A stretch of DNA of 64,000 nucleotides from Escherichia coli (GTDB lineage Bacteria > Pseudomonadota > Gammaproteobacteria > Enterobacterales > Enterobacteriaceae). Positions 1 through 64,000 of the stretch are shown here, in pieces. How positions within the stretch are numbered: the stretch's first letter is position 1; every line of letters starts with the position of its first letter. The stretch lies in assembly GCF_050920415.1 (NCBI RefSeq), contig NZ_CP169309.1; one strand, written 5' to 3'. The notes under the pieces were generated by a model. That model had not been told where the DNA came from, made no database searches, and saw nothing but the letters and a program-made list of their open reading frames with translations. The position numbers were made by a program, and so were the translations under genes.

Positions 1-134
1 CCAACGTCATTATCCTTGGCGATATCACGATTGGTAACAACGTCACCGTGGGGGCGGGCAGCGTGGTGCTCGACGCAATCCCGGACAACGCGCTGGTGGT
101 GGGAGAAAAAGCGCGAGTGAAGGTAATTAAATGA
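1..134 (+). CDS. wcaB: Colanic acid biosynthesis acetyltransferase WcaB, C-terminal fragment (5' end outside window)
   Basis: Open frame from the window edge to TGA at 132-134; translation ...NVIILGDITIGNNVTVGAGSVVLDAIPDN... shows hexapeptide-repeat acyltransferase character; stop overlaps the next ATG (ATGA); position upstream of wcaC. Confidence 0.8.
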   Translation, partial: NVIILGDITIGNNVTVGAGSVVLDAIPDNALVVGEKARVKVIK

Positions 135-1348
135 ATATTCTGCAATTTAATGTGCGACTGGCGGAAGGCGGGGCGGCAGGTGTGGCGTTAGATCTCCACC
201 AGCGCGCGCTGCAACAGGGGCTGGCGTCACATTTTGTCTACGGCTACGGCAAAGGTGGCAAAGAGAGCGTCAGCCATCAGAACTATCCGCAGGTCATCAA
301 ACATACGCCGCGGATGACCGCGATGGCGAACATTGCCCTGTTTCGTCTGTTTAATCGCGATCTGTTCGGCAATTTCAATGAGTTATATCGCACCATTACT
401 CGCACACCGGGACCGGTAGTCCTGCATTTTCATGTGCTGCACAGCTACTGGTTGAATCTTAAGAGCGTGGTGCGCTTTTGCGAAAAGGTGAAAAACCACA
501 AACCGGATGTCACTTTGGTCTGGACACTGCACGATCACTGGAGCGTTACCGGACGCTGTGCTTTTACCGACGGTTGCGAAGGCTGGAAAACGGGCTGCCA
601 GAAATGCCCGACCTTAAATAACTATCCGCCGGTGAAGATTGATCGCGCGCACCAGCTGGTGGCGGGCAAACGGCAGTTATTTCGCGAGATGCTGGCGCTG
701 GGCTGTCAGTTTATTTCCCCCAGCCAGCATGTGGCTGATGCTTTCAATAGTCTGTACGGTCCAGGGCGTTGCCGGATTATCAATAATGGCATTGATATGG
801 CAACCGAAGCGATTCTGGCAGACTTGCCTCCGGTGCGCGAAACCCAGGGCAAGCCGAAAATCGCGGTGGTGGCGCATGACCTGCGTTACGACGGCAAAAC
901 TAACCAGCAACTGGTGCGCGAGATGATGGCGCTGGGTGACAAAATCGAACTGCATACCTTTGGTAAGTTTTCGCCGTTCACCGCTGGTAACGTGGTTAAT
1001 CACGGCTTTGAAACTGACAAGCGCAAGTTGATGAGCGCGCTTAATCAGATGGATGCGCTGGTGTTCAGTTCTCGCGTCGATAACTACCCGCTGATTTTGT
1101 GTGAGGCGTTATCAATTGGTGTGCCGGTGATTGCCACCCATAGCGATGCGGCGCGGGAAGTGCTGCAAAAATCCGGCGGTAAAACCGTCAGCGAAGAAGA
1201 CGTGCTGAAACTGGTGCAGTTAAGCAAACCGGAAATCGCGCAGGCGATATTTGGTACCACGCTGGCTGAGTTCAGCCAACGCAGCCGCGCCGCCTACAGT
1301 GGACAACAGATGCTGGAGGAGTATGTCAACTTCTATCAGAATCTGTAG
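131..1348 (+). CDS. wcaC: Colanic acid biosynthesis glycosyltransferase WcaC
   Basis: 405-aa ORF; sequence recognised as WcaC (MNILQFNVRLAEGGAAGVALDL...); conserved wca gene order. Confidence 0.9.
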   Translation: MNILQFNVRLAEGGAAGVALDLHQRALQQGLASHFVYGYGKGGKESVSHQNYPQVIKHTPRMTAMANIALFRLFNRDLFGNFNELYRTITRTPGPVVLHFHVLHSYWLNLKSVVRFCEKVKNHKPDVTLVWTLHDHWSVTGRCAFTDGCEGWKTGCQKCPTLNNYPPVKIDRAHQLVAGKRQLFREMLALGCQFISPSQHVADAFNSLYGPGRCRIINNGIDMATEAILADLPPVRETQGKPKIAVVAHDLRYDGKTNQQLVREMMALGDKIELHTFGKFSPFTAGNVVNHGFETDKRKLMSALNQMDALVFSSRVDNYPLILCEALSIGVPVIATHSDAAREVLQKSGGKTVSEEDVLKLVQLSKPEIAQAIFGTTLAEFSQRSRAAYSGQQMLEEYVNFYQNL

Positions 1349-2543
1349 CTACCTGCTGCTGCCGCTGATTTACCTGCTGGTTAACGTCAAAATTGCCCAG
1401 CTTGGTGAAAGTTTCCCCATCACCATCGTCACTTTTTTACCTGTCTTGTTACTGCTGTTTTTAGAGCGCATCAGCGTTAAAAAATTGATGATTGCCTTAG
1501 GGATTGGTGCGGGACTCACGGCGTTTAACTACTTGTTTGGTCAGTCGTTGGATGCCAGTAAATACGTCACTTCAACCATGCTGTTTGTCTATATTGTGAT
1601 CATTATTGGCATGGTGTGGAGTATTCGCTTTAAAACGATTTCGCCACACAACCATCGCAAGATATTACGTTTCTTTTATCTGGTGGTGGGGCTGGTGGTG
1701 GCGCTGGCGGCGGTGGAGATGGCGCAAATTATCCTCACTGGCGGCAGCAGTATTATGGAGTCGATTTCGAAATATCTGATTTACAGCAACAGCTATGTGC
1801 TGAATTTCATTAAATTCGGCGGCAAGCGCACAACAGCACTTTATTTCGAACCGGCATTTTTCGCTCTGGCATTAATCTCAATTTGGCTCAGCATCAAACA
1901 GTTTGGTATCAAAACGCCTAAAACCGATGCTATGATTCTCGCAGGGATAATATTATCCGGATCGTTTTCAGGGGTTATGACCTTTATCCTGTTTTATTTG
2001 TTGGAGTGGGCGTTTCAATATCTGAACAAAGAGGCGATTAAGAAAAAGTTACCGTTAGCATTGATTTCTCTGGCTGTATTCCTGGTTGGTGTGGTAATCG
2101 CGTTTCCTTATATTTCCACCCGCTTGGGCGATTTAGGTACGGAAGGATCGTCATCGTATTATCGTATTGTCGGTCCACTGGTGATGGTCGGTTATTCTTT
2201 GAGCCATATTGACGGTGTAGTCAGATTTGGCTCACTTTATGAATATGTCGCATCATTCGGAATATTTAACGGTGCGGATGTCGGAAAAACCATAGACAAT
2301 GGTTTGTATCTGCTGATTATTTATTTTTCCTGGTTCGCAGTGCTTTTATCACTGTGGTACATGGGGAAAGTGATAAAAATGATGATCAACGCTTTTGGTG
2401 ATAATCGCAATTTTCGTGTGCAGCTCTATCTTTTTACTCCGGTGTCGCTGTTTTTTACCGGTTCGATATTTAGCCCGGAATATGCATTTTTAATCGTCTG
2501 TCCGTTTATTTTGCGAAAAGCGTTAAATATACACCCTAAATAA
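1323..2543 (+). CDS. wcaD: Colanic acid polymerase WcaD (multi-pass membrane protein)
   Basis: Listed ORF starts at 1251; internal ATG at 1323 (MSTSIRICSYLLLPL...) gives about 406 aa, matching WcaD; highly hydrophobic; overlaps the wcaC 3' end. Confidence 0.85.
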   Translation: MSTSIRICSYLLLPLIYLLVNVKIAQLGESFPITIVTFLPVLLLLFLERISVKKLMIALGIGAGLTAFNYLFGQSLDASKYVTSTMLFVYIVIIIGMVWSIRFKTISPHNHRKILRFFYLVVGLVVALAAVEMAQIILTGGSSIMESISKYLIYSNSYVLNFIKFGGKRTTALYFEPAFFALALISIWLSIKQFGIKTPKTDAMILAGIILSGSFSGVMTFILFYLLEWAFQYLNKEAIKKKLPLALISLAVFLVGVVIAFPYISTRLGDLGTEGSSSYYRIVGPLVMVGYSLSHIDGVVRFGSLYEYVASFGIFNGADVGKTIDNGLYLLIIYFSWFAVLLSLWYMGKVIKMMINAFGDNRNFRVQLYLFTPVSLFFTGSIFSPEYAFLIVCPFILRKALNIHPK

Positions 2544-2623
2544 TTCGAGTTGCAGGAAGTTGGTGACGCAGCGAATCCCCAGGAGCGTACACGAGTACGT
2601 GACTGGGGTGAGCGAGGAAAACC

Positions 2624-2655
<32 letters not shown>

Positions 2656-2669
2656 TACGAGGTAAGAAC

Positions 2670-3416
2670 ATGTTGCTTAGCATAATCACCGTTGCGTTTC
2701 GTAACCTCGAAGGGATAGTCAAAACACACGCCTCGCTGGCGCATCTGGCGCAGGCTGACGATATCAGCTTCGAATGGATTGTTGTCGATGGCGGTTCCAA
2801 TGACGGCACCGGTGAGTATCTGGAAAATCTCAATGGTATCTATAACCTACGCTTTGTCAGTGAACCAGATAAGGGCATCTACGACGCCATGAACAAAGGC
2901 ATTGCGATGGCACAAGGCAAGTTTGCGCTGTTTCTCAACTCGGGCGATATTTTTCATCAGGATGCCGCAAATTTTGTCCGTAGGTTAAAAATGCAAAAAG
3001 ATAACGTGATGATCACCGGCGATGCGCTGCTGGATTTTGGCGACGGGCATAAAATTAAACGTCGCGCCAAACCTGGCTGGTATATTTATCACAGCCTGCC
3101 CGCCAGCCATCAGGCGATATTTTTCCCGGTATCCGGCTTGAAAAAATGGCGTTATGACCTGGAATATAAAGTTTCTTCCGATTATGCGCTGGCGGCCAAA
3201 ATGTATAAAGCCGGTTATGCATTTAAAAAACTCAATGGCCTGGTGTCTGAATTTTCTATGGGTGGGGTATCTACCACCAATAATATGGAATTGTGTGCTG
3301 ACGCGAAAAAAGTCCAACGACAAATATTACATGTGCCTGGCTTCTGGGCTGAATTATCCTGGCATTTACGCCAGCGCACGACGGGTAAGACCAAAGCCTT
3401 ATATAACAAAGTCTGA
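2670..3416 (+). CDS. wcaE: Colanic acid biosynthesis glycosyltransferase WcaE (GT2 family)
   Basis: 248-aa ORF with GT2-like N-terminus ([10 protein letters not shown]...); gene order. Confidence 0.88.
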
Positions 3417-3431
3417 ATATAAGGAATACCA

Positions 3432-3980
3432 ATGCAAGATTTAAGCGGTTTCTCGGTGCCGAAAGGGTTCCGGGGCGGCAACTCTATTAAAGTGCAATTG
3501 TGGTGGGCAGTACAGGCAACATTATTTGCCTGGTCGCCACAAGTATTGTATCGCTGGCGGGCATTTTTATTACGTTTATTCGGCGCAAAAATAGGAAAAA
3601 ACGTAGTTATTCGTCCGTCAGTAAAAATTACCTATCCGTGGAAATTAACCTTAGGTGATTACGCGTGGGTCGGCGATGACGTCAATTTATATACCCTCGG
3701 TGAAATAACCATTGGCGCACATTCGGTGATATCGCAAAAAAGTTATTTATGCACCGGGAGCCACGACCATGCAAGTCGACATTTCACCATAAACGCCACG
3801 CCCATTGTGATTGGCGAGAAATGCTGGCTGGCAACCGATGTTTTTGTTGCTCCTGGCGTCACGATCGGCGACGGCACCGTCGTGGGTGCGCGAAGCAGTG
3901 TTTTTAAATCGCTTCCGGCAAATAGAGTTTGCCGGGGGAATCCCGCAGTGGTGATACGCGAACGCGTTGAAACTGAATAA
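3432..3980 (+). CDS. wcaF: Colanic acid biosynthesis acetyltransferase WcaF
   Basis: 182-aa ORF with left-handed beta-helix hexapeptide repeats (GDGTVVGARSSVF...); gene order. Confidence 0.88.
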   Translation: MQDLSGFSVPKGFRGGNSIKVQLWWAVQATLFAWSPQVLYRWRAFLLRLFGAKIGKNVVIRPSVKITYPWKLTLGDYAWVGDDVNLYTLGEITIGAHSVISQKSYLCTGSHDHASRHFTINATPIVIGEKCWLATDVFVAPGVTIGDGTVVGARSSVFKSLPANRVCRGNPAVVIRERVETE

Positions 3981-4006
3981 ATTCAAAAAATACAGAGGAA
4001 TAAGAC

Positions 4007-5128
4007 ATGTCAAAAGTCGCTCTCATCACCGGTGTAACCGGACAAGACGGTTCTTACCTGGCAGAGTTTCTGCTGGAAAAAGGTTACGAGGTGCATGGTA
4101 TTAAGCGTCGTGCATCGTCATTCAACACCGAGCGCGTGGATCACATTTATCAGGATCCGCATACCTGTAACCCGAAATTCCATCTGCATTATGGCGACCT
4201 GAGTGATACCTCCAACCTGACGCGTATTTTGCGTGAAGTGCAGCCGGATGAAGTGTACAACCTGGGCGCAATGAGCCACGTTGCGGTTTCTTTTGAGTCA
4301 CCGGAATATACCGCAGACGTTGATGCGATGGGCACACTGCGTCTGCTGGAGGCGATCCGCTTCCTTGGTCTGGAAAAGAAAACCCGTTTCTATCAGGCTT
4401 CCACTTCTGAACTGTACGGTCTGGTGCAGGAAATTCCGCAGAAAGAAACCACGCCGTTCTATCCGCGATCTCCATATGCGGTCGCCAAACTGTATGCCTA
4501 CTGGATCACCGTTAACTACCGCGAATCCTACGGCATGTACGCTTGTAACGGCATTCTCTTTAACCATGAATCCCCACGCCGTGGCGAAACCTTCGTGACC
4601 CGCAAAATCACCCGCGCAATCGCCAATATCGCTCAAGGGCTGGAGTCGTGCCTGTACCTCGGCAATATGGATTCCCTGCGTGACTGGGGCCACGCCAAAG
4701 ACTACGTAAAAATGCAGTGGATGATGCTGCAACAGGAACAACCGGAAGATTTCGTTATTGCCACCGGCGTTCAGTACTCCGTGCGTCAGTTCGTGGAAAT
4801 GGCGGCGGCACAACTGGGCATCAAACTGCGCTTTGAAGGCACGGGTGTTGAAGAGAAGGGCATTGTGGTTTCCGTCACCGGGCATGACGCGCCGGGCGTT
4901 AAACCGGGTGATGTGATTATCGCCGTTGACCCGCGCTACTTCCGTCCGGCTGAAGTTGAAACGCTGCTCGGTGACCCGACCAAAGCGCACGAAAAACTGG
5001 GCTGGAAACCGGAAATCACCCTCAGAGAGATGGTGTCTGAAATGGTGGCTAATGACCTCGAAGCGGCGAAAAAACACTCTCTGCTGAAATCTCACGGCTA
5101 CGACGTGGCGATCGCGCTGGAGTCATAA
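4007..5128 (+). CDS. gmd: GDP-mannose 4,6-dehydratase
   Basis: 373-aa [34 protein letters not shown]... Rossmann GxxGxxG; canonical Gmd. Confidence 0.95.
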
Positions 5129-5130
5129 GC

Positions 5131-6096
5131 ATGAGTAAACAACGTATTTTTATCGCTGGCCATCGCGGGATGGTCGGTTCTGCCATCAAGCGACAGCTCG
5201 AACAGCGCGGTGATGTGGAACTGGTATTACGCACCCGCGACGAACTGAACCTGCTGGACAGCCGCGCGGTGCATGATTTCTTTGCCAGCGAGCGCATTGA
5301 CCAGGTCTATCTGGCGGCGGCGAAAGTGGGCGGGATTGTCGCCAACAACACGTATCCGGCGGATTTCATCTACCAGAATATGATGATTGAGAGCAACATC
5401 ATTCACGCTGCGCATCAGAACGACGTGAACAAACTGCTGTTTCTCGGATCGTCCTGCATCTACCCAAAACTGGCAAAACAGCCGATGGCAGAAGGCGAGC
5501 TGTTACAGGGCACGCTGGAGCCGACCAACGAGCCATACGCCATTGCCAAAATCGCCGGGATCAAACTGTGCGAATCTTACAACCGCCAGTATGGACGCGA
5601 TTACCGCTCTGTCATGCCGACCAACCTGTACGGGCTGCACGACAACTTCCATCCGAATAATTCGCATGTGATCCCCGCATTGCTGCGCCGCTTCCACGAG
5701 GCGACGGCACAGAATGCACCGGACGTGGTGGTATGGGGCAGCGGTACGCCGATGCGCGAATTTCTGCATGTCGATGATATGGCGGCGGCAAGCATTCATG
5801 TCATGGAGCTGGCGCACGAAGTCTGGCTGGAGAACACCCAGCCGATGCTGTCGCACATTAACGTCGGCACGGGTGTTGACTGCACTATCCGCGAGCTGGC
5901 GCAAACCATCGCCAAAGTGGTGGGTTACAAAGGCCGGGTGGTTTTTGATGCCAGTAAACCGGATGGCACACCGCGCAAACTGCTGGATGTGACGCGCCTG
6001 CATCAGCTTGGCTGGTATCACGAAATCTCACTGGAAGCGGGGCTTGCCAGCACTTACCAGTGGTTCCTTGAGAATCAAGACCGCTTTCGGGGGTAA
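5131..6096 (+). CDS. fcl: GDP-L-fucose synthase (GDP-4-keto-6-deoxymannose 3,5-epimerase/4-reductase)
   Basis: 321-aa [22 protein letters not shown]...; immediately follows gmd. Confidence 0.95.
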
Positions 6097-6578
6097 TGAT
6101 GTTTTTACGTCAGGAAGACTTTGCCACGGTAGTGCGCTCCACTCCGCTTGTCTCTCTCGACTTTATTGTCGAGAACAGCCGCGGCGAGTTTCTGCTTGGC
6201 AAAAGAACCAACCGCCCGGCACAGGGTTACTGGTTTGTGCCGGGAGGGCGCGTGCAGAAGGACGAAACGCTGGAAGCCGCATTTGAGCGGTTGACGATGG
6301 CGGAACTGGGGCTGCGTCTGCCGATAACAGCAGGCCAGTTTTACGGTGTCTGGCAGCACTTTTATGACGATAACTTCTCCGGCACGGATTTCACCACGCA
6401 CTATGTGGTGCTCGGTTTTCGCTTCAGAGTAGCGGAAGAAGAACTGTTACTGCCGGATGAGCAGCATGACGATTACCGCTGGCTGACGCCGGACGCACTG
6501 CTCGCCAGTGACAATGTTCACCCTAACAGCCGCGCCTATTTTCTCGCTGAGAAGCGTGCCGGAGTACCCGGATTATGA
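6096..6578 (+). CDS. gmm: GDP-mannose mannosyl hydrolase (Nudix)
   Basis: 160-aa ORF with Nudix-like sequence; start overlaps the fcl stop; gene order. Confidence 0.9.
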
Positions 6579-7798
6579 AAATACTGGTCTACGGCATTAA
6601 CTACTCGCCGGAGTTAACCGGCATCGGCAAATACACCGGCGAGATGGTGGAATGGCTTGCGGCACAAGGTCATGAGGTGCGGGTCATTACCGCACCGCCT
6701 TACTACCCGCAGTGGCAGGTGGGCGAGAACTATTCCGCCTGGCGGTACAAACGAGAAGAGGGGGCCGCCACGGTGTGGCGCTGCCCGCTGTACGTGCCAA
6801 AACAGCCGAGCACCCTGAAACGCCTGTTGCATCTCGGCAGTTTTGCCGTCAGCAGTTTTTTCCCGTTGATGGCGCAACGTCGCTGGAAGCCGGATCGCAT
6901 TATCGGCGTAGTGCCAACGCTGTTTTGCACGCCGGGAATGCGCCTGCTGGCGAAACTCTCTGGTGCGCGTACCGTGCTGCATATTCAGGATTACGAAGTA
7001 GATGCCATGCTGGGGCTGGGGCTTGCCGGAAAAGGCAAAGGCGGCAAAGTGGCACAGCTGGCGACAGCCTTCGAACGTAGCGGACTGCATAACGTCGATA
7101 ACGTCTCCACGATTTCGCGTTCGATGATGAATAAAGCCATCGAAAAAGGCGTGGCGGCAGAAAACGTCATCTTCTTCCCCAACTGGTCGGAAATCGCCCG
7201 TTTTCAATATGTTGCAGACGCCGATGTTGATGCCCTTCGTAACCAGCTTGGCCTGCCGGATAACAAAAAAATCATTCTTTACTCCGGCAATATTGGTGAA
7301 AAGCAGGGGCTGGAAAACGTTATTGAAGCTGCCGAACGCCTGCGCGATGAACCGCTGATTTTTGCCATTGTCGGGCAGGGCGGCGGCAAAGCGCGGCTGG
7401 AAAAAATGGCGCAGCAGCGCGGACTGCGCAATATGCAATTTTTCCCGCTGCAATCTTATGACGCCTTGCCTGCACTGCTGAAGATGGGCGACTGCCATCT
7501 GGTGGTGCAAAAACGCGGCGCGGCAGATGCCGTATTGCCGTCGAAACTGACCAATATTCTGGCGGTAGGCGGTAACGCGGTAATTACCGCAGAAGCTCAC
7601 ACAGAACTGGGGCAGCTTTGCGAAACCTTCCCAGGAATTGCGGTTTGCGTAGAACCGGAATCGGTCGAGGCGCTGGTGGCGGGGATTCGTCAGGCGCTCC
7701 TGCTACCCAAACACAACACGGTGGCACGTGAATATGCCGAACGCACGCTCGATAAAGAGAACGTGTTACGTCAATTTATACATGATATTCGGGGATAA
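6575..7798 (+). CDS. wcaI: Colanic acid biosynthesis glycosyltransferase WcaI (GT4 family)
   Basis: 407-aa [27 protein letters not shown]...; gene order. Confidence 0.9.
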
Positions 7799-7800
7799 TT

Positions 7801-9237
7801 ATGTCGCAGTCGAAACTCTATCCAGTTGTGATGGCAGGTGGCTCCGGTAGCCGCTTATGGCCGCTTTCCCGCGTACTTTATCCCAAGCAGTTTTTATGCC
7901 TGAAAGGCGATCTTACCATGCTGCAAACCACCATCTGCCGCCTGAACGGCGTGGAGTGCGAAAGCCCGGTGGTGATTTGCAATGAGCAGCACCGCTTTAT
8001 TGTCGCGGAACAGCTGCGTCAACTGAACAAACTCACCGAGAACATTATTCTCGAACCGGCAGGGCGTAACACTGCACCTGCCATTGCGTTGGCGGCGCTG
8101 GCGGCAAAACGTCATAGTCCGGACAGCGATCCGTTAATGTTGGTCCTGGCGGCAGATCATGTGATTGCCGACGAAGACGCGTTCCGCGCCGCCGTGCGTA
8201 ATGCCATGCCGTATGCCGAAGCGGGCAAGCTGGTGACCTTCGGCATTGTGCCGGATCTACCTGAAACCGGATATGGCTATATTCGTCGCGGTGAAGTGTC
8301 GGCGGGTGAGCAGGATACGGTGGCCTTTGAAGTGGCGCAGTTTGTCGAAAAACCGAATCTGGAAACCGCTCAGGCCTATGTGGCAAGCGGCGAATATTAC
8401 TGGAACAGCGGTATGTTCCTGTTCCGTGCCGGACGTTATCTCGAAGAACTGAAAAAATATCGCCCGGATATTCTCGACGCCTGCGAAAAAGCGATGAGCG
8501 CCGTCGATCCGGATCTCGATTTTATTCGTGTGGATGAAGAGGCGTTTCTTGCCTGCCCGGAAGAGTCGGTGGATTACGCGGTTATGGAACGTACGGCAGA
8601 TGCCGTTGTGGTACCGATGGATGCGGGGTGGAGCGATGTCGGTTCCTGGTCCTCTTTATGGGAGATCAGCGCCCACACCGCGGAAGGCAACGTTTGCCAC
8701 GGCGATGTGATTAATCACAAAACCGAAAACAGCTACGTGTATGCCGAATCTGGCCTGGTCACCACCGTCGGGGTGAAAGATCTGGTAGTGGTGCAGACCA
8801 AAGACGCGGTGCTGATTGCCGACCGTAACGCGGTGCAGGATGTGAAAAAAGTGGTCGAGCAGATCAAAGCCGATGGTCGCCATGAGCATCGGGTGCATCG
8901 CGAAGTGTATCGCCCGTGGGGCAAATATGACTCTATCGACGCGGGCGACCGCTACCAGGTGAAACGTATCACCGTGAAACCGGGCGAGGGCTTGTCGGTA
9001 CAAATGCACCATCACCGCGCGGAACACTGGGTAGTGGTCGCGGGAACGGCAAAAGTCACCATTGACGGTGATATCAAACTGCTTGGTGAAAACGAGTCCA
9101 TTTATATTCCGCTGGGGGCAAAACACTGCCTGGAAAACCCGGGGAAAATTCCCCTCGATTTAATTGAAGTGCGCTCCGGCTCTTATCTCGAAGAGGATGA
9201 TGTGGTGCGCTTCGCGGATCGCTACGGACGGGTGTAG
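7801..9237 (+). CDS. cpsB: Mannose-1-phosphate guanylyltransferase (GDP-mannose pyrophosphorylase)
   Basis: 478-aa [27 protein letters not shown]... with a C-terminal cupin domain. Confidence 0.95.
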
Positions 9238-9338
9238 TAGTTGAATAATCAACCGGAATAAATCTCCGGTAAATAATGACAAAAACAAAATTGGCCGTTT
9301 CGGTCAGGGCCAACTATTGCCTGAAAAAGGGTAACGAT

Positions 9339-10709
9339 ATGAAAAAATTAACCTGCTTTAAAGCCTATGATATTCGCGGAAAATTAGGCGAAGAACTGAA
9401 TGAAGATATCGCCTGGCGTATTGGGCGTGCCTATGGCGAATTTCTCAAACCGAAAACCATTGTTTTAGGCGGTGATGTCCGTCTCACCAGCGAAACCTTA
9501 AAACTGGCGCTGGCAAAAGGGTTACAGGATGCGGGCGTTGACGTGCTGGATATCGGCATGTCCGGCACCGAAGAGATCTATTTCGCCACGTTCCATCTCG
9601 GCGTGGATGGCGGCATCGAAGTTACCGCCAGCCATAATCCGATGGATTACAACGGCATGAAACTGGTGCGCGAAGGGGCTCGCCCGATCAGCGGTGATAC
9701 TGGACTGCGCGACGTCCAGCGTCTGGCAGAAGCCAACGATTTTCCTCCCGTCGATGAAACCAAACGCGGTCGCTATCAGCAAATCAACCTGCGCGACGCT
9801 TACGTTGATCATCTGTTCGGTTATATCAATGTCAAAAACCTTACGCCGCTCAAGCTGGTGATCAACTCCGGGAACGGCGCGGCGGGTCCGGTGGTGGACG
9901 CCATCGAAGCCCGCTTTAAAGCCCTCGGCGCACCCGTGGAATTGATCAAAGTACACAACACGCCGGACGGCAATTTCCCCAACGGTATTCCTAATCCATT
10001 GCTGCCGGAATGCCGCGACGATACCCGCAATGCGGTCATTAAACACGGCGCGGATATGGGTATTGCTTTTGATGGCGATTTTGACCGCTGTTTCCTGTTT
10101 GACGAAAAAGGACAGTTTATCGAGGGCTACTACATTGTCGGCCTGCTGGCAGAAGCGTTCCTCGAAAAAAATCCCGGCGCGAAGATCATCCACGATCCGC
10201 GTCTTTCCTGGAACACCGTTGATGTAGTGACTGCCGCAGGCGGCACCCCGGTGATGTCAAAAACCGGACACGCCTTTATTAAAGAACGTATGCGCAAGGA
10301 AGACGCCATCTACGGTGGCGAAATGAGCGCCCACCATTACTTCCGTGATTTCGCTTACTGCGACAGCGGCATGATCCCGTGGCTGCTGGTCGCCGAACTG
10401 GTGTGCATGAAAGGGAAAACGCTGGGCGAACTGGTGCGCGACCGCATGGCGGCATTCCCGGCAAGCGGTGAGATCAACAGCAAACTGGCGCAACCCGTTG
10501 AGGCGATTAATCGCGTCGAACAGCATTTTAGCCGCGAGGCGCTGGCGGTGGATCGCACCGATGGCATCAGCATGACCTTTGCCGACTGGCGCTTTAATCT
10601 GCGCTCCTCCAACACCGAACCGGTGGTGCGCCTGAATGTGGAATCGCGCGGTGATGTGCCGCTGATGGAAGCGCGAACGCGAACTCTGCTGACGTTGCTG
10701 AACGAGTAA
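9339..10709 (+). CDS. cpsG: Phosphomannomutase
   Basis: Listed ORF starts at 9276; internal ATG at 9339 ([14 protein letters not shown]...) gives 456 aa; phosphohexomutase motifs ([16 protein letters not shown]). Confidence 0.93.
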
Positions 10710-10763
10710 TGTCGGATCTTCCCTTACCCCATTGCGGGTAAGGGGCTAATAACAGGAACAACG

Positions 10764-12158
10764 ATGACAAATCTAAAAAAGCGCGAGCGAGCGAAAACCA
10801 ATGCATCGTTAATCTCTATGGTGCAACGCTTTTCAGATATCACCATCATGTTTGCCGGGCTATGGCTGGTTTGCGAAGTCAGCGGACTGTCATTCCTCTA
10901 CATGCACCTGTTGGTGGCGCTGATTACGCTGGTGGTGTTCCAGATGTTGGGCGGCATCACCGATTTTTATCGCTCATGGCGAGGTGTTCGGGCAACGACA
11001 GAATTTGCCCTGCTGCTGCAAAACTGGACCTTAAGCGTGATTTTTAGCGCCGGACTGGTGGCGTTCAACAATGATTTCGACACGCAACTGAAAATCTGGC
11101 TGGCGTGGTATGGGCTGACCAGCATCGGGTTGGTGGCGTGTCGTTCGTGTATTCGCATTGGTGCGGGCTGGTTGCGTAATCATGGCTATAACAAGCGTAT
11201 GGTTGCCGTAGCGGGGGATTTAGCTGCCGGGCAAATGCTGATGGAGAGCTTCCGTAATCAGCCGTGGTTAGGGTTTGAAGTGGTGGGCGTTTACCACGAC
11301 CCAAAACCGGGCGGCGTTTCTAACGACTGGGCGGGCAATCTGCAACAGCTGGTCGAGGATGCGAAAGCGGGCAAGATTCATAACGTCTATATCGCGATGC
11401 AAATGTGCGACGGCGCACGAGTGAAAAAACTGGTCCATCAACTGGCGGACACCACCTGTTCGGTGCTGCTGATCCCCGACGTCTTTACCTTCAACATTCT
11501 CCATTCACGCCTCGAAGAGATGAACGGCGTTCCGGTGGTGCCGCTGTACGACACGCCGCTTTCCGGGGTTAACCGCCTGATAAAACGTGCGGAAGACATT
11601 GTGCTGGCAACGCTGATCTTGCTGCTGATCTCCCCGGTGCTGTGCTGTATTGCGCTGGCGGTGAAACTCAGTTCACCAGGGCCGGTTATTTTCCGCCAGA
11701 CACGCTACGGCATGGATGGCAAGCCGATCAAAGTGTGGAAGTTCCGTTCCATGAAAGTGATGGAGAACGACAAAGTGGTGACCCAGGCGACGCAGAACGA
11801 TCCGCGCGTCACCAAAGTGGGGAACTTTCTGCGCCGCACCTCGCTGGATGAATTGCCGCAGTTTATCAATGTGCTGACTGGCGGGATGTCGATTGTGGGG
11901 CCACGTCCGCACGCCGTGGCGCATAACGAACAATATCGCCAGCTCATTGAAGGCTACATGCTGCGCCATAAGGTGAAACCGGGCATTACCGGCTGGGCGC
12001 AGATTAACGGCTGGCGCGGCGAAACCGACACGCTGGAGAAAATGGAAAAACGCGTCGAGTTCGACCTTGAGTACATCCGCGAATGGAGCGTCTGGTTCGA
12101 TATCAAAATCGTTTTCCTGACGGTATTCAAAGGCTTCGTTAACAAAGCGGCATATTGA
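10764..12158 (+). CDS. wcaJ: UDP-glucose:undecaprenyl-phosphate glucose-1-phosphate transferase WcaJ
   Basis: 464-aa ORF with N-terminal TM segments and a C-terminal bacterial sugar-transferase domain (...GPRPHAVAHNEQY...). Confidence 0.92.
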   Translation: MTNLKKRERAKTNASLISMVQRFSDITIMFAGLWLVCEVSGLSFLYMHLLVALITLVVFQMLGGITDFYRSWRGVRATTEFALLLQNWTLSVIFSAGLVAFNNDFDTQLKIWLAWYGLTSIGLVACRSCIRIGAGWLRNHGYNKRMVAVAGDLAAGQMLMESFRNQPWLGFEVVGVYHDPKPGGVSNDWAGNLQQLVEDAKAGKIHNVYIAMQMCDGARVKKLVHQLADTTCSVLLIPDVFTFNILHSRLEEMNGVPVVPLYDTPLSGVNRLIKRAEDIVLATLILLLISPVLCCIALAVKLSSPGPVIFRQTRYGMDGKPIKVWKFRSMKVMENDKVVTQATQNDPRVTKVGNFLRRTSLDELPQFINVLTGGMSIVGPRPHAVAHNEQYRQLIEGYMLRHKVKPGITGWAQINGWRGETDTLEKMEKRVEFDLEYIREWSVWFDIKIVFLTVFKGFVNKAAY

Positions 12159-12159
12159 T

Positions 12160-13638
12160 ATGAGCTTACGTGAAAAAACCATCAGCGGCGCGAAATGGTC
12201 GGCGATTGCCACAGTAATCATCATCGGCCTCGGGCTGGTGCAGATGACCGTGCTGGCGCGGATTATCGACAACCACCAGTTCGGTTTGCTTACCGTGTCG
12301 CTGGTGATTATCGCGCTGGCAGACACGCTTTCTGACTTCGGCATCGCTAACTCGATTATTCAGCGAAAAGAAATCAGCCATCTTGAACTCACCACGCTTT
12401 ACTGGCTGAACGTCGGGCTGGGGATCGTGGTGTGCGTGGCGGTGTTTTTGTTGAGTGATGCCATTGGTGACGTGCTGAATAACCCGGATCTGGCACCGTT
12501 GATTAAAACATTGTCGCTGGCGTTTGTGGTGATCCCCCACGGGCAACAGTTTCGCGCGTTGATGCAAAAGGAGCTGGAGTTCAACAAAATCGGCATGATC
12601 GAAACCAGCGCGGTGCTGGCGGGCTTTACTTTTACGGTGGTTAGCGCCCATTTCTGGCCGCTGGCGATGACCGCGATCCTCGGTTATCTGGTCAATAGTG
12701 CGGTAAGAACGCTGCTGTTTGGCTACTATGGTCGAAAAATTTATCGCCCCGGTCTGCATTTCTCGCTGGCGTCTGTTGCGCCGAACTTACGCTTTGGTGC
12801 CTGGCTGACGGCGGACAGCATCATCAACTATCTCAACACCAACCTTTCAACGCTGGTGCTGGCGCGTATTCTCGGCGCGGGCGTGGCAGGGGGGTACAAC
12901 CTGGCGTACAACGTGGCCGTTGTGCCGCCGATGAAACTGAACCCGATCATCACCCGCGTGTTGTTTCCGGCGTTTGCCAAAATTCAGGACGACACCGAAA
13001 AGCTGCGCGTTAACTTCTACAAGCTGCTATCGGTGGTGGGGATTATCAATTTTCCGGCGCTGCTGGGGCTGATGGTGGTGTCGAATAACTTTGTACCGCT
13101 GGTCTTTGGTGAGAAGTGGAACAGCATTATTCCGGTGCTGCAATTGCTGTGTATTGTGGGGCTACTGCGCTCAGTGGGTAACCCGATTGGCTCGCTGCTG
13201 ATGGCGAAAGCGCGGGTGGATATCAGCTTTAAATTCAATGTATTCAAAACCTTTCTGTTTATTCCGGCGATTGTTATTGGCGGGCAGATGGCGGGCGCAA
13301 TCGGCGTCACGCTTGGTTTCCTGCTGGTGCAGATTATCAACACCATTCTGAGTTATTTCGTGATGATTAAACCGGTGCTCGGTTCCAGTTATCGCCAGTA
13401 CATCCTGAGTTTATGGCTGCCGTTTTATCTCTCGCTACCGACGCTGGTGTTCAGTTATGCGCTGGGCATTGTGCTGAAAGGACAACTGACGCTGGGGACG
13501 CTGCTGGCGGTGCAAATAGTCGCGGGCGTGCTGGCATTTGTGGTGATGATTGTGCTGTCGCGCCATCCGCTGGTGGTGGAAGTGAAGCGTCAGTTTTGTC
13601 GCAGCGAAAAAATGAAAATGCTTTTGCGGGCCGGGTGA
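12160..13638 (+). CDS. wzxC: Colanic acid repeat-unit flippase WzxC
   Basis: 492-aa polytopic membrane protein in the expected wca position. Confidence 0.9.
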   Translation: MSLREKTISGAKWSAIATVIIIGLGLVQMTVLARIIDNHQFGLLTVSLVIIALADTLSDFGIANSIIQRKEISHLELTTLYWLNVGLGIVVCVAVFLLSDAIGDVLNNPDLAPLIKTLSLAFVVIPHGQQFRALMQKELEFNKIGMIETSAVLAGFTFTVVSAHFWPLAMTAILGYLVNSAVRTLLFGYYGRKIYRPGLHFSLASVAPNLRFGAWLTADSIINYLNTNLSTLVLARILGAGVAGGYNLAYNVAVVPPMKLNPIITRVLFPAFAKIQDDTEKLRVNFYKLLSVVGIINFPALLGLMVVSNNFVPLVFGEKWNSIIPVLQLLCIVGLLRSVGNPIGSLLMAKARVDISFKFNVFKTFLFIPAIVIGGQMAGAIGVTLGFLLVQIINTILSYFVMIKPVLGSSYRQYILSLWLPFYLSLPTLVFSYALGIVLKGQLTLGTLLAVQIVAGVLAFVVMIVLSRHPLVVEVKRQFCRSEKMKMLLRAG

Positions 13639-13710
13639 ATGGTTGTTTTCGGTTCCGACAACGAACACAACAAACACAGCCTCACCTGGCATCAAATTTA
13701 TGAGGAAAAA

Positions 13711-14991
13711 ATGAAATTACTGATTCTGGGCAACCACACTTGCGGCAATCGCGGCGACAGCGCCATCTTGCGCGGCCTACTTGATGCCATCAACATCCTC
13801 AACCCTCACGCCGAAGTGGACGTAATGAGCCGCTATCCGGTCAGTTCTTCCTGGCTGCTCAACCGCCCGGTAATGGGTGATCCGCTGTTCCTGCAAATGA
13901 AACAACACAACAGCGCGGCGGGCGTTGTCGGGCGCGTAAAAAAAGTCCTCCGTCGCCGCTACCAGCACCAGGTATTGCTCTCACGCGTCACCGACACCGG
14001 CAAGTTGCGTAATATCGCCATTGCCCAGGGATTCACTGACTTTGTGCGCCTGCTGTCAGGTTACGACGCCATTATTCAGGTCGGCGGATCGTTTTTTGTC
14101 GATCTCTACGGCGTGCCGCAGTTTGAACACGCGCTTTGCACGTTTATGGCGAAAAAGCCGCTGTTTATGATTGGTCACAGCGTCGGCCCGTTCCAGGATG
14201 AGCAATTTAACCAACTGGCAAACTACGTATTCGGGCACTGCGACGCGCTGATCCTGCGCGAATCGGTCAGCCTGGATCTAATGAAACGCAGCAATATCAC
14301 TACCGCAAAAGTTGAACATGGCGTCGATACCGCGTGGCTGGTCGATCACCACACCGAAGACTTCACCGCCAGCTATGCTGTTCAACACTGGCTGGATGTA
14401 GCCGCACAGCAGAAAACGGTGGCCATTACCCTGCGCGAACTGGCACCGTTCGACAAACGTCTCGGCACCACTCAACAAGCGTATGAAAAAGCCTTTGCCG
14501 GGGTGGTCAATCGCATTCTCGACGAAGGCTATCAGGTCATTGCGCTCTCCACCTGTACGGGCATCGACAGTTATAACAAAGACGACCGCATGGTGGCGCT
14601 CAACCTGCGTCAGCACATCAGCGATCCTGCCCGTTATCACGTGGTGATGGATGAGCTCAACGATCTGGAAATGGGCAAAATCCTCGGTGCCTGTGAACTC
14701 ACCGTCGGTACGCGCCTGCACTCTGCCATTATCTCGATGAATTTCTCCACTCCGGCAATTGCCATCAACTACGAACACAAATCCGCCGGGATTATGCAGC
14801 AGCTTGGGCTACCTGAGATGGCGATTGATATCCGTCATTTATTAGACGGCAGCCTGCAAGCGATGGTTGCGGATACCTTAGGCCAGCTTCCGGAGCTGAA
14901 TACACGACTTAACGAAGCCGTCAGTCGCGAACGCCAGGCAGGAATGCAGATGGTGCAATCTGTGCTCGAGCGCATCGGGGAGGCGAAATGA
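13711..14991 (+). CDS. wcaK: Colanic acid biosynthesis pyruvyl transferase WcaK
   Basis: Listed ORF starts at 13639; internal ATG at 13711 (MKLLILGNHTCGNRGDSAIL...) gives 426 aa, as for WcaK. Confidence 0.88.
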   Translation: MKLLILGNHTCGNRGDSAILRGLLDAINILNPHAEVDVMSRYPVSSSWLLNRPVMGDPLFLQMKQHNSAAGVVGRVKKVLRRRYQHQVLLSRVTDTGKLRNIAIAQGFTDFVRLLSGYDAIIQVGGSFFVDLYGVPQFEHALCTFMAKKPLFMIGHSVGPFQDEQFNQLANYVFGHCDALILRESVSLDLMKRSNITTAKVEHGVDTAWLVDHHTEDFTASYAVQHWLDVAAQQKTVAITLRELAPFDKRLGTTQQAYEKAFAGVVNRILDEGYQVIALSTCTGIDSYNKDDRMVALNLRQHISDPARYHVVMDELNDLEMGKILGACELTVGTRLHSAIISMNFSTPAIAINYEHKSAGIMQQLGLPEMAIDIRHLLDGSLQAMVADTLGQLPELNTRLNEAVSRERQAGMQMVQSVLERIGEAK

Positions 14992-16208
14992 AGGTCGGCT
15001 TCTTCTTATTGAAATTTCCGCTGTCGTCGGAAACCTTCGTTCTCAACCAAATCACTGCGTTTATTGATATGGGCTTTGAGGTGGAGATTGTCGCACTGCA
15101 AAAAGGCGATACGCAAAACACCCACGCGGCATGGACGAAATATAACCTTGCCGCCAGAACTAGCTGGTTACAGGACGAACCACAAGGCAAAGTGGCGAAA
15201 CTGCGCCACCGCGCCAGCCAGACCTTACGCGGCATTCATCGTAAAAATACCTGGCAGGCGCTCAACCTCAAACGCTATAGTGCTGAGTCGCGGAACCTGA
15301 TTTTGTCTGCCATTTGTGGTCAGGTCGCAACACCGTTTCATGCTGATGTGTTTATCGCACATTTTGGCCCTGCGGGGGTAACCGCAGCAAAACTACGGGA
15401 ACTGGGTGTCATTCGCGGCAAAATTGCCACTATCTTCCACGGCATTGATATCTCCAGTCGGGAAGTGCTCAACCATTACACTCCCGAATATCAACAACTG
15501 TTTCGCCGTGGCGATTTGATGCTACCGATTAGCGATCTGTGGGCCGCAAGGCTGCAAAAAATGGGCTGCCCGAGGGAAAAAATTGCCGTATCGCGCATGG
15601 GTGTAGACATGACGCGCTTTAGCCCGCGTCCGGTAAAAGCGCCTGCAACGCCGCTGGAAATCATTTCCGTCGCACGCTTAACCGAGAAAAAAGGCCTGCA
15701 TGTGGCGATCGAAGCCTGCCGTCAGTTGAAAGAGCAGGGCGTGGCATTTCGCTATCGCATCCTCGGCATTGGCCCGTGGGAACGACGCCTGCGCACCCTC
15801 ATCGAACAATATCAACTGGAAGATGTGGTAGAGATGCCGGGCTTTAAACCAAGCCACGAAGTGAAGGCGATGCTCGACGACGCGGATGTCTTCCTGTTGC
15901 CTTCGGTAACGGGTGCTGACGGTGATATGGAAGGTATTCCGGTGGCGCTAATGGAAGCGATGGCAGTCGGTATTCCGGTTGTTTCTACTCTGCATAGCGG
16001 AATTCCGGAACTGGTGGAGGCCGATAAATCCGGCTGGCTGGTGCCTGAGAACGATGCTCGTGCACTGGCGCAACGTCTGGCGGCGTTTAGCCAGCTGGAC
16101 ACCGACGAACTTACTACGGTTGTCAAACGTGCGCGCGAAAAAGTCGAACACGATTTTAACCAGCAGGTGATTAACCGAGAACTCGCCAGCTTGTTGCAGG
16201 CTTTATAG
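14988..16208 (+). CDS. wcaL: Colanic acid biosynthesis glycosyltransferase WcaL (GT4 family)
   Basis: 406-aa ORF; start overlaps the wcaK stop; gene order. Confidence 0.88.
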
Positions 16209-16218
16209 AGGAGAACGC

Positions 16219-17613
16219 ATGCCATTTAAAAAACTCTCCCGACGCACCTTCCTGACGGCAAGCTCGGTGCTTGCCTTCCTCCATACCCCTTTCGCTCGCG
16301 CACTTCCTGCCCGACAAAGCGTCAATATCAACGACTACAATCCACACGACTGGATCGCCTCATTTAAACAAGCCTTCAGCGAAGGGCAAACGGTCGTCGT
16401 GCCTGCCGGATTGGTTTGCGACAATATCAACACTGGCATCTTCATCCCCCCTGGCAAAACGTTACACATCCTGGGAAGCCTGCGCGGCAACGGCAGAGGG
16501 CGATTTGTCTTACAGGACGGCAGCCAGGTGACAGGGGAGAAGGGCGGCAGTATGCATAACATCACCCTGGATGTGCGCGGTTCTGACTGCACCATCAAAG
16601 GGCTGGCGATGAGCGGCTTTGGCCCGGTAACGCAGATTTATATCGGTGGCAAAAACAAACGGGTCATGCGCAACCTGACCATCAATAACCTCACCGTTAG
16701 CCACGCTAACTACGCTATCTTACGCCAGGGATTTCATAACCAGATTATCGGTGCCAACATCACCAACTGTAAGTTCAGCGACTTACAGGGCGACGCCATT
16801 GAATGGAACGTGGCAATTAACGACAGTGATATTTTGATCTCCGACCATGTCATCGAGCGCATCAACTGTACTAACGGCAAAATCAACTGGGGCATTGGCA
16901 TAGGCCTTGCGGGAAGCACTTACGATAATAATTACCCGGAAGATCAGGCAGTGAAAAACTTTGTCGTGGCGAATATCACGGGATCGGATTGTCGGCAGTT
17001 GATACATGTTGAAAATGGTAAACATTTTGTTATTCGTAATATCAAAGCCCGCAATATCACGCCGGATTTCAGTAAGAAAGCAGGCATTGATAACGCCACA
17101 GTCGCTATTTACGGTTGTGACAATTTCGTGATTGATAATATTGAAATGATTAATAGCGCCGGGATGTTAATCGGCTATGGGGTAATTAAAGGCAAATATC
17201 TCTCGATACCGCAAAATTTCCGAGTGAATAATATTCAGCTGGATAACACCTACCTTGCTTACAAATTGCGCGGCATCCAAATCTCTGCCGGGAATGCCGT
17301 CTCCTTTGTGGCACTGACTAACATTGAGATGAAGCGTGCGTCGCTTGAGCTACACAATAAACCGCAACACCTTTTTATGCGAAATATCAATGTGATGCAG
17401 GAATCCTCTGTTGGACCTGCATTGAGCATGAACTTCGACATGCGCAAAGACATTCGTGGCGTCTTTATGGCGAAAAAAGAAACACTGCTGTCTCTTGCAA
17501 ATGTTCATGCGGTGAATGAAAGAGGGCAAAGCTCCGTCGATATCGACAGGATAAATCACCATATTGTTAATGTGGAAAAGATTAACTTTAGATTGCCGGA
17601 ACGGAGGGAGTAG
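16219..17613 (+). CDS. wcaM: Colanic acid biosynthesis protein WcaM (predicted Tat-exported, beta-helix-like)
   Basis: 464-aa ORF; N-terminus [21 protein letters not shown] carries a twin-arginine (RR-x-FLT) signal motif; last gene of the wca operon. Confidence 0.88.
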
Positions 17614-17787
17614 ATTTGCGACCATTCCTGGAAAAATGGAGCCATACTTAGGAACAATGCTACTGCAATCCACAACGAAGCGGCGTAACATCACAAGTAA
17701 TTCAGTAATCAATTCAGGGTAATTGATGCTGGCGAAAAAAATCGAACAAGCTATAATTCAGCAACCATTTTACAGGTGGATGAAATA

Positions 17788-18681
17788 ATGACGAATTTAA
17801 AAGCAGTTATTCCTGTAGCGGGTCTTGGGATGCATATGTTGCCTGCCACTAAGGCGATTCCCAAAGAGATGCTACCGATCGTCGACAAGCCAATGATTCA
17901 GTACATTGTTGACGAGATTGTGGCTGCAGGGATCAAAGAAATCCTCCTGGTAACTCACGCGTCCAAGAACGCGGTCGAAAACCACTTCGACACCTCGTAT
18001 GAATTAGAATCTCTCCTTGAGCAGCGCGTGAAGCGTCAACTGCTGGCGGAAGTTCAGTCCATCTGCCCGCCGGGCGTGACCATTATGAACGTGCGTCAGG
18101 GCGAACCTTTAGGTTTAGGCCACTCCATTTTATGTGCACGACCCGCCATTGGTGACAATCCATTTGTCGTGGTACTGCCAGACGTTGTGATCGACGACGC
18201 GAGTGCCGATCCGCTGCGTTACAACCTTGCTGCCATGATTGCGCGCTTCAATGAAACAGGCCGTAGCCAGGTGCTGGCAAAACGTATGCCGGGTGACCTC
18301 TCTGAATACTCGGTCATCCAGACCAAAGAACCGCTGGATCGCGAAGGTAAAGTCAGCCGCATTGTTGAATTCATCGAAAAACCGGATCAGCCGCAAACAC
18401 TGGACTCAGACATCATGGCCGTTGGTCGCTATGTGCTTTCTGCCGATATTTGGCCGGAACTTGAACGCACTCAGCCTGGTGCATGGGGACGTATTCAACT
18501 GACTGATGCCATCGCTGAACTGGCGAAAAAACAGTCCGTTGATGCCATGCTGATGACAGGTGACAGCTACGACTGCGGTAAAAAAATGGGTTATATGCAG
18601 GCATTTGTGAAGTATGGACTACGCAACCTCAAAGAAGGGGCGAAGTTCCGTAAAGGGATTGAGAAGCTGTTAAGCGAATAA
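17788..18681 (+). CDS. galF: UTP-glucose-1-phosphate uridylyltransferase-like regulatory subunit GalF
   Basis: ATG at 17788 ([39 protein letters not shown]...) gives 297 aa; nucleotidyltransferase fold; marks the 5' flank of the O-antigen locus. Confidence 0.93.
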
Positions 18682-18939
18682 TGAAAATCTGACCGGATGT
18701 AACGGTTGATAAGAAAATTATAACGGCAGTGAAGATTCGTGGCGAAAGTAATTTGTTGCGAATATTCCTGCCGTTGTTTTATATAAACAATCAGAATAAC
18801 AACGAGTTAGCAATAGGATTTTAGTCAAAGTTTTCCAGGATTTTCCTTGTTTCCAGAGCGGATTGGTAAGACAATTAGCGTTTGAATTTTTCGGGTTTAG
18901 CGCGAGTGGGTAACGCTCGTCACATCGTAGGCATGCATG

Positions 18940-18978
18940 CAGTACTCTGGTAGCTGTAAAGCCAGGGGCGGTAGCGTG
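18940..18978 (+). promoter_or_regulatory. JUMPstart element with ops site (GGCGGTAGCGTG) for RfaH-dependent antitermination of the O-antigen operon
   Basis: Exact ops consensus GGCGGTAGCGTG at 18967-18978 within cagtactctggtagctgtaaagccaggggcggtagcgtg, about 75 bp upstream of rmlB. Confidence 0.85.
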
Positions 18979-19052
18979 CATTAATACCTCTATTAATCAA
19001 ATCTGGAGCAGTCTATTTCACAGCATGCTCTCTGGCTATATGGAATAAAAAA

Positions 19053-20138
19053 GTGAAGATACTTGTTACTGGTGGCGCAGGATTTATTGGTTCTGCTGTT
19101 GTTCGTCACATAATAAATAATACGCAAGATAGTGTTGTTAATGTCGATAAATTAACCTACGCCGGAAATCTGGAATCGCTCGCTGAAATTTCTGATTCTG
19201 AACGTTATTCATTTGAGCATGCAGATATCTGTGATGCCGCAGCGATGGCTCGTATTTTTTCACAACACCAGCCAGATGCGGTAATGCACCTGGCGGCTGA
19301 GAGCCACGTTGACCGCTCAATAACTGGTCCGGCGGCATTCATTGAAACTAATATTGTAGGTACTTACGTACTTTTAGAAGCAGCGCGCAATTATTGGTCT
19401 GGTCTGGATGATGAAAAGAAAAAAAACTTTCGCTTTCATCATATTTCTACTGATGAAGTGTATGGTGACTTACCCCATCCGGATGAAGTAAATAGCAATG
19501 AAACATTGCCGTTATTTACGGAAACGACAGCATACGCGCCAAGTAGTCCATATTCTGCTTCTAAAGCGTCAAGCGATCATTTGGTTCGCGCATGGAAACG
19601 TACTTATGGTTTACCGACAATCGTGACTAATTGCTCGAACAACTATGGCCCTTATCATTTCCCGGAAAAGCTTATTCCACTGGTTATTCTTAATGCACTG
19701 GAAGGTAAGGCATTACCTATTTATGGCAAAGGAGATCAAATTCGCGACTGGTTGTATGTAGAGGATCATGCTCGTGCGCTATATACCGTAGTTACTGAAG
19801 GTAAAGCGGGTGAAACCTATAACATTGGCGGACACAACGAAAAGAAAAACATCGATGTTGTGCTGACTATTTGTGATTTGTTGGATGAGATAGTCCCGAA
19901 AGAGAAATCTTATCGTGAGCAAATTACTTATGTTGCTGATCGCCCAGGACACGATCGCCGTTATGCGATTGATGCTGAGAAGATTAGTCGCGAATTGGGT
20001 TGGAAACCACAGGAAACGTTTGAGAGCGGGATTCGGAAGACAGTAGAATGGTACCTGTCCAATACAAAATGGGTTGATAATGTGAAAAGTGGCGCCTATC
20101 AATCGTGGATTGAACAAAACTATGAGGGACGCCAGTAA
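19053..20138 (+). CDS. rmlB: dTDP-glucose 4,6-dehydratase
   Basis: 361-aa [23 protein letters not shown]...; SDR family with YxxxK; first gene after galF. Confidence 0.93.
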
Positions 20139-21037
20139 TGAATATCCTCCTATTCGGCAAAACAGGGCAGGTAGGTTGGGAACTACAGCGTGCTCTGGCA
20201 CCTCTGGGTAATTTGATTGCTCTTGATGTTCACTCCACTGATTATTGTGGTGATTTTAGTAATCCTGAAGGTGTAGCTGAAACCGTAAGAAGCATTCGGC
20301 CTGATATTATTGTCAACGCAGCCGCTCACACCGCAGTTGACAAAGCAGAATCAGAACCGGAGTTTGCACAATTACTTAACGCGACAAGTGTCGAAGCGAT
20401 TGCGAAAGCAGCCAATGAAGTCGGCTCCTGGGTTATTCACTACTCTACTGACTACGTATTTCCGGGAACCGGTGAAATACCATGGCAGGAGGCGGATGCA
20501 ACCGCACCGCTAAATGTTTACGGTGAAACCAAGTTAGCCGGAGAAAAAGCATTACAAGAGCATTGTGTGAAGCACCTTATTTTCCGGACCAGCTGGGTCT
20601 ATGCAGGTAAAGGAAATAACTTCGCCAAAACGATGTTACGTCTGGCAAAAGAGCGTGAAGAATTGGCCGTTATTAACGATCAGTTTGGTGCGCCAACAGG
20701 TGCTGAGCTGCTGGCTGATTGTACAGCACATGCCATTCGTGTCGCACTGAATAAACCAGAAGTCGCAGGCTTGTACCATTTGGTAGCCAGTGGTACCACA
20801 ACCTGGCACGATTATGCTGCGCTGGTTTTTGAAGAGGCGCGCAAAGCAGGCATTCCCCTCGCACTCAACAAACTCAATGCGGTACCAACAACAGCCTATC
20901 CTACACCAGCTCGTCGTCCACATAACTCTCGCCTTAATACAGAAAAATTTCAGCAGAACTTTGCGCTTGTCTTGCCTGACTGGCAGGTTGGCGTGAAACG
21001 CATGCTCAACGAATTATTTACGACTACAGCAATTTAA
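20138..21037 (+). CDS. rmlD: dTDP-4-dehydrorhamnose reductase
   Basis: 299-aa [23 protein letters not shown]...; start overlaps the rmlB stop. Confidence 0.92.
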   Translation: MNILLFGKTGQVGWELQRALAPLGNLIALDVHSTDYCGDFSNPEGVAETVRSIRPDIIVNAAAHTAVDKAESEPEFAQLLNATSVEAIAKAANEVGSWVIHYSTDYVFPGTGEIPWQEADATAPLNVYGETKLAGEKALQEHCVKHLIFRTSWVYAGKGNNFAKTMLRLAKEREELAVINDQFGAPTGAELLADCTAHAIRVALNKPEVAGLYHLVASGTTTWHDYAALVFEEARKAGIPLALNKLNAVPTTAYPTPARRPHNSRLNTEKFQQNFALVLPDWQVGVKRMLNELFTTTAI

Positions 21038-21094
21038 TAGTTTTTGCATCTTGTTCGTGATGGTGGAACAAGATGAATTAAAAGGAATGATGAA

Positions 21095-21970
21095 ATGAAA
21101 ACGCGTAAAGGTATTATTTTAGCAGGTGGTTCTGGTACTCGTCTTTATCCTGTGACTATGGCAGTCAGTAAACAGCTGTTACCTATTTATGATAAACCGA
21201 TGATCTATTACCCGCTCTCTACACTGATGTTGGCGGGTATTCGCGATATTCTAATTATAAGTACGCCACAGGATACTCCTCGTTTTCAACAACTGCTGGG
21301 TGACGGGAGTCAGTGGGGCCTTAATCTTCAGTACAAAGTGCAACCGAGCCCAGATGGTCTTGCGCAGGCATTTATCATCGGTAAAGAGTTTATCGGTAGT
21401 GATGATTGTGCTCTGGTTCTCGGTGATAATATCTTCTACGGTCACGATCTGCCGAAGTTAATGGATGCCGCTGTTAACAAAGAAAGTGGTGCAACGGTAT
21501 TTGCCTATCACGTTAATGATCCTGAACGCTATGGTGTCGTTGAGTTTGACAAAAACGGTACGGCAATTAGCCTGGAAGAAAAACCGCTACAGCCAAAAAG
21601 TAATTATGCGGTAACTGGGCTTTATTTCTATGATAACGACGTTGTAGAAATGGCAAAAAATCTTAAGCCATCTGCCCGAGGTGAACTGGAAATTACCGAT
21701 ATTAATCGTATCTATATGGAACAGGGGCGTTTGTCTGTCGCTATGATGGGGCGTGGTTATGCATGGCTGGATACAGGGACGCATCAAAGCCTTATTGAAG
21801 CAAGTAACTTCATTGCCACCATTGAAGAGCGTCAGGGATTAAAAGTATCTTGCCCGGAAGAGATTGCTTATCGTAAAGGGTTTATTGATGCTGAGCAGGT
21901 AAAAGTATTAGCCGAACCGCTTATCAAGAATCAATATGGTCAATATTTGCTGAAAATGATCAGCGAATAG
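21095..21970 (+). CDS. rmlA: Glucose-1-phosphate thymidylyltransferase
   Basis: 291-aa [24 protein letters not shown]... Confidence 0.93.
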
Positions 21971-21984
21971 TATGTGGGAACTCA

Positions 21985-22398
21985 ATGATGGATATTAAAT
22001 TAATCTCTTTGCAAAAACATGGGGATGAGCGTGGTGCATTAATTGCTCTTGAAGAGCAACGAAATATACCTTTCGAAGTCAAAAGAATATATTACATACT
22101 CGAGACTCTTAAGGGAGTAAGACGCGGATTTCATGCGCACAAGGTTACTCGTCAGTTAGCTATTGTAGTCAAGGGAGCTTGTAAATTTCATCTGGATAAT
22201 GGTAAAGAAACAAAGCAGGTGGAACTTAATGATCCAACAATTGCGTTGCTGATAGAACCCTATATATGGCATGAAATGTATGATTTTAGTGATGATTGTG
22301 TGCTGCTTGTAATTGCGGATGATTTCTATAAAGAGTCTGATTATATACGCAATTATGATGATTTTATTAGAAGAGTAAATTCAATTGAGAATTCATAA
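21985..22398 (+). CDS. fdtA: dTDP-4-keto-6-deoxyglucose 3,4-ketoisomerase (FdtA/QdtA-type cupin)
   Basis: 137-aa ORF; small cupin of the WxcM C-terminal/FdtA type (...RGFHAHK...WHEMYDFS...); sits between rmlA and an acetyltransferase/aminotransferase pair. Galacto- versus gluco-configured product cannot be told by eye. Confidence 0.7.
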
Positions 22399-22852
22399 GC
22401 TAAGTGACGTCCAGACAACATCAATTGGTGATGGAACAACTATCTGGCAGTTTGTTGTAATACTAAAAGGTGCTGTAATTGGTAATAATTGCAACATCTG
22501 TGCAAATACCTTGATTGAAAATAACGTTGTAATTGGTAACAATGTCACAGTCAAAAGCGGTGTGTATATTTGGGATGGCGTTAAAATAGAGGATAATGTT
22601 TTTATTGGTCCTTGTGTAGCATTTACAAATGATAAGTATCCTCGCTCTAAAGTCTATCCTGATGAATTTTTGCACACAATAATACGCAAAGGAGCATCAA
22701 TAGGTGCTAATGCAACCATCCTGCCAGGAATTGAAATTGGTGAAAAAGCAATCGTTGGTGCGGGGAGTGTCGTAACCAAAAATGTACCGCCATGCGCAAT
22801 AGTAGTAGGTAATCCAGCTCGATTTATTAAATGGGTAGAGGATAATGAATAA
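22385..22852 (+). CDS. fdtC: dTDP-3-amino-3,6-dideoxyhexose N-acetyltransferase (hexapeptide-repeat, FdtC-type)
   Basis: 155-aa ORF with left-handed beta-helix repeats ([23 protein letters not shown]...); probable TTG start at 22385 overlapping the fdtA 3' end, start uncertain. Confidence 0.7.
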
Positions 22853-23951
22853 AATTGATTTTTTAGATCTTTTTGCAATTAACCAGCGACAGCACAAAGA
22901 ATTAGTCTCTGCGTTTAGTAGGGTGCTAGATTCTGGTTGGTATATCATGGGCGAAGAACTTGAGCAGTTCGAGAAAGAGTTCGCAGAATACTGTGGAGTT
23001 AAGTATTGCATTGGTGTAGCAAATGGCCTTGATGCGTTGATACTAGTATTGAGGGCATGGAAAGAACTCGGCTATCTAGAAGACGGTGACGAGGTATTAG
23101 TACCGGCAAATACATATATTGCTTCTATTCTTGCTATAACAGAGAACAAACTTGTTCCTGTTCTTGTTGAACCAGATATAGAAACTTATAATATTAATCC
23201 TGCTTTAATTGAAAATTACATTACGGAAAAAACTAAAGCAATATTACCGGTTCACTTATATGGTCTATTGTGCAATATGCCAGAAATTAGTGCAATCGCA
23301 AGAAAATATAATCTGTTGATTCTTGAAGATTGTGCACAAGCACATGGTGCAATACGTGATGGTCGCAAAGCTGGAGCTTGGGGGGATGCTGCAGGATTTA
23401 GTTTTTATCCAGGAAAAAACCTTGGAGCTTTGGGGGATGCGGGAGCTGTTACTACAAATAATGCAGAATTATCCTCAACTATAAAAGCTTTGCGAAATTA
23501 TGGGTCACATAAGAAATATGAAAATATTTATCAGGGATTGAATAGTCGATTGGATGAACTGCAAGCAGCCTTATTGCGTGTAAAAATCCATACATTACCG
23601 GAAGATACTGCGATTCGGCAAAGGATTGCTGAAAAATATATTCGTGAAATAAAAAACCCTGCGATTACGTTACCAGTGTACGAAGGCCAAGGTGCGCACG
23701 TTTGGCATTTATTTGTAGTAAGAATCGCTAATCGTGAAAAATTCCAGTCATACTTATCAGAGAAGGGTATCCAAACCTTAATTCACTATCCATTACCACC
23801 CCATAAGCAGCAAGCATATCAAAATATGTCTAGTCTTAGCCTTCCAATTACTGAGCAAATTCATGATGAAGTCATTTCTTTACCTATAAGTCCGGTAATG
23901 AGTGAAGATGATGTCAATTATGTAATCAAAGTGGTCAATGATTACAAGTAA
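22845..23951 (+). CDS. fdtB: dTDP-3-keto-6-deoxyhexose 3-aminotransferase (DegT/DnrJ/EryC1 family, PLP-dependent)
   Basis: 368-aa ORF of DegT/ArnB aminotransferase type; context with fdtA/fdtC. Confidence 0.78.
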
Positions 23952-25213
23952 TGAAAAAATTTCTTCAGGTAACTATATTATCCGCTATCTATACATTCAT
24001 TAAAATGATTGCGGGTTTTATCATCGGTAAGGTAGTAGCAATTTATACAGGGCCATCAGGGGTAGCAATGCTTGGCCAAGTGCAAAGTTTAATCACAATA
24101 GTTGCAGGTACTACTTCTGCACCTGTAAGCACCGGTCTTGTTCGATATACTGCGGAAAATTGGCAAGAAGGACAGGAAGCATGCGCGCCATGGTGGCGCG
24201 CATGCTTAAGGGTTACTCTGTTTTTATTCTTGCTTATTATTCCCGTTGTTATTTTATTGTCGAAAAATATTAGCGAGTTACTTTTTAGCGATGGACAATA
24301 CACATGGTTAATCATTTTCGCATGTTGTATATTGCCATTCTCCATTTTAAATACATTGATCGCTTCAGTTTTAAATGGTCAACAATTCTATAAGCAATAT
24401 ATATTGGTTGGGATGTTTTCTGTATTCATTTCTACTATGTTTATGATTTTGTTGATTGTAGCTTATAATCTTAAAGGTGCATTGATTGCCACGGCTATAA
24501 ATAGTGCTATTGCTGGTCTTGTATTAGTTTTATTTTGTCTCAATAAATCTTGGTTTAGATTTAAATATTGGTGGGGTAAAACGGATAAAGACAAAATTAT
24601 AAAAATTATTCATTATACTCTGATGGCTTTGGTTTCTGTTATCTCCATGCCTACAGCATTGATGTGTATTAGAAAAATATTGATTGCTAAAACTGGTTGG
24701 GAGGATGCAGGGCAATGGCAGGCCGTATGGAAGATATCTGAGGTCTATCTTGGTGTTGTGACAATTGCTTTGTCAACATATTTCTTACCAAGATTGACAA
24801 TTATAAAAACAAGTTTCCTTATAAAAAAAGAGGTAAATAGTACTATATTATACATAGTATCTATTACTTCATTCATGGCGTTGAGTATCTATTTATTCCG
24901 CGATTTGGTAATAACAGTTTTATTTACTGAACAGTTTCGCTCAGCTCGTGAATTATTTTTGTTACAACTCGTAGGGGATGTAATAAAAATTGCTGGTTTT
25001 CTTTATGCATACCCTCTTCAAAGTCAGGGGCATACTAAACTATTCATCAGTTCAGAAGTGATTTTTTCTATGCTCTTTATCGTTACCACCTATATTTTTG
25101 TTGTAAATTATGGAGTACATGGTGCTAACATAAGTTATGTCATTACATATAGTTTATATTTTGTGTTTGCATTTGTGTTTACTAATTTTATTAATGTCAG
25201 AAGAATTAATTAA
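23951..25213 (+). CDS. wzx: O-antigen flippase Wzx
   Basis: 420-aa, about 12-TM, AT-rich membrane protein immediately after the sugar-nucleotide genes. Confidence 0.8.
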   Translation: MKKFLQVTILSAIYTFIKMIAGFIIGKVVAIYTGPSGVAMLGQVQSLITIVAGTTSAPVSTGLVRYTAENWQEGQEACAPWWRACLRVTLFLFLLIIPVVILLSKNISELLFSDGQYTWLIIFACCILPFSILNTLIASVLNGQQFYKQYILVGMFSVFISTMFMILLIVAYNLKGALIATAINSAIAGLVLVLFCLNKSWFRFKYWWGKTDKDKIIKIIHYTLMALVSVISMPTALMCIRKILIAKTGWEDAGQWQAVWKISEVYLGVVTIALSTYFLPRLTIIKTSFLIKKEVNSTILYIVSITSFMALSIYLFRDLVITVLFTEQFRSARELFLLQLVGDVIKIAGFLYAYPLQSQGHTKLFISSEVIFSMLFIVTTYIFVVNYGVHGANISYVITYSLYFVFAFVFTNFINVRRIN

Positions 25214-25222
25214 AAACAGAGG

Positions 25223-26278
25223 TTGAAATTGAAAATAATTATACCTGTCTTAGGATTTGGCAGGGCTGGTGGTGAAAGAGTTCTTTCTAAGCTGGCAACT
25301 GAATTGATGAATTATGGACATGATGTAAGTTTTGTTGTTCCAGATAATAGAACTAATCCATATTATGCTACCACAGCAAAAATCGTCACGAGTAAATCTA
25401 GTCAAAACCGTGTAAAAATATTGAGAATCATTAAAAATTACTATAATCTGTGGCGTAAATGCATAGAATTAAATCCTGATGCTGTAGTTGCTAGTTTTCA
25501 TTTGACTGCCTATCTTGTCGCATTATTACCAATCACCCGTCGTAAGAAATATTATTATATTCAGGCGTATGAAGTTAATTTTTTTGATAATATAATATGG
25601 AAATTAATAGCGGGTTTAACATATTATTTACCGCTTAAAAAAATACTAAATAGTCCTAATTTGCTTCCTCATAAACATGATGATTTTATAGGAGTAGTTC
25701 CTGCAGGAGTAGATTTAAACGTTTTCTATCCGAAACCATCAAATAGGTTATTAAATGGTCACACATCAATAGGGATTATTGGTAGAAAAGAGAAGCACAA
25801 AGGAACTAGCGAAATTATTTCAGTATTGTGTTCACTGGAAAATAAAGTTGGAATTATAATTAATATTGCGATCTATCTTGAAGAAGTTGATAAGGAGCGT
25901 TTAATTGCTGCCGGGTTTCAGGTTAATTTTTTTCCGATTACTTCTGATTTAGAATTGGCATCTTTTTATCGAAGCAATGACATCATGATTGCAGCTGGGT
26001 TAATTGAAGATGGCGCTTTCCATTATCCTTGTGCTGAATCAATGGCTTGTGGTTGTCTTGTTATTTCAAATTATGCGCCACTTACTGAAACTAACAGTGT
26101 ACTTAAATTAGTCAAGTTTGATGCTTGCAAACTTGGTAAAGCAATTAATCTTTGTCTCAATCTTGACCTAGAAGAAAAAAGCAAAGAAATCCAATCTAAT
26201 ATTTCTGTGTTGAATAAATATGACTGGAAAATTGTTGGTGAAACTTTCAATAGTTTATTGTTAGATGCAAATAAATAG
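25223..26278 (+). CDS. O-antigen glycosyltransferase (GT1/GT4-like)
   Basis: About 350-aa ORF with non-ATG start (TTG at 25223 or 25229; AGAGG RBS at 25217-25221 favours 25229); N-terminus KIIIPVLGFGRAGGERV... typical of GT4-like transferases. Confidence 0.7.
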   Translation: MKLKIIIPVLGFGRAGGERVLSKLATELMNYGHDVSFVVPDNRTNPYYATTAKIVTSKSSQNRVKILRIIKNYYNLWRKCIELNPDAVVASFHLTAYLVALLPITRRKKYYYIQAYEVNFFDNIIWKLIAGLTYYLPLKKILNSPNLLPHKHDDFIGVVPAGVDLNVFYPKPSNRLLNGHTSIGIIGRKEKHKGTSEIISVLCSLENKVGIIINIAIYLEEVDKERLIAAGFQVNFFPITSDLELASFYRSNDIMIAAGLIEDGAFHYPCAESMACGCLVISNYAPLTETNSVLKLVKFDACKLGKAINLCLNLDLEEKSKEIQSNISVLNKYDWKIVGETFNSLLLDANK

Positions 26279-26298
26279 TATACGTTGATGGGGAAAAT

Positions 26299-26856
26299 AT
26301 GAATATTGTTAAAACTGATATTCCAGATCTGATCGTTCTTGAACCAAAAGTGTTTAGTGATGAACGCGGCTTTTTTATGGAGAGTTATAATCAGATTGAA
26401 TTTGAGAAGACAATAGGAAGGCACGTAAATTTTGTTCAGGATAATCATTCAAAATCTAGTAAAGGCGTACTACGTGGGTTACATTATCAATTAGCACCGT
26501 ATGCACAGGCTAAATTAGTTCGATGTGTTGTAGGTCAGGTATTTGATGTTGCTGTTGATCTTAGAAAAAATTCACCAACGTTCAAAAAATGGTTTGGAAT
26601 AACCCTTTCCGCAGAAAATAAACGACAATTATGGATACCTGAAGGATTTGCTCATGGTTTCTTGGTGACCAGTGATGAAGCTGAGTTCATTTATAAAACA
26701 ACGAACTACTATGCTCCTGGTCATCAGCAAGCAATTATTTACAATGATCCTATTTTAAACATCGATTGGCCTTTCTGCAGTAGTGCTCTGTCATTATCGC
26801 AAAAAGATCAAGAAGCAAAATTATTTTCAGAATTATTGGACAGTGAACTGTTCTAA
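26299..26856 (+). CDS. rmlC: dTDP-4-dehydrorhamnose 3,5-epimerase
   Basis: 185-aa ORF MNIVKTDIPDLIVLEPKVFSDERGFFMESYN...; canonical RmlC cupin; separated from rmlBDA. Confidence 0.92.
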   Translation: MNIVKTDIPDLIVLEPKVFSDERGFFMESYNQIEFEKTIGRHVNFVQDNHSKSSKGVLRGLHYQLAPYAQAKLVRCVVGQVFDVAVDLRKNSPTFKKWFGITLSAENKRQLWIPEGFAHGFLVTSDEAEFIYKTTNYYAPGHQQAIIYNDPILNIDWPFCSSALSLSQKDQEAKLFSELLDSELF

Positions 26857-26923
26857 TAAAGTGTGCCACCTTATCCGTCTGAAGGATAGGTGGTTGCTTA
26901 TATTTTTTGAGTATGTTTGTATA

Positions 26924-27886
26924 ATGACAGAAAATAGTCCGAAATATAAACACGATAAAAGCTTAATAAGTTTTATCTACTTATTTTTTATATTTACACT
27001 TATTGTAGGCTTCATTATCGCAAATACCCAGTTTTTGGGGCGAAGTAGAGACTATGATAATTATATACAGATCTTTTCTGGTGAAGAAGGGGAGGGGGTT
27101 CTTGAATTATTTTATCGCGGATTGATGTTAATAACGACCAGCTATGAAATTATCATTTTTATAATTTTAACATGTTCTTTTTTTATAAAGGCAAGGTTTC
27201 TTGCTAACTATTCGCGTAATTTTTCAGGCTTGACCTTATTCTTTGTTTATTATGCAAGCGTTGCACTTTGGGTTTTAGATTATACTCAATTCAGAAATGG
27301 TCTATGTATTTCCATTTTAATGTTTTCCGTATACTATTTATTTATAAATAAACCGACTTATTTTTATTTCTCGCTATTATGTGCAATTGCAACTCATTGG
27401 TCTGCTTTGCCTTTTTTGCTTTTATATCCTTTTGTCTATTCAAAAAAAATAAGACACCTTGGTTATTTTTGTTTCAGTATTCTTGTTTTGATTGCGATCT
27501 CAGGAGAAGGAAAAGAGATCATTTCTTTTATAAGAAATTTTGGAGTGGGACAAAAAATAGGAAACGAAGCTGGTGTAAATTTAATAAATTCATTATCCCT
27601 TACCGCTATTTTCTGGTTTGTTATTAGTTACATATCAAGCATTGGAAATGAAAGGAGAAATTTAAGACTTTTCTTTTGTTATGGTGTCATGCAATACGTG
27701 ACTTTTAGCCTTTTCTCTCTACCTGTTATGGCTTTCCGTATTTTGGAAATGTATTTTTTCCTTATGTTAACCATTGGGGTGTTTATTAAGCAAAAAAAGA
27801 ATTATTATTTTGTTTTTTGCAAAGTGTTAATTTTATTGTATCTAACATACTATTATCATATGGTTTTTGGAGTGATTAATGTGTAA
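26924..27886 (+). CDS. wzy: O-antigen polymerase Wzy
   Basis: Listed ORF starts at 26783; ATG at 26924 (MTENSPKYKHDKSLISFIYLFF...) gives about 320 aa; very AT-rich, multi-TM, with a large predicted loop. Confidence 0.7.
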   Translation: MTENSPKYKHDKSLISFIYLFFIFTLIVGFIIANTQFLGRSRDYDNYIQIFSGEEGEGVLELFYRGLMLITTSYEIIIFIILTCSFFIKARFLANYSRNFSGLTLFFVYYASVALWVLDYTQFRNGLCISILMFSVYYLFINKPTYFYFSLLCAIATHWSALPFLLLYPFVYSKKIRHLGYFCFSILVLIAISGEGKEIISFIRNFGVGQKIGNEAGVNLINSLSLTAIFWFVISYISSIGNERRNLRLFFCYGVMQYVTFSLFSLPVMAFRILEMYFFLMLTIGVFIKQKKNYYFVFCKVLILLYLTYYYHMVFGVINV

Positions 27887-28766
27887 GGCTAAGGTGTTGG
27901 CTATAATTGTTACTTACAACCCGGAAATTATTCGTTTGACGGAATGTATTAACTCTTTAGCCCCACAAGTTGAGAGAATAATTCTTGTAGATAATGGCTC
28001 AAATAATAGTCATTTGATAAAAAATATCATTATTAATAACCTTGAAATTATTTTGCTTTCGGAAAACAAAGGCATTGCATTTGCTCAGAACCATTGTGTT
28101 AAGAAGGGTCTGGAAGCAAAAGAGTTTGACTATTTATTTTTCTCAGATCAGGATACTTGCTTTCCTAGCGATGTTATTGAAAAACTTAAGAGTACATTTA
28201 CGAAAAATAATAAAAAAGGTAAAAATGTTGCTTGTGCTTCTCCTTTTTTTAAAGACCATCGTTCAAATTATATGCATCCGTCAGTCAGCCTAAATATTTT
28301 TACGAGTACAAAAGTTATATGTAGTGAAGTAGACGATGATCTTTATCCCTCGCATGTTATTGCTTCTGGGATGTTAATGTCTCGCGAGGCATGGCGCGTC
28401 GTCGGACCATTTTGTGAAAAACTCTTTATAGACTGGGTTGATACAGAATGGTGTTGGCGTGCATTAGCTAATAGTATGATTATTGTTCAGACACCATCAG
28501 TCATCATTTCTCATGAACTTGGGTATGGGCAGAAAATTTTTGCTGGTCGATCTGTTACAATACATAATTCTTTCAGAAATTTTTATAAAATACGTAATGC
28601 AATATACTTAATGCTGCATTCAAATTATAGCTTCAAGTATCGTTATCATGCTTTTTTTCATGCGACAAAGAATATTGTATTTGAAATTTTATATTCGAAA
28701 GAAAAATTAAATTCACTGAAGGTTTGTTTTAAAGCTGTACGTGATGGTATGTTCAATAATTTTTAA
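27879..28766 (+). CDS. O-antigen glycosyltransferase, GT2 family (probable rhamnosyltransferase)
   Basis: 295-aa ORF; N-terminus LAIIVTYNPE...VDNGSNNS and a DxD-like region (FFSDQDT) typical of GT2. Confidence 0.72.
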   Translation: MCKAKVLAIIVTYNPEIIRLTECINSLAPQVERIILVDNGSNNSHLIKNIIINNLEIILLSENKGIAFAQNHCVKKGLEAKEFDYLFFSDQDTCFPSDVIEKLKSTFTKNNKKGKNVACASPFFKDHRSNYMHPSVSLNIFTSTKVICSEVDDDLYPSHVIASGMLMSREAWRVVGPFCEKLFIDWVDTEWCWRALANSMIIVQTPSVIISHELGYGQKIFAGRSVTIHNSFRNFYKIRNAIYLMLHSNYSFKYRYHAFFHATKNIVFEILYSKEKLNSLKVCFKAVRDGMFNNF

Positions 28767-28796
28767 TACAAAAATAGTTAGGCTCAAGGTGTTTAA

Positions 28797-29873
28797 ATGG
28801 AAGAAAATAATATGAAGACGGTCGCTGTAGTTGGCACAGTGGGTGTTCCTGCTTGTTATGGTGGGTTTGAATCACTTGTTCAGAATCTAATTGATTATCA
28901 ATCTGATGGTATACAATATCAGATATTTTGCTCTTCAAAAAAATATAATAAAAAATTAAAAAATTATAAAAATGCAGAATTAATCTATTTGCCGATAAAT
29001 GCCAATGGCGTCTCTAGCATAATTTATGACATTATGTGTTTAATTATTTGTTTATTCAAAAGGCCAGATGTTGTTTTAATATTGGGGGTATCTGGTTGTT
29101 TATTTCTACCAATTTATAAACTATTTTCAAAATCAAAGATCATTGTCAACATCGATGGGCTTGAATGGCGTAGAAATAAATGGGGAACGTTTGCTAAGAA
29201 ATTTCTCAAAATATCTGAGGCGATATCTATTAGAATAGCTGATATTATCATTTCAGATAATCAAGCAATAGCTGATTATGTGGAAAATAAGTACAATAAA
29301 AAAAGCGTAGTTATAGCTTATGGGGGAGATCATGCTACTAATCTTAGTACACCGATAGACGATGATCAAAAAAAAGATGGTTATTATTTGGGGCTTTGTA
29401 GGATAGAGCCTGAGAATAATATAGAAATGATTTTGAATGCCTTCATTAATACAGATAAAAAAATTAAATTTATGGGTAATTGGGATAATAGCGAGTATGG
29501 GCGCCAGCTAAAAAAATATTATTCAAACTATCCAAATATCACACTACTAGAACCTAACTATAATATCGAAGAACTTTATAAACTAAGAAAAAATTGCCTT
29601 GCATACATTCATGGACACTCGGCTGGTGGAACAAACCCTTCTTTAGTTGAAGCGATGCATTTTAATATTCCTATTTTTGCTTTCGATTGTGACTTTAATC
29701 GTTACACAACTAATAATTTAGCTCATTACTTTAATGATTCTGAACAACTGACCTCATTAGCAGACAGTTTGTCTTTTGGAAATCTTAAATGTCAAGTATT
29801 AGATTTAAAAAAATATGCTGAAGATATGTATAACTGGAGGCATATAGCTGCTATGTATGAATCTATTTATTAA
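28797..29873 (+). CDS. O-antigen glycosyltransferase (GT1-like)
   Basis: 358-aa ORF (alternative start MKTVAVVG at 28812); GT1-like C-terminal motifs; last gene of the O-unit block. Confidence 0.68.
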   Translation: MEENNMKTVAVVGTVGVPACYGGFESLVQNLIDYQSDGIQYQIFCSSKKYNKKLKNYKNAELIYLPINANGVSSIIYDIMCLIICLFKRPDVVLILGVSGCLFLPIYKLFSKSKIIVNIDGLEWRRNKWGTFAKKFLKISEAISIRIADIIISDNQAIADYVENKYNKKSVVIAYGGDHATNLSTPIDDDQKKDGYYLGLCRIEPENNIEMILNAFINTDKKIKFMGNWDNSEYGRQLKKYYSNYPNITLLEPNYNIEELYKLRKNCLAYIHGHSAGGTNPSLVEAMHFNIPIFAFDCDFNRYTTNNLAHYFNDSEQLTSLADSLSFGNLKCQVLDLKKYAEDMYNWRHIAAMYESIY

Positions 29874-30039
29874 ACGCATTAACAATAATATAATTGACCT
29901 TATATAGCTATCAGAGTAAAAATGTAACGCTGATTTTTTTGTTAAATGATGCGCATTATATATTTAATGATTAAAATACTCTTGATCAAATAAAACTATT
30001 TAATTAATAATGTAAAATTTCATTATGCTATTTAAGATG

Positions 30040-30108
30040 TGAAAAATAACTTAAATAAATGATGGGATATATTTATATTATCCCGGTTATAGACAAGCCC
30101 AGGGAAAG
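30040..30108 (+). repeat. Degenerate duplicate of the 5' end of the H-repeat (ISAs1) transposase gene
   Basis: 30057-30108 (aaatgatgggatatatttatattatcccggttatagacaagcccagggaaag) is about 85% identical to 30257-30308 inside the transposase ORF; the ATG equivalent is mutated. Confidence 0.6.
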
Positions 30109-30244
30109 ATCATCAGAAGTACACTTTTTGTACTAAATAATTCGCATTTTATGTTTAAAAATATGAGATATTCCTCATTACCTGAAGCTGTTTTTTATTG
30201 CTTATACATGATCAAATACTCCTTACATAATTAAGGAGAACAAA

Positions 30245-31381
30245 ATGGAACTTAAAAAATTGATGGAACATATTTCTATTATCCCCGATTACAGACAAGC
30301 CTGGAAAGTGGAACATAAATTATCGGATATTCTACTGTTGACTATTTGTGCCGTCATTTCTGGTGCAGAAGGCTGGGAAGATATAGAGGATTTTGGAGAA
30401 ACACATCTCGATTTTTTGAAGCAATATGGTGATTTTGAAAATGGTATTCCTGTTCACGATACCATTGCCAGAGTTGTATCCTGTATCAGTCCTGCAAAAT
30501 TTCACGAGTGCTTTATTAACTGGATGCGAGATTGCCATACTTCAGATGATAAAGACGTCATCGCAATTGATGGAAAAACACTCCGGCATTCTTATGACAA
30601 GAGTCGCCGTAAGGGAGCGATTCATGTCATTAGTGCGTTCTCAACAATGCACAGTCTGGTCATCGGACAGATCAAGACGGATGAGAAATCCAATGAGATT
30701 ACAGCCATCCCTGAACTTCTTAACATGTTGGATATTAAAGGGAAAATTATCACAACTGATGCGATGGGTTGCCAGAAAGATATTGCAGAGAAGATACAAA
30801 AACAGGGAGGTGATTATTTATTCGCTGTAAAAGGAAATCAGCGTCGGCTTAATAAAGCCTTTGAAGAAAAATTCCCACTGAAAGAATTAAATAATCCAGA
30901 GCATGACAGTTATGCAATTAGTGAAAAGAGTCACGGCAGAGAAGATATCCGTCTTCATATTGTTTGCGATGACCCTGATGAACTTATTGATTTCACGTTT
31001 GAATGGAAAGGACTGAAAAAATTATGCGTGGCAGTCTCCTTTCGCTCAATAATAGCAGAGCAAAAGAAAGAGCCCGAAATGATGGTCAGATATTATATCA
31101 GTTCTGCTGATTTAACCGCTGAGAAGTTTGCGACAGCGATTTGAAATCACTGGCACGTGGAGAATAAGCTGCACTGGCGTCTGGACGTGGTAATGAATGA
31201 AGACGATTGTAAAATAAGAAGAGGAAATGCAGCAGAATTATTTTCTGGGATACGGCACATTGCTATTAATATTTTGACGAATGATAAGGTATTCAAGACA
31301 GGATTAAGACGTAAGATGCGAAAAGCAGCCATGGACAGAAACTATCTCGCGTCAGTCCTTGCGGGGAGCGGGCTTTACTAG
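30245..31381 (+). mobile_element. ISAs1-family (H-repeat-associated) transposase gene interrupted by a single in-frame TGA (pseudogene)
   Basis: 299-aa ORF (30245-31144) and 74-aa ORF (31157-31381) are in the same frame, separated only by TGA at 31142-31144; the combined about 378-aa product has the ISAs1 motif ...[21 protein letters not shown]... with the stop at a conserved Arg position. Confidence 0.8.
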
Positions 31382-31453
31382 TCCTTCCTCGCTCAGTGAC
31401 AGAATATTGAATGAATAGCATTAAAATTATTAAATAATATGGTTTAATTCGAC

Positions 31454-33081
31454 ATGAACTTTAAGAATATAATTAGAATAATACTACCTTTTTTTATTTT
31501 CTTGAGTATTTTACTTTACTCAGGAAGGGCGGATAGTGTTTTGTTATTTACTATCGAATACACACTTGCAAGTATGGCAATCTTTCTGATAAAAAGAAAG
31601 TTTATAAGCAATATCTTGTGGGGGATTTATCTCTCAATTTTAGGTGTACAGGCAGCATCGCTATTTAGTTCAGGACAATATTTGATGCCTCTTGCCTTGT
31701 CGAATGCTGCAGAAGTTGAATCGCTAGGCATTGGCGAGGTAATCAAGGTTTTTTCTATTTTTATTTTATTTGTTATAGTTTCATTCGTTACGATGCCTTC
31801 TGGTGCTCTAGTCGGCCGTATTAAATATTATAAATTTAATTTTTTCTGTATAGTATTATTGCTTGTGTGTTCTTTCATAAGCACGGGACCGGTATATGCT
31901 TTTTATGAAACAGCAAAATTGTACTATTTACAGCAAACCTTTAAGCCTAGTGAGAAGATCGGTGATGCCGGGAAATCTTTTTTAAAAACAAGTGTTTTTA
32001 TTAACCCTCTACAGAATAACAACAACTTCAAAGGGCGTAATGTTATTGTAATCTTTGCTGAGGGATTTTCATCGGAGATTATTGGTAATTCAAAAATGGC
32101 GCATTTTCCAATTACGCCTAATTTAGATAAGTTATCTACTGAAGCACTAAGTTTTAAAAATTATTATAACCATACAGCAGTAACCTTTCGAGGTTTAAGA
32201 GGCCAGTTAACTTCTGGCTATCAATTTCGTGATGGGTTAACTGATGCTGGTACTGGTATTGCACAATTATCTAACGTAGAAATTAATAATATTTATCTTC
32301 ATCGTCAAACATCTTTGCCGAATATATTGAAAGAGTATGGCTATAAAAGTTATTTTATAGCGTCTACAGAAAAAATAGCCCACTCAACACTATGTTGAAA
32401 ACGCTTAATTTTGATAAAGTTCTTGGTATGGGAGATTTTATTGGTTATCAACGCGACAGAATGACTGATAAGCAAACATTTAATGCACTGCAATATTTTT
32501 TACGTTCTCAAGAAAATAAAAACGAACGCTTTTTTATTGGTGTGTACCCATCTGGTACTCATCATGGTCAAGATAGTCCAAATGAAAAATATTTTGATGG
32601 TAGCAATCCTCTCTACAATAAATTCTATAACTATGATTTTCAGTTGGGGAAGTTTGTTGATTTTTTTCGGCGCAGTTCATTTTATGGCAATACGTTGTTG
32701 ATAATTACATCGGATCATTCTACATTTCCTTCGACAGAATATAAGAAATCATTTAACAGCGATTCTCGTTATTTTGTGGACAAAATACCATTTCTGATCA
32801 TTGGGAAAAATATTACGCCTGAAGTTTTAGATGCAGGAGGTGAAAATTCTTTAAGTTTCGCGCCAACAATATTGCACATGTTAGGGATTCAGTATTCAAT
32901 GAATTATTTTTTGGGGTGTTCTCTTTTTGATAAGACGTGCACATCACCATTCTCACATCTTTCTGCTATTGGTAGTGATTATTTCAATACAGGCAAAGAA
33001 AATCATGTTGAACTAATTCAAAATAATAGTGGTAATGAATTAATAAAATTAGCCGAACGTTTTTATAACATTAGTGGCTAA
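31454..33081 (+). pseudogene. Sulfatase/alkaline-phosphatase-superfamily membrane enzyme (LtaS/phosphoglycerol- or phosphoethanolamine-transferase-like), frameshifted
   Basis: 314-aa ORF (31454-32398) has N-terminal TM helices then a sulfatase-like domain (NVIVIFAEGFSSE...); the domain continues in another frame as a 229-aa ORF (32392-33081; ...LLIITSDHSTFPS...); frame change lies near an A6 run at 32370-32375. Confidence 0.6.
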
Positions 33082-33215
33082 ATATAAAAATGTACAAGTT
33101 ACAAGCAATTTCCTAATTAGGAAATATATGACTGTAAAAGAAGATATAAATTAAGCTATTCTTTATCTTCAATAAGCCGCAACCCCGCGGTGATCACCCC
33201 TGACAGGAGTAAACA

Positions 33216-34622
33216 ATGTCAAAGCAACAGATTGGCGTAGTCGGTATGGCAGTGATGGGGCGCAACCTTGCGCTCAACATCGAAAGCCGTGGTTATACCG
33301 TCTCTATTTTCAACCGTTCCCGTGAGAAGACGGAAGAAGTGATTGCCGAAAATCCAGGCAAAAAACTGGTTCCTTACTATACGGTGAAAGAGTTTGTTGA
33401 ATCTCTGGAAACGCCTCGTCGCATCCTGTTAATGGTGAAAGCAGGTGCAGGCACGGATGCTGCTATTGATTCCCTCAAGCCATACCTCGATAAAGGTGAC
33501 ATCATCATTGATGGTGGTAATACCTTCTTCCAGGACACCATTCGTCGTAACCGTGAGCTTTCTGCCGAAGGCTTTAACTTTATCGGTACCGGTGTCTCCG
33601 GTGGTGAAGAAGGTGCGCTGAAAGGTCCTTCCATTATGCCTGGTGGCCAGAAAGAAGCCTATGAACTGGTTGCACCGATCCTGACCAAAATCGCCGCCGT
33701 TGCTGAAGACGGCGAGCCATGCGTTACCTATATTGGTGCCGATGGTGCTGGCCACTATGTGAAGATGGTTCATAACGGTATTGAATACGGCGATATGCAG
33801 CTGATTGCTGAAGCCTATTCACTGCTTAAAGGTGGCCTGAGCCTCACCAACGAAGAACTGGCTCAGACCTTTACCGAGTGGAATAACGGTGAACTAAGCA
33901 GCTACCTGATCGACATCACCAAAGATATCTTCACCAAAAAAGATGAAGACGGTAACTACCTGGTTGATGTGATTTTGGATGAAGCAGCAAACAAAGGTAC
34001 AGGCAAATGGACCAGCCAGAGTGCGCTAGATCTCGGCGAACCGCTGTCGCTGATTACCGAGTCTGTGTTTGCACGTTATATCTCTTCTCTGAAAGATCAG
34101 CGTGTTGCCGCATCTAAAGTTCTCTCTGGCCCGCAAGGACAGCCAGCAGGCGACAAGGCTGAGTTCATCGAAAAAGTTCGCCGTGCGCTGTATCTTGGCA
34201 AAATCGTTTCTTACGCTCAGGGCTTCTCTCAGCTGCGTGCTGCGTCTGAAGAGTACAACTGGGATCTGAACTACGGCGAAATCGCGAAGATTTTCCGTGC
34301 TGGCTGCATCATTCGTGCGCAGTTCCTGCAGAAAATCACCGATGCTTATGCCGAAAATCCGCAGATCGCTAACCTGTTGCTGGCTCCTTACTTCAAGCAA
34401 ATTGCCGATGACTACCAGCAGGCGCTGCGTGATGTCGTTGCTTATGCAGTACAAAATGGTATCCCGGTTCCGACCTTCGCTGCTGCGGTTGCCTATTATG
34501 ATAGCTACCGTGCCGCTGTTTTGCCTGCGAACCTGATCCAGGCACAGCGTGACTATTTCGGTGCGCATACTTATAAGCGCATTGATAAAGAAGGTGTGTT
34601 CCATACCGAATGGCTGGATTAA
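33216..34622 (+). CDS. gnd: 6-phosphogluconate dehydrogenase, decarboxylating
   Basis: 468-aa [33 protein letters not shown]...; canonical Gnd; 3' flank of the O-antigen locus. Confidence 0.97.
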
Positions 34623-34647
34623 TCTGATTTAACCAACAATAAATTGA

Positions 34648-34679
34648 AGCCCGGCGTGTATTGCGCCGGTTTTTTTTTG
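34648..34679 (+). terminator. Rho-independent terminator downstream of gnd
   Basis: GC-rich hairpin gaagcccggcgtgtattgcgccgg followed by a T9 run. Confidence 0.7.
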
Positions 34680-34859
34680 CCGATTATCTTATAGACTAAA
34701 TTTCACTGCTTAATATTAACTTAATAAATATCAGCTATTCTTATAAAGAAAATCTGAATTGTTTTTTGTTGCGTTGACCATCTGACAACGTAGCGTTAAA
34801 ACTTTTAGCTCTTATCAGGATGCTAAAAACATCATGATTCACAGTTAAGTTAATTCTGA

Positions 34860-36035
<1,176 letters not shown>

Positions 36036-36181
36036 CATCCTGTTATCAGGGCGATTTTCGCCCTGATTCTCTCATGTTCCCTTTGTAATAATTCATTATT
36101 TTTATCATTTATCCTATAGCATTCATGGCGATTATCGCTAAACTATGGCGACTTAAAATTATTTCGTCCGTTAGGGTAATG

Positions 36182-37159
36182 ATGAGAGTAGAAAATAATA
36201 ATGTTTCTGGGCAAAACCATGACCCGGAACAGATTGATTTGATTGATTTACTGGTCCAACTATGGCGTGGCAAGATGACAATCATCATTTCTGTCATTGT
36301 GGCTATAGCTCTGGCTATTGGATATTTGGCAGTAGCGAAGGAGAAATGGACGTCAACAGCAATTATCACTCAGCCCGATGTGGGGCAAATTGCTGGCTAT
36401 AACAATGCCATGAATGTTATCTATGGTCAGGCTGCACCGAAAGTATCGGATTTGCAGGAGACGTTAATTGGTCGCTTCAGTTCTGCCTTCTCTGCATTAG
36501 CAGAAACGCTGGATAATCAGGAAGAACCAGAAAAACTTACCATCGAACCTTCTGTTAAGAACCAGCAATTACCATTGACTGTTTCTTATGTTGGGCAAAC
36601 TGCAGAGGGCGCACAAATGAAGTTGGCCCAATACATTCAGCAAGTTGACGATAAAGTGAATCAAGAGCTAGAAAAGGATCTCAAGGACAACATTGCTCTG
36701 GGACGGAAAAACTTGCAGGACTCTTTAAGAACACAGGAAGTGGTTGCGCAGGAACAGAAAGATCTGCGTATCCGTCAGATTCAGGAAGCGTTGCAGTATG
36801 CGAATCAGGCGCAGGTGACAAAGCCACAAGTTCAGCAGACTGAAGATGTGACACAAGATACGTTGTTCCTTTTGGGGAGCGAAGCGCTGGAGTCGATGAT
36901 TAAGCACGAGGCGACCCGTCCGTTGGTGTTCTCGCCAAACTACTATCAGACTCGTCAAAACCTGCTGGATATCGAAAACTTAAAGGTTGATGATCTTGAT
37001 ATTCATGCTTACCGTTATGTGATGAAACCGACGTTACCTATTCGTCGCGATAGCCCGAAAAAGGCAATTACCTTGATTCTGGCGGTGCTGCTGGGCGGCA
37101 TGGTTGGCGCGGGGATTGTGCTGGGGCGTAACGCGCTGCGTAATTACAACGCGAAATAA
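36182..37159 (+). CDS. wzzB: O-antigen chain-length determinant Wzz (polysaccharide co-polymerase)
   Basis: Listed ORF starts at 36125; ATG at 36182 (MRVENNNVSGQNHDPEQIDLIDLL...) gives 325 aa (36179 alternative); TM-periplasmic coiled coil-TM architecture. Confidence 0.9.
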   Translation: MRVENNNVSGQNHDPEQIDLIDLLVQLWRGKMTIIISVIVAIALAIGYLAVAKEKWTSTAIITQPDVGQIAGYNNAMNVIYGQAAPKVSDLQETLIGRFSSAFSALAETLDNQEEPEKLTIEPSVKNQQLPLTVSYVGQTAEGAQMKLAQYIQQVDDKVNQELEKDLKDNIALGRKNLQDSLRTQEVVAQEQKDLRIRQIQEALQYANQAQVTKPQVQQTEDVTQDTLFLLGSEALESMIKHEATRPLVFSPNYYQTRQNLLDIENLKVDDLDIHAYRYVMKPTLPIRRDSPKKAITLILAVLLGGMVGAGIVLGRNALRNYNAK

Positions 37160-37180
37160 TATTATTGTGCATTTAAGAGA

Positions 37181-37217
37181 AACGGGCAGGGTGGTGACAC
37201 CATGCCCGTTTTTTTTG
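37181..37217 (+). terminator. Rho-independent terminator downstream of wzzB
   Basis: Hairpin aaacgggcagggtggtgacaccatgcccgtttttttt. Confidence 0.7.
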
Positions 37218-37300
37218 CCGGATGCGATGCTGGCGCATCTTATCCGGCCTACGTGTGTTGAGATAATGTGTAGGCACGATAAGCTTGCGCATCGGGCAAT
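37218..37300. repeat. REP (repetitive extragenic palindromic) elements between wzzB and hisI
   Basis: gccggatgcgatgctggcgcatcttatccggcctac and tgtaggcacgataagcttgcgcatcgggca match the E. coli REP consensus family. Confidence 0.65.
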
Positions 37301-37344
37301 GGCTCCGGGTGTGACAACAACATCACACCTGCTCAGCCCGCAAC

Positions 37345-37949
37345 TCACTGATGCCGTTTACGCAGGTTCTCAATTACCGTCGTTAAATCCAGATCCTGAT
37401 CCTGCAACAGCACCAGCAGGTGATACATCAAATCAGACGCCTCGTTGGTCAGCTCAAAGCGGTCATGTACCGTTGCTGCCAGTGCGGTTTCCACGCCTTC
37501 TTCGCCCACTTTCTGCGCAATGCGTTTAGTGCCGCTGGCATACAGTTTGGCGGTGTAAGAGGTTTCCGGGTCGGCAGATTTCCGTTCGGCGAGCAGTTGT
37601 TCCAGTTGATACAGGAACAGCCACTGGTGAGCGGTGTTGCCGAAGCAGCTGTTGGTGCCTTTGTGGCAGGTCGGGCCGATGGGATTCGCCAGCACCAGCA
37701 ATGTGTCGTTGTCGCAGTCCGGCGCAATGCTCACTACGTCGAGGAAATTGCCGGACGTTTCACCTTTGGTCCACAGTCGCTGTTTAGTGCGCGAGAAGAA
37801 GGTGACTTTGCCGCTTTCGATGGTTTTGTCCAGAGCTTCCGGATTCATATAGCCCAGCATTAGCACTTCGCCGGATACCGCGTGTTGAACAATTACCGGC
37901 ATCAATCCGTCGGTTTTTTCCCAGTCCAGTTCGCGACGTTGTTGTTCTG

Positions 37950-37956
<7 letters not shown>
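37345..37956 (-). CDS. hisI: Bifunctional phosphoribosyl-AMP cyclohydrolase / phosphoribosyl-ATP pyrophosphatase
   Basis: 203-aa [28 protein letters not shown]...; last gene of the his operon. Confidence 0.95.
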
Positions 37957-40034
<2,078 letters not shown>

Positions 40035-40035
<1 letters not shown>

Positions 40036-41101
40036 TACAGCACTCCTTTAGACGAGGGCAGGGTATCGCCTTCCACGCGGATGGCCTGGCGCAGGGTGCG
40101 ACCAAAAGCTTTGAACAGGCTCTCTACACGGTGGTGATCATTTTTACCTTTGGTTTTCAGGTGCAGGGTCACGCCCATGGTGTATGAGAGCGAACGGAAG
40201 AAGTGCTCGATCATTTCGGTGCTGAGATCGCCTACACGCTGGTAGGTAAACTCGGCTTTATATTCCAGGTGCGGGCGACCAGAGATATCCAGCGCGCAGC
40301 GGGCAAGACATTCGTCCATCGGCAGCACAAAACCGAAGCGGCAAATACCGCGTTTGTCGCCAAGAGCTATTTTTAACGCTTCGCCCAGCGCCAGACCGGT
40401 ATCTTCGACAGTGTGGTGATCGTCGATATAGAGGTCGCCTTTAACGTTGATTTCCATCCGGAAGCCGCCGTGGGTAGCAATCTGATCCAGCATGTGATCA
40501 AAGAAGCCAACGCCGGTGTTAATCTTGCTGCCGCCTTCGCGATCCAGCCACACCTGAACGTCAATCTGCGTCTCTTTGGTATTACGCACTACGTGAGCGT
40601 AACGATCGCGTTTAGTGAGCTGTTCGCCAATCATTGGCCAGTTCAGGGTTTCGCGGTCGTAGCGTAAACCATTAATGCCCATGTTTTCCGCCAGTTGAAT
40701 ATCGGTCGCGCGATCGCCAATTACATAACTGTTAGCGCGATCCATCGCTTGCTCAGCCAGGTAACGTTCCACCAGTTTTACTTTCGGCTTACGGCAGTCG
40801 CACTCATCGGCGGGCAAGTGCGGGCAAATCAGCACTTCATCAAACTGCACGCCTTGCGAGGTGAAGATCTGCATCATCAGATTGTGCGGGCCATCGAAAT
40901 CCGCCTGCGGGAAACTTTGTGTTCCCAGACCATCCTGATTAGTGATCATCACCAGCTTGTAGCCCGCTTTTTGCAGCCTCAGCAGTTCCGGGATCACGCC
41001 CGGTTCAAAGGCGAGTTTGTCAAAACGGTCCACCTGAAAATCACTCGGCGGTTCGCTAATCAGGGTTCCATCGCGATCAATAAAAAGATACTTCTGACTC
41101 A

Positions 41102-41102
<1 letters not shown>
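40035..41102 (-). CDS. hisB: Bifunctional histidinol-phosphatase / imidazoleglycerol-phosphate dehydratase
   Basis: [19 protein letters not shown]...; 355 aa from the second Met. Confidence 0.95.
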
Positions 41103-43473
<2,371 letters not shown>

Positions 43474-43478
43474 GGCGA

Positions 43479-44378
43479 TCACTCCATCATCTTCTCAATC
43501 GGCAGGACCAGGATTGAACTGGCACCCAGCGCTTTCAGTTTTTCCATCGTTTCCCAGAACAGGGTTTCGCTGCTGACCATGTGCATCGCTACGCGCTGTT
43601 GATCACCCGCCAGCGGTAGAATGGTTGGGCGTTCGGCACCTGGCAGCAGGGCGATGACTTCATCCAGTCGGTCGGTTGGTGCGTGCATCATGATGTATTT
43701 TGATTCGCGCGCCTGGATCACGCCCTGAATACGCGTCAGCAGTTTGTCGATCAGTTGCTGTTTGGATTCTTCCATTTCGCCATCGCGTTGGATCAGGCAG
43801 GCTTTCGAGCGGTAGATAACTTCGACTTCGCGCAGGCCGTTAGCTTCCAGCGTGGCACCGGTGGAAACCAGATCGCAAATCGCATCCGCCAGTCCGGCGC
43901 GCGGCGCAACTTCGACAGAACCGTTCAGTAAGCAGGATTTAAAAGAGATGCCTTTCTGATCGAGATAACGCTTGAGCAGGTGAGGATAAGAGGTGGCGAT
44001 ACGTTTACCGTTTAAGGAGAGCGGGCCGTCCCAGGCTTCATCAACCGGCGTTGCCAGCGAAAGGCGGCAGCCGCCGAAATCCAGACGACGCAGGGTAAAG
44101 TAGCGAGGATCTTCACCCTGGGCGCGGCGGTTAAGCAGCTCTTCTTCCAGCACGTTTTCGCCGATAATCCCAAGGTCAACCACGCCGTCCATTACCAGAC
44201 CGGGAATGTCGTCGTCACGCACGCGCAGAATATCAATCGGCATGTTTTCTGCCATCGCGATCAGGCGCTGGGTGTGAAGATTAATTTTAATGCCGCAGCG
44301 CGCCAGTAATTCGCGTGAGTCATCACTTAAACGGCCGGATTTCTGCATAGCTATGCGTAAACGAGTGTTGTCTGTCAT
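43479..44378 (-). CDS. hisG: ATP phosphoribosyltransferase
   Basis: [29 protein letters not shown]...; 299 aa from the ATG at 44378. Confidence 0.95.
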
Positions 44379-44424
44379 TTTCTTATTCCTCTTTAAACCT
44401 GTCTGAACCGTTATCAACCGCGCA

Positions 44425-44461
44425 ATAAAAAAGCCCCCGGAAGGTGATCTTCCGGGGGCTT
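44425..44461 (-). terminator. his operon attenuator (leader terminator hairpin)
   Basis: On the minus strand agcccccggaagatcaccttccgggggct followed by a U-run, between hisL and hisG. Confidence 0.85.
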
Positions 44462-44523
44462 TCTCATACGTTCATGCACCACTGGAAGATCTGAATGTCT
44501 TCCAGCACACATCGCCTGAAAGA

Positions 44524-44574
44524 CTAGTCAGGATGATGGTGATGATGGTGGTGTTTAAATTGAACGCGTGTCAT
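44524..44574 (-). CDS. hisL: his operon leader peptide (7 consecutive His codons)
   Basis: Reverse complement reads ATG ACA CGC GTT CAA TTT AAA CAC CAC CAT CAT CAC CAT CAT CCT GAC TAG = MTRVQFKHHHHHHHPD*. Confidence 0.92.
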   Translation of the reverse strand: MTRVQFKHHHHHHHPD

Positions 44575-44797
44575 AAAAGTCTCTGTGAATGTTTATTCAA
44601 CTGATGTCTTTTAACCTAAACCACTTTCACGTTAGAAAGCAAGGGCTTTTTTATATATTTTATGGCGATGGATTTGTTTAATGAATGAGCGGGGAAAGGA
44701 GAGGGCCAGGAGTGGCTACGTTAAAAAAGTAATCGTGAAAATATGTCTTTAAAACCCTCAAGAACATTGTGTTCTGTAACTAAAGTGGGCTTGGTTC

Positions 44798-44905
44798 CTG
44801 CCGGATGCGGCGTGAATGCCTTATCTGGTCTACAAATGTTGCCTAAATTCAATATATTGATGTTTTTGTAGGACTGATAAGCGGAGCGCATCAGGCAATT
44901 GTATA
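44798..44905. repeat. REP/BIME-type palindromic repeats between hisL and yeeZ
   Basis: gcctgccggatgcggcgtgaatgccttatctggtctaca and tgtaggactgataagcggagcgcatcaggca resemble the REP consensus. Confidence 0.6.
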
Positions 44906-45000
44906 TTTGCTAACAGTTTCGATTTCATTCATAGAATGAATTGTCAGTTTTGATACGCTAGCGTAGCCTTATAGATCTAAGGTGTATCAGGAGATAACGG

Positions 45001-45825
45001 ATGAAAAAGGTCGCAATTGTCGGGTTAGGGTGGTTAGGTATGCCGCTAGCGATGTCACTTTCAGCGCGAGGCTGGCAAGTCACCGGGAGTAAAACCACAC
45101 AAGATGGCGTCGAAGCGGCCCGAATGAGTGGCATTGATAGTTATCTGCTTCGCATGGAACCTGAGTTAGTTTGCGATTCTGACGATCTGGATGCCCTGAT
45201 GGATGCTGATGCGCTGGTCATCACGCTTCCGGCACGTCGTAGCGGCCCCGGCGATGAGTTCTATTTACAAGCGGTACAAGAGTTAGTGGATAGTGCGCTG
45301 GCTCATCATATTCCCCGCATTATTTTTACCAGCTCAACGTCTGTCTATGGCGACGCACAAGGCACCGTTAAAGAAACGACCCCGCGTAATCCGGTGACCA
45401 ACAGTGGACGAGTATTAAAAGAACTTGAAGACTGGCTGCACAATTTACCCGGTACTTCAGTCGATATTCTGCGTCTTGCGGGCCTGGTCGGGCCGGAACG
45501 TCATCCTGGTCGCTTTTTTGCCGGAAAAACCGCGCCTGATGGTGAACATGGTGTCAATTTAGTCCATTTAGAAGATGTTATTGGCGCTATCACCCTGTTG
45601 TTACAGGCACCTAAAGGCGGACACATCTATAATATATGTGCGCCAGCTCACCCTGCGCGTAATGTTTTCTATCCGCAGATGGCCCGTTTACTGGGACTGG
45701 AACCTCCGCAGTTCAGAAATAGTCTGGACAGCGGCAAAGGTAAGATTATTGATGGCAGTCGGATTTGTAATGAACTGGGATTTGAATACCAGTATCCCGA
45801 TCCGCTGGTAATGCCGCTGGAGTAA
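45001..45825 (+). CDS. yeeZ: NAD(P)-binding epimerase/dehydratase-family protein YeeZ
   Basis: 274-aa ORF MKKVAIVGLGWLGMPLAMSL... with Rossmann GxGxxG; position next to the his operon. Confidence 0.85.
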   Translation: MKKVAIVGLGWLGMPLAMSLSARGWQVTGSKTTQDGVEAARMSGIDSYLLRMEPELVCDSDDLDALMDADALVITLPARRSGPGDEFYLQAVQELVDSALAHHIPRIIFTSSTSVYGDAQGTVKETTPRNPVTNSGRVLKELEDWLHNLPGTSVDILRLAGLVGPERHPGRFFAGKTAPDGEHGVNLVHLEDVIGAITLLLQAPKGGHIYNICAPAHPARNVFYPQMARLLGLEPPQFRNSLDSGKGKIIDGSRICNELGFEYQYPDPLVMPLE

Positions 45826-45870
45826 ACGATCACGCCAGCAGGACGCCGCATGCACTGCAAGGGGGCGTGT

Positions 45871-46800
45871 ATGAAACCACTGCTGGATGTGTTGATGATC
45901 CTCGATGCCTTAGAAAAAGAAGGCAGTTTTGCGGCGGCGTCGGCCAAACTCTATAAGACGCCGTCTGCTCTGAGTTACACCGTTCACAAGCTGGAAAGCG
46001 ACCTTAATATTCAATTGCTTGATCGTAGCGGTCACCGCGCAAAATTCACCCGCACCGGAAAAATGTTATTAGAGAAGGGGCGGGAAGTTCTGCATACCGT
46101 GCGAGAACTGGAAAAACAGGCGATAAAACTGCATGAAGGCTGGGAAAACGAGCTGGTGATTGGCGTGGACGACACGTTTCCTTTTTCTCTGCTTGCGCCA
46201 CTCATTGAAGCTTTTTATCAACATCATAGCGTGACGCGCCTGAAGTTTATCAATGGCGTACTCGGTGGTTCATGGGATGCCCTGACTCAGGGGCGAGCGG
46301 ATATTATTGTTGGCGCGATGCATGAGCCACCATCTTCCAGTGAGTTTGGTTTCTCACGGTTGGGCGATCTTGAACAAGTCTTTGCGGTCGCGCCCCATCA
46401 TCCGTTAGCCCAGGAAGAAGAACCGTTAAACCGTCGTATCATTAAGCGATATAGGGCGATTGTGGTAGGGGATACTGCGCAGGCAGGCGCTTCTACGGCC
46501 TCGCAACTTCTCGACGAACAAGAAGCCATTACCGTTTTCGATTTTAAAACCAAGCTGGAGCTGCAAATTAGCGGCCTCGGCTGCGGCTATTTACCCCGTT
46601 ATCTGGCACAACGTTTTCTCGATAGTGGCGCGTTAATCGAGAAGAAAGTGGTCGCCCAAACTCTCTTTGAACCTGTCTGGATTGGCTGGAACGAACAGAC
46701 CGCAGGACTTGCCAGCGCCTGGTGGCGAGACGAGATTTTAGCAAATAGTGCGATCGCCGGTGTTTATGCAAAATCTGATGACGGAAAATCAGCCATTTAA
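45871..46800 (+). CDS. yeeY: LysR-family transcriptional regulator YeeY
   Basis: ATG at 45871 (MKPLLDVLMILDALEKEGSFAAASAKLYKTPSALSYTVHKLE...) gives 309 aa; HTH LysR N-terminus. Confidence 0.85.
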   Translation: MKPLLDVLMILDALEKEGSFAAASAKLYKTPSALSYTVHKLESDLNIQLLDRSGHRAKFTRTGKMLLEKGREVLHTVRELEKQAIKLHEGWENELVIGVDDTFPFSLLAPLIEAFYQHHSVTRLKFINGVLGGSWDALTQGRADIIVGAMHEPPSSSEFGFSRLGDLEQVFAVAPHHPLAQEEEPLNRRIIKRYRAIVVGDTAQAGASTASQLLDEQEAITVFDFKTKLELQISGLGCGYLPRYLAQRFLDSGALIEKKVVAQTLFEPVWIGWNEQTAGLASAWWRDEILANSAIAGVYAKSDDGKSAI

Positions 46801-47066
46801 AGAAAAATTATTATGACAAGCCTCTCATTCTCTTGTCATTTCCCCCCCATTTAGGCACAATGCGCCGCTGTCAAAAAATGACTAAAAACCGACGTTTAAT
46901 TAGCGTCGGTTATTTTTTGCTTCAAACCAATCATTCATACCAAGAGGCCGGGCTTCGTACCGGATAGATATTTACTAAAAATCGACAGTTGTTGTCGCTG
47001 AGGAATCCAAAAAAATGGGGCAATTTTTTGCTTACGCGACGGTTATTACCGTAAAGGAGAATGACC

Positions 47067-48425
47067 ATGTCGCATAACGTTACTCCAAACACCTCTCGCG
47101 TGGAATTGCGTAAAACGCTTACGTTAGTTCCGGTTGTAATGATGGGTCTTGCCTATATGCAGCCGATGACGCTGTTTGATACATTTGGTATCGTTTCAGG
47201 CCTCACGGATGGTCATGTGCCGACAGCCTATGCGTTCGCATTGATTGCGATCCTGTTTACGGCTCTGAGCTACGGGAAGCTGGTTCGCCGCTATCCTTCT
47301 GCTGGCTCTGCATACACTTACGCCCAGAAATCCATTAGCCCGACCGTCGGCTTTATGGTGGGTTGGTCTTCTCTGCTCGACTATCTGTTCGCGCCGATGA
47401 TCAACATTCTGCTGGCGAAAATCTATTTTGAAGCTCTGGTGCCTTCCATCCCATCGTGGATGTTTGTGGTGGCGCTGGTGGCCTTTATGACCGCCTTTAA
47501 CCTGCGTAGTCTGAAATCCGTAGCGAACTTCAACACCGTCATCGTGGTGTTGCAGGTAGTGCTGATCGCGGTGATTCTGGGCATGGTTGTTTATGGCGTA
47601 TTTGAAGGTGAAGGCGCTGGTACGCTGGCGAGCACTCGTCCGTTCTGGTCTGGCGATGCGCATGTTATTCCGATGATTACCGGGGCGACAATCCTGTGCT
47701 TCTCCTTTACCGGCTTTGACGGCATCAGCAACCTGTCGGAAGAAACCAAAGATGCAGAGCGCGTGATCCCGCGTGCGATTTTCCTGACCGCGCTGATCGG
47801 CGGCATGATCTTCATCTTTGCAACTTACTTCCTGCAACTGTATTTCCCGGATATCTCTCGCTTTAAAGATCCGGATGCGTCACAGCCTGAAATCATGCTG
47901 TACGTTGCGGGTAAAGCGTTCCAGGTTGGCGCGCTGATCTTCTCCACCATTACCGTACTGGCGTCCGGTATGGCGGCGCACGCAGGCGTGGCGCGTCTGA
48001 TGTACGTAATGGGTCGTGACGGCGTATTCCCGAAAAGCTTCTTCGGTTATGTGCACCCGAAATGGCGTACTCCGGCAATGAACATCATCCTGGTTGGCGC
48101 GATTGCTCTGCTGGCAATCAACTTCGACCTGGTAATGGCTACGGCGCTGATTAACTTTGGTGCGCTGGTGGCGTTCACCTTCGTTAACCTGTCGGTTATC
48201 TCGCAGTTCTGGATCCGTGAGAAGCGTAACAAGACGCTGAAAGATCACTTCCAGTATCTGTTCCTGCCGATGTGTGGTGCGCTGACTGTAGGTGCGCTGT
48301 GGGTTAACCTGGAAGAAAGCTCAATGGTTCTGGGGCTGATCTGGGCGGCAATCGGTCTGATTTACCTGGCTTGCGTCACCAAGAGCTTCCGTAACCCGGT
48401 TCCGCAGTACGAAGACGTTGCATAA
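47067..48425 (+). CDS. plaP: Putrescine importer PlaP (APC-family amino acid/polyamine permease)
   Basis: [32 protein letters not shown]...; 452 aa, polytopic. Confidence 0.88.
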
Positions 48426-48464
48426 TCTTACAAGCCGGATGACATAATCATCCGGTAAATCTCA

Positions 48465-48497
48465 AAAAGCCGGAGTTTGTCGCTCCGGCTTTTTTGT
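48465..48497. terminator. Bidirectional rho-independent terminator between convergent plaP and sbcB
   Basis: aaaaagccggagtttgtcgctccggcttttttg: perfect hairpin flanked by A-run and T-run. Confidence 0.75.
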
Positions 48498-48498
48498 T

Positions 48499-49926
48499 TC
48501 AGACGATCTCTTCCGCGTACTGCCAAAGCGCTTTTAACAGCGCCACTTTCTCTTTGTCATCGGCATATTGTTGTGCCAGCATCTGCAATTCATCTGCATA
48601 GCCCTGCAAAAACTCTGGCGTGAAGACCTGGCGGCGGTGCTCCAGCCAGCGTTGCTGCTCGGCATAATCCAGCGTCCCCGGGAAGTTGCGTGCTCGATAA
48701 TTGAACAACAGCTTTTCAATCCGTTTATCAACAAAAGTGATATCCAGTGCCGGTAAATTACGCGGCTCGGTTTCAAGCACAATTTTCATTGCTGCACGAT
48801 CGGCGTCACTGAAAAAGCCATTATAAAGCTGTGCATCCACGTTATCTGAAGGCGTAAACGGTTCGGCTTCGGCGAATATCGCCACCACTTTTTCACGCAC
48901 TTGCGGATTTTCACGCAGAATTTTCAGGTTATCGAGGCAATGCTGACGATTAATTCCCAGTCGGTCGGCATCTTCCGGGCGTAGCGTATTCGCCTGGGCC
49001 AGCACCGGACATTTATTGATATGCACCAGTTTAACCGGAACGGCGGCGTTATCGCCAAGATCGGCTTTTGCGGTATATAAACGCTCGCGCAATGTGTCGC
49101 TATCCAGCTCCAGTAATGGCGAAATGTCTCCTGCCAAATCCACCATAATTACGGCATTGCGATTTTCAGGATGCCACGCCAGCGGTGCTACCCAGCTGGT
49201 ATTGCCGCGCCATGCCCCAAACATTCCGGAAACGTGAACCAGGGGTTTCATCTGCGGAACATCAATCAACGCCATCAGTTTGTGTTTATTGCGATGGGTA
49301 AAGAGATAATCAAATAGGCGTGGCTGACGCATTTTTACCAGCTTTGCCATCGCAATAGTGGCGTACACATCAGCCATCGCATCGTGGGCGTTGCTATGTT
49401 CAATACCATTCGCTTTGGTTAAATGCTCAAGGCGAAAGCTCGGTAGACCGTCATCATTTTCAGGCCAGTTTATTCCTTCCGGGCGCAGGGCATAACAGGC
49501 ACGCATAACATCCAGTAAATCCCAGCGCGAGTTATCATGCTGCCAGCTCCAGGCGTAAGGATCGTAGAAATTACGATAAAAAACGTTGCGTGTGACTTCG
49601 TCGTCGAAACGCACATTGTTGTAGCCCAGAATACAGGTCTTCGGTACGGTAAAAAGCGAGTGAATACGGGCGGCAAACGCGGCTTCGTTTTCTCCTTTCG
49701 CCCGTGCTTCCTGCGGGGTAATACCGGTAATTAATACTGCTCCAGGCTGCGGTAAATAGTCATCCGCGGGCTTGCAGTAAAAAACTTCGGGTTCGCCGAT
49801 GACGTTGAATTCGTTATCAGTGCGAATGGCTGCGAACTGTGCAGGGCGATCTAACGCGGGGTGCGTTCCAAAGGTTTCGTAATCGTGAAACAAAAAGGTA
49901 GATTGTTGCTTACCGTCATTCATCAT
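48499..49926 (-). CDS. sbcB: Exodeoxyribonuclease I
   Basis: Listed ORF 48499-49974; Met at 49926 (MMNDGKQQSTFLFHDYETFGTHPALDRPAQFAAIRTD...) gives 475 aa. Confidence 0.93.
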   Translation of the reverse strand: MMNDGKQQSTFLFHDYETFGTHPALDRPAQFAAIRTDNEFNVIGEPEVFYCKPADDYLPQPGAVLITGITPQEARAKGENEAAFAARIHSLFTVPKTCILGYNNVRFDDEVTRNVFYRNFYDPYAWSWQHDNSRWDLLDVMRACYALRPEGINWPENDDGLPSFRLEHLTKANGIEHSNAHDAMADVYATIAMAKLVKMRQPRLFDYLFTHRNKHKLMALIDVPQMKPLVHVSGMFGAWRGNTSWVAPLAWHPENRNAVIMVDLAGDISPLLELDSDTLRERLYTAKADLGDNAAVPVKLVHINKCPVLAQANTLRPEDADRLGINRQHCLDNLKILRENPQVREKVVAIFAEAEPFTPSDNVDAQLYNGFFSDADRAAMKIVLETEPRNLPALDITFVDKRIEKLLFNYRARNFPGTLDYAEQQRWLEHRRQVFTPEFLQGYADELQMLAQQYADDKEKVALLKALWQYAEEIV

Positions 49927-50134
49927 TAGGTTAAATCCGTTATTTCTGCTGTCTGCCAGAGTATCAAATATCACCGTGCTAATCAGCTTTAGCGCGACAA
50001 TTTGGCAGCGAGTGGCAACAGATCATGTCAGATAAAAATGAGATAGTAGTCACATTTTCTTGCACTTTATTCCAGCCAGTTCATAAGTATTTCCGTAAAA
50101 AGAACAGCTATTTGAAACACCTGAGGGTTTGCTG

Positions 50135-51301
50135 TTGAAACGCCGTCTTATTATTGCTGCTTCTTTGTTCGTTTTTAACTTATCGTCTGGTTTTGCGGCG
50201 GAAAACATTCCTTTTTCACCTCAGCCTCCAGAGATTCATGCCGGGTCCTGGGTACTGATGGATTACACCACCGGTCAGATTCTCACCGCGGGTAATGAGC
50301 ATCAACAGCGCAATCCCGCCAGCCTGACAAAGCTGATGACGGGCTATGTTGTGGATCGCGCTATCGATAGTCATCGCATTACGCCAGATGATATTGTCAC
50401 CGTGGGGCGCGATGCGTGGGCGAAAGATAATCCGGTGTTTGTCGGTTCTTCACTGATGTTTCTGAAAGAGGGCGATCGCGTATCGGTACGTGATTTAAGC
50501 CGTGGTTTAATTGTGGATTCCGGAAATGACGCTTGTGTTGCACTGGCTGACTATATTGCCGGTGGGCAACGGCAGTTTGTTGAAATGATGAACAACTATG
50601 CCGAGAAGCTGCATCTCAAGGATACGCATTTTGAAACAGTGCATGGTCTGGATGCACCTGGCCAGCATAGCTCGGCTTATGATTTAGCTGTGCTTTCTCG
50701 CGCTATCATCCACGGCGAGCCCGAGTTTTATCATATGTACAGTGAGAAAAGCCTCACCTGGAACGGTATTACCCAGCAAAACCGTAACGGGTTATTGTGG
50801 GATAAAACCATGAATGTTGACGGCCTGAAAACGGGTCATACTTCTGGTGCCGGGTTTAATCTCATTGCTTCGGCTGTGGATGGGCAGCGTCGTCTCATTG
50901 CAGTGGTAATGGGGGCTGACAGTGCAAAAGGTCGTGAGGAAGAGGCAAGAAAATTACTGCGTTGGGGGCAACAAAACTTTACTACAGTGAAAATTTTGCA
51001 CCGTGGGAAAAAGGTCGGGACGGAACGTATCTGGTATGGCGATAAAGAAACTATCGCCCTGGGAACGGAACAAGAGTTCTGGATGGTGCTACCTAAAGCC
51101 GAAATTCCACATATCAAAGCCAAATATACCCTTGATGGTAAAGAACTCACTGCGCCAATTAGCGCCCATCAGCGGGTAGGGGAAATTGAACTTTACGACC
51201 GTGATAAACAGGTGGCGCACTGGCCGCTGGTTACCCTGGAATCTGTCGGGGAAGGCAGCATGTTTTCCCGCCTGAGTGATTATTTCCACCATAAGGCCTG
51301 A
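50135..51301 (+). CDS. dacD: D-alanyl-D-alanine carboxypeptidase DacD (PBP6b)
   Basis: Probable TTG start (ttgctgttgaaacgccgt); signal peptide and SxxK-type serine peptidase (...NPASLTKLMT...). Confidence 0.88.
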   Translation: MKRRLIIAASLFVFNLSSGFAAENIPFSPQPPEIHAGSWVLMDYTTGQILTAGNEHQQRNPASLTKLMTGYVVDRAIDSHRITPDDIVTVGRDAWAKDNPVFVGSSLMFLKEGDRVSVRDLSRGLIVDSGNDACVALADYIAGGQRQFVEMMNNYAEKLHLKDTHFETVHGLDAPGQHSSAYDLAVLSRAIIHGEPEFYHMYSEKSLTWNGITQQNRNGLLWDKTMNVDGLKTGHTSGAGFNLIASAVDGQRRLIAVVMGADSAKGREEEARKLLRWGQQNFTTVKILHRGKKVGTERIWYGDKETIALGTEQEFWMVLPKAEIPHIKAKYTLDGKELTAPISAHQRVGEIELYDRDKQVAHWPLVTLESVGEGSMFSRLSDYFHHKA

Positions 51302-51419
51302 CCTTTCTTTTGCAGCAGACTGGCAGGAGTGCGAGTCTGCTCGCATAATCAACACTCATTCCTTGTGGTTTTAATATTGCAACTATGCTGTATATAAAAA
51401 CAGTATTAATGGAGGCGTC

Positions 51420-51893
51420 ATGAACTACGAGATTAAGCAGGAAGATAAACGTACCGTTGCAGGTTTCCATCTTGTTGGCCCGTGGGAGCAGACGGTAAAG
51501 AAAGGTTTTGAGCAGTTGATGATGTGGATAGATAGCAAAAATATTGTGCCGAAGGAGTGGGTTGCTGTCTATTACGACAATCCAGATGAAACACCCGCCG
51601 AAAAATTACGCTGCGACACCGTCGTGACGGTGCCGAATAACTTTACGCTCCCTGAAAACAGTGAGGGCATCATTCTGACAGAAATTTCAGGTGGTCAGTA
51701 TGCGGTGGCGGTGGCTCGTGTAGTCGGTGATGATTTTGCTAAACCCTGGTATCAGTTCTTTAATAGCCTCTTGCAGGACAGTGCTTATGAAATGTTACCA
51801 AAGCCCTGCTTTGAGGTTTATTTGAACAATGGCGCGGAAGAGGGGTACTGGGATATCGAAATGTATGTTGCGGTGCAGCCAAAACATCACTAA
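51420..51893 (+). CDS. sbmC: DNA gyrase inhibitor SbmC (GyrI)
   Basis: 157-aa [39 protein letters not shown]... Confidence 0.9.
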
Positions 51894-52091
51894 TTCATCT
51901 CAGGGCGGTGTGTTAACGCGATGACCACTCTTTTTTTGAAAGCGAAAAGAGTAAGATGCGCCTTTCAAATTTTTCGCTCCTGCCGGGAAATTACACTGTT
52001 CCCGGTATGTCCGTCGGATAATTCAGAGGCGCGCCTTCTGGCCGACAGATGTGTTATGAGCGCTTTTAATCTTCATTAACGGAGTTTCTGC

Positions 52092-53150
52092 GTGCGTGCC
52101 GATAAGTCATTAAGCCCGTTTGAAATCCGGGTATACCGCCATTACCGCATTGTGCATGGTACTCGGGTCGCGCTGGCATTCCTGCTCACTTTTCTCATTA
52201 TCCGCCTGTTTACTATCCCGGAAAGCACCTGGCCGCTGGTCACCATGGTGGTGATTATGGGGCCAATCTCGTTCTGGGGTAACGTTGTCCCTCGCGCATT
52301 CGAACGTATTGGCGGTACGGTGTTGGGGTCGATTTTAGGTCTTATCGCTCTGCAACTGGAGTTAATCTCGTTACCGCTGATGTTAGTCTGGTGCGCGGCG
52401 GCTATGTTTCTTTGCGGTTGGCTGGCGCTGGGCAAGAAACCGTATCAAGGTTTATTGATTGGGGTGACGCTGGCAATTGTTGTTGGTTCCCCGACAGGTG
52501 AAATTGATACGGCGTTATGGCGAAGCGGCGATGTGATCCTCGGCTCTTTACTGGCAATGTTGTTTACCGGTATCTGGCCACAACGGGCGTTCATCCACTG
52601 GCGCATTCAACTGGCGAAAAGTCTGACCGAGTATAATCGGGTCTATCAATCTGCATTCTCACCGAACTTACTCGAACGCCCACGTCTGGAAAGCCATCTA
52701 CAAAAACTCCTGACCGATGCCGTGAAAATGCGTGGGCTGATTGCGCCCGCCAGCAAAGAAACCCGTATTCCCAAATCGATATATGAAGGTATCCAGACCA
52801 TTAATCGCAATCTGGTTTGTATGCTGGAGTTGCAAATCAATGCATACTGGGCCACGCGCCCCAGCCATTTCGTGTTATTGAACGCGCAAAAACTTCGTGA
52901 TACCCAGCACATGATGCAGCAAATACTGCTGAGCCTTGTTCATGCGCTGTACGAAGGTAATCCGCAGCCGGTTTTTGCCAATACGGAAAAATTGAACGAT
53001 GCTGTGGAAGAGCTGCGTCAGTTGCTCGATAACCACCATGACCTGAAGGTCGTGGAAACACCAATCTATGGCTATGTGTGGCTGAACATGGAAACGGCAC
53101 ATCAGCTTGAGTTGCTATCGAATCTGATTTGCCGGGCCTTGCGCAAATAA
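52092..53150 (+). CDS. yeeA: Inner-membrane protein YeeA (fusaric-acid-resistance/aromatic acid exporter-like)
   Basis: 352-aa ORF with TM N-terminal half; position after sbmC. Confidence 0.82.
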   Translation: MRADKSLSPFEIRVYRHYRIVHGTRVALAFLLTFLIIRLFTIPESTWPLVTMVVIMGPISFWGNVVPRAFERIGGTVLGSILGLIALQLELISLPLMLVWCAAAMFLCGWLALGKKPYQGLLIGVTLAIVVGSPTGEIDTALWRSGDVILGSLLAMLFTGIWPQRAFIHWRIQLAKSLTEYNRVYQSAFSPNLLERPRLESHLQKLLTDAVKMRGLIAPASKETRIPKSIYEGIQTINRNLVCMLELQINAYWATRPSHFVLLNAQKLRDTQHMMQQILLSLVHALYEGNPQPVFANTEKLNDAVEELRQLLDNHHDLKVVETPIYGYVWLNMETAHQLELLSNLICRALRK

Positions 53151-53321
53151 TTCCTGAACTTCAGAATCATCTTGCTGCTGCTTCGATTCAGCAAGGATAA
53201 AGGGTATGATAGTGAAAAGGGATAAAAGCATTGTCATCTGCGGCAGCTATGAGTAATGTTGGCCCTAACGAATAGCGGTTGCTTAAACGAATCCGACTCT
53301 CACATTATCAGGGGTATAAAA

Positions 53322-53651
53322 ATGGAAACTACCAAGCCTTCATTCCAGGATGTACTGGAATTTGTTCGTCTGTTCCGTCGTAAGAACAAACTGCAACGTG
53401 AAATTCAGGACGTTGAGAAAAAGATCCGTGACAACCAGAAGCGCGTCCTGCTGCTGGACAACCTGAGTGATTACATCAAGCCGGGGATGAGCGTTGAAGC
53501 AATCCAGGGCATCATCGCCAGCATGAAAGGTGACTATGAAGATCGCGTTGACGATTACATCATCAAAAATGCCGAGCTCTCCAAAGAACGCCGCGATATC
53601 TCCAAAAAGCTGAAAGCTATGGGCGAAATGAAAAACGGCGAAGCGAAGTAA
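53322..53651 (+). CDS. yeeX: UPF0265-family protein YeeX
   Basis: ATG at 53322 ([29 protein letters not shown]...) gives 109 aa. Confidence 0.85.
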
Positions 53652-53751
53652 TTCCTGTTTTATTCAATGAGGGTTGCCCGGTAACCCTCATTGCTCATTG
53701 TTTCTTTTCTGTGTATCACCGTCATCATTCCCATCTGATAACCTATTGAAA

Positions 53752-54048
53752 TTAGCGATAGCCTTCTTCTGTATGCAGCAAGGCAAAAAGTTCTGCAACT
53801 CCATTGTTATTAACCGCACTGGTTACTAACACATTGTGCGCTCCAGCTTCCCGTAACCAACTTTTCACCAAAGATATTTGTTCCATACTGGCTAAATCTG
53901 CTTTGGTGACTACTCCAATGACCGGGCGATTCATTGACGAGGTAAAGCCTGGCGAAAAAGGTGACCACGGTGCGTCCGCATTAAGTACCAGCGCGATAAT
54001 GTCTGCTTCGCAGGCACTGACTAACAGAGCACTGTAGAGGCTGCGGTT
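53752..54048 (-). pseudogene. yoeF: EutP/PduV-family GTPase remnant lacking the N-terminal P-loop (yoeF-like)
   Basis: Stop-to-stop frame on the minus strand: ...[84 protein letters not shown]; has C-terminal EutP/PduV character but no GxxxxGKT/S. Confidence 0.6.
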
Positions 54049-54519
54049 TTATCGGTGAGGACTGGCAGCAAGATTTCCAGCCTTTTGACGGTGGGCCTGT
54101 GCAATCGTTATCAGATTCGTATAGCGATTATTCAGTGCTGCTATTGATAGCAGCTGAAAGCGAGATATCCGTACCAGAATAGCTCCCTCATTCTGAGGGA
54201 ACGACGGTAATTTTGATTGCAGAACACAATGCCCGTTTGCTGAATGGTCCGGCTGGTGGGGCTGTAGCATTAATCCATTATTTGAATGAAATCAGTCATG
54301 CCAGAGAAACCGCTGTCAATGACGCATTTTGTCGGACGTTAACACGAGGAAGTCTGGCTATTCCGCAATGCCATCTTCTTTCGTAATGGATTGAGAATGC
54401 TGGATTTTTAATTATATTACGCGCAGTATTAATCGCGTAAATGTTTTGCGGTCAGCAACAGTGGGGGAACCATTGTTCTGTTCAATGAATACCATCATAC
54501 AATTGAATCAGGAGTCGGT

Positions 54520-55065
54520 ATGATGATTTTGGTGACAGGTGGAGCACGGAGCGGGAAGAGTCGCCACGCAGAGGCGCTTATTGGGGACTCTTCACAGGTT
54601 CTGTATATCGCCACCTCGCAAATCCTTGATGATGAGATGGCTGCACGGATAGAACATCATCGGCAAGGCCGCCCGGCTCACTGGCGCACAGTGGAGCGCT
54701 GGCAACATCTTGATGAATTAATTCATGCAGACATTAACCCGAATGAGGCTGTGTTGCTGGAATGCGTTACCACAATGGTGACTAATCTGTTGTTTGATTA
54801 TGGCGGCGATAAAGACCCTGATGAATGGGATTATCAGGCGATGGAACAGGCGATTAATGCTGAGATTCAGTCGTTGATTGCTGCCTGCCAACGTTGCCCC
54901 GCAAAGGTTGTATTAGTGACTAACGAAGTGGGAATGGGGATTGTGCCGGAGAGTCGTCTGGCACGACATTTTCGTGATATTGCCGGGCGGGTAAATCAGC
55001 AGTTGGCCGCTGCGGCAAATGAAGTATGGCTGGTGGTTTCGGGTATTGGAGTAAAAATCAAATGA
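54520..55065 (+). CDS. cobU: Adenosylcobinamide kinase / adenosylcobinamide-phosphate guanylyltransferase
   Basis: 181-aa [25 protein letters not shown]... with P-loop. Confidence 0.93.
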
Positions 55066-55805
55066 GTAAATTATTTTGGGCGATGCTCTCATTTATTACG
55101 CGTCTGCCTGTACCGCGTCGCTGGTCCCAGGGACTGGATTTCGAGCATTATTCTCGCGGTATTATTGCTTTTCCTTTAATTGGATTATTGCTTGGCGCGA
55201 TTAGCGGGCTGGTCTTCATGGTGCTGCAGGCATGGTGTGGCGTACCACTGGCGGCATTGTTTAGCGTACTTGTGCTGGCGCTGATGACCGGGGGATTCCA
55301 CCTGGACGGCCTCGCTGATACCTGTGATGGCGTATTTTCTGCACGTAGCCGCGATCGCATGTTGGAAATCATGCGTGATAGCCGTTTAGGCACCCACGGC
55401 GGTCTGGCATTGATTTTTGTTGTACTGGCAAAGATTCTGGTGTTAAGCGAGCTGGCTTTGCGTGGCGAACCGATCCTTGCATCGCTGGCGGCAGCATGCG
55501 CGGTCAGCCGCGGGACTGCCGCATTATTGATGTATCGTCATCGTTATGCCCGAGAAGAAGGGCTTGGCAATGTGTTCATTGGCAAAATTGATGGGCGACA
55601 AACCTGCGTCACACTCGGTTTAGCCGCTATTTTTGCTGCCGTATTATTGCCTGGTATGCATGGCGTGGCTGCTATGTTGGTGACGATGGTGGCGATCTTC
55701 ATCCTCGGTCAGCTTCTCAAACGGACTCTGGGCGGGCAAACCGGCGATACGCTGGGAGCAGCCATAGAGCTTGGTGAACTGGTCTTCCTGCTGGCACTGC
55801 TATAA
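55062..55805 (+). CDS. cobS: Adenosylcobinamide-GDP ribazoletransferase (cobalamin synthase)
   Basis: ATG at 55062 ([18 protein letters not shown]...) gives 247 aa; membrane protein; start overlaps the cobU stop. Confidence 0.92.
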
Positions 55806-55816
55806 AGAGACGTGAC

Positions 55817-56896
55817 ATGCAAACACTTGCCAATTTACTGAATACGATCCCTGCCATCGATCCTGCCGCTATGTCGCGTGCACAACGGCATATTGACGGG
55901 TTGCTCAAACCTGTTGGTAGCCTGGGAAGGCTGGAGGCGCTTGGCGTACAACTGGCGGGAATGCCGGGGTTGAATGGCATACCGCATGTGGGCAAAAAAG
56001 CGGTACTGGTTATGTGTGCCGATCACGGCGTCTGGGAGGAAGGGGTCGCTATTTCCCCAAAAGAAGTGACAGCCATTCAGGCTGAAAATATGACCCGCGG
56101 AACAACCGGCGTGTGTGTGCTGGCAGCACAAGCGGGCGCTTACGTCCACGTAATTGATGTTGGTATTGATACTGCTGAGCCTATCCCCGGGCTTATCAAC
56201 ATGCGTGTCGCACGAGGTAGCGGCAATATTGCTTCAGCTCCGGCAATGAGTCGCCGTCAGGCTGAAACGTTGCTTTTGGACGTCATATGCTATACGCGGG
56301 AGCTGGCAAAAAACGGTGTCACGCTGTTTGGTGTAGGTGAACTGGGGATGGCAAACACGACACCGGCAGCGGCGATAGTGAGCACAATCACTGGCCGGGA
56401 TCCTGAAGAAGTGGTTGGGATTGGCGCAAACCTGCCGACAGATAAACTGGCTAATAAAATTGATGTTGTGCGACGGGCGATTACGTTGAATCAACCAAAT
56501 CCGCAGGATGGCGTTGATGTCCTGGCAAAAGTGGGTGGATTTGATTTGGTCGGAATGGCTGCCGTGATGTTAGGCGCTGCGTCCTGCGGTTTACCGGTGT
56601 TGCTGGATGGATTTCTTTCTTATGCTGCCGCGCTCGCAGCCTGCCAGATGTCTCCTGCAATCAAACCGTATCTCATTCCTTCTCACCTGTCGGCAGAAAA
56701 AGGGGCGCGTATAGCGTTGTCGCATTTGGGGCTGGAGCCTTATCTCAATATGGATATGCGTTTAGGTGAGGGAAGTGGCGCAGCTCTGGCGATGCCCATC
56801 ATCGAAGCTGCCTGTGCGATATACAACAGCATGGGCGAACTTGCTGCCAGTAATATTGTTCTACCGGGGAATACGACTTCTGATTTGAACAGTTAA
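55817..56896 (+). CDS. cobT: Nicotinate-nucleotide--dimethylbenzimidazole phosphoribosyltransferase
   Basis: 359-aa [43 protein letters not shown]... Confidence 0.93.
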
Positions 56897-56957
56897 AAAC
56901 GAAAAGTCTGATAAAAGCTATACTTATCGGATAGTATTCGCGACTTAGGAAAGGGAC

Positions 56958-57640
56958 ATGATGCGTCGTGTAAATATTTTTTGCTCATTTGCTCTACTTT
57001 TTGCCAGCCATAATAGCCTGGCGGTAACTTATCCATTACCTCCAGAGGGTAGCCGTTTAGTGGGACAGTCGCTTACTGTAACTGTTCCTGATCACAATAC
57101 CCAGCCGCTGGAGACTTTTGCCGCACAATACGGGCAAGGGTTAAGTAACATGCTGGAAGCGAATCCGGGGGCTGATGTCTTCTTACCGAAGTCTGGCTCG
57201 CAACTCACCATTCCGCAGCAACTGATTTTGCCCGCCACTGTTCGTAAAGGGATTGTGATTAACGTCGCTGAGATGCGTCTTTATTACTACCCGCCAGACA
57301 GTAATACTGTGGAAGTCTTTCCTATTGGTATCGGCCAGGCTGGGCGAGAAACCCCGCGTAACTGGGTGACTACCGTTGAACGTAAACAAGAAGCACCAAC
57401 CTGGACGCCAACGCCGAACACCCGGCGCGAATATGCGAAACGAGGGGAGAGTTTGCCCGCATTTGTTCCTGCGGGGCCTGATAATCCCATGGGGCTGTAC
57501 GCGATTTATATTGGCAGGCTATATGCCATCCACGGTACCAATGCCAATTTTGGTATTGGGCTCCGGGTAAGTCAGGGCTGTATTCGTCTGCGCAATGACG
57601 ATATCAAATATCTGTTTGATAATGTTCCTGTAGGTACTCG
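56958..57640 (+). pseudogene. ldtA: L,D-transpeptidase LdtA (ErfK), 5' portion, interrupted by an IS element
   Basis: [36 protein letters not shown]... with the catalytic region (...[24 protein letters not shown]...); after ...NVPVGTR the frame runs into IS sequence. Confidence 0.85.
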
Positions 57641-57694
57641 TGAACCGCCCCGGAAATCCTGGAGACTAAACTTCCTGAGAAAGAGGTAAACAGG

Positions 57695-58021
57695 ATGACT
57701 AAAAATACTCGTTTTTCCCCCGAAGTCCGTCAACGCGCAGTTCGTATGGTTCTGGAAAGTCAGGGCGAATATGACTCACAATGGGCGGCAATTTGTTCCA
57801 TTGCTCCAAAGATTGGCTGTACGCCAGAGACTCTGCGTGTCTGGGTTCGCCAGCATGAGAGGGATACCGGGAGCGGTGATGGTGGGCTCACCACCGCTGA
57901 ACGTCAGCGTCTGAAAGAGCTGGAACGTGAAAATCGTGAACTGCGCCGCAGTAACGATATCCTTCGCCAGGCTTCCGCTTATTTTGCGAAGGCGGAGTTC
58001 GACCGCCTCTGGAAAAAATAA
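57695..58021 (+). CDS. IS3-family transposase OrfA (HTH DNA-binding)
   Basis: 108-aa [45 protein letters not shown]...; ends in the A-rich run ctggaaaaaataa at the orfA/orfB overlap. Confidence 0.9.
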
Positions 58022-58908
58022 TGCCACTGCTGGATAAGCTGCGTGAGCAGTACGGGGTCGGACCGGTATGCAGTGAACTGCATATTGCCCCGTCAACGTA
58101 TTACCATTGTCAGCAGCAGCGGCATCATCCTGATAAACGCAGTGCCCGTGCGCAGCGCGATGACTGGCTGAAGAGAGAGATACAGCGCGTATACGATGAA
58201 AATCATCAGGTGTACGGTGTGCGTAAAGTCTGGCGTCAGTTGTTACGGGAAGGAATCAGGGTGGCCAGATGTACAGTGGCGCGCCTCATGGCGGTTATGG
58301 GACTTGCCGGTGTTCTCCGGGGTAAAAAGGTCCGCACTACCGTCAGCCGGAAAACCGTTGCCACAGGTGACCGCGTAAACCGTCAGTTCGTGGCAGAACG
58401 TCCTGACCAGCTGTGGGTGGCTGATTTTACTTACGTCAGCACATGGCAGGGCTTCGTCTATGTGGCGTTCATCATTGATGTGTTTGCCGGATACATCGTG
58501 GGGTGGCGGGTCTCATCGTCTATGGAAACGACATTCGTGCTGGATGCGCTGGAGCAGGCGTTGTGGGCCCGTCGTCCGTCTGGCACCATCCATCACAGCG
58601 ATAAAGGCTCTCAGTATGTGTCACTGGCCTATACGGAGCGACTAAAAGAAGCAAAACTGCTGGCATCAACAGGGAGTACAGGCGACTCGTATGACAACGC
58701 GATGGCTGAGAGCATCAATGGTCTTTACAAAGCGGAGGTAATACACCGTAAGAGCTGGAAAAACCGTGCAGAAGTGGAACTGGCCACACTCACGTGGGTG
58801 GACTGGTATAACAATCGACGATTGCTGGGAAGGCTGGGCCATACTCCTCCGGCAGAAGCAGAAAAAGCTTATTATGCTTCCATCGGAAACAATGATCTGG
58901 CAGCCTGA
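58021..58908 (+). CDS. IS3-family transposase OrfB (DDE integrase domain), probably expressed as an OrfAB -1 frameshift fusion
   Basis: 295-aa ORF in the -1 frame relative to orfA; DDE/integrase-core motifs (...HHSDKGSQYVS...DNAMAESINGLYKAE...). Confidence 0.9.
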   Translation: MPLLDKLREQYGVGPVCSELHIAPSTYYHCQQQRHHPDKRSARAQRDDWLKREIQRVYDENHQVYGVRKVWRQLLREGIRVARCTVARLMAVMGLAGVLRGKKVRTTVSRKTVATGDRVNRQFVAERPDQLWVADFTYVSTWQGFVYVAFIIDVFAGYIVGWRVSSSMETTFVLDALEQALWARRPSGTIHHSDKGSQYVSLAYTERLKEAKLLASTGSTGDSYDNAMAESINGLYKAEVIHRKSWKNRAEVELATLTWVDWYNNRRLLGRLGHTPPAEAEKAYYASIGNNDLAA

Positions 58909-58950
58909 GTTCACAGATAAAACACTCTCCAGGAAACCCGGGGCGGTTCA

Positions 58951-59208
58951 ACTCGTGTACAAATTATTGATCAGCCAGTGAAATACACAACGGAACCGGA
59001 TGGATCAAAGTGGCTGGAAGTTCATGAGCCACTGTCGCGCAACCGTGCGGAATATGAGTCAGACCGAAAAGTGCCTTTGCCAGTAACGCCATCTTTGCGG
59101 ACGTTCATTAACGGGCAAGAAGTTGATGTGAATCGCGCAAATGCTGCATTGCAGCGCCGATCAGGAATGCCTGTGCAAATTAGTTCTGGTTCAAGACAGA
59201 TGTTTTAA
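58951..59208 (+). pseudogene. ldtA: L,D-transpeptidase LdtA (ErfK), 3' portion downstream of the IS insertion
   Basis: Continues the ldtA frame after the IS: (T)RVQIIDQPVKYTTEPDGSKWLEVHEPLSRNRAEYESDRKVPLPVTPSLRTFINGQEVDVNRANAALQRRSGMPVQISSGSRQMF*. Confidence 0.85.
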
Positions 59209-59221
59209 GAGCGTTGTTAAT

Positions 59222-59258
59222 TAGAAAGCAAAAAGCCTGCTCGAAAGCAGGCTTTTTT
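59222..59258. terminator. Rho-independent terminator (bidirectional) between ldtA and asnV
   Basis: aaaaagcctgctcgaaagcaggcttttttg hairpin with flanking A/T runs. Confidence 0.75.
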
Positions 59259-59263
59259 GAATT

Positions 59264-59339
59264 TGGCTCCTCTGACTGGACTCGAACCAGTGACATACGG
59301 ATTAACAGTCCGCCGTTCTACCGACTGAACTACAGAGGA
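59264..59339 (-). tRNA. asnV: tRNA-Asn (anticodon GUU)
   Basis: Reverse complement is TCCTCTGTAGTTCAGTCGGTAGAACGGCGGACTGTTAATCCGTATGTCACTGGTTCGAGTCCAGTCAGAGGAGCCA; cloverleaf with GTT anticodon and encoded CCA. Confidence 0.95.
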
Positions 59340-59592
59340 ATCGTGTGAACGGGGCGCATATTAATGGCAGTGCATGGTGATGTCAAAGGGTGAAATGCAT
59401 TTTTTTGTTTGTTTGCTGCCAATTTCGACAAAATGGTGAGCTTTCAATCTTTTTGGTAATGAACCATCGTGGTGCATACCTTTCTGTCTTGGGGCAGAGA
59501 ACGCGAGTTCTAATAAAAAGATCGAGTGACAAAACTATCATAATCTCTTATTTGACCGTTGGTTAGCTTGCATATCAACACAAAATTAAAAC

Positions 59593-59608
59593 TGGCAAGT
59601 ATCTTGCA
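59593..59608 (+). promoter_or_regulatory. Sigma-54 (-24/-12) promoter of nac
   Basis: TGGCAAGTATCTTGCA matches TGGCAC-N5-TTGCA spacing, about 55 bp upstream of the nac ATG; nac is known to be sigma54/NtrC-dependent. Confidence 0.8.
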
Positions 59609-59663
59609 ATCTGGTTGTAAGTAATGGCGGCACTTGGGCCGATTCTTATAAACCGGAGGCAAC

Positions 59664-60581
59664 ATGAACTTCAGACGCCTGAAATACTTCGTAAAAATTG
59701 TAGATATTGGTAGCCTGACCCAGGCTGCTGAAGTGTTGCATATCGCGCAACCCGCGCTCAGCCAGCAGGTTGCCACGCTGGAAGGTGAGTTGAATCAACA
59801 ACTTTTGATTCGCACAAAACGGGGCGTTACGCCAACAGACGCCGGAAAAATTCTCTATACCCATGCGCGGGCCATTTTACGTCAGTGTGAGCAGGCCCAA
59901 CTGGCGGTGCATAACGTTGGTCAGGCATTATCGGGGCAAGTCTCGATTGGCTTTGCACCAGGAACAGCGGCCTCATCTATCACCATGCCTTTATTGCAGG
60001 CGGTTCGCGCTGAATTCCCGGAAATTGTTATTTATCTCCATGAAAATAGCGGTGCTGTGCTCAACGAAAAACTGATAAGCCACCAACTCGATATGGCAGT
60101 AATTTATGAGCATTCTCCTGTGGCTGGTGTTTCCAGTCAGGCTTTGCTGAAAGAAGATCTTTTCCTGGTAGGAACGCAAGATTGCCCGGGGCAAAGCGTT
60201 GATGTTAATGCTATTGCGCAAATGAACCTCTTTCTCCCCAGCGATTACAGTGCCGTTAGACTTCGTGTTGATGAGGCTTTTTCCCTACGGCGACTCACGG
60301 CAAAAGTCATTGGTGAAATTGAGTCTATTGCCACGCTTACCGCAGCAATTGCCAGCGGCATGGGCGTTGCAGTATTACCCGAATCGGCCGCGCGTTCGTT
60401 ATGTGGCGCAGTAAACGGATGGATGTCACGCATTACCACACCTTCAATGAGTCTCTCTTTGTCATTAAATTTACCCGCCAGAGCGAACTTATCACCACAG
60501 GCGCAAGCAGTGAAAGAGTTGTTAATGTCAGTGATGAGTTCTCCAGTGATGGAAAAAAGGCAGTGGCAATTGGTGAGCTAA
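59664..60581 (+). CDS. nac: Nitrogen assimilation control protein Nac (LysR family)
   Basis: 305-aa ORF MNFRRLKYFVKIVDIGSLTQAAEVLHIAQPALSQQVATLE... Confidence 0.93.
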   Translation: MNFRRLKYFVKIVDIGSLTQAAEVLHIAQPALSQQVATLEGELNQQLLIRTKRGVTPTDAGKILYTHARAILRQCEQAQLAVHNVGQALSGQVSIGFAPGTAASSITMPLLQAVRAEFPEIVIYLHENSGAVLNEKLISHQLDMAVIYEHSPVAGVSSQALLKEDLFLVGTQDCPGQSVDVNAIAQMNLFLPSDYSAVRLRVDEAFSLRRLTAKVIGEIESIATLTAAIASGMGVAVLPESAARSLCGAVNGWMSRITTPSMSLSLSLNLPARANLSPQAQAVKELLMSVMSSPVMEKRQWQLVS

Positions 60582-60682
60582 GCGTTATATCGGGATGGAA
60601 TAAGATGCGGGTTTTTATTATTTGTTATGCCGGGCATTAAACTTTAACAATAACGTGATATCTGAACTGCCCGGAGTTTACC

Positions 60683-61633
60683 GTGAATTTCCAACAACTA
60701 AAGATAATCCGCGAGGCTGCACGTCAGGATTACAACCTGACAGAGGTTGCGAATATGCTTTTTACCTCACAGTCAGGCGTCAGCCGTCACATTCGGGAAC
60801 TGGAGGATGAACTTGGCATCGAAATATTTGTTCGACGAGGTAAGCGACTGCTGGGCATGACTGAACCGGGCAAAGCATTACTGGTCATTGCAGAACGTAT
60901 TCTGAATGAAGCCAGTAATGTTCGTCGGCTTGCAGACCTGTTTACCAACGATACGTCTGGCGTTCTCACTATTGCAACGACGCATACTCAGGCACGTTAT
61001 AGCTTGCCTGAGGTCATTAAAGCTTTTCGCGAACTTTTCCCGGAGGTTCGGCTGGAGCTAATCCAGGGTACACCACAGGAAATTGCGACGTTGTTGCAAA
61101 ATGGCGAAGCTGATATTGGTATCGCCAGCGAGCGTTTAAGTAATGACCCGCAGCTCGTCGCCTTCCCGTGGTTTCGTTGGCACCATAGTTTGCTTGTTCC
61201 ACTCGATCATCCCTTGACGCAAATTATACCGTTGACGCTGGAATCAATAGCGAAGTGGCCGTTAATCACTTACCGACAGGGGATTACGGGGCGCTCACGT
61301 ATTGATGACGCATTTGTCCGCAAAGGTTTGCTGGCAGATATTGTATTAAGTGCGCAGGATTCTGATGTCATTAAAACCTATGTTGCACTCGGGCTGGGGA
61401 TTGGATTAGTTGCCGAACAATCCAGCGGTGAACAAGAGGAAAAGAATTTAATCCGTCTGGATACGCGGCATCTTTTCGATGCTAATACTGTCTGGTTGGG
61501 ACTCAAGCGAGGACAACTTCAGCGTAACTATGTCTGGCGCTTTCTGGAACTTTGTAATGCAGGACTGTCAGTTGAGGATATCAAGCGCCAGGTGATGGAG
61601 AACAGTGAAGAGGAAATTGATTATCAGATATAG
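60683..61633 (+). CDS. cbl: Cys-regulon accessory regulator Cbl (LysR family)
   Basis: 316-aa ORF MNFQQLKIIREAARQDYNLTEVANMLFTSQSGVSRHIRELE... Confidence 0.93.
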   Translation: MNFQQLKIIREAARQDYNLTEVANMLFTSQSGVSRHIRELEDELGIEIFVRRGKRLLGMTEPGKALLVIAERILNEASNVRRLADLFTNDTSGVLTIATTHTQARYSLPEVIKAFRELFPEVRLELIQGTPQEIATLLQNGEADIGIASERLSNDPQLVAFPWFRWHHSLLVPLDHPLTQIIPLTLESIAKWPLITYRQGITGRSRIDDAFVRKGLLADIVLSAQDSDVIKTYVALGLGIGLVAEQSSGEQEEKNLIRLDTRHLFDANTVWLGLKRGQLQRNYVWRFLELCNAGLSVEDIKRQVMENSEEEIDYQI

Positions 61634-61635
61634 CA

Positions 61636-61660
61636 AAAAGCCCGCTATAAAAGCGGGCTT
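61636..61660. terminator. Rho-independent terminator between cbl and asnU
   Basis: aaaaagcccgctataaaagcgggctttt hairpin. Confidence 0.7.
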
Positions 61661-61670
61661 TTCAGAAATT

Positions 61671-61746
61671 TGGCTCCTCTGACTGGACTCGAACCAGTGA
61701 CATACGGATTAACAGTCCGCCGTTCTACCGACTGAACTACAGAGGA
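61671..61746 (-). tRNA. asnU: tRNA-Asn (anticodon GUU)
   Basis: 76-nt sequence identical to the asnV copy, on the minus strand. Confidence 0.95.
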
Positions 61747-61906
61747 ATCGCTGTTGAGGCACATCTTAACGGCGAAAAATCTTTTGTCAAACCCGATTTT
61801 TAAATTTCCCAACTGTTTGCCGTTTCTATCAACAGTTTGTTGCATTTGCAGACAATTTGTTGGCGAAAATCTTTGCAGCTTTGCTGATTCTCCCTCATCA
61901 TTTGAA

Positions 61907-63394
61907 ATGTGGTTTCACTTTTTGCAATTAAGGTCGGCTTTGAATATCTCCTCTGCTTTACGCCAGGTTGTTCACGGCACTCGCTGGCACGCCAAACGCA
62001 AGAGCTACAAGGTGTTGTTCTGGCGCGAGATAACCCCGCTTGCTGTTCCTATCTTCATGGAGAATGCCTGTGTCCTGTTGATGGGTGTTTTGAGTACTTT
62101 TCTGGTCAGCTGGCTGGGAAAAGATGCGATGGCCGGCGTGGGATTGGCGGACAGCTTCAATATGGTCATTATGGCTTTTTTTGCAGCTATCGATCTTGGT
62201 ACTACTGTCGTTGTGGCATTTAGTCTCGGTAAGCGGGATCGACGACGAGCGAGGGTGGCGACGCGGCAGTCATTGGTGATCATGACGTTGTTTGCCGTAC
62301 TGTTGGCAACGCTTATTCATCATTTTGGCGAACAAATTATTGATTTCGTCGCAGGTGATGCCACGACAGAAGTTAAAGCACTGGCGTTGACTTATCTGGA
62401 GCTGACGGTACTCAGTTATCCAGCAGCTGCCATCACTTTGATTGGTAGCGGGGCACTTCGTGGTGCAGGGAATACGAAAATACCGCTACTGATTAACGGT
62501 AGCCTGAATATTCTTAATATTATTATTAGCGGCATATTGATTTACGGCCTTTTCTCCTGGCCGGGACTGGGATTTATCGGGGCTGGGTTGGGGTTAACCA
62601 TTTCTCGTTATATTGGCGCAGTGGCAATTTTGTGGGTGCTGGCGATTGGTTTTAATCCTGCGCTAAGGATTTCGTTAAAGAGCTATTTTAAACCGCTGAA
62701 TTTTAGCATTATCTGGGAAGTCATGGGGATTGGCATTCCTGCGAGTGTCGAATCAGTATTATTTACCAGTGGTCGGTTATTAACCCAAATGTTCGTTGCC
62801 GGGATGGGGACCAGTGTTATTGCCGGGAATTTTATCGCGTTTTCAATTGCGGCTCTTATCAACTTACCCGGAAGTGCGCTCGGCTCTGCTTCTACAATCA
62901 TTACAGGCCGAAGGTTGGGGGTAGGGCAGATAGCGCAAGCAGAGATTCAGTTGCGGCATGTGTTCTGGCTGTCCACTCTTGGATTAACGGCCATCGCCTG
63001 GCTAACGGCTCCCTTTGCTGGGGTTATGGCATCGTTTTACACCCAGGATCCACAGGTTAAACATGTCGTTGTGATTCTGATTTGGCTAAATGCTTTATTT
63101 ATGCCTATTTGGTCTGCCTCATGGGTGCTACCCGCTGGATTTAAGGGGGCTCGCGATGCCCGTTACGCCATGTGGGTTTCTATGTTGAGCATGTGGGGTT
63201 GCCGGGTTGTAGTCGGTTATGTGCTGGGAATCATGCTTGGCTGGGGTGTGGTTGGTGTCTGGATGGGAATGTTTGCCGACTGGGCTGTGCGGGCCGTGCT
63301 GTTTTACTGGCGCATGGTTACTGGACGTTGGCTGTGGAAATACCCTAGACCTGAGCCGCAAAAGTGTGAAAAAAAGCCAGTTGTGTCGGAATAA
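61907..63394 (+). CDS. yeeO: MATE-family efflux transporter YeeO (flavin/dipeptide exporter)
   Basis: Listed ORF starts at 61754; ATG at 61907 (MWFHFLQLRSALNISSALRQ...) gives 495 aa; 12-TM MATE topology. Confidence 0.85.
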   Translation: MWFHFLQLRSALNISSALRQVVHGTRWHAKRKSYKVLFWREITPLAVPIFMENACVLLMGVLSTFLVSWLGKDAMAGVGLADSFNMVIMAFFAAIDLGTTVVVAFSLGKRDRRRARVATRQSLVIMTLFAVLLATLIHHFGEQIIDFVAGDATTEVKALALTYLELTVLSYPAAAITLIGSGALRGAGNTKIPLLINGSLNILNIIISGILIYGLFSWPGLGFIGAGLGLTISRYIGAVAILWVLAIGFNPALRISLKSYFKPLNFSIIWEVMGIGIPASVESVLFTSGRLLTQMFVAGMGTSVIAGNFIAFSIAALINLPGSALGSASTIITGRRLGVGQIAQAEIQLRHVFWLSTLGLTAIAWLTAPFAGVMASFYTQDPQVKHVVVILIWLNALFMPIWSASWVLPAGFKGARDARYAMWVSMLSMWGCRVVVGYVLGIMLGWGVVGVWMGMFADWAVRAVLFYWRMVTGRWLWKYPRPEPQKCEKKPVVSE

Positions 63395-63494
63395 ACGACA
63401 AAGTGCAGATTATTTCAGCAAACGATTTCAAATTTAAAAAACAGGCTTTGACATTAAGGATGGGCATCGCTAATATTCGCCTCGTTCTCACGAT

Positions 63495-63570
63495 TCCTCT
63501 GTAGTTCAGTCGGTAGAACGGCGGACTGTTAATCCGTATGTCACTGGTTCGAGTCCAGTCAGAGGAGCCA
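63495..63570 (+). tRNA. asnW: tRNA-Asn (anticodon GUU)
   Basis: Plus-strand copy of the same 76-nt tRNA-Asn sequence, with CCA end. Confidence 0.95.
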
Positions 63571-63635
63571 AATTTTAGTTTTGAGACATCTCTATAAGTC
63601 TCAAAACAGTTAAAAAATAAAAATTATTTTTACCC

Positions 63636-63668
63636 GGTTACTTTGTAAAAAAGTGACCGGGTTTTTTG
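63636..63668 (+). terminator. Rho-independent terminator downstream of asnW
   Basis: aaaaaagtgaccgggttttttg hairpin; a second hairpin (gagacatctctataagtctc) lies at 63586-63606. Confidence 0.6.
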
Positions 63669-64000
63669 ATTTCTGTGTTTCGTGCGCTTAATCGAGTCTC
63701 ACGCTTCAGTGAGCAAATTGCCCCTCCCCAACAGACATCACGATTCGCAAGGTCAAAAACTCTGTTCCATGAAGTACCGTACAAAGATAAAGAGAAAAAT
63801 GCCTTATGCGGGATGTCGCTATCGCGTCTTTATCGGGAAACTATGCGTAATTGCCACTTTGCCTTCTGTAATCAGAAAAAGAAGAACTGGAATTTTAATA
63901 AATATTATTTCTCTGGGACCGGTATTTTTATAATCAATATGACGAGTTGAATATTATGTTTATTATAAGATTTATATGAAATTAAAGAAATCTGCCATAA

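What the first reader, a model, noticed from the sequence alone, without database searches (positions are those of the whole stretch)
30245..31381. H-repeat (ISAs1-family) transposase inactivated by a single in-frame TGA at a conserved Arg position
The 299-aa and 74-aa ORFs share a frame and are separated only by TGA at 31142-31144. Read through, they give a full-length about 378-aa ISAs1 transposase with the conserved ...AI(R)[17 protein letters not shown]... block, so the stop most likely arose by one CGA-to-TGA transition. The element sits exactly at the 3' edge of the O-antigen genes, where H-repeats are thought to help O-antigen cassette exchange.
Basis: partly seen in the sequence, partly recalled or inferred. 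Interest (0 to 1): 0.45.

Follow-up and report, generated by a model that had tools for sequence, protein, structure and literature searches.

The report
Dead H-repeat transposase gene, O2/O50 cluster
This is an ordinary, already annotated pseudogene: one copy of the common E. coli H-repeat insertion sequence, lying inside an O2/O50-type O-antigen gene cluster, lost its transposase through a single C-to-T change that turned a conserved arginine codon into a stop.

Summary
ORF 30245-31144 (299 aa) ends at TGA 31142-31144. The same frame runs on without another stop to TAG 31379-31381, giving 378 codons.

Read through, the protein is a full-length ISAs1-family (H-repeat/ISEc1) DDE transposase. 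Every intact copy compared has CGA at this codon, and Arg is kept in 124 of 127 distant relatives. The stop lies six codons before the conserved Glu306, so the 299-aa product should be catalytically dead.

It is not a sequencing error: the exact 299-aa product is on 15 public contigs, all at this locus. It is rare, found in 2 of 5,426 complete E. coli genomes. NCBI's PGAP pipeline already labels the identical sequence "ISAs1 family transposase, pseudo, internal stop".

One claim is wrong. The element is not at the 3' edge of the O-antigen genes. A low-GC sulfatase/LTA-synthase-like gene, itself frameshifted, lies between it and gnd. The cassette shared with O2 strain NC101 runs from about 21,900 to 33,200, with the H-repeat inside it. 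The element's right terminal repeat is also degenerate.

Verdict: real, ordinary, already known. Low interest.

The parts
30100..31391 (+). Full-length H-repeat (H-rpt / ISEc1-like, ISAs1 family) insertion sequence, 1292 bp
   Evidence: Similarity to K-12 yhhI H-rpt and to three other E. coli copies begins at CAGGGAAAGATC (30100) and ends at the position matching the canonical ...TCTTGCCCTG end (31391). The flanks are unrelated.
30100..30115 (+). Left terminal inverted repeat, CAGGGAAAGATCATCA (canonical)
   Evidence: Identical in the window, NC101 and cq9 ydcC. K-12 yhhI matches over the same 16 nt and differs two bases further in.
31376..31391 (+). Right terminal inverted repeat, degenerate (TACTAGTCCTTCCTCG against canonical TCGTAATCTTGCCCTG)
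   Evidence: K-12 yhhI, cq9 ydcC and RM8352 share the exact end ...TCGTAATCTTGCCCTG. The window differs at 4 of the last 10 bases, and NC101 differs further (...CCTTA).
30245..31381 (+). Transposase pseudogene, 378 codons including the internal stop
   Evidence: PGAP annotates the identical sequence in NZ_CP169399.1 as 'ISAs1 family transposase', pseudo, 'internal stop'.
30245..31144 (+). Truncated ORF, 299 aa. It keeps the N-terminal DDE_Tnp_1_assoc domain, D109 (30569-30571) and D172 (30758-30760)
   Evidence: The exact product is in public databases on 15 contigs.
31142..31144 (+). Premature stop TGA at codon 300 (ancestral CGA, Arg); C>T at 31142
   Evidence: CGA in NC101 and four paralogues. 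The 30-mer with T is in 2 of 5,426 genomes, one place each, both at this locus. The 30-mer with C is in 198 genomes at 256 places.
31145..31381 (+). Orphaned 3' part of the gene (codons 301-378 and TAG). It encodes the conserved H302, W303, E306 (31160-31162), H310, W311, D314, E319, D320 and the C-terminal helices
   Evidence: Conservation in 127 relatives. The AlphaFold model places 292-316 on one long helix after a beta insertion, as in Tn5 transposase.
29934..30099 (+). Degraded 5' fragment (leader plus codons 2-19) of a second H-repeat copy, abutting the left end of the full element
   Evidence: Direct repeat 30048-30084 / 30249-30285 at 86% identity, and 30082-30099 / 30284-30301 at 89%. 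Pairwise alignment. Also present in NC101, with a 6-bp deletion.
31454..33081 (+). Neighbouring sulfatase / LTA-synthase-like gene (probably the O2 cluster's last gene), split into 314-aa and 229-aa ORFs by loss of one A from an A7 tract (A6 at 32370-32375)
   Evidence: NC101 has one 542-aa ORF. There are 13 differences in 1629 nt, one of them the single-base deletion. GC is 0.32, like the O-antigen genes.

Best explanation
A complete 1292-bp copy of the E. coli H-repeat insertion sequence (ISAs1 family, ISEc1-like) lies inside an O2/O50-family O-antigen cluster, between the last glycosyltransferase gene and a sulfatase-like gene. In one rare lineage a single C>T transition at 31142 changed the conserved Arg300 codon CGA to TGA. 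Translation therefore stops after 299 residues. The product keeps the N-terminal DDE_Tnp_1_assoc domain and the two conserved Asp residues (D109, D172). It lacks the helix that carries the conserved Glu306 and the C-terminal helices, so it cannot catalyse transposition. Shown here: the mutation, its ancestral state, its inheritance, the family membership and the fold. Inferred: that D109/D172/E306 are the catalytic triad and that the truncated protein is inactive. The gene is a decaying pseudogene in a copy whose right terminal repeat is already degenerate. It has no evident effect on O-antigen synthesis.
For: Frame and stop. Family: Pfam DDE_Tnp_1_assoc plus DDE_Tnp_1; NF033564 at 416.7 bits, full model. 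Ancestral CGA in the orthologue and four paralogues. Arg300 conserved in 124/127, D109 99%, D172 99%, E306 125/127; the A6 alignment has E306 invariant. Fold: pLDDT 94.7, pTM 0.92; best solved matches are Tn5 transposase, E 1e-9, TM 0.52-0.54. The strand/helix order places D109 in the first catalytic-core strand (105-113), D172 immediately after strand 168-171 and E306 on helix 292-316 after a beta insertion. This is the Tn5/IS4 layout, from established knowledge of Tn5 (D97/D188/E326). Inherited allele: the exact 299-aa product is on 15 contigs at the same locus, including complete chromosomes AP025751 and AP025747, and these loci are 99.88-100% identical to the window. PGAP already calls it 'internal stop'. 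The TGA 30-mer occurs only at this locus, so the mutation arose in place and was not copied from a paralogue.
Against: No experiment shows that the 299-aa product is inactive or even made. Residue-level superposition on Tn5 E326 was not available, so the catalytic role of E306 rests on conservation and topology. Low-level UGA read-through in E. coli could give traces of full-length protein. Transposition of E. coli H-repeats has reportedly never been observed (PMC3032704), so 'inactivation' may be of a gene that was already not working as a transposase.
Confidence: 0.95

Rival explanations
1. The TGA is a sequencing or assembly error and the gene is really intact (CGA or TGG).
For: A single-base difference from all other copies examined.
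Against: The same 30-mer with T is in two complete RefSeq genomes. One of them, MFDS1022581, differs from the window at 5 of 29,501 bases, so it is not the same record. The exact 299-aa product is on 15 contigs from different projects (E. coli M863, 1.2741, AP025747, AP025751, a metagenome assembly), always at this locus.
Confidence: 0.01
2. The TGA is recoded (selenocysteine or programmed read-through), so a full-length transposase is made in a regulated way.
For: The downstream 78 codons are still open and nearly unchanged. Of the 14 window-specific changes, 2 lie after the stop, one of them the substitution A352T.
Against: The codon is CGA in all relatives compared, so no conserved recoding site exists. 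RNA folding of 31136-31215 is no better than shuffled sequence (z = 0.30, 118 of 200 shuffles fold as well), so there is no SECIS-like hairpin. The open downstream frame is expected for a recent mutation: TGA-bearing loci differ from the window by 0-4 substitutions in 6.9 kb.
Confidence: 0.02
3. The 299-aa product is kept for a function, for example as a DNA-binding competitor that represses the other H-repeat copies in the genome. It has the N-terminal domain but no catalytic Glu or C-terminal helices.
For: The allele persists in at least 15 assemblies. Truncated transposases acting as inhibitors are known: Tn5 Inh is among the fold matches (1b7e). There is a median of five H-repeat copies per genome to act on.
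Against: The allele is rare, 2 of 5,426 complete genomes, and nearly clonal, as expected for a neutral recent mutation. The neighbouring sulfatase-like gene is frameshifted, and in some carriers the DUF1972 glycosyltransferase gene is fragmented too, so the picture is general decay. The same copy is broken differently elsewhere: an IS1 insertion in strain HCP4S3_I4. Tn5 Inh lacks the N terminus, the opposite truncation.
Confidence: 0.03

Closest known systems
H-repeat (H-rpt) / ISEc1 of E. coli K-12, e.g. yhhI next to rhsB (ISAs1 family)
   Same: Same element. It is collinear from CAGGGAAAGATC to the right end, 1292 against 1291 bp. The ORF is 95.4% identical in DNA, with the same 378-codon length and the same left inverted repeat.
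   Different: TGA instead of CGA at codon 300; a degenerate right inverted repeat; it lies in the O-antigen cluster rather than an Rhs element.
The orthologous H-repeat in the O2/O50 O-antigen cluster of O2:H6 strain NC101 (NZ_CP072787.1; WP_000420771.1)
   Same: Same position between the DUF1972 glycosyltransferase gene and the sulfatase-like gene, with the same upstream H-repeat remnant and the same kind of degenerate right end.
   Different: NC101 has CGA and an intact 378-aa ORF, and an intact 542-aa downstream gene. The two H-repeat ORFs differ at 28 of 1137 nt (97.5%), while the flanking O-specific genes are 99.2-100% identical.
H-repeat remnant at the D1/E junction of the Salmonella enterica group D2 O-antigen cluster
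   Same: An H-repeat inside an O-antigen cluster. It is the published basis for the idea that H-repeats mediate O-antigen cluster recombination (PMC3715488).
   Different: There the remnant sits exactly at the junction of two parental clusters. Here the element is internal to the shared cassette, and the identity breakpoints lie elsewhere.
Tn5 transposase (IS50, IS4 family) and its inhibitor form
   Same: Best solved structural matches. Same order of catalytic-core strands, beta insertion and long helix carrying the acidic residue.
   Different: About 10% sequence identity; no match by sequence search of the PDB; a different N-terminal domain (DDE_Tnp_1_assoc). A fold relative, not a family member.

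Membership tests
ISAs1 family transposase (NCBIfam NF033564; Pfam PF13808 + PF01609) | Whole-protein match to the curated family model above its cut-off | tested here: met
   416.7 bits against a cut-off of 70, model 1-314/314, residues 29-344 of the read-through translation.
ISAs1 family transposase (NCBIfam NF033564; Pfam PF13808 + PF01609) | Architecture: N-terminal DDE_Tnp_1_assoc followed by a DDE_Tnp_1 catalytic domain | tested here: met
   PF13808 at 8-94 (E 1.5e-33); PF01609 at 102-343 (E 3.7e-30).
ISAs1 family transposase (NCBIfam NF033564; Pfam PF13808 + PF01609) | A complete acidic triad in the translated product | tested here: not met
   D109 and D172 are in the 299-aa product. E306 (98% conserved) is encoded after the TGA. 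The gene is a member by descent; its product is not a functional member.
ISAs1 family insertion sequence (element level) | Matching terminal inverted repeats at both ends | tested here: inconclusive
   The left end is canonical. The right end differs from the canonical end of three other copies at 4 of its last 10 bases, and only 9 of 16 positions pair with the left repeat, against 12 of 16 in K-12 yhhI (pairing counted by eye from those alignments).
ISAs1 family insertion sequence (element level) | Direct target-site duplication flanking the element | tested here: not met
   The left flank ...GACAAGCC and the right flank CTCAGTGA... share no repeat. The left flank is itself an H-repeat fragment.
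ISAs1 family insertion sequence (element level) | Demonstrated transposition | not testable with these tools
   PMC3032704 states that transposition of H-rpt has not been observed.
E. coli H-repeat / ISEc1 subgroup | Near-identity in DNA over the whole 1.29-kb element to the K-12 H-rpt | tested here: met
   52 differences in the 1137-nt ORF against yhhI (95.4%), collinear ends. Matches in 5,339 of 5,426 E. coli genomes, median 5 places per genome.
Selenocysteine / programmed UGA recoding site | A conserved UGA in relatives and a stem-loop just downstream | tested here: not met
   Relatives have Arg codons. Folding z-score 0.30.

The most novel reading that the evidence does not exclude
The truncated 299-aa protein, which keeps the N-terminal end-binding region but lacks the catalytic Glu and the C-terminal helices, is retained as a trans-acting repressor or competitor of the other H-repeat copies in these genomes. 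Alternatively, the pseudogene is periodically repaired by gene conversion from those copies; the 5' half of this copy already shows a patch shared with paralogues.
Probability: 0.04. Interest if true: 0.3.

Novelty: already known. Interest (0 to 1): 0.07.

Why it matters
It matters very little beyond correct annotation. The locus should be labelled as an ISAs1/H-repeat transposase pseudogene with an internal stop, as PGAP already does. It should not be called as two genes of 299 and 74 aa. The TGA is a clean single-nucleotide marker of a rare sublineage that carries an O2/O50-family O-antigen cluster. It travels with a frameshift in the neighbouring sulfatase-like gene. It adds one more example of slow decay of H-repeat copies in O-antigen clusters. 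It neither supports nor tests the idea that H-repeats drive O-antigen cassette exchange.

Tried and rejected
1. Sequencing error: rejected, because independent assemblies carry the allele.
2. Natural termination at this position: rejected, because relatives run to 376-378 aa and have Arg at this column.
3. Selenocysteine or programmed read-through: no structure after the TGA and no conserved UGA.
4. TGA imported by gene conversion from a paralogue that already carried it: rejected, because the TGA 30-mer occurs once per genome and only at this locus. By contrast, a window-specific variant patch at 30529-30539 is shared with other H-repeat copies in 1,351 genomes.
5. H-repeat as the recombination border of the O-specific cassette: not seen in the comparison with NC101.
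6. Sequence search of solved structures: only a chance CheY hit at E = 1.1. The fold search was needed to reach Tn5.
7. Literature searches combining H-repeat or ISAs1 with O50 or O-antigen gene cluster found nothing specific to this locus. The O1/O2 cluster paper mentions wekS as a gene of the O2 cluster but not the H-repeat.
8. The promoter/terminator scan of 29800-31600 gave counts no higher than shuffled sequence and no + strand terminator.

Full report
**Observation.** The window holds ORF 30245-31144 (+, 299 aa) ending in TGA at 31142-31144, and ORF 31157-31381 (+, 74 aa, GTG start). The two are in the same frame, since 912 = 304 x 3. The four codons between them are sense codons. Reading through the TGA gives 378 codons ending at TAG 31379-31381.

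**What the gene is.** The read-through translation matches Pfam DDE_Tnp_1_assoc (8-94) and DDE_Tnp_1 (102-343, whole model). It also matches the NCBIfam equivalog model for ISAs1-family transposases over its full length, at 416.7 bits against a cut-off of 70. In DNA the ORF is 95.4% identical to the K-12 H-repeat gene yhhI. Similar sequence is present in 5,339 of 5,426 complete E. coli genomes, with a median of five places per genome. So this is one copy of the ordinary E. coli H-repeat (H-rpt / ISEc1-like) element.

**The element.** Alignment with four other copies fixes its ends.
- The left end is CAGGGAAAGATCATCA at 30100.
- The right end is at 31391, giving 1292 bp.
- The left repeat is canonical.
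- The right repeat (…TAGTCCTTCCTCG) differs at 4 of its last 10 bases from the end shared exactly by K-12 yhhI, cq9 ydcC and RM8352 (…TAATCTTGCCCTG).
- The orthologous copy in NC101 is degenerate there too.
- No target-site duplication is visible.

**The mutation.** The orthologous copy in the O2:H6 strain NC101 has CGA at codon 300, an intact 378-aa ORF, and the same neighbours. K-12 yhhI, cq9 ydcC, RM8352 and 90-3040 also have C at 31142. A 30-mer centred on the T, which megablast's 28-base word forces to match at that base, occurs in 2 of 5,426 genomes. It occurs once in each, at this locus. The same 30-mer with C occurs at 256 places in 198 genomes. So the stop arose by one C>T transition in place.

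**Is the Arg conserved?** Among 127 full-length family representatives that are 36-54% identical to the query, the column holds R in 124 and K in 2. None ends there. Close homologues are typically 376-378 aa.

**Is it real?**
- The exact 299-aa product is on record for 15 contigs, eight of them longer than 1 Mb. They include E. coli M863, E. coli 1.2741, AP025747, AP025751 and a metagenome contig.
- It always lies between the DUF1972 glycosyltransferase gene and the split sulfatase gene, upstream of gnd.
- These loci are 99.88-100% identical to the window over up to 6.9 kb.
- The window differs from strain MFDS1022581 at 5 of 29,501 bases.
- PGAP annotates the identical sequence in that strain as "ISAs1 family transposase", pseudo, "internal stop".

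The allele is therefore inherited, rare, nearly clonal and already annotated.

**Consequence for the protein.**
- The most conserved acidic residues of the family are D109, D172 and E306, at 98-99%.
- An AlphaFold model built on 84 sequences is confident (pLDDT 94.7, pTM 0.92). Its best solved matches are Tn5 transposase structures, at E about 1e-9 and TM 0.52-0.54.
- The model's order of elements is: strand 105-113 with D109; strand 168-171 followed by D172; a beta insertion at 221-286; then a long helix 292-316 carrying R300, H302, W303, E306 and H310.
- That is the Tn5/IS4 arrangement, in which the third catalytic residue sits on the helix after the insertion. This last point is established knowledge of Tn5; the residue-level overlay was not available here.
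- The stop at 300 removes most of that helix and everything after it.
- I infer that the 299-aa product cannot catalyse transposition. This is inference, not measurement.

**Alternatives.** RNA folding of the 80 nt around and after the TGA is no better than shuffled sequence (z = 0.30). Relatives carry Arg codons. So selenocysteine or programmed recoding is very unlikely. A retained regulatory role for the truncated protein cannot be excluded, but nothing supports it:
- the allele is rare;
- neighbouring genes are decaying as well;
- the same copy is broken by an IS1 insertion in another strain.

The window is an O2/O50-family O-antigen cluster: galF, rmlBDA, fdtA, fdtC, fdtB, wzx, GT4, rmlC, wzy, GT2 and a DUF1972 glycosyltransferase gene. 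These are followed by the H-repeat, a sulfatase/LTA-synthase-like gene, and gnd, ugd, wzzB and his.
- The H-repeat is not at the 3' edge. The sulfatase-like gene (31454-33081) has the same low GC (0.32) as the O-specific genes, whereas the H-repeat is at 0.39-0.41 and gnd at 0.49.
- A paper on O1/O2 clusters refers to wekS as a gene of the O2 cluster that resembles the last ORF of another cluster (PMC5293828). That wekS is this gene is my inference.
- A 400-bp identity scan against NC101 shows 87-96% up to about 21,900, then 99-100% from there to about 33,200, then 90-96% in gnd. The only dip inside the cassette is 96% over 30,005-30,804.
- So the borders of the shared cassette are at rmlA/fdtA and at the start of gnd, and the H-repeat lies inside it.
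- The proposal that H-repeats mediate O-antigen recombination is published for Salmonella group D2 (PMC3715488). This locus does not test it.

**Verdict.** This is a real, correctly read, single-nucleotide pseudogenisation of a very common insertion-sequence transposase. It is already flagged by the standard annotation pipeline and has no sign of unusual biology. Interest is low.

Noticed in passing
window 31454-33081 (A tract at 32370-32375): The sulfatase / LTA-synthase-like gene just downstream is split into 314-aa and 229-aa ORFs by loss of one A from an A7 tract. NC101 has one 542-aa ORF, with 13 differences in 1629 nt. Its best NCBIfam hits are weak matches to phosphoglycerol transferases. 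Public data hold several length variants (465, 534, 542 aa), and the exact fragments are on more contigs (36 and 80) than the TGA allele.
   Followed up: partly
window 29934-30099: A degraded 5' fragment of a second H-repeat (leader plus codons 2-19) directly abuts the left end of the full element, so the intergenic region after the last glycosyltransferase gene is mostly old H-repeat debris. H-repeats next to or inside other H-repeats recur elsewhere: ybfQ/ybfD in strain 90-3040 and a tandem pair in RM8352.
   Followed up: partly
window 30005-30804: The 5' half of the H-repeat is a divergence island: 96% identity to NC101 inside a cassette that is otherwise 99-100% identical, with 20 synonymous against 7 non-synonymous codon differences over the whole ORF. 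A window-specific variant patch at 30529-30539 is shared with other H-repeat copies in 1,351 genomes, which points to gene conversion between paralogues.
   Followed up: partly
window about 21,900 and about 33,200: There are sharp identity breakpoints against O2:H6 strain NC101: 87-96% in rmlBDA and gnd, and 99-100% between them. The O-specific cassette from fdtA to the sulfatase-like gene has evidently moved between backgrounds as a block.
   Followed up: partly
window 31376-31391; L002 about 15369-15384: The right terminal inverted repeat of this H-repeat copy is degenerate in both the TGA lineage and NC101, so the copy may be immobile regardless of its transposase.
   Followed up: partly
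window 22385-22852: fdtC (a hexapeptide-repeat acyltransferase) is an uninterrupted 155-codon ORF from a TTG start, identical in NC101. PGAP nevertheless annotates it as two 'incomplete' pseudogene fragments in both RefSeq genomes, which is probably an annotation artefact.
   Followed up: partly
window 30944-30946 (codon 234) and 31238-31240 (codon 332): This copy has Asp at position 234, where 92% of the family and the other E. coli copies have Glu. All three E. coli H-repeat proteins compared have Leu332, where 94% of distant relatives have Asn. Together with the statement that H-rpt transposition has never been observed, this raises the question of whether the E. coli subgroup is active at all.
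   Followed up: no
L004 1557-2629; L005 1551-2576: In two of the TGA-bearing strains the DUF1972 glycosyltransferase gene upstream of the H-repeat is also broken into small ORFs, so some members of this lineage may no longer make the O antigen.
   Followed up: no
L002 28853-29355 against L001 28576-29001: NC101 carries the yefM-yoeB toxin-antitoxin pair between hisL and yeeZ. The lineage of the window (strain MFDS1022581) has no annotated gene there.
   Followed up: no

Follow-up and report, generated by a model that had tools for sequence, protein, structure and literature searches.

The hisL leader gene and ribosome-mediated attenuator of the his operon in a genome of Escherichia coli

The minus strand of the window (the whole 64-kb stretch of Escherichia coli DNA that was analysed) carries a complete his operon, in which hisG, D, C, B, H, A, F and IE lie on one strand at 44378..37345. 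None of these genes is a pseudogene in NZ_CP169399.1, a near-identical E. coli genome annotated by NCBI. The window is collinear with that genome, with seven mismatches in the first 50 kb, all at 5636-29306 and none in the his region, and the coordinates of the locus in NZ_CP169399.1 coincide with those of the window. Upstream of hisG, minus-strand 44574..44524 translates as MTRVQFKHHHHHHHPD*, a leader ORF with its ATG at 44574..44572 and its TAG at 44526..44524. NCBI places hisL (WP_001364200.1) at 44524..44574 in NZ_CP169399.1 and a 'His leader region' at 44425..44548. The features of the locus are given below, with segments named A-F after the model described in PMC4046918.

44613..44642, minus strand: putative his promoter, read from sequence, with -35 hexamer TTGCTT (44642..44637), 18-nt spacer and -10 hexamer TAGGTT (44618..44613)
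44524..44574, minus strand: hisL leader peptide gene, 16 codons plus TAG, MTRVQFKHHHHHHHPD (translation and NCBI annotation)
44533..44553, minus strand: seven His codons (codons 8-14), CAC CAC CAT CAT CAC CAT CAT
44541..44527, minus strand: segment A
44524..44506, minus strand: segment B
44505..44497, minus strand: segment C
44491..44482, minus strand: segment D
44462..44447, minus strand: segment E
44443..44427, minus strand: segment F
44506..44541, minus strand: hairpin A:B, -11.7 kcal/mol (folding, Rfam consensus structure)
44532..44515, minus strand: his pause hairpin, the inner part of A:B, CCUGA-CUAGUCUU-UCAGG, with a 5-bp stem and an 8-nt loop
44503..44504, minus strand: candidate RNA polymerase pause site, U at 44504 (+102 if +1 is 44605) followed by G at 44503, also read from sequence
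44481..44506, minus strand: hairpin C:D, -11.9 kcal/mol (folding)
44524..44497, minus strand: hairpin B:C, with the alternative partner of C, -10.6 kcal/mol (folding, inverted repeat)
44447..44490, minus strand: antiterminator D:E, -11.4 kcal/mol (folding, inverted repeat)
44468, minus strand: rare substitution, U here and C in K-12 and nearly all E. coli (alignment)
44425..44467, minus strand: attenuator E:F, an intrinsic terminator (Rfam, folding, inverted repeat)
43479..44378, minus strand: hisG, first structural gene of hisGDCBHAFI (NCBI annotation of NZ_CP169399.1)

The His codons of hisL are its regulatory part, at which the ribosome stalls when His-tRNA is scarce (PMC4046918). An exact run of seven CAY codons occurs only once on the two strands of the 64 kb, where none is expected (100 dinucleotide-preserving shuffles). 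When the whole window was scanned against Rfam, the His_leader family (RF00514) matched 44548..44425 on the minus strand with 131.8 bits (E = 1.2e-21), against a gathering score of 49, and the match spans model positions 1-126 of 126. The 163-nt leader has a minimum free energy (MFE) of -66.6 kcal/mol, as opposed to -38.1 +/- 3.5 kcal/mol for shuffled sequences (z = -8.1; 0 of 200 as good). Membership of RF00514 is further supported by the ORF with its His codons, the intrinsic terminator, a ribosome-dependent antiterminator (computational) and the location at the his operon. One might suppose that a short ORF and a hairpin have met here by chance and serve no regulatory role, but the E-value of the Rfam match, the shuffle expectation for the His run and the z-score of the fold all refute this, as does the occurrence of the element in 76 loci of many enterobacterial genera, always beside the his operon; its probability is practically nil.

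Nothing speaks against the identification as hisL and the his attenuator, and the region 44425-44574 is almost certainly the control region of the E. coli his operon, comprising promoter, 16-codon hisL and a ribosome-mediated transcription attenuator. An earlier note on this DNA had proposed the same identity, which now has the support of the Rfam model, the NCBI annotation at the same coordinates, near-identity to K-12 and the identical set of stems in 57 other, distinct leaders from enterobacteria. Its coordinates prove exact, running from the hisL ATG to the 3' end of the Rfam match; translation and the unique CAY run confirm the 16-codon leader with seven consecutive His codons that it described, and sequence, folding and Rfam agree on its GC-rich terminator hairpin with U-run upstream of hisG on the minus strand. 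Since hisL and the His leader stand at the same coordinates in the NCBI annotation, the feature is already annotated in public records, as the note's own assessment, textbook and not novel, would have it. The hisL gene and attenuator found here are known and ordinary, with no departure of note.

At the core of the terminator, 44459..44433, GCCCCCGGAAG and CUUCCGGGGGC form a G+C-rich stem of 11 bp that closes a 5-nt loop, AUCAC; its stability is -23.5 kcal/mol and rises to -32.2 kcal/mol when the stem is extended by A/U pairs to 44467. The stem is followed by UUUUUUAU at 44432..44425, that is, by a U-run at 44432..44427 and then A and U, and 46 nt separate the end of the U-run from the ATG of hisG at 44378. 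A generic terminator scan of 44300-45100 reported no terminator, though the his attenuator is present there. Probably the scan missed it through pairing of the A-run with the U-run, since a stem extended in this way leaves no U tail, and generic terminator scans need to be used with caution on attenuators.

The fold of minimum free energy for the full leader consists of A:B, C:D and E:F, and matches the Rfam consensus structure. In the alternative set, B pairs with C and the AUCUUCC of D is predicted to pair with the GGAAGAU of E, a pairing that sequesters the terminator's 5' arm; the two sets of hairpins are mutually exclusive. The earlier note had suggested that folding 44400-44580 would reveal both the terminator and the antiterminator. 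The terminator conformation did appear, but at equilibrium the antiterminator did not: it never formed in equilibrium folds of the full-length leader, whether or not a ribosome footprint was masked, and masking a 30-nt footprint at codons 8-17 of the full-length RNA gave the terminator in every case. Because equilibrium folds cannot show the switch, folds of truncated nascent RNA, cut at the end of segment E and before F and carrying a ribosome footprint, were used instead. Without a ribosome, the nascent RNA through E forms A:B and C:D and leaves E unpaired, and a ribosome at the stop codon gives C:D, again with E unpaired. When the ribosome A site is placed at His codons 9-12, B:C and D:E form. 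Which set of hairpins forms on the nascent transcript thus depends on the position of the ribosome. As the full-length fold is always that of the terminator, E:F being far more stable than D:E, read-through must rest on kinetic trapping, presumably during passage of the polymerase through F and the U-run. A plain MFE fold, therefore, cannot display the antiterminator of such a leader, and folds of nascent transcripts with a ribosome footprint are needed.

The 76 loci mentioned above come from a scan of the genome collection for the pattern CAY x7-CCN-GAY-TAR, which recovered leaders from Escherichia, Salmonella, Citrobacter, Enterobacter, the Klebsiella group, Kluyvera, Raoultella, Kosakonia, Leclercia and others; the pattern fixes the tail of the peptide, and the sample is therefore one of fairly close relatives at the level of the Enterobacteriaceae. 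Among the 58 distinct leaders that were aligned (the window and 57 others), 98.5% of the pairing is kept for the terminator set and 99.7% for the antiterminator set. Outside the coding part, variable columns make up 23 of 79 paired positions and 16 of 22 unpaired positions (Fisher p = 0.0004). The one common variant within a stem is an A/G alternation in segment C (16 of 58 sequences), which lies opposite U in B as well as in D and hence remains paired in both conformations. Compensatory change was found at 0 of 45 pairs (RNAalifold on the 58 leaders, whose stems are near-invariant; shuffle controls were flat). Such invariance is expected where each segment has two alternative partners. The scan also turned up a leader in Trabulsiella odontotermitis (locus L062, leader at 1180-1345, minus strand) with ten consecutive His codons as opposed to seven, the rest of its attenuator being unchanged.

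The promoter was assigned from the hexamers TTGCTT and TAGGTT, which are probably those of the his promoter. An A/T-rich tract at 44662..44646 lies just upstream of the putative -35 hexamer. A consensus promoter scan of 44300-45100 did not report the his promoter, because each hexamer matches at only 3 of 6 positions. Transcription probably starts near 44605, since it is only with +1 at this position that the sites at +46-56, +126-134 and +187-195 named in PMC10989985 coincide with DnaA-box-like 9-mers. With this start, the ATG of hisL falls at +32 and the 3' end of the terminated transcript near +179 to +181.

The pause hairpin has the same sequence here as in the K-12-type sequence and in the other aligned leaders. 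It agrees with the published description of the his pause hairpin, a 5-bp stem and an 8-nt loop (PMC9098449), and both its role in pausing and its melting by the translating ribosome, which couples translation to transcription, have been reported (PMC4227799). The putative pause site sits 11 nt after the hairpin, in the context GGCGAUGUGUGCU|G, with G at -10, a pyrimidine at -1 and G at +1. U 44504 is presumably the his pause position, in line with the Landick laboratory's work on the his pause. The his pause site is a standard model for studies of RNA polymerase. Neither the pause hairpin nor the pause site, although both are parts of the mechanism, was mentioned in the earlier note.

It has been proposed that the attenuator also needs DnaA, bound to DnaA-box-like sites on the leader RNA, the 'rDnaA boxes', and so acts as a 'DnaA-dependent riboswitch' (PMC10989985). 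According to this model, DnaA on boxes 1 and 2 stands in the way of the ribosome, and at box 3 it shifts the balance from D:E towards E:F. The proposal draws on reported RNA immunoprecipitation in vivo and on genetic data, and it names three sites with four DnaA-box-like 9-mers, boxes 1 and 2 overlapping (PMC10989985). All four 9-mers are unchanged in the window, at +46-54 and +48-56 (44560..44550), +126-134 (44480..44472) and +187-195 (44419..44411). Each of them, however, departs at 2 positions from a 9-mer consensus in which a W and an N are already allowed, and the 8 such matches in 240 nt compare with about 3 by chance in our own estimate, which assumes uniform composition and would be higher for an A/T-rich sequence. 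The count is not clearly above chance, and the sites are therefore not statistically distinctive and were not adopted into the mechanism. The authors themselves report binding of DnaA to the RNA in vivo and none in vitro (PMC10989985), and the classical model requires no protein factor (PMC4046918). We consider a requirement for DnaA unlikely, and retain classical attenuation by the translating ribosome as the preferred reading.

The pairing of A:B, C:D and E:F or of B:C and D:E, and its dependence on translation of the leader, come from published experiments, as does the response to charged tRNA-His, which was reported for sequences from Salmonella and E. coli whose stems are those found here (PMC4046918). 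By analogy with work on identical or near-identical sequences, this operon would share the promoter with its start site, the pause, the kinetic competition and regulation by His-tRNA. On this model, transcription would initiate near 44605 and the RNA polymerase would pause at about 44504 after the A:B pause hairpin has formed, until a ribosome translating hisL melts the hairpin and frees the polymerase, so that translation and transcription become coupled. With plentiful His-tRNA, the ribosome would reach the TAG and cover both A and B; C would then pair with D, and E would be left free to pair with F, the resulting hairpin and U-run ending transcription about 46 nt before hisG. When His-tRNA is scarce, the ribosome would stall on the seven His codons and cover only A, which would allow B:C and D:E to form, and D:E would keep the terminator's 5' arm occupied until the polymerase had moved beyond the U-run and on into hisGDCBHAFI. 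In the absence of translation, A:B, C:D and E:F would all form and transcription would terminate.

Compared with the K-12 hisL and his attenuator (RF00514), the window has the same peptide, segments A-F, pause hairpin, terminator, U-run, promoter hexamers and distance to hisG. Over 44370..44712 it is 98.3% identical by alignment to the K-12-type locus NZ_CP034953.2, from which it differs by three single bases, at 44666, 44468 and 44382, none of them in a stem. The difference at 44666 lies about 61 nt before the proposed start and is the sole one between about -107 and +1, the promoter region, and that at 44382 is a G for C, 4 nt before the hisG ATG. At 44468 the substitution falls in the unpaired D-E linker, a stretch that doubles as the loop of the antiterminator, outside all stems of both canonical conformations. 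The earlier note had called the leader and attenuator fully intact, and so they are in all paired segments; the U for C at 44468 is the one rare substitution that the description passes over. Across 44438-44498 (61 bases), an exact match to the window exists in only 7 of 5407 E. coli genomes, and 5392 of the 5407 fall in the 95-99% identity band, in which the rows sampled have mostly a single mismatch, like K-12 with its C at 44468. The 625 bases at 44376-45000 have a match in 5423 of 5426 complete E. coli genomes, at 100% in NZ_CP169399.1.

Could the substitution at 44468 have an effect outside the canonical stems? Codons 3-5 of hisL, GCGUUC (44567..44562), may form a 6-bp long-range helix with GAACGY (44473..44468) in the D-E linker, both on the minus strand, and this helix is predicted by the folds without a ribosome and by RNAalifold. 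To our knowledge, it is absent from the classical six-segment model. All six pairs are kept in 58 of 58 leaders, with variation to wobble pairs only, a figure to be read with the caveat that the 5' arm is coding sequence and that every change seen is a transition. Position 44468 forms the outermost pair, which the substitution turns from G-C into G-U. Perhaps the U weakens this conserved helix, which lies outside the classical model, and so slightly shifts basal attenuation in the lineage, although we regard such an effect as very unlikely. If it were real, the helix would enclose A:B and C:D on untranslated leaders. A U/T at the same position is also found in four Citrobacter species, and the U at 44468 is most likely neutral.

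The flank of the his control region becomes variable at about 44713, some 70 bp upstream of the -35 hexamer. In K-12, yefM-yoeB lies upstream of this point, between hisL and yeeZ, whereas the window lacks this pair and has instead a 212-bp spacer (44713..44923) with a REP element at 44800-44833 on the plus strand and an inverted, BIME-like partner at about 44868-44896 on the minus strand. The REP elements and variable flanks that the earlier note placed nearby are thus both in evidence. We considered whether the flank without yefM-yoeB should count as unusual and rejected the idea, for 22% of E. coli share it (1193 of 5426 genomes, O157:H7 included), as does E. albertii, which has the same 447-nt spacing from yeeZ to the His run and no toxin-antitoxin pair; E. 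whittamii has yefM-yoeB. Most of the other genera in the sample have the start of yeeZ some 195-200 nt away from the His run, again with no toxin-antitoxin pair, and in four loci the distance is 344-472 nt. Because the other genera mostly have no toxin-antitoxin pair, the form without it is probably the older one, and yefM-yoeB looks like a later insertion.

These differences from K-12 raise the possibility that the control region is present but functionally altered, whether by the C-to-U change at 44468, the G for C at 44382 or the REP spacer in place of yefM-yoeB. The rarity of the U allele, the change of a G-C pair to G-U in the possible helix between codons 3-5 and the linker, and the departure of the flank from K-12 from about 44713 onwards would be in keeping with it. 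Each of these points has its answer, however: 44468 is outside every canonical stem, a G-U pair still pairs, and the Citrobacter species with the same base have leaders that are otherwise the same; the promoter from about -107 to +1 departs from K-12 only near -61; and the flank without the toxin-antitoxin pair is that of the many E. coli genomes, O157:H7 among them, and of E. albertii noted above. An alteration of function is, in our judgement, very unlikely. The earlier note took the intact leader to show that his regulation is unperturbed; judged by sequence identity, regulation of the his operon by an ordinary attenuator is probably unperturbed in this strain.

The his leader of Salmonella enterica, for which the model in PMC4046918 was described, has the same 16-residue peptide, seven His codons and stems, and in our folds the same alternative pairings; the comparison used loci L030 and L051, from S. 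enterica subsp. arizonae and diarizonae. Salmonella has AUCAU as its terminator loop, where the window has AUCAC, and a U-run of 8 U, as compared with UUUUUUAU here. Locus L030 has one synonymous change, in the last His codon. Among the attenuators of this kind, that of his is one of the founding examples of ribosome-mediated attenuation. Those of trpL, pheL, thrL, leuL and ilvL share its logic, with a leader ORF rich in the cognate codon, mutually exclusive hairpins and a pause that couples ribosome and polymerase, but their leaders are not homologous to the his leader in sequence. Their regulatory codons differ, and the his leader has six segments, and hence three hairpins as opposed to two, whereas that of trp has four. 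The Rfam scan gave no match here to the trpL, pheL, thrL, leuL or ilvL families.

Several other features of the window were recorded along the way. A second inverted REP-like pair lies at 37239-37283, just past the his operon, between wzzB and the 3' end of hisIE. On the other side of the operon, the gap from yeeY to yoeI/plaP holds a match to the Rfam STnc240 sRNA at 46846-46920 on the plus strand (69.3 bits; gathering score 55). At 48425-48499, plaP and sbcB stand 73 bp apart and yeeE/yeeD are absent, a junction shared by 782 of 5426 E. coli genomes; in K-12-type genomes yeeE/yeeD lie between plaP and sbcB (gene list in PMC5359238). Further along, an IS3-family element at 56958-59206 interrupts an L,D-transpeptidase gene, leaving it in two fragments, and within the element Rfam detects an ALIL programmed-frameshift pseudoknot at 57976-58092 (120.9 bits). 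Three tRNA-Asn genes follow beyond it, at 59267-59339, 61674-61746 and 63495-63567. The O-antigen cluster at 19053-33081 is of O2/O50 type (wzx, wzy) according to the annotation of NZ_CP169399.1, and contains an ISAs1-family transposase pseudogene at 30245-31381 and two acyltransferase gene fragments at 22385-22831. Rfam also detects a JUMPstart element at 18940-18978 and an algC RNA motif at 9285-9334.

The finding of the attenuator matters little beyond its correct annotation. What it does illustrate is that the his attenuator is intact despite recombination-prone surroundings, with the O-antigen cluster to one side of it and, to the other, yefM-yoeB and yeeED, which some genomes have and others lack.

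Follow-up and report, generated by a model that had tools for sequence, protein, structure and literature searches.

A common tsuAB-less haplotype at the plaP–sbcB junction of Escherichia coli, with a predicted two-way plaP terminator

Introduction

In the 64,000-nucleotide stretch of E. coli DNA analysed here (the window), the genes plaP and sbcB converge across a very short spacer, at a place where the thiosulfate-uptake pair yeeE/yeeD (tsuA/tsuB, together tsuAB) might have been expected. The original prediction, made from the letters of the window alone, treated this as a strain-specific difference in sulfur-source uptake, reached either by a clean loss of the pair or by retention of the state before its insertion. 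This locus therefore raises the questions of whether the pair is really missing, how widely the arrangement is shared, what the two hairpins in the spacer are, and in which direction the underlying event ran.

Results

The junction in the window lacks tsuAB

The window is 100% identical over 9 kb to E. coli MFDS1022581 (NZ_CP169399.1), with the same annotation, and this source was the only genome to reach at least 99% identity over the 1.1-kb and 9-kb junction regions. Two intact genes meet here with 73 bp between their stop codons, and the coordinates given for this convergence in the original prediction were exact. The TAA of plaP ends at 48425, and the reverse-strand TGA of sbcB occupies 48499–48501. 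PlaP is 100% identical to its K-12 counterpart (the same protein accession, WP_000019197.1), and SbcB is 99% identical. The features of the junction are as follows.

47067–48425, + strand: plaP (yeeF), putrescine/proton symporter, intact, 452 aa (RefSeq annotation; APC-family transporter models match)
48426–48498, no strand: 73-bp spacer between the convergent stops, the tsuAB-less (‘empty’) allele of the slot (sequence)
48434–48456, no strand: Hairpin 1, GCCGGATGA-CATAA-TCATCCGGT, 9 pairs, 5-nt loop, 23 nt (fold)
48464–48498 (fold 48464–48494), no strand: Hairpin 2, predicted plaP intrinsic terminator (folds on both strands; conserved motif)
48499–49926, − strand: sbcB, exodeoxyribonuclease I, intact, 475 aa (NCBIfam NF008746, 813 bits; annotation)

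A K-12 derivative has the order plaP–tsuA(yeeE)–tsuB(yeeD)–sbcB, with the plaP and sbcB stops 1,520 bp apart, which confirms the K-12 gene order given in the original prediction. Deleting part of the K-12 spacer would not by itself yield the empty one of the window, which has Hairpin 1 in addition and a different terminator loop. A tblastn search with K-12 TsuA and TsuB gave no match in the 64-kb window. The source chromosome was searched with a chimeric query, which joined 3 kb of the strain’s O2/O50 O-antigen genes to the K-12 tsuAB sequence. This query matched NZ_CP169399.1 in one place (the O-antigen part only) and many other O2/O50 strains in two. Since the O2/O50 strains with tsuAB, which give two places, serve as a positive control, the single match place shows that the source chromosome holds no tsuAB elsewhere at megablast sensitivity, that is, for copies of roughly 85% identity or more. 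The pair is thus missing from the junction, as had been claimed, and at this sensitivity also from the rest of the chromosome.

We also consider whether tsuAB could sit elsewhere, on the chromosome or a plasmid, leaving the capacity for uptake unchanged. There is precedent for such an arrangement, as a few E. coli have two tsuAB places and the collection includes one place on a plasmid; none was found here. The single place in NZ_CP169399.1 compared to two in the tsuAB-carrying O2/O50 controls, the lack of a TsuA or TsuB match in the window, and the complementary counts of empty and tsuAB-positive genomes described below together make this reading exceedingly improbable.

The empty junction is common within E. 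coli

We find tsuAB DNA in 4,209 of 5,426 complete E. coli genomes. In about 1,212 of the same 5,426 (22%), the 3′ ends of plaP and sbcB adjoin directly, as they do in the window. The two groups together account for 5,421 of the 5,424 genomes that gave any match, so that a genome has, in essence, one state or the other. The empty junction is also found in UTI89, 536, Nissle 1917 and ST131. When the 135-bp junction alone is compared, 133 genomes match the window at 99% identity or more, and the unrelated STEC strain 2013C-4282 matches it at 100%.

Strains without yeeD and yeeE were reported in a study of O157 flanking regions (Iguchi et al. 2011, PMC3158064), and our literature searches for a phylogroup-level statement on yeeE/yeeD gave only this paper. 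The tsuAB-less junction is therefore a common, documented haplotype that was already known. The description of it as strain-specific was wrong, since the same junction occurs in about 22% of E. coli (some 1,212 genomes), in E. whittamii and, in its empty state, in most of the species listed below (44 of 72), and had been described in 2011.

A recent, clean deletion of yeeED confined to this isolate is very improbable. In its favour, the local allele is rare, as only the source itself reaches at least 99% identity over the 1.1-kb and 9-kb regions. Against this, the 73-bp spacer is common to about 1,212 genomes, with 133 of them at or above 99% over 135 bp and one STEC strain at 100%. E. whittamii has the spacer as well, and a fresh deletion would not recreate a shared spacer complete with Hairpin 1. 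The presence of one spacer type in about 1,212 E. coli genomes and in E. whittamii instead indicates that the event long predates the strain.

Some tsuAB-less E. coli, those of ST131 type among them, have an IS200C element exactly between TTTTTTGTT and the sbcB stop (L083, NZ_AP021998.1 800–1510), which corresponds to window position 48498/48499. About 430 genomes carry IS200C at the junction (1,212 empty minus 782 uninterrupted), and an IS200-like insertion between sbcB and yeeF was reported in 2011 (PMC3158064).

Hairpin 2 is the predicted terminator of plaP

Hairpin 2 lies 38 nt past the plaP stop and 3 nt short of the sbcB stop. It is built from an A5 run (48464–48468), the stem GCCGGAG (48469–48475), a loop, the stem CTCCGGC (48483–48489) and a T6 run (48490–48495) followed by GTT, giving the linear order AAAAA-stem-loop-stem-TTTTTTGTT. 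Its core is thus a perfect 7-bp GCCGGAG/CTCCGGC helix, which is lengthened by A-U pairs. The 86-nt segment that contains both hairpins (48420–48505) folds with a minimum free energy of −34.0 kcal/mol on the + strand (z = −6.4) and −32.4 kcal/mol on the − strand (z = −5.0), and none of 200 shuffled sequences folded equally well. With folds on both strands and the A5 and T6 flanks, the anatomy of a two-way terminator that had been read into the second hairpin is confirmed.

A strict motif of A-run, CCGGAG, loop, CTCCGG and T-run follows plaP in 58 of the 72 species loci among the matches listed, the rest being close variants, and the motif is kept across genera in both empty and occupied loci among these matches. 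In K-12 the plaP terminator reads AAACCGGAG...CTCCGGTTTTTTT, after which comes the tsuA regulatory region. We identify Hairpin 2 as plaP’s own terminator, here predicted to work in both directions. It shows the GC-rich stem, the flanking A- and T-runs, the location at convergent stops and the conservation that characterise bidirectional intrinsic terminators. A simple consensus terminator scan did not list Hairpin 2, probably because the extended stem takes up the A/T runs, so that too few T residues remain beyond it for the rules of the tool; as the folds are unambiguous, we judge this to be a limitation of the scan.

The two flanking runs behave differently across the listed loci. The mean A-run length is 6.4 in empty loci (n = 42) and 3.55 in occupied loci (n = 20; Mann–Whitney p = 1.3e-6, uncorrected for phylogeny), and each of the four genera with both states shows a difference of this sign. 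The T-run is near equal in the same loci (6.9 empty vs 7.35 occupied). A longer A-run in empty loci is what would be expected if sbcB transcripts take their U-tract from this run only where the locus is empty. In this model the T-run would yield the U-tract of the plaP RNA and the A-run that of the sbcB RNA, and the plaP terminator, 3 nt from the sbcB stop, would halt transcripts coming from either side. The small general point is that a neighbour’s terminator has a longer A-tract where the gene pair is missing, as expected if it were selected for two-way work.

Hairpin 1 belongs to the Escherichia empty allele

Hairpin 1 is specific to the empty allele of Escherichia, and the K-12 allele lacks it. 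E. whittamii and B2-type strains have it too, and the bases that differ there still pair (G-U to A-U, G-C to G-U). What other genera have at this position are small hairpins unrelated to it, or palindromes of REP-like form. Rfam covariance models gave no match at E ≤ 1 on either strand of 48000–48900.

The slot across Enterobacteriaceae

An SbcB scan with one genome per species gave at least 80 loci, of which 72 have both sbcB and plaP. The listed loci do not include E. coli, E. albertii, E. fergusonii or Salmonella, and E. whittamii is the nearest outgroup examined; in Salmonella LT2, yeeF presumably adjoins sbcB. Among these 72 listed loci, 44 are empty, 20 are occupied by tsuAB and 8 hold other cargo. 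The 44 empty loci have 58–166 bp between the stop codons, and the spacer of E. whittamii, likewise 73 bp long, departs from the one in the window at 4 positions. In all 20 occupied listed loci, tsuA-tsuB has an identical position and orientation. Escherichia, Citrobacter, Kosakonia and Lelliottia each show both states.

Occupied loci, which come from at least 10 genera, follow a single plan of plaP terminator, ATAACC...GGTTAT inverted repeat, tsuA-tsuB, GC-rich hairpin and sbcB. All listed genera with tsuAB have this inverted repeat, ATAACC-N19-GGTTAT, upstream of tsuA (for example L001 4600–4650), and it is missing from the window. It probably serves as the binding site of a regulator.

Other occupants of the slot are varied. 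In Raoultella (L025 7530–10228) the slot holds a 700-aa EF-G paralogue and a 145-aa ORF that has no Pfam match, and in another Enterobacteriaceae species (L060 7547–9768) a 517-aa sulfatase-family protein and a 213-aa ORF. In Escherichia sp. MOD1-EC7003 (L003 7426–7709) a transposase C-terminus is found about 70 bp from the sbcB stop, with the contig ending inside it. This is another IS insertion at the junction, and judged by eye the family may be IS256-like.

Neighbouring loci

The yefM-yoeB toxin–antitoxin pair, which in K-12 lies between hisL and yeeZ (L001 517–1019), is missing at window 44417–45001, where the spacer has REP-like palindromes at about 44802–44835 and 44868–44900; its absence from the Sakai strain was reported in 2011 (PMC3158064). 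The O-antigen cluster at window 22385–33081 is of type O2/O50, with wzx and wzy annotated as O2/O50 family. There are O2/O50 strains both with and without tsuAB, so the O-antigen and tsuAB loci have been reassorted.

At window 53750–54400 (L002 11853–12487), RefSeq annotates a fragment of an EutP/PduV-family pseudogene and a cobalamin-biosynthesis pseudogene between tmaR (yeeX) and cobU, and the NZ_CP169399.1 record has no prophage or IS genes annotated between these two genes. In K-12 this interval is, we assume, the site of the CP4-44 prophage.

The plaP gene itself is unusually conserved. Across genera its DNA identity to the window is bimodal (listed loci L004–L082), at 87–89% in some Citrobacter and Enterobacter and in Kluyvera georgiana, Pseudocitrobacter and Intestinirhabdus, and at 80–84% in other congeners; the genes neighbouring plaP are 70–81% identical to the window. 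PlaP and SbcB distances do not track each other (Mantel r = 0.12, listed loci). The bimodal identity and this mismatch suggest that plaP alleles have been exchanged between genera.

Loss or gain of the tsuAB cassette

We compared the divergence of TsuA with that of SbcB in 20 listed species. Their pairwise distances are correlated (Mantel r = 0.74, p ≤ 0.0005) and similar in size (0.118 vs 0.136). The rank correlation of TsuA and SbcB identity to K-12 carried little information (rho = 0.15), and we prefer the pairwise-distance Mantel test as it has more power. Within E. coli, tsuAB diversity is ordinary and like that of core genes. The shared slot and flanks, the tracking of SbcB by TsuA and the core-like diversity indicate that tsuAB has sat in the slot for a long time and been inherited with it, and they favour the view that empty alleles arose by loss.

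We see no scar of such a loss. Using blastn-short, a comparison of 45 empty with 21 occupied spacers (listed loci) gave nothing beyond the shared terminator region at E ≤ 1e-3. One 10-nt match, TCAAAAAGCC, between the window spacer and the last K-12 tsuB codons (E = 0.075) was judged to be chance, because it overlaps the A-run and the start of the stem. In K-12 we found no direct repeats bracketing the tsuAB cassette, and no recombinase gene is annotated at it; in these respects the slot shows no signature of mobile-element insertion or excision. As there is neither a cassette remnant or scar nor flanking direct repeats, the deletion is inferred and not directly seen, and the direction of the event is unproven. 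The excess of empty over occupied loci (44 vs 20, listed) also fits an ancestral empty state.

This alternative deserves weight. It holds that the empty junction is primitive, that some lineage acquired tsuAB by insertion downstream of the plaP terminator, together with a regulatory region and hairpin of its own, and that the pair then reached K-12-type E. coli and other genera via homologous recombination at the conserved flanks. Empty loci are indeed the majority (44 of 72 species among the matches listed) and have no deletion scar, a complete and functional-looking two-way terminator abuts sbcB in many genera, and E. whittamii shares the empty spacer with B2-type E. coli. The signs of plaP exchange between genera, moreover, make the transfer of alleles via the flanks plausible. 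Set against these points, at least 10 genera have tsuAB in precisely this slot and between the same elements, and TsuA has diverged in step with SbcB (Mantel r = 0.74), as expected of an old resident and not of a recent spreader. The core-gene-like diversity of tsuAB in E. coli and the lack of flanking mobile-element signatures also argue against it, and we consider a primitive empty state unlikely, although a real contender. The choice offered in the original prediction, between clean loss and a state before insertion, concerns an ancient event and not one in this strain; the evidence from the flanks and from TsuA–SbcB divergence leans towards loss.

Discussion

In our account, which we hold to be very probable as a whole, the window carries a tsuAB-null haplotype that is one side of a long-standing and common presence/absence polymorphism, with no event in this strain. 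In the alternative haplotype, that of K-12, a cassette separates the plaP terminator from the sbcB stop; it is made up of a regulatory region, the genes tsuA and tsuB, and a further GC-rich hairpin. The null haplotype would most likely stem from an old deletion of this cassette, after which it would have been inherited and reassorted through homologous recombination in the recombination-prone his/O-antigen neighbourhood. It would leave the plaP terminator serving both genes, and a strain lacking the accessory TsuA/TsuB thiosulfate importer would depend on CysPUWA. In short, we see here an ordinary convergent-gene junction with a conserved terminator of predicted two-way function, in a known and common haplotype.

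The physiological consequence is probably small, since CysPUWA is the main thiosulfate route. YeeE/YeeD mediate thiosulfate uptake alongside CysPUWA (PMC11073785). In K-12 the role of YeeE/YeeD is visible only when cysPUWA is deleted, and for a mutant lacking both systems thiosulfate does not serve as the only source of sulfur (PMC11073785). By analogy with K-12, a tsuAB-less strain should still take up thiosulfate through CysPUWA. The claim of an altered capacity for sulfur-source uptake is thus overstated, as YeeE/YeeD form a second route behind CysPUWA in K-12 (PMC11073785). About one in five sequenced E. coli lacks this accessory importer, among them the probiotic Nissle 1917 and major lineages of extra-intestinal pathogens, and caution is needed when the sulfur physiology of K-12 is extrapolated to tsuAB-less strains.

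It is conceivable that the dimorphism is non-neutral. In such a scenario, which we put forward as speculative and on balance doubtful, the presence or absence of tsuAB would be under selection and would cross species within Enterobacteriaceae, tied to the availability of thiosulfate in the niche (for instance inflamed gut vs extra-intestinal sites), and the terminator A-tract would have been lengthened for two-way work at each cassette loss.

Bidirectional terminators are widespread in E. coli, as published 3′-end mapping has shown. Those between convergent genes likewise consist of a GC-rich stem-loop bordered by an A-tract and, at its opposite end, by a T-tract; we see no structural difference from Hairpin 2, whose activity here is a prediction. 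The topic is also taken up in a preprint (bioRxiv 10.1101/2022.10.23.513370).

Hairpin 1 invites comparison with REP elements, as both have an outer stem of the form GCCGGAT...ATCCGG (for example the REP at window 44802–44835). REP elements, however, are imperfect palindromes of about 35 nt with a CTAC/GTAG tail, whereas Hairpin 1 has 23 nt, is followed by AAAT and has no inner imperfect stem. We rejected its classification as a bona fide REP on length, inner stem and the missing CTAC/GTAG tail; a remnant of such an element is the most that it could be.

Compared with K-12, the window shares the flanking genes (PlaP 100%, SbcB 99%) and the same terminator core, CCGGAG...CTCCGG with a T-run, directly after plaP. 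The 1,520-bp stretch of K-12 differs in its content, which comprises tsuA with its regulatory region, tsuB and another hairpin, CCTCCGCC...GGCGGAGG. Hairpin 1 is missing from K-12, whose A-run is just 3 long and whose sbcB ends with TAA, where the window has TGA. A closer likeness is that to B2-type E. coli (UTI89, 536, Nissle 1917, ST131), which share the gene order, the 73-bp spacer and both hairpins, with 97.8% identity over the 135-bp junction. A few substitutions differ; in the ST131-type locus L083 the closing pair of Hairpin 1 is A-U, compared to G-U in the window. Unlike ST131-type junctions, the window carries no IS200C insertion, and its spacer runs uninterrupted from the plaP stop to that of sbcB.

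What the first reader, a model, noticed from the sequence alone, without database searches (positions are those of the whole stretch)
53752..54519. Deletion scar of the pdu/cbi region: PduV/EutP-like remnant abuts cobU, with no CP4-44 prophage
Between yeeX and cobU there is only about 870 bp. It contains a minus-strand stop-to-stop frame with clear EutP/PduV-family C-terminal similarity but no P-loop, consistent with the yoeF pseudogene, then about 470 bp with no convincing ORF. E. coli is known to have lost the Salmonella-type pdu and cbi operons at this position, and in K-12 the CP4-44 cryptic prophage (with flu/Ag43) sits between yoeF and cobU; here the junction is direct. This may be the ancestral pre-insertion arrangement and can delimit the prophage attachment site.
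Basis: partly seen in the sequence, partly recalled or inferred. Interest (0 to 1): 0.35.

Follow-up and report, generated by a model that had tools for sequence, protein, structure and literature searches.

The report
Pdu operon deletion scar, E. coli
This is an ordinary, already annotated scar in an E. coli chromosome where a 17-kb deletion removed the propanediol-utilisation genes, leaving two broken gene ends next to the vitamin B12 salvage genes; it is not the empty landing site of the K-12 CP4-44 element.

Summary
Between tmaR/yeeX and cobU, the window has a minus-strand PduV/EutP remnant (53752-54048, residues 50-147, no P-loop). It is joined directly to the cobU upstream region, with no CP4-44 island.

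The "empty" 470 bp is not featureless. It holds a 5'-truncated remnant of cbiG, not cbiP (54051-54386), with a TGG>TAG stop at 54180-54182.

Comparison with pdu-positive E. coli shows that the window equals that arrangement minus about 17.25 kb. The lost stretch covers the pduV 5' end through pduA, pduF, pocR, the B12 riboswitch and the first 32 codons of the cbiG remnant. The joint is GTTTT-ATC-GGTGAGG.

E. albertii and E. marmotae carry the pdu-positive arrangement, so it is ancestral and the scar is derived.

Among 5426 complete E. coli genomes:
- 200 carry this exact scar;
- 643 keep pduC;
- 4171 have the K-12-type left junction.

K-12 lacks 280 bp of the window (53935-54214), including the scar joint. 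Its island is bounded by truncated IS fragments and has no integrase, tRNA or target duplication. The scar therefore cannot delimit an attachment site.

RefSeq already annotates both pseudogenes in the 100%-identical strain. Verdict: real, ordinary, already known.

The parts
53322..53651 (+). tmaR (yeeX), intact left neighbour
   Evidence: RefSeq annotation of the identical record; ORF list.
53665..53693 (.). 13-bp-stem hairpin between the convergent tmaR and pduV ends; likely a shared terminator
   Evidence: Terminator-like hit. The inverted repeat also appears as a reverse self-match in BLAST.
53752..54048 (-). pduV 3' remnant (yoeF equivalent): stop codon plus codons 50-147; P-loop and DTPG motifs deleted
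   Evidence: PF10662 E=5.9e-28, profile 50-142/143. TIGR02528 E=1.3e-27. Comparison with the intact 147-aa PduV of L003. PGAP pseudogene.
54046..54053 (.). Deletion joint: GTTTT (54046-54050) is shared by both parental flanks; ATC (54051-54053) matches neither. The joint creates the TAA that closes the pduV frame.
   Evidence: BLAST of the window against pdu-positive L003: left match ends at 54050, right match starts at 54046. Sequence views. Identical joint in 5 scar loci. 200 genomes cover the 121-bp joint probe.
54051..54386 (+). cbiG 5'-remnant pseudogene, corresponding to codons 33-145 of the 145-aa ORF of pdu-positive E. coli; nonsense TAG at 54180-54182
   Evidence: PGAP 'cobalamin biosynthesis protein, internal stop'. 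NF004463 cobalt-precorrin 5A hydrolase: E=9.5e-5 for the remnant and E=1.2e-19 for the intact ORF over profile 1-126/351. 35% identity to residues 1-125 of a genuine 358-aa CbiG. TGG in the other alleles versus TAG here.
54391..54418 (+). Promoter-like site (TTGAGA-16-TATATT) about 100 bp upstream of cobU; candidate proximal cob promoter (inference only)
   Evidence: Consensus scan, 10/12 match, not above the shuffle expectation.
54520..55065 (+). cobU, intact
55062..55805 (+). cobS, intact
55817..56896 (+). cobT, intact

Best explanation
The interval is a non-functional scar left by one deletion of about 17.25 kb in an E. coli ancestor. That ancestor carried the genus-typical arrangement tmaR - pduV...pduA - pduF - pocR - B12 riboswitch - cbiG 5' remnant - cobUST.

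The deletion ran from codon 49/50 of pduV to codon 32/33 of the cbiG remnant. It joined the two at a 5-nt microhomology (GTTTT) followed by 3 nt (ATC) of unknown origin.

It removed the whole Pdu microcompartment pathway, its regulator PocR, the facilitator PduF and the cobalamin riboswitch. cobUST stayed intact. Those genes must now be read from a proximal promoter, or by read-through, without riboswitch control (inferred, not shown).

The cbi genes themselves had been lost much earlier, before Escherichia species diverged.

The K-12 arrangement, with CP4-44 in place of pdu, is a separate derived haplotype. Its borders are deletion joints inside IS remnants, not integration joints. The scar is therefore neither its empty site nor a guide to an att site.
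For: Shown:
- Window 53200-54050 matches L003 20001-20851, and window 54046-54700 matches L003 38104-38758, at 98.5% and 97.6% identity.
- The L003 interval between those matches holds the rest of pduV, pduU to pduA, pduF, pocR, the riboswitch and the start of the 145-aa ORF. E24377A has the same layout.
- No Rfam riboswitch is present in window 53000-55200.
- The joint GCGGTTTT-ATC-GGTGAGG is identical in the window and four other scar strains that differ by 2-8% around it.
- 200 of 5426 genomes cover the joint probe.
- E. albertii and E. marmotae contigs have pduA..., pduF, pocR, a 144-aa ORF and the cob genes.
- pduC is present in 643 genomes.
- K-12 and O157 junctions map to window 53934 and 54215. 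Their islands contain no pdu fragment.
- The island's left edge is the C-terminal 45 aa of an IS66 transposase (PF13817, E=5e-16).
- The K-12-type left joint is present in 4171 genomes.

Inferred: a single origin of the scar, later spread by recombination; and altered cobUST regulation.
Against: - The three joint bases ATC are not explained by either parental flank in the two pdu-positive references I read. The exact breakpoint and repair route are therefore uncertain.
- Scar alleles resemble different pdu-positive alleles. FORC_041 is 99.7% identical to E24377A on the right flank, and the window is 98.4% identical to AHB5. This needs either recombination after a single deletion or recurrence.
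- I did not place the haplotypes on a genome phylogeny.
Confidence: 0.88

Rival explanations
1. One reading: the direct pduV'-cobU junction is the ancestral pre-insertion state. CP4-44 later integrated into it, so the comparison marks the prophage attachment site.
For: - K-12 and the window share the same pduV 3' end and the same distal part of the cbiG remnant.
- K-12 has no pdu genes and no pdu fragments inside the island.
- A path from pdu-positive to scar to island insertion, followed by local deletions, is not formally excluded.
Against: - K-12 lacks 280 bp of the window (53935-54214), including the scar joint itself. No K-12 sequence shows it ever had that joint.
- Both island borders are truncated IS fragments. 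They are therefore deletion joints.
- There is no integrase, tRNA or direct repeat.
- The island haplotype's right flank is the outlier among E. coli at 93.6-96%. Scar alleles nest among pdu-positive alleles.
- Sister species are pdu-positive.
Confidence: 0.06
2. The scar arose repeatedly: the same deletion recurred independently in several pdu-positive lineages at a hotspot.
For: - Scar alleles pair with different pdu-positive alleles on their flanks.
- A short GTTTT microhomology lies at the joint.
Against: - All five scar sequences inspected share the non-templated ATC at the joint.
- Five nucleotides of microhomology is too little to direct identical recurrent events.
- This region next to the O-antigen and his loci is a documented recombination zone (PMC5359238, PMC9997745).
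Confidence: 0.04
3. The scar was produced by loss (excision or deletion) of a K-12-type island.
For: The island haplotype is by far the commonest, with 4171 genomes.
Against: The scar contains 280 bp of pduV and cbiG-remnant sequence that the island haplotype does not have. A deletion cannot restore it.
Confidence: 0.01

Closest known systems
E. coli K-12 yoeF pseudogene at the CP4-44 border
   Same: Same pduV 3' fragment next to tmaR/yeeX (97.3% identity over window 53200-53934).
   Different: - K-12 keeps only the last 60 codons; the window keeps 98.
- In K-12 the fragment abuts a truncated IS66 remnant and a 12.7-kb island.
- K-12's cbiG remnant starts 164 bp further in.
pdu-positive E. coli locus (E24377A, AHB5; also E. 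albertii and E. marmotae)
   Same: Same flanks, same order and same alleles. The window is collinear with it on both sides of the joint.
   Different: The window lacks the 17.25 kb that carries pduV 5' to pduA, pduF, pocR, the riboswitch and the first 32 codons of the cbiG remnant.
Salmonella enterica pdu-pocR-cob regulon
   Same: Same chromosomal neighbourhood and the same divergent pdu / pocR / cob layout. This rests on my own knowledge (Bobik et al. 1999; Lawrence & Roth 1995/1996). PMC9997745 reports the E. coli pdu operon mapping to 94% of the LT2 sequence at 77.5% identity.
   Different: - Escherichia has no cbiA-P genes, only a cbiG 5' fragment.
- Its pdu operon ends at pduV with no pduW or pduX before tmaR.
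- I made no direct alignment to Salmonella DNA.

Membership tests
PduV/EutP microcompartment GTPase family (PF10662, TIGR02528) | Significant match to the family profile | tested here: met
   PF10662 E=5.9e-28; TIGR02528 E=1.3e-27, 96.8 bits, below the full-length cutoff of 138 because only profile positions 49-141 are present.
PduV/EutP microcompartment GTPase family (PF10662, TIGR02528) | Complete protein with N-terminal P-loop (GxxxxGKT) and DxxG motifs | tested here: not met
   Residues 1-49 are absent, including GPSQCGKT and DTPG. The frame is closed by a TAA created at the joint. It is a gene fragment, not a family member that can function.
CbiG (cobalt-precorrin 5A hydrolase, NF004463) | Homology to the CbiG N-terminal region | tested here: met
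   The intact 145-aa allele matches at E=1.2e-19 over profile 1-126/351; the window remnant matches at E=9.5e-5. 35% identity to residues 1-125 of a 358-aa protein that passes the NF004463 cutoff.
CbiG (cobalt-precorrin 5A hydrolase, NF004463) | Full-length enzyme (about 350 aa) with middle and C-terminal domains | tested here: not met
   Even the intact allele is only 145 aa. The window copy also lacks 32 codons and has a TAG.
   Peptides of 29 aa or more from the translated frames of 54387-54519, and of 29 aa or more from the L003 riboswitch-to-ORF gap, gave no cobalamin-family hit at E<=10.
Prophage or integrative-island attachment site (empty attB) | The two island-chromosome junctions of the occupied form meet at one point in the empty form | tested here: not met
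   The junctions map to window 53934 and 54215, which are 280 bp apart.
Prophage or integrative-island attachment site (empty attB) | Direct repeat or target duplication, integrase, and usually a tRNA at the border | tested here: not met
   No repeat at the junction sequences. No integrase or tRNA is annotated in the K-12 or O157 islands. The borders are truncated IS66 and IS4 fragments.
Cobalamin riboswitch (Rfam RF00174) upstream of cob genes | Covariance-model match upstream of cobU | tested here: not met
   No Rfam match at E<=1 in window 53000-55200. The riboswitch annotated in pdu-positive strains lies inside the deleted interval.

The most novel reading that the evidence does not exclude
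The scar is a single old deletion allele that homologous recombination has carried into unrelated E. coli backgrounds, linked to O-antigen/his exchange. In addition, the 144/145-aa cbiG 5' remnant that it truncates is not junk in pdu-positive Escherichia. It would be a weakly constrained, riboswitch-controlled small protein co-transcribed with cobUST. The supporting data are an ORF that stays open in E. coli, E. albertii and E. marmotae, with dN/dS about 0.4.
Probability: 0.2. Interest if true: 0.3.

Novelty: already known. Interest (0 to 1): 0.1.

Why it matters
It matters little beyond bookkeeping.

It gives a base-level description of one of three main haplotypes at the E. coli pdu/cob locus: pdu-positive in about 12% of complete genomes, the scar in about 4%, and the CP4-44-type island in about 77%. 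It also corrects two easy assumptions. The sequence beside cobU is a cbiG fragment, not a cbiP fragment. And CP4-44 does not sit at a definable att site here.

Practical consequences:
- Scar strains cannot use 1,2-propanediol through Pdu.
- Their cobUST genes have lost the B12 riboswitch.
- The joint is a convenient PCR or k-mer marker for this haplotype in typing studies of pdu, which has been linked to adherent-invasive and dog-associated E. coli lineages.

Tried and rejected
- Looked for a CbiP or CbiA remnant between the joint and cobU, and between the riboswitch and the 145-aa ORF in L003. Nothing found.
- Pfam does not recognise the cbiG remnant; only NCBIfam and direct comparison do.
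- The PDB sequence search with the 145-aa ORF found nothing.
- Looked for pdu, pocR or riboswitch fragments inside the K-12 and O157 islands, which would have shown insertion into a pdu-positive ancestor. None found.
- Pfam did not confirm PGAP's IS4-family call for the island's right-edge fragment. That point rests on the annotation alone.
- Searched for E. coli genomes with a full cbi operon. The two pdu-positive E. coli and the two sister-species loci I inspected all lack it. I did not screen all 643.
- The promoter scan near cobU was not above shuffle expectation, so I make no promoter claim.
- I did not align to Salmonella DNA. No Salmonella sequence is in the collections used, and I ran no further search on it.

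Full report
**What is there.** The window is E. coli. Bases 53200-54700 are 100% identical to strain MFDS1022581, NZ_CP169399.1. RefSeq annotates that stretch in this order:
- tmaR (= yeeX);
- an EutP/PduV pseudogene "missing N-terminus", on the minus strand;
- a "cobalamin biosynthesis protein" pseudogene with an internal stop, on the plus strand;
- cobU, cobS and cobT.

In window coordinates these are tmaR 53322-53651, pduV remnant 53752-54048, second pseudogene 54051-54386 and cobU 54520-55065.

**The PduV remnant is real.** The stop-to-stop minus frame translates to 98 residues. It matches Pfam PF10662 at E=5.9e-28 over profile positions 50-142 of 143, and TIGR02528 at E=1.3e-27. Against an intact 147-aa PduV from a pdu-positive E. 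coli, it corresponds to residues 50-147 and differs only at the penultimate residue. The P-loop GPSQCGKT and the DTPG motif are gone.

**The "empty" 470 bp is not empty.** It contains a fragment of a 145-aa ORF that pdu-positive E. coli carry between the B12 riboswitch and cobU.
- That ORF matches the N-terminal 126 positions of the CbiG model NF004463 at E=1.2e-19.
- It is 35% identical to residues 1-125 of a 358-aa protein that passes the CbiG equivalog cutoff.
- The window copy lacks the first 32 codons and carries TAG where other alleles have TGG, at 54180-54182.
- Nothing resembling CbiP or CbiA was detectable in the remaining stretches.

**What the scar came from.** Some E. coli have an intact pdu locus here. 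Examples are AHB5 (L003) and E24377A (L005). Their order is tmaR, pduV to pduA on the minus strand, pduF, pocR, cobalamin riboswitch, the 145-aa ORF, then cobUST. They have no cbi genes and no pduW/X.
- Window 53200-54050 aligns to L003 20001-20851, and window 54046-54700 aligns to L003 38104-38758. The window is therefore this arrangement minus about 17.25 kb.
- At the joint the window reads GCGGTTTT-ATC-GGTGAGG.
- The left parent continues GGTTTT-CGAGG. The right parent reads TTGTTTT-GTT-GGTGAGG.
- So GTTTT is shared microhomology, and ATC matches neither parent.
- No riboswitch is detectable in the window.

**Which state is ancestral.** The 144-aa orthologue of the cbiG remnant in E. albertii and E. 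marmotae sits in the same pduA..., pduF, pocR, ORF, cob context. The pdu-positive, cbi-negative arrangement therefore predates E. coli. The scar is derived. The loss of cbi is older than the genus.

**Population picture in 5426 complete genomes.**

| Haplotype marker | Genomes | Call |
|---|---|---|
| This exact scar (joint probe, and contiguous match) | 200 | 3, 15 |
| pduC present | 643 | 35 |
| K-12-type left junction | 4171 | 41 |
| Other arrangements | roughly 400 | by difference |

The "other" group includes a further deletion of window 53929-54332 in strain KY176. Five scar sequences that differ by 2-8% around the joint all share the same joint, including ATC. That argues for one event. 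On the flanks, scar alleles pair with different pdu-positive alleles. I attribute this to recombination, because the locus lies beside the his and O-antigen recombination zone (PMC5359238, PMC9997745). This step is inference.

**The CP4-44 question.** K-12 does have the island between the pduV fragment and cobU. It carries yeeW, cbtA/cbeA, yeeS, yeeR, Ag43, a TonB-receptor pseudogene, IS2 and IS5. O157 has a variant with the same borders. Several points argue against an attachment site:
- The K-12 junctions map to window 53934 and 54215. So 280 bp of the window, including the scar joint, has no counterpart in K-12.
- The island's left edge is the last 45 codons of an IS66-family transposase (PF13817, E=5e-16).
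- Its right edge is annotated as an internal IS4-family fragment.
- An element that arrives by transposition or integration has intact ends. Internally truncated IS genes at both borders mean both borders are deletion joints.
- No integrase, tRNA or flanking repeat is present.
- The island haplotype's 305-bp right flank is the outlier among E. coli, at 93.6-96% identity.

The scar therefore cannot be shown to be the pre-insertion state and cannot define an att site. The reverse route, from island to scar, is excluded because the scar holds sequence the island form lacks.

**How it "works".** It does not work; it is a loss allele.
- Shown: the Pdu pathway genes, pocR, pduF and the riboswitch are absent, and cobUST are intact.
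- Inferred: these strains cannot degrade 1,2-propanediol via Pdu. They express cobUST without B12-riboswitch control, from a proximal promoter or by read-through. A promoter-like site at 54391-54418 is no better than chance.

**Known or new.** Both pseudogenes are already annotated in the identical RefSeq record. The gene order yoeF followed directly by cobU appears in a published gene table for STEC O182/O156 (PMC5359238). Variable presence of pdu in E. coli is well documented (PMC9997745; other titles). From memory, Lawrence & Roth (1995, 1996) discussed the loss of cob/pdu in the E. coli lineage. The base-level joint and the haplotype counts are modest additions.

**Verdict.** The feature is real, correctly spotted, ordinary and already known. 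The "ancestral empty site / att site" idea is not supported.

Noticed in passing
L003:38007-38444, L005:19904-20341, L011:10001-10435, L014:10001-10435 (window remnant 54051-54386): The cbiG 5' remnant stays an open 144/145-aa ORF in pdu-positive E. coli, E. albertii and E. marmotae, despite about 30% amino-acid divergence. dN/dS is about 0.4, against 0.04 for pocR and 0.1 for cobU. This is relaxed but not neutral, so it may be an expressed small protein downstream of the B12 riboswitch. Homologues were found only in Escherichia/Shigella, apart from distant full-length CbiG proteins.
   Followed up: partly
window 56958-59206: ldtA (erfK), downstream of cobT, is split by a frameshifted IS3-family element (about 57695-58906). 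tRNA-Asn follows at about 59262-59337.
   Followed up: no
window 48426-48498: Only 73 bp separate plaP and sbcB. K-12, O157 and AHB5 have tsuA/tsuB (yeeE/yeeD) there, so this strain has a second small gene loss in the same neighbourhood.
   Followed up: no
window 44575-45000: The yefM-yoeB toxin-antitoxin pair found between hisL and yeeZ in K-12 and AHB5 is absent here, as it is in O157.
   Followed up: no
window 22385-22831 and 30245-31381: The O-antigen cluster is of the O2/O50 wzx/wzy type. It contains two acyltransferase pseudogene fragments and an ISAs1 transposase pseudogene.
   Followed up: no
L002:20736-20935 and L010:33814-34009: The K-12/O157 CP4-44-type island is bounded on the left by a truncated IS66-family transposase C-terminus. 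On the right it is bounded by a fragment that PGAP calls an IS4-family transposase. Both borders look like deletion joints rather than integration joints.
   Followed up: partly
L011-L013 (E. albertii), 10436-11900: In E. albertii, no cobU or cobT gene is called between the 144-aa ORF and ldtA; only cobS is. The cobU region aligns only partially, at about 70% identity. The cob salvage genes may be decaying in that species.
   Followed up: no
L004:3553-3910 (strain JNEC-KY176): This is a further-deleted variant. Window 53929-54332 is missing, with a short overlap of up to 6 nt at the joint, leaving a 177-bp pduV fragment 180 bp from cobU. In the same strain, yeeA is split by IS621.
   Followed up: partly
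L007:2538-2897, L008:2538-2897, L006:2538-2894: In other scar strains, PGAP calls an intact 118/119-aa chimeric ORF. It starts antisense inside the pduV remnant and reads through the joint into the cbiG remnant. The window's TAG destroys it.
   Followed up: no

Follow-up and report, generated by a model that had tools for sequence, protein, structure and literature searches.

A complete IS629/IS1203-type insertion sequence interrupts ldtA in a small lineage of Escherichia coli

Introduction

Insertion sequences (IS) of the IS3 family duplicate 3–5 bp of their target, and ISfinder treats elements as isoforms at roughly 95% identity or above. The closest named relatives of the element described here form the IS629/IS1203/IS3411 group, known from Shigella sonnei, E. 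coli O111:H- and a citrate-utilisation plasmid, with which it shares a length of 1310 bp, TG...CA ends and the orfA/orfB layout. A target-site duplication of 3–4 bp has been reported for IS629 (PMC3271280), and the frameshift signal of IS3411 has been described in a review as a pseudoknot of the ALIL (apical loop-internal loop) type (PMC5009743). Here we analyse an element of this type lying within ldtA, in a 64-kb stretch of E. coli DNA, the whole of which we refer to as the window.

Results

The element that separates the two parts of ldtA is composed as follows.

57641..58950, + strand: complete 1310-bp IS3-family insertion sequence, probable IS629/IS1203 isoform, with transposase genes co-oriented with ldtA
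57641..57665, + strand: left inverted repeat (IRL), 25 nt, beginning with TG
58926..58950, + strand: right inverted repeat (IRR), 25 nt, finishing with CA
57695..58021, + strand: orfA, 108 aa, with an HTH_Tnp_1 DNA-binding domain (ORF list, Pfam)
58021..58908, + strand: orfB as translated from its own ATG, 295 aa, with an rve integrase-core catalytic domain
join(57695..57985, 57985..58908), span 57695..58908, + strand: OrfAB transposase, 404 aa

The left end at 57641 reads TGAACCGCCCCGG and the right end at 58950 reads CCGGGGCGGTTCA. Identical copies elsewhere set these boundaries independently, since their flanks diverge right outside TGAACC... and ...GGTTCA. The terminal 13-mer occurs exactly twice in the 64-kb window, once at each end of the IS and in inverted orientation (chance expectation 0.08 by shuffling; 0 of 100 shuffles gave two occurrences), and IRL and IRR match at 22 of 25 positions, being 88% complementary. 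Searches of the 64 kb with blastn and tblastn returned no further full or partial copies of the IS.

A Shine-Dalgarno-like AAGAGG (57681–57686) lies upstream of orfA, whose exact protein product is found on 851 contigs in public databases, and the orfB frame, in the -1 phase relative to orfA, is open from 57955 to 58908. The joined OrfAB protein contains the Pfam domains HTH_Tnp_1, HTH_21 and rve (E = 2.3e-25 for rve), scores 370 bits against the IS3-family transposase model NF033516 (cut-off 160), and has a DDE triad of D244, D303 and E339, in which D303 and E339 are separated by 35 residues and a lysine lies at E+7. A consensus scan detected no convincing sigma-70 promoter for orfA within IRL and a weak match (9/12) at 57595–57623 inside ldtA; inspection by eye revealed no convincing promoter that joining of the two ends in an IS circle would create. 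The element has the length (1.2–1.55 kb), TG...CA ends, two-ORF layout, frameshift signals, DDE/rve domain and duplication size (3–5 bp) of the IS3 family. A first-pass annotation had proposed an intact, IS629-like element with matching terminal inverted repeats and full-length orfA and orfB in a -1 arrangement, all of which we could reproduce, the outer boundaries to the base.

The flanks of the IS consist of a short direct repeat and the two parts of the target gene.

57636..57640, no strand: left copy of the duplication, ACTCG, abutting the IS
58951..58955, no strand: right copy of the duplication, ACTCG, abutting the IS
56958..57640, + strand: 5' part of ldtA, codons 1–228 (ORF list; PGAP pseudogene in a near-identical record)
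58956..59208, + strand: 3' part of ldtA, codons 229–311 and stop codon (PGAP pseudogene fragment in a near-identical record)

A random 5-mer would match at such fixed positions about once in 1024 cases. Excising the IS together with one ACTCG copy in silico yields a continuous LdtA of 311 aa, as the first-pass annotation had claimed, and this frame is restored only when exactly 5 bp are deleted along with the IS, while deletion of 3, 4, 6 or 7 bp leads to premature stops. Against NF007563, the NCBIfam equivalog model for LdtA, this reconstruction reaches 695.9 bits (cut-off 517), and it contains the Pfam domains YkuD (97–231) and Ldt_C (235–303). It thus has the model match, the YkuD His and Cys residues and the Ldt_C domain expected of LdtA, and it is the coding sequence in the window that is interrupted. 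Two other readings of the junctions were rejected. A 7-bp repeat, ACTCGTG, around a 1308-bp element conflicts with independent copies, which place the TG inside the element; a duplication of 3 bp plus two additional bases conflicts with all other copies, in which ...GGTTCA sits directly on the flank.

We consider it very probable that the element is a complete IS629/IS1203-type member of the IS3 family that entered ldtA by transposition in the ancestor of a small lineage. Some sites of this IS are not simple: three others have no duplication, showing that IS-mediated rearrangements occur in these genomes, and the ldtA locus might likewise have arisen by recombination between two IS copies, or the assembly might have joined unrelated flanks. 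Either origin is so improbable here that we set it aside, since the flanks are two halves of one gene, ordered, in frame and bounded by a perfect 5-bp duplication, the gene order cobT-ldtA-tRNA-Asn-nac is conserved, and the same junctions are found in five independent assemblies, the window included.

The length of the duplication is unusual. Among 20 loci of this IS variant over which duplication lengths were counted, eight of the nine sites with a duplication (ldtA and other copies) have 3 bp, and ldtA has 5 bp. The 3–4 bp usual in the IS629 isoform group, a typical and non-defining feature, is thus not what is found at ldtA; a literature search found no published list of IS629 duplication lengths. 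For this IS a duplication of 5 bp is atypical, though it still lies within the range of the IS3 family.

Reading through ldtA, the break falls after codon 228 (...NVPVGTR; codons numbered from the first ATG, at 56958). Beyond the IS, 83 codons remain, in keeping with the first-pass estimate of about 80 C-terminal residues cut off after about codon 228. The 5' frame runs on into the IS as far as a TAA at 57687–57689, giving a predicted truncated LdtA of 243 aa, of which the last 15 are an IS-encoded tail starting with EPP. This stop codon comes right after the Shine-Dalgarno sequence of orfA and 5 nt before its ATG. This arrangement and the duplication length are the only features of the locus that go beyond the routine. 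Transcription and translation of ldtA could couple to transposase expression and render this copy unusually active, and 5 bp here as opposed to 3 bp at eight sites could mean that the IS629 transpososome used a different geometry of strand transfer; we regard these readings as unlikely.

The catalytic residues His192 and Cys208 lie upstream of the break and are kept in the truncated protein. The first-pass annotation had described the catalytic region as intact; this holds for the two residues and is approximate for the domain, as YkuD loses its final three residues (the domain match extends to residue 231) and Ldt_C is lost entirely. Because the remaining fragment lacks the final part of the YkuD fold and all of Ldt_C, the interrupted ldtA is, judged from its sequence, most likely a pseudogene, and both fragments are annotated as such by PGAP in the near-identical genome MFDS1022581. 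Two features lie immediately downstream.

59230..59257, no strand: terminator-like hairpin in the gap that separates ldtA from the tRNA-Asn gene
59264..59339, - strand: tRNA-Asn gene, convergent to ldtA

As the ldtA transcription unit has no downstream gene, a polar effect on the neighbours of ldtA is not expected. LdtA (ErfK) belongs to a redundant set of three L,D-transpeptidases (LdtA, LdtB and LdtC) that link Braun lipoprotein to peptidoglycan, and given this redundancy only a mild envelope phenotype would be expected from its loss.

Across 5426 complete E. coli genomes, we then compared the occupied and empty site. Of these genomes, 5414 carry the empty site, matching a 220-nt reconstruction, in annotated ldtA, at up to 99.5% identity; this comparison with related genomes, together with the 311-aa reconstruction and the perfect duplication, bears out the simple transposition that had been proposed. 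The occupied site was found in a single complete genome, MFDS1022581, and in three draft assemblies. Between MFDS1022581 and the window there are 7 substitutions in 50 kb (identity about 99.98%), 2414 bp around the insertion are identical in the three drafts, and ldtA is uninterrupted in N96, the genome next in closeness. Since the same junctions are shared by MFDS1022581 and the three drafts, the insertion marks a small lineage and not a single isolate. The event had been called recent, which fits its restriction to one lineage and does not extend to its being private to one isolate. The host lineage carries an O2/O50-type O-antigen cluster and has been isolated from animal-source food; its closest complete genome has a katP plasmid.

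Expression of OrfAB would depend on a -1 frameshift, for which the overlap of orfA and orfB offers two homopolymer runs.

57982..57985, + strand: candidate -1 frameshift motif T_TTT(G), with the TTT codon at 57983–57985 preceded by T57982
57976..58092, + strand: ALIL pseudoknot stimulator (Rfam RF01497), stem-loop 1 at 57991–58007 and stem-loop 2 at 58054–58092
58013..58018, + strand: A6 run, just 5' of the orfA stop codon TAA (58019–58021)

The RF01497 match scores 120.9 bits (gathering score 50; E = 3.4e-32) over model positions 1–117 of 117, and both ALIL hairpins are present in the ViennaRNA centroid structure. Stem 1 begins 5 nt past T_TTT_G, and the motif itself lies inside the highly conserved start of the model. 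Read by hand, the 5-nt pairing between loop and internal loop, GUUCG (57997–58001) with CGGAC (58059–58063), is kept relative to the model consensus, with one pair changed on both sides from C-G to U-A and one changed to a wobble. In identical copies of the IS, PGAP annotates the ALIL feature and a 'programmed frameshift', and the RefSeq protein WP_404853199.1 is exactly the fusion that the T-run would produce (...ASAYF|CEGG...). IS3411, IS629 and IS1203 are unmentioned in the supplements of Sharma et al. 2014. The Rfam model position, the PGAP and RefSeq annotation and the review on IS3411 together indicate T_TTT_G at 57982–57985 as the most likely site of the -1 slip.

The A6 run had been singled out previously, and the run is indeed present at the orfA/orfB overlap. 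It falls within the 66 nt (57955–58021) in which both frames are open; A_AAA-type tetramers are able to support -1 slippage in E. coli (PMC4066793), and the orfA stop lies directly 3' of the run, where a stop codon can favour slippage of the P-site tRNA. However, the run falls between the two stem-loops, past the first and 35 nt short of the second, which leaves it with no stimulator at the usual spacing of 5–9 nt, and in the zero frame it reads G_AAA_AAA, not a canonical X_XXY_YYZ heptamer. The Rfam model is poorly conserved in this stretch, where its consensus (AAgaaaUGA) has no conserved homopolymer, whereas UAUUUUGC is conserved. In contrast to the RefSeq-listed T-run fusion, the protein expected from slippage on the A-run had no match in a collection of 15 billion proteins. 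The A6 run is probably not a functional slippery site, and frameshifting there instead of at T_TTT_G appears unlikely. For this group of IS, the locus serves as a reminder to place the frameshift at the T-run upstream of the ALIL and not at the more conspicuous A-run by the orfA stop.

No part of the copy is damaged: the inverted repeats, both reading frames (orfA and orfB), the DDE residues and the frameshift signal are all intact, consistent with the earlier suggestion that it is potentially active, and it is apparently functional. A complete-looking IS can still be a relic that has lost the ability to transpose, and the RefSeq annotation of the same copy in MFDS1022581 does call it 'frameshifted'. 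That annotation goes back to two 1-bp deletions in homopolymers (A5 and G4). Neither the window nor three other assemblies have these deletions, and given their position in homopolymer runs they are probably sequencing errors, which the 'frameshifted' label would then reflect. The copy in the window, moreover, is identical over 1310 bp, with no mismatch, to copies at no fewer than nine other sites in different strains and plasmids, and we think it very improbable that it is dead. The same identical copies point to recent activity of this IS variant.

The element aligns end to end (1–1310) at 97.2% identity with a copy in AP024474.1 annotated 'IS629 transposase OrfB', at 96.9–97.1% with copies annotated 'IS3-like element IS1203 family transposase', and at 95.0% with a Shigella flexneri plasmid copy. 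OrfB falls into a 90%-identity cluster with proteins named 'IS3-like element IS629 family' and 'IS1203 family transposase'. Among the 6993 E. coli records that match the element, 43 are at least 99% identical, and most lie between 95 and 99%. Related sequence is carried by 4250 of the 5426 complete E. coli genomes, so elements of this type are widespread in the species and the association of IS629 with Shigella and some pathogenic E. coli, put forward in the first-pass annotation, is too narrow. Copies related to it come from bovine-associated strains.

Discussion

Our analysis indicates that an IS629/IS1203-type element transposed into chromosomal ldtA (erfK) in the ancestor of a small E. coli lineage. 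By analogy with IS3-family biology (IS911, IS2, IS3, and IS629 with its excision enhancer IEE), translation of orfA would yield a small HTH regulator, while a fraction of ribosomes would slip by -1, most likely at T_TTT_G and aided by the downstream ALIL, to produce the 404-aa OrfAB. This protein would perform copy-out-paste-in transposition via a circular intermediate, and the duplication would be left by staggered cuts in the target. The insertion in ldtA is a real and ordinary event, of a kind already known and already annotated, and its importance is small beyond bookkeeping: a strain marker, the loss of ldtA, the annotation of the transposase and the position of the frameshift site. It marks a small E. 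coli lineage cleanly and could serve in strain typing.

This use has a precedent in the IS629 lineage-marker sites of E. coli O157:H7 (Rump et al. 2011, PMC3271280), where, as at ldtA, an element at a fixed site is shared by a clonal group, is absent in relatives and inactivates a gene (at ldtA, most likely). The lineage there is O157, whereas here it carries an O2/O50-type O-antigen cluster, and the IS belongs to another subtype; the ldtA site does not appear among the IS629 sites given in the main text of that paper (PMC3271280). Within the IS629/IS1203/IS3411 group the ldtA element is a distinct sequence subtype. It has the ALIL-type frameshift pseudoknot in common with IS3411, a feature of the isoform group, but its 5-bp duplication differs from the 3–4 bp of IS629 (PMC3271280) and from the 3 bp at eight other sites of its own subtype.

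At the level of the family, IS911, IS3 and IS2, its experimentally studied models, make OrfA and, by programmed -1 frameshifting, OrfAB, as is predicted for the ldtA element, and they resemble it in their DDE (rve) catalytic domain, in short TG/CA repeats and in duplications of 3–5 bp, and their copy-out-paste-in pathway via an IS circle is presumed to apply to the ldtA element as well. They differ in the signal for frameshifting: in IS911 this is A_AAA_AAG with a stem-loop, whereas T_TTT_G with an ALIL is indicated for the ldtA element.

An intact insertion sequence interrupts ldtA

We read window 56700–59700 directly. The element and ldtA have the following features:

57641–58950: IS element, 1310 bp, start TGAACCGCCCCGG, end CCGGGGCGGTTCA
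57636–57640 and 58951–58955: ACTCG repeats, directly abutting both element ends
57695–58021: orfA, 108 aa
58021–58908: orfB, 295 aa, in phase -1 relative to orfA
59230–59257: terminator-like hairpin 3' of ldtA, followed by a convergent tRNA-Asn gene
LdtA residues 97–231: YkuD domain
LdtA residues 235–303: Ldt_C domain

The element coordinates, inverted ends, ACTCG flanks and -1 arrangement of orfA and orfB agree exactly with the first-pass annotation, and re-inspection again found ACTCG against both ends. The terminal inverted repeats of the element are 25 nt long and match at 22 of 25 positions. The terminal 13-mer occurs at just two positions in the 64-kb window, both element ends in inverted orientation; 0.08 matches were expected by chance from shuffles, and none of 100 shuffles gave as many as two. 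Excision of the element with 5 bp gives a single 311-codon ldtA frame, as had been claimed for removal of the IS and one repeat copy, while excision with 3, 4, 6 or 7 bp does not restore the frame. An alternative reading, in which a 1308-bp element is flanked by a 7-bp ACTCGTG repeat, is ruled out by independent, identical 1310-bp copies elsewhere, whose flanks diverge right outside TGAACC... and ...GGTTCA.

The reconstructed protein is LdtA (ErfK), scoring 695.9 bits against the equivalog NF007563 (cut-off 517). The earlier description of the YkuD catalytic region as intact holds for His192 and Cys208, which are retained by the break after R228, but not for the final three residues covered by the YkuD match, which are lost and which align with the C-terminal end of stand-alone YkuD structures. 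Fifteen foreign residues replace this end, and the Ldt_C domain is wholly removed. Loss of LdtA function is likely, and PGAP calls both ldtA fragments pseudogenes. No polar effect of the insertion is expected, because ldtA ends at the terminator-like hairpin and the convergent tRNA-Asn gene. The truncated ldtA frame enters the left terminal inverted repeat (57641–57665) and stops at a TAA (57687–57689), right after AAGAGG, the Shine-Dalgarno-like sequence of orfA, with 5 nt left to the start codon of orfA (ATG); it is speculation that ldtA read-through or translational coupling might activate transposase expression.

The element belongs to a widespread group

The OrfAB fusion transposase scores 370 bits against the IS3-family transposase model NF033516 of NCBIfam (cut-off 160) and contains the Pfam domains HTH_Tnp_1, HTH_21, rve, rve_3 and rve_2, with catalytic residues D244, D303 and E339, 35 residues between the latter two and a lysine at E+7. 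DNA identity over positions 1–1310 is 97.2% to one plasmid copy, labelled 'IS629 transposase OrfB', and 96.9–97.1% to copies labelled 'IS3-like element IS1203 family transposase'; it is 96.5% to a copy on an EDL933 plasmid record and 95.0% to a Shigella flexneri plasmid copy. OrfB shares one 90%-identity cluster with transposases that NCBI names IS629-family and IS1203-family. Together, the transposase models, DNA identities and OrfB cluster point to an isoform within the IS629/IS1203/IS3411 group; the model score, DDE residues and end-to-end alignment to IS629/IS1203 copies bear out the initial call of an intact, IS629-like IS3-family element.

Within this group the element is a distinct sequence subtype: of the 6993 records matching it in complete E. 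coli genomes, only 43 reach 99% identity or more, and most of these come from isolates of bovine, food and wildlife origin and from the large plasmids they carry. Of 5426 complete E. coli genomes, 4250 contain related sequence, which also occurs on plasmids of Escherichia, Shigella, Salmonella and Klebsiella, so the association with Shigella and some pathogenic lineages that had been proposed is too narrow.

The probable -1 frameshift signal

Residues 57976–58092 match the Rfam ALIL pseudoknot (RF01497) over its full model length with 120.9 bits (gathering score 50). The model opens with a highly conserved UAUUUUGC, and both its hairpins were recovered in the ViennaRNA centroid structure:

57982–57985: T-run (T_TTT_G)
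57991–58007: ALIL stem-loop 1, starting 5 nt after the TTT codon 57983–57985
58013–58018: A-run (A6)
58054–58092: ALIL stem-loop 2 (Rfam RF01497)

The alignment, read by hand, retains the loop-to-internal-loop helix (GUUCG 57997–58001 with CGGAC 58059–58063), in which one pair has both bases altered relative to the consensus and another is now a wobble pair. A shift at T_TTT_G is possible, since the open orfB frame extends back to 57955, and the fusion protein that this shift would produce (...QASAYF|...) is exactly RefSeq WP_404853199.1, labelled 'programmed frameshift' by PGAP in identical IS copies. The A-run noted at the overlap in the first-pass annotation is real; as the slip site it is an improbable choice, since it lies between the two ALIL stem-loops, where the model stretch (AAgaaaUGA) has no conserved homopolymer, and its fusion protein has no match in a collection of 15 billion proteins. 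The position of the ALIL signal and WP_404853199.1 argue strongly for a -1 shift at T_TTT_G.

The insertion is shared by a small clone

We searched a 220-nt reconstruction of the empty ldtA site against 5426 complete E. coli genomes. It matched in 5414, with best matches 99.5% identical, and all 15 of the matches listed carry an ldtA annotation, which answers the call for an empty site in related genomes. The occupied site, defined as both flanks and the IS in one piece, was found in one of the 5426, MFDS1022581 (animal-source food, South Korea; 99.9%). This genome is collinear with the window, with 7 substitutions in 50 kb, while the 9.3 kb that follow differ by 1 substitution and 2 gaps; it is a very close relative rather than the same sequence. 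Both gaps fall in homopolymer runs of the IS, each a 1-bp deletion (A5 to A4 and G4 to G3; NZ_CP169399.1, corresponding to window 58324–58328 and 58500–58503), and they explain why the transposase of MFDS1022581 is termed 'frameshifted' in RefSeq. Over 2414 bp around the insertion, three draft assemblies (GCA_000194575.2, GCA_002133425.1 and GCA_036681285.1) are identical to the window; since the IS is intact in these and in the window, sequencing errors are the probable cause of the deletions. N96, the complete genome next in closeness (98.0% identity over 25 kb), has an intact ldtA.

With the site occupied in MFDS1022581 and the three drafts, and empty in N96 and nearly all others, the insertion is a single event common to a small clone. 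Its description as recent thus applies on the species scale, but not to one isolate. The insertion is real and its essentials were rightly interpreted at first reading, but it is ordinary, and both it and the element are already present and annotated in public records.

Copies elsewhere and duplication length

Copies without a single mismatch over the 1310 bp occupy nine or more further sites, both chromosomal and plasmid-borne, in different strains, which shows recent transposition of precisely this sequence variant. All parts of the element are intact, and the ldtA copy is potentially active. Copy number in MFDS1022581 is low, with two chromosomal matches and three on a large katP-carrying plasmid. 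In region 69951–77260 of this plasmid (NZ_CP169400.1), a copy with three substitutions adjoins katP (catalase/peroxidase); it interrupts an IS66-family element and is flanked by a 3-bp duplication, TAC. The chromosomal copy could plausibly have come from this plasmid as its reservoir.

Target duplications compared across independent sites (copies of this subtype with identity of 99.7% or more)
3 bp: 8 sites (loci L004, L010, L012, L014, L017, L018, L020 and L021); GAA, TAC (three different sites), GCC, ATC, GGA, ATA
None: 3 sites; consistent with later rearrangements
5 bp: 1 site, ldtA; ACTCG

Duplications in the IS3 family range from 3 to 5 bp. The 5-bp duplication at ldtA lies within this range and is solid but atypical, a minor curiosity. 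The TAC sites are preceded by T or TT (..GTTAC-IS-TAC.. twice and ..ATTAC-IS-TAC..), hinting at a target preference.

The surrounding region

A stretch of 4.3 kb holds three tRNA-Asn (GTT) genes (59264–59339, minus strand; 61671–61746, minus; 63495–63570, plus), with nac and cbl between the first two and yeeO starting after the second, as mapped from a near-identical record. IS629-type copies adjoin tRNA-Asn genes of the same region in other E. coli genomes. Upstream of cobU, at ~53752–54386, a partial gene of the EutP/PduV family and a cobalamin-biosynthesis gene broken by an internal stop (mapped from MFDS1022581, NZ_CP169399.1 112–746) seem to be what is left of a cob/pdu region that has degraded.

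In the annotation of a 99.99%-identical record, a transposase pseudogene of the ISAs1 family (~30245–31381), broken by an internal stop, lies between gnd and the O2/O50-type O-antigen cluster and borders on two adjacent 'sulfatase-like hydrolase/transferase' genes (31454–33081). The same annotation gives an acyltransferase of the O-antigen cluster (~22385–22831) as two partial pseudogene fragments.

Comparison with known elements

Every defining IS3-family feature tested is present in the element, and its likeness to IS629 and IS1203 extends to end-to-end alignment with annotated copies. The sole typical IS629 feature from which it departs is the usual duplication, 3–4 bp according to Rump et al. 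(PMC3271280). The ALIL family (RF01497) matched in the element is the -1 frameshift stimulator defined on IS3411. As reviewed (PMC5009743), stem 1 of the IS3411 signal lies close 3' of the shift site and its apical loop pairs with the internal loop of a second stem-loop 44–104 nt on, in agreement with T_TTT_G and the two stem-loops of the element.

Follow-up and report, generated by a model that had tools for sequence, protein, structure and literature searches.

Background

The asparagine tRNA genes of Escherichia coli are 100% identical, and the pks island enters the chromosome at asnW, asnU or asnV (PMC8209727, PMC8461471). Islands of the pks (colibactin) and HPI kinds found at asn tRNAs come with a P4-type integrase and with 16-17-bp direct repeats that copy the 3' end of the tRNA. 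In pks-positive B2 strains a region of 4309 bp is inverted (PMC8209727, PMC8461471), and inversion between asnW and asnV has been detected within cultures of UTI89 (PMC6458436). Both the whole-cluster inversion and the insertion of islands into asn tRNAs are already published.

We analysed a 64-kb stretch of E. coli DNA, referred to below as the window, near one end of which lie three tRNA-Asn genes. In K-12 this locus reads asnV-nac-cbl-asnU-yeeO-asnW-yeeN (b1983-b1989). The same genes and tRNAs were found in the window, in the same order and relative orientations, and the differences from K-12 are allelic only (about 4%). The target sites of pks and HPI are present as well: at their 3' ends the tRNA-Asn genes have the same sequence as the sites used in Nissle 1917 and elsewhere (PMC8209727). 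Unlike the island-bearing loci, however, none of the three tRNAs in the window has an integrase, a direct repeat or island cargo beside it. The inversion of the asnW-asnU-asnV region published for pks-positive B2 strains and UTI89 uses these repeats and affects the segment that spans 59264-63570 (4307 bp) in the window, but here that segment is oriented as in K-12 and is not inverted. We are almost certain that the window carries the canonical E. coli asnV-nac-cbl-asnU-yeeO-asnW segment, with the K-12 gene order on the opposite strand, each tRNA gene predicted to form its own unit, a normal spacer after asnW, no islands and no rearrangement. As an arrangement, it is ordinary.

Gene organisation of the asnV-asnW segment

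Exactly three tRNA genes were detected in the window by ARAGORN, all of them tRNA-Asn with the anticodon GTT, and each obtained 72.6 bits with the Rfam tRNA model against a cut-off of 29 (Table 1). Direct string comparison showed asnV, asnU and asnW to be mutually identical (76/76 nt). Of the four identical tRNA-Asn(GUU) genes on the chromosome, only asnT lies outside the window, and the four together are the source of the sole Asn isoacceptor. Positions 58960-64000 aligned with K-12 in a single collinear alignment with 96.2% identity and shared gene order, and the alignments spanning asnU and asnW were 100% identical to the K-12 loci over 85 nt. An earlier reading of the window, made from the sequence only, had described three identical tRNA-Asn genes interleaved with nac-cbl and yeeO. 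The tRNA predictions and the string comparison bear this out, and its gene names and order agree with the annotation of both K-12 and NZ_CP169399.1, a public genome 99.98% identical to the window over all 64 kb. Two starts are annotated for yeeO: PGAP gives a protein of 495 aa, and the longest ORF, which begins at 61754 and encodes 546 aa, agrees with the K-12 annotation. Upstream of the tRNA cluster, ldtA is split in the window by an IS3-family element.

Table 1. Features of the tRNA-Asn cluster in the 64-kb window
Feature	Position	Strand	Basis
asnV, terminator-like hairpin (intrinsic type) with T-run, 12-pair stem, 5 G-C pairs	59230..59257	-	terminator scan
asnV, tRNA-Asn(GUU), 76 nt	59264..59339	-	ARAGORN, Rfam; K-12 position between ldtA and nac
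asnV, sigma-70-type promoter-like site, TTGACA-17-TAATAT	59358..59386	-	consensus scan, 10/12 matches
nac, LysR-type nitrogen assimilation regulator, 305 aa	59664..60581	+	ORF; annotation in NZ_CP169399.1 and K-12
cbl, LysR-type regulator, 316 aa	60683..61633	+	ORF; annotation in NZ_CP169399.1 and K-12
asnU, tRNA-Asn(GUU), 76 nt	61671..61746	-	ARAGORN, Rfam, identity; K-12 position
asnU, sigma-70-type promoter-like site, TTGACA-16-TAAGAT	61763..61790	-	consensus scan, 10/12 matches
yeeO, MATE-family FMN/FAD exporter	61907..63394	+	ORF list; annotation in NZ_CP169399.1 and K-12
asnW, sigma-70-type promoter-like site, TTGACA-17-TAATAT	63448..63476	+	consensus scan, 10/12 matches
asnW, tRNA-Asn(GUU), 76 nt	63495..63570	+	ARAGORN, Rfam, identity
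asnW-yeeN intergenic spacer, first 430 nt of about 453 nt	63571..64000		alignment to K-12 and NZ_CP169399.1
asnW, predicted 3' trailer, two hairpins	63578..63667	+	RNA fold, terminator scan

Promoter-like hexamers are kept across the upstream flanks of all three tRNA genes when these are aligned. On the other side, predicted terminators lie directly 3' of asnV and asnU, whereas asnW is followed instead by a structured trailer of about 100 nt, in which a 10-bp hairpin (63578-63607) precedes a strong predicted intrinsic terminator (63632-63662) with a 13-pair stem and a T-run. The predicted RNA fold of the trailer has an energy of -36.6 kcal/mol (z = -7.4 compared with shuffled sequences). From these motifs we infer promoter and terminator function for the flanking sites; each tRNA gene would then be a monocistronic unit of its own, with a near-consensus sigma-70 promoter upstream and an intrinsic terminator downstream.

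The DNA downstream of asnW

The GC content of the 430 bp that follow asnW is 34.2%, against 47.4% for the whole window and 38-41% for the neighbouring intergenic regions, and no gene is annotated there. The earlier remark that AT-rich DNA begins after asnW was thus accurate. About 10% of all 430-bp segments of the 64 kb have an equal or lower GC content, and all of these lie in the O-antigen cluster. The 430 bp align position by position with the asnW-yeeN spacer of K-12, from which they differ at about a dozen sites, and 4788 of the 5426 complete E. coli genomes (88%) carry yeeO, asnW and the spacer as one contiguous stretch. Since the window ends 24 nt short of yeeN, the continuation was taken from the near-identical NZ_CP169399.1, where the yeeN stop codon is found about 24 nt past the window end and the genes annotated after asnW are yeeN, amn and shiA. 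In the annotations of NZ_CP169399.1 and K-12, yeeN lies 453-454 nt past asnW, and the spacer of about 452 nt is shared with K-12. The AT-rich 430 bp are the normal spacer between the convergent asnW and yeeN, carrying what is predicted to be the asnW trailer hairpin and terminator.

The sequence-only reading had raised the possibility that this DNA is the start of an island, that is, the left edge of a pks-, HPI- or ICE-like element integrated into the asnW 3' end. The fall to 34% GC directly after asnW would fit such an element, and asn tRNAs are proven island sites, as that reading rightly stated, with integrases beside the tRNA in other strains (PMC8209727, PMC8461471). Islands with integrases adjoin asnW in Nissle 1917, KL53 and 2016C-3878, and at occupied sites in other strains the integrase gene begins about 160-180 nt past the tRNA. 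In the window, by contrast, nothing integrase-like is found at that distance and the first 430 nt after asnW contain no integrase ORF; in NZ_CP169399.1 yeeN follows 454 nt past asnW, and the annotation shows no integrase over the 12.4 kb downstream of this tRNA gene. For a second copy of the tRNA 3' end (16-17 nt), such as marks the far boundary of an island, the window was searched by sequence and the DNA beyond it was covered by the annotation of NZ_CP169399.1. With up to 3 mismatches allowed, copies of the 3'-terminal 16-mer CCAGTCAGAGGAGCCA in the window are limited to the three tRNA genes themselves. The same 430 bp follow asnW in K-12. The spacer is conserved, yeeN comes next and the 3'-end repeat is missing, which is the outcome that the earlier reading had itself named as refuting its suggestion. 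No island starts at asnW and this lead can be set aside; an island edge here has almost no probability left. The asnW 3' end is an unoccupied attachment site, of the kind into which pks-type islands have inserted in other strains, and all three tRNA-Asn 3' ends in the window are free of islands, which leaves the three asn attachment sites of this strain empty.

The spacer could also be something other than the ordinary intergenic DNA for which we take it. It might be what is left, in degraded form, of an ancient mobile element, or it might encode a small RNA, a small protein or a 3' external transcribed spacer that annotation has missed; in either case it would have become fixed in the core genome of E. 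coli and would do more than terminate asnW and yeeN. The two-hairpin trailer, which asnV and asnU do not have, and the slightly higher AT content compared with the neighbouring regions point in this direction, as does a 94-codon ORF with a TTG start at 63666-63950 (+), which is open in K-12 over most of its length in a fixed-offset frame comparison (upstream indels shift the offset in L004 and L009). However, neither this ORF nor the one at 63638-63784 (-) had a Pfam match above threshold, and the former is unannotated in every genome inspected, K-12 and the PGAP-annotated genomes included; a hidden gene was consequently dropped. In an Rfam scan of positions 58500-64000 (E <= 1), the only matches beyond the tRNAs were far below threshold and lay on terminator hairpins (manA-II, STnc370, rnk leader and Trp leader). 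No family reached its gathering score, and manA-II, the sole match overlapping the spacer, obtained 35 bits where 100 are required. We took these subthreshold matches as chance, and a structured RNA was dropped as well. Moreover, convergent intergenic regions with two terminators are typically AT-rich. A further role of the spacer is accordingly very improbable, though somewhat less so than an island edge. About 280 bp of the spacer have no assigned function.

Rearrangements between tRNA copies in other genomes

Identical 76-nt tRNA copies could serve as substrates for homologous recombination. Recombination between asnU and asnW would invert yeeO, between asnV and asnW would invert the whole cluster, and between asnV and asnU would delete nac-cbl; a RecA-type mechanism is inferred for these events. 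The sequence-only reading had proposed the yeeO inversion and the nac-cbl deletion; it had overlooked asnV/asnW as a further inverted pair. We searched the corresponding junctions among 5426 complete E. coli genomes, the window itself being in the unrearranged state.

Both proposed events have occurred. The junction of the yeeO-only inversion is found in 32 of the 5426 genomes (about 0.6%) and the inversion is clean in LD27-1, while clean deletions of nac-cbl are seen in at least 2 genomes, AH20K059 and MEI3O-23. The commonest rearrangement is the asnV/asnW inversion of the whole cluster, whose junction is present in 265 genomes (about 4.9%), pks-positive Nissle 1917 among them. In LD27-1, Nissle 1917, AH20K059 and MEI3O-23 the breakpoints lie inside the tRNA copies. 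Neither the yeeO-only inversion nor the clean nac-cbl deletion is mentioned in PMC8209727, PMC8461471 or PMC6458436.

The 4.3-kb segment might on this basis be regarded as a small cassette shuffled by recombination, in which yeeO-only inversions and rare clean nac-cbl deletions add to the published inversion, with possible effects on fitness or expression; separately, the asnW trailer, structured and unusually long, or the spacer might encode an RNA function so far unrecognised. We consider this reading unlikely. If the cassette were real, its possible effects would include a change in the orientation of yeeO relative to replication and the loss of Nac/Cbl regulation. Independently of it, the rough frequencies from the survey may help in typing pks/HPI configurations or in interpreting structural variants at the asn locus.

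The junction joining ldtA through a tRNA to the 5' side of yeeO, as expected of a deletion, was detected in 35 genomes. These could not all be accepted as simple deletions, most of the genomes keeping four tRNA-Asn copies. In 2016C-3878, nac-cbl is found about 16 kb away, behind integrase-bearing island DNA, and SL112 shows a partial nac-cbl deletion whose ends lie outside the tRNAs. AH20K059 and MEI3O-23 are the two in which a clean deletion was verified. Finally, the reciprocal junction of the whole-cluster inversion, from ldtA through a tRNA to the 3' side of yeeO, was recovered in one genome only, SE15. In Nissle 1917 the pks island lies on this side of the inversion, which probably accounts for the lack of the junction in the other pks-positive strains.

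Identity of the region and its tRNA genes

The window aligned over its full length with the chromosome of strain MFDS1022581 (NZ_CP169399.1) at 99.98% identity, and its final 5 kb formed a single collinear block with K-12 MG1655 at 96.2% identity. The window is thus E. coli DNA, and it runs in the reverse direction relative to K-12 numbering. The annotations of both genomes share the gene order ldtA, asnV, nac, cbl, asnU, yeeO, asnW, yeeN, amn, shiA, so that the names assigned to asnV, nac, cbl, asnU, yeeO and asnW by the sequence-only reading were right. The locus is well known from E. coli, and the copy found here is ordinary: it is not rearranged, and none of its tRNA sites is occupied.

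The only tRNA genes that ARAGORN detected in the 64 kb are three tRNA-Asn genes with anticodon GTT, and direct string comparison showed asnV, asnU and asnW to be identical over all 76 nt. When the three upstream flanks were aligned, the promoter-like hexamers were kept and the remaining sequence was divergent. A GC-rich hairpin with a T-run directly follows asnV and asnU; asnW has a longer trailer than either of them, with more secondary structure (-36.6 kcal/mol, z = -7.4). Because each gene has a promoter-like site upstream and a hairpin or terminator downstream, each appears to be a separate monocistronic unit, with the roles of promoter and terminator predicted from these motifs. The start of yeeO differs by annotation: the K-12 protein of 547 aa begins 4 nt from asnU and corresponds to a TTG ORF at 61754, and the PGAP protein of 495 aa starts at 61907. 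The longer ORF would cross the asnU promoter-like site.

Coordinates of the features discussed in the text
Feature	Position	Strand	Description
JUMPstart element	18940-18978		
algC RNA motif	9285-9334		upstream of cpsG; Rfam above gathering score
O-antigen cluster	~19050-33100		low GC; annotated as O2/O50 family (wzx, wzy)
His operon leader	44425-44548		Rfam above gathering score
sRNA STnc240	46846-46920		near yoeI/plaP; Rfam above gathering score
pdu/cbi fragments	~53750-54390		tmaR to cobU
IS3-family insertion	~57643-58953		interrupts ldtA
ALIL frameshift pseudoknot	57976-58092		in the IS3-family insertion
asnV	59264-59339	-	ARAGORN; Rfam tRNA, 72.6 bits
asnV sigma-70 promoter-like site	just upstream		TTGACA-17-TAATAT, near-consensus
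asnU	61671-61746	-	ARAGORN; Rfam tRNA, 72.6 bits
Disputed yeeO stretch	61754-61906		
asnU sigma-70 promoter-like site	61763-61790 (just upstream)		TTGACA-16-TAAGAT, near-consensus
asnW	63495-63570	+	ARAGORN; Rfam tRNA, 72.6 bits
asnW sigma-70 promoter-like site	just upstream		TTGACA-17-TAATAT, near-consensus
asnW trailer hairpin	63578-63607		10-bp
asnW terminator	63632-63662		strong; T-run; 3' of trailer hairpin

The AT-rich DNA following asnW

The sequence-only reading had correctly described three identical tRNA-Asn genes with AT-rich DNA after the last: the 430 nt past asnW have a GC content of 34.2%, against 47.4% for the window. It had also raised the possibility that a genomic island starts there, which proved wrong. 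Nearby intergenic stretches have a GC content of 38-41%, only slightly above that of the spacer. Position by position, it matches the asnW-yeeN spacer of K-12, apart from about a dozen differences, mostly around one small indel. Of 5426 complete E. coli genomes, 4788 contained a contiguous match, defined as coverage of at least 80% at a single place, to a 701-nt query comprising the 3' end of yeeO, asnW and these 430 nt. The query was 100% identical in NZ_CP169399.1, where the end of the yeeN coding region lies 454 nt past asnW, about 24 nt outside the window, and where amn, shiA, a glycosyltransferase gene and a yeeJ-like adhesin gene follow with no integrase annotated among them. Searching the window for the tRNA 3'-end 16-mer with up to 3 mismatches recovered the three tRNA genes and no other copy, and Rfam and Pfam scans of the spacer and trailer gave no family above threshold. 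Taken together, the spacer match, its contiguity, yeeN without an integrase and the lack of a 3'-end repeat rule out an island beginning after asnW; the sequence-only reading had named just this outcome as refuting one. The other two genes are likewise unoccupied, the ldtA C-terminal fragment ending 55 nt from asnV and cbl ending 37 nt from asnU.

Every 430-bp segment of the window matching the spacer in AT-richness came from the O-antigen cluster, near the end of which lies an ISAs1-family transposase pseudogene.

Rearrangements between the tRNA copies

The junctions expected from each rearrangement were constructed and searched in the 5426 complete genomes. Inversion of yeeO between asnU and asnW, anticipated by the sequence-only reading, was borne out by the junction cbl-tRNA-inverted yeeO 3' end in 32 genomes. 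By annotation, LD27-1 has yeeO flipped between two tRNAs with all else in place, and its alignment breakpoints (61666-61750 and 63491-63575) fall within the tRNA copies.

Inversion of the whole cluster by exchange between asnV and asnW was the most frequent: the junction inverted nac upstream-tRNA-spacer was found in 265 genomes, including Nissle 1917, UM146 and NU14. Its reciprocal, ldtA-tRNA-yeeO 3' end, was found only in SE15, probably because pks occupies that side, as in Nissle 1917, where the inversion spans the entire cluster and the tRNA bearing the yeeO-side flank adjoins the pks integrase and clbS. KL53 and SE15 are compound rearrangements; SE15 (11660-12757 of the retrieved stretch L010) combines inversion of the whole cluster with a partial duplicate of yeeO (MATE pseudogene) ahead of the yeeN-side tRNA, which indicates a compound event.

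The asnV x asnU junction, ldtA-tRNA-yeeO 5' region, occurred in 35 genomes, 34 of them matching the query at the same 96.3% identity, a uniformity that points to few lineages. They are not all simple deletions: most retain four tRNA-Asn copies, and in 2016C-3878 nac-cbl is displaced by about 16 kb, past island DNA with two integrase genes. The predicted deletion of nac-cbl does occur: AH20K059 (human blood) and MEI3O-23 (soil) show its clean product, ldtA-tRNA-yeeO-tRNA-yeeN, and have three copies of tRNA-Asn. The deletion in SL112 is of another kind and removes nac-cbl only in part. Loss of the pair is rare, since 5409 of the 5426 genomes have it intact.

In the stretches retrieved from 2016C-3878 (L003 14090-15589, L006 4012-7810), the ~16 kb of island DNA separates nac-cbl from yeeO; the integrase genes lie at its edges in opposite orientations, each adjoining a tRNA-Asn. 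The annotation shows no tRNA beyond cbl; a T6SS cluster comes next.

The tRNA identity, island targeting and main inversion are already known, since published accounts cover them. The general remark that asn tRNAs are island targets thus holds, as the pks integrase of Nissle 1917 also illustrates. Wami et al. 2021 described the inversion as yeeO-tRNA(Asn)-cbl-gltC (PMC8461471); it is the same whole-cluster inversion as that of Auvray et al. The published accounts compared here mention neither the inversion of yeeO alone nor the clean loss of nac-cbl; both are to be expected from these repeats, and their interest is minor.

Other features in and near the window

The IS3-family insertion has two overlapping ORFs and is shared with NZ_CP169399.1. 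Homology to K-12 ldtA ends at 57642 and restarts at 58954 with a 4-bp overlap, suggesting a target-site duplication. Between tmaR and cobU only an EutP/PduV pseudogene and a cobalamin-biosynthesis pseudogene are found; in 2016C-3878 the pdu genes at this position are intact and are accompanied by pocR with a cobalamin riboswitch.

A fourth copy, asnT, lies in NZ_CP169399.1 about 22 kb past the window end. Next to it come two integrase gene fragments (2007064-2007603; 10065-10604 of the retrieved stretch L013) and then ~8 kb of genes missing from the K-12 asnT-yeeJ interval (LysR regulator, cysteine hydrolase, hypE/hypF-like, HAD hydrolase, MFS transporter), and this region looks like a small decayed island.
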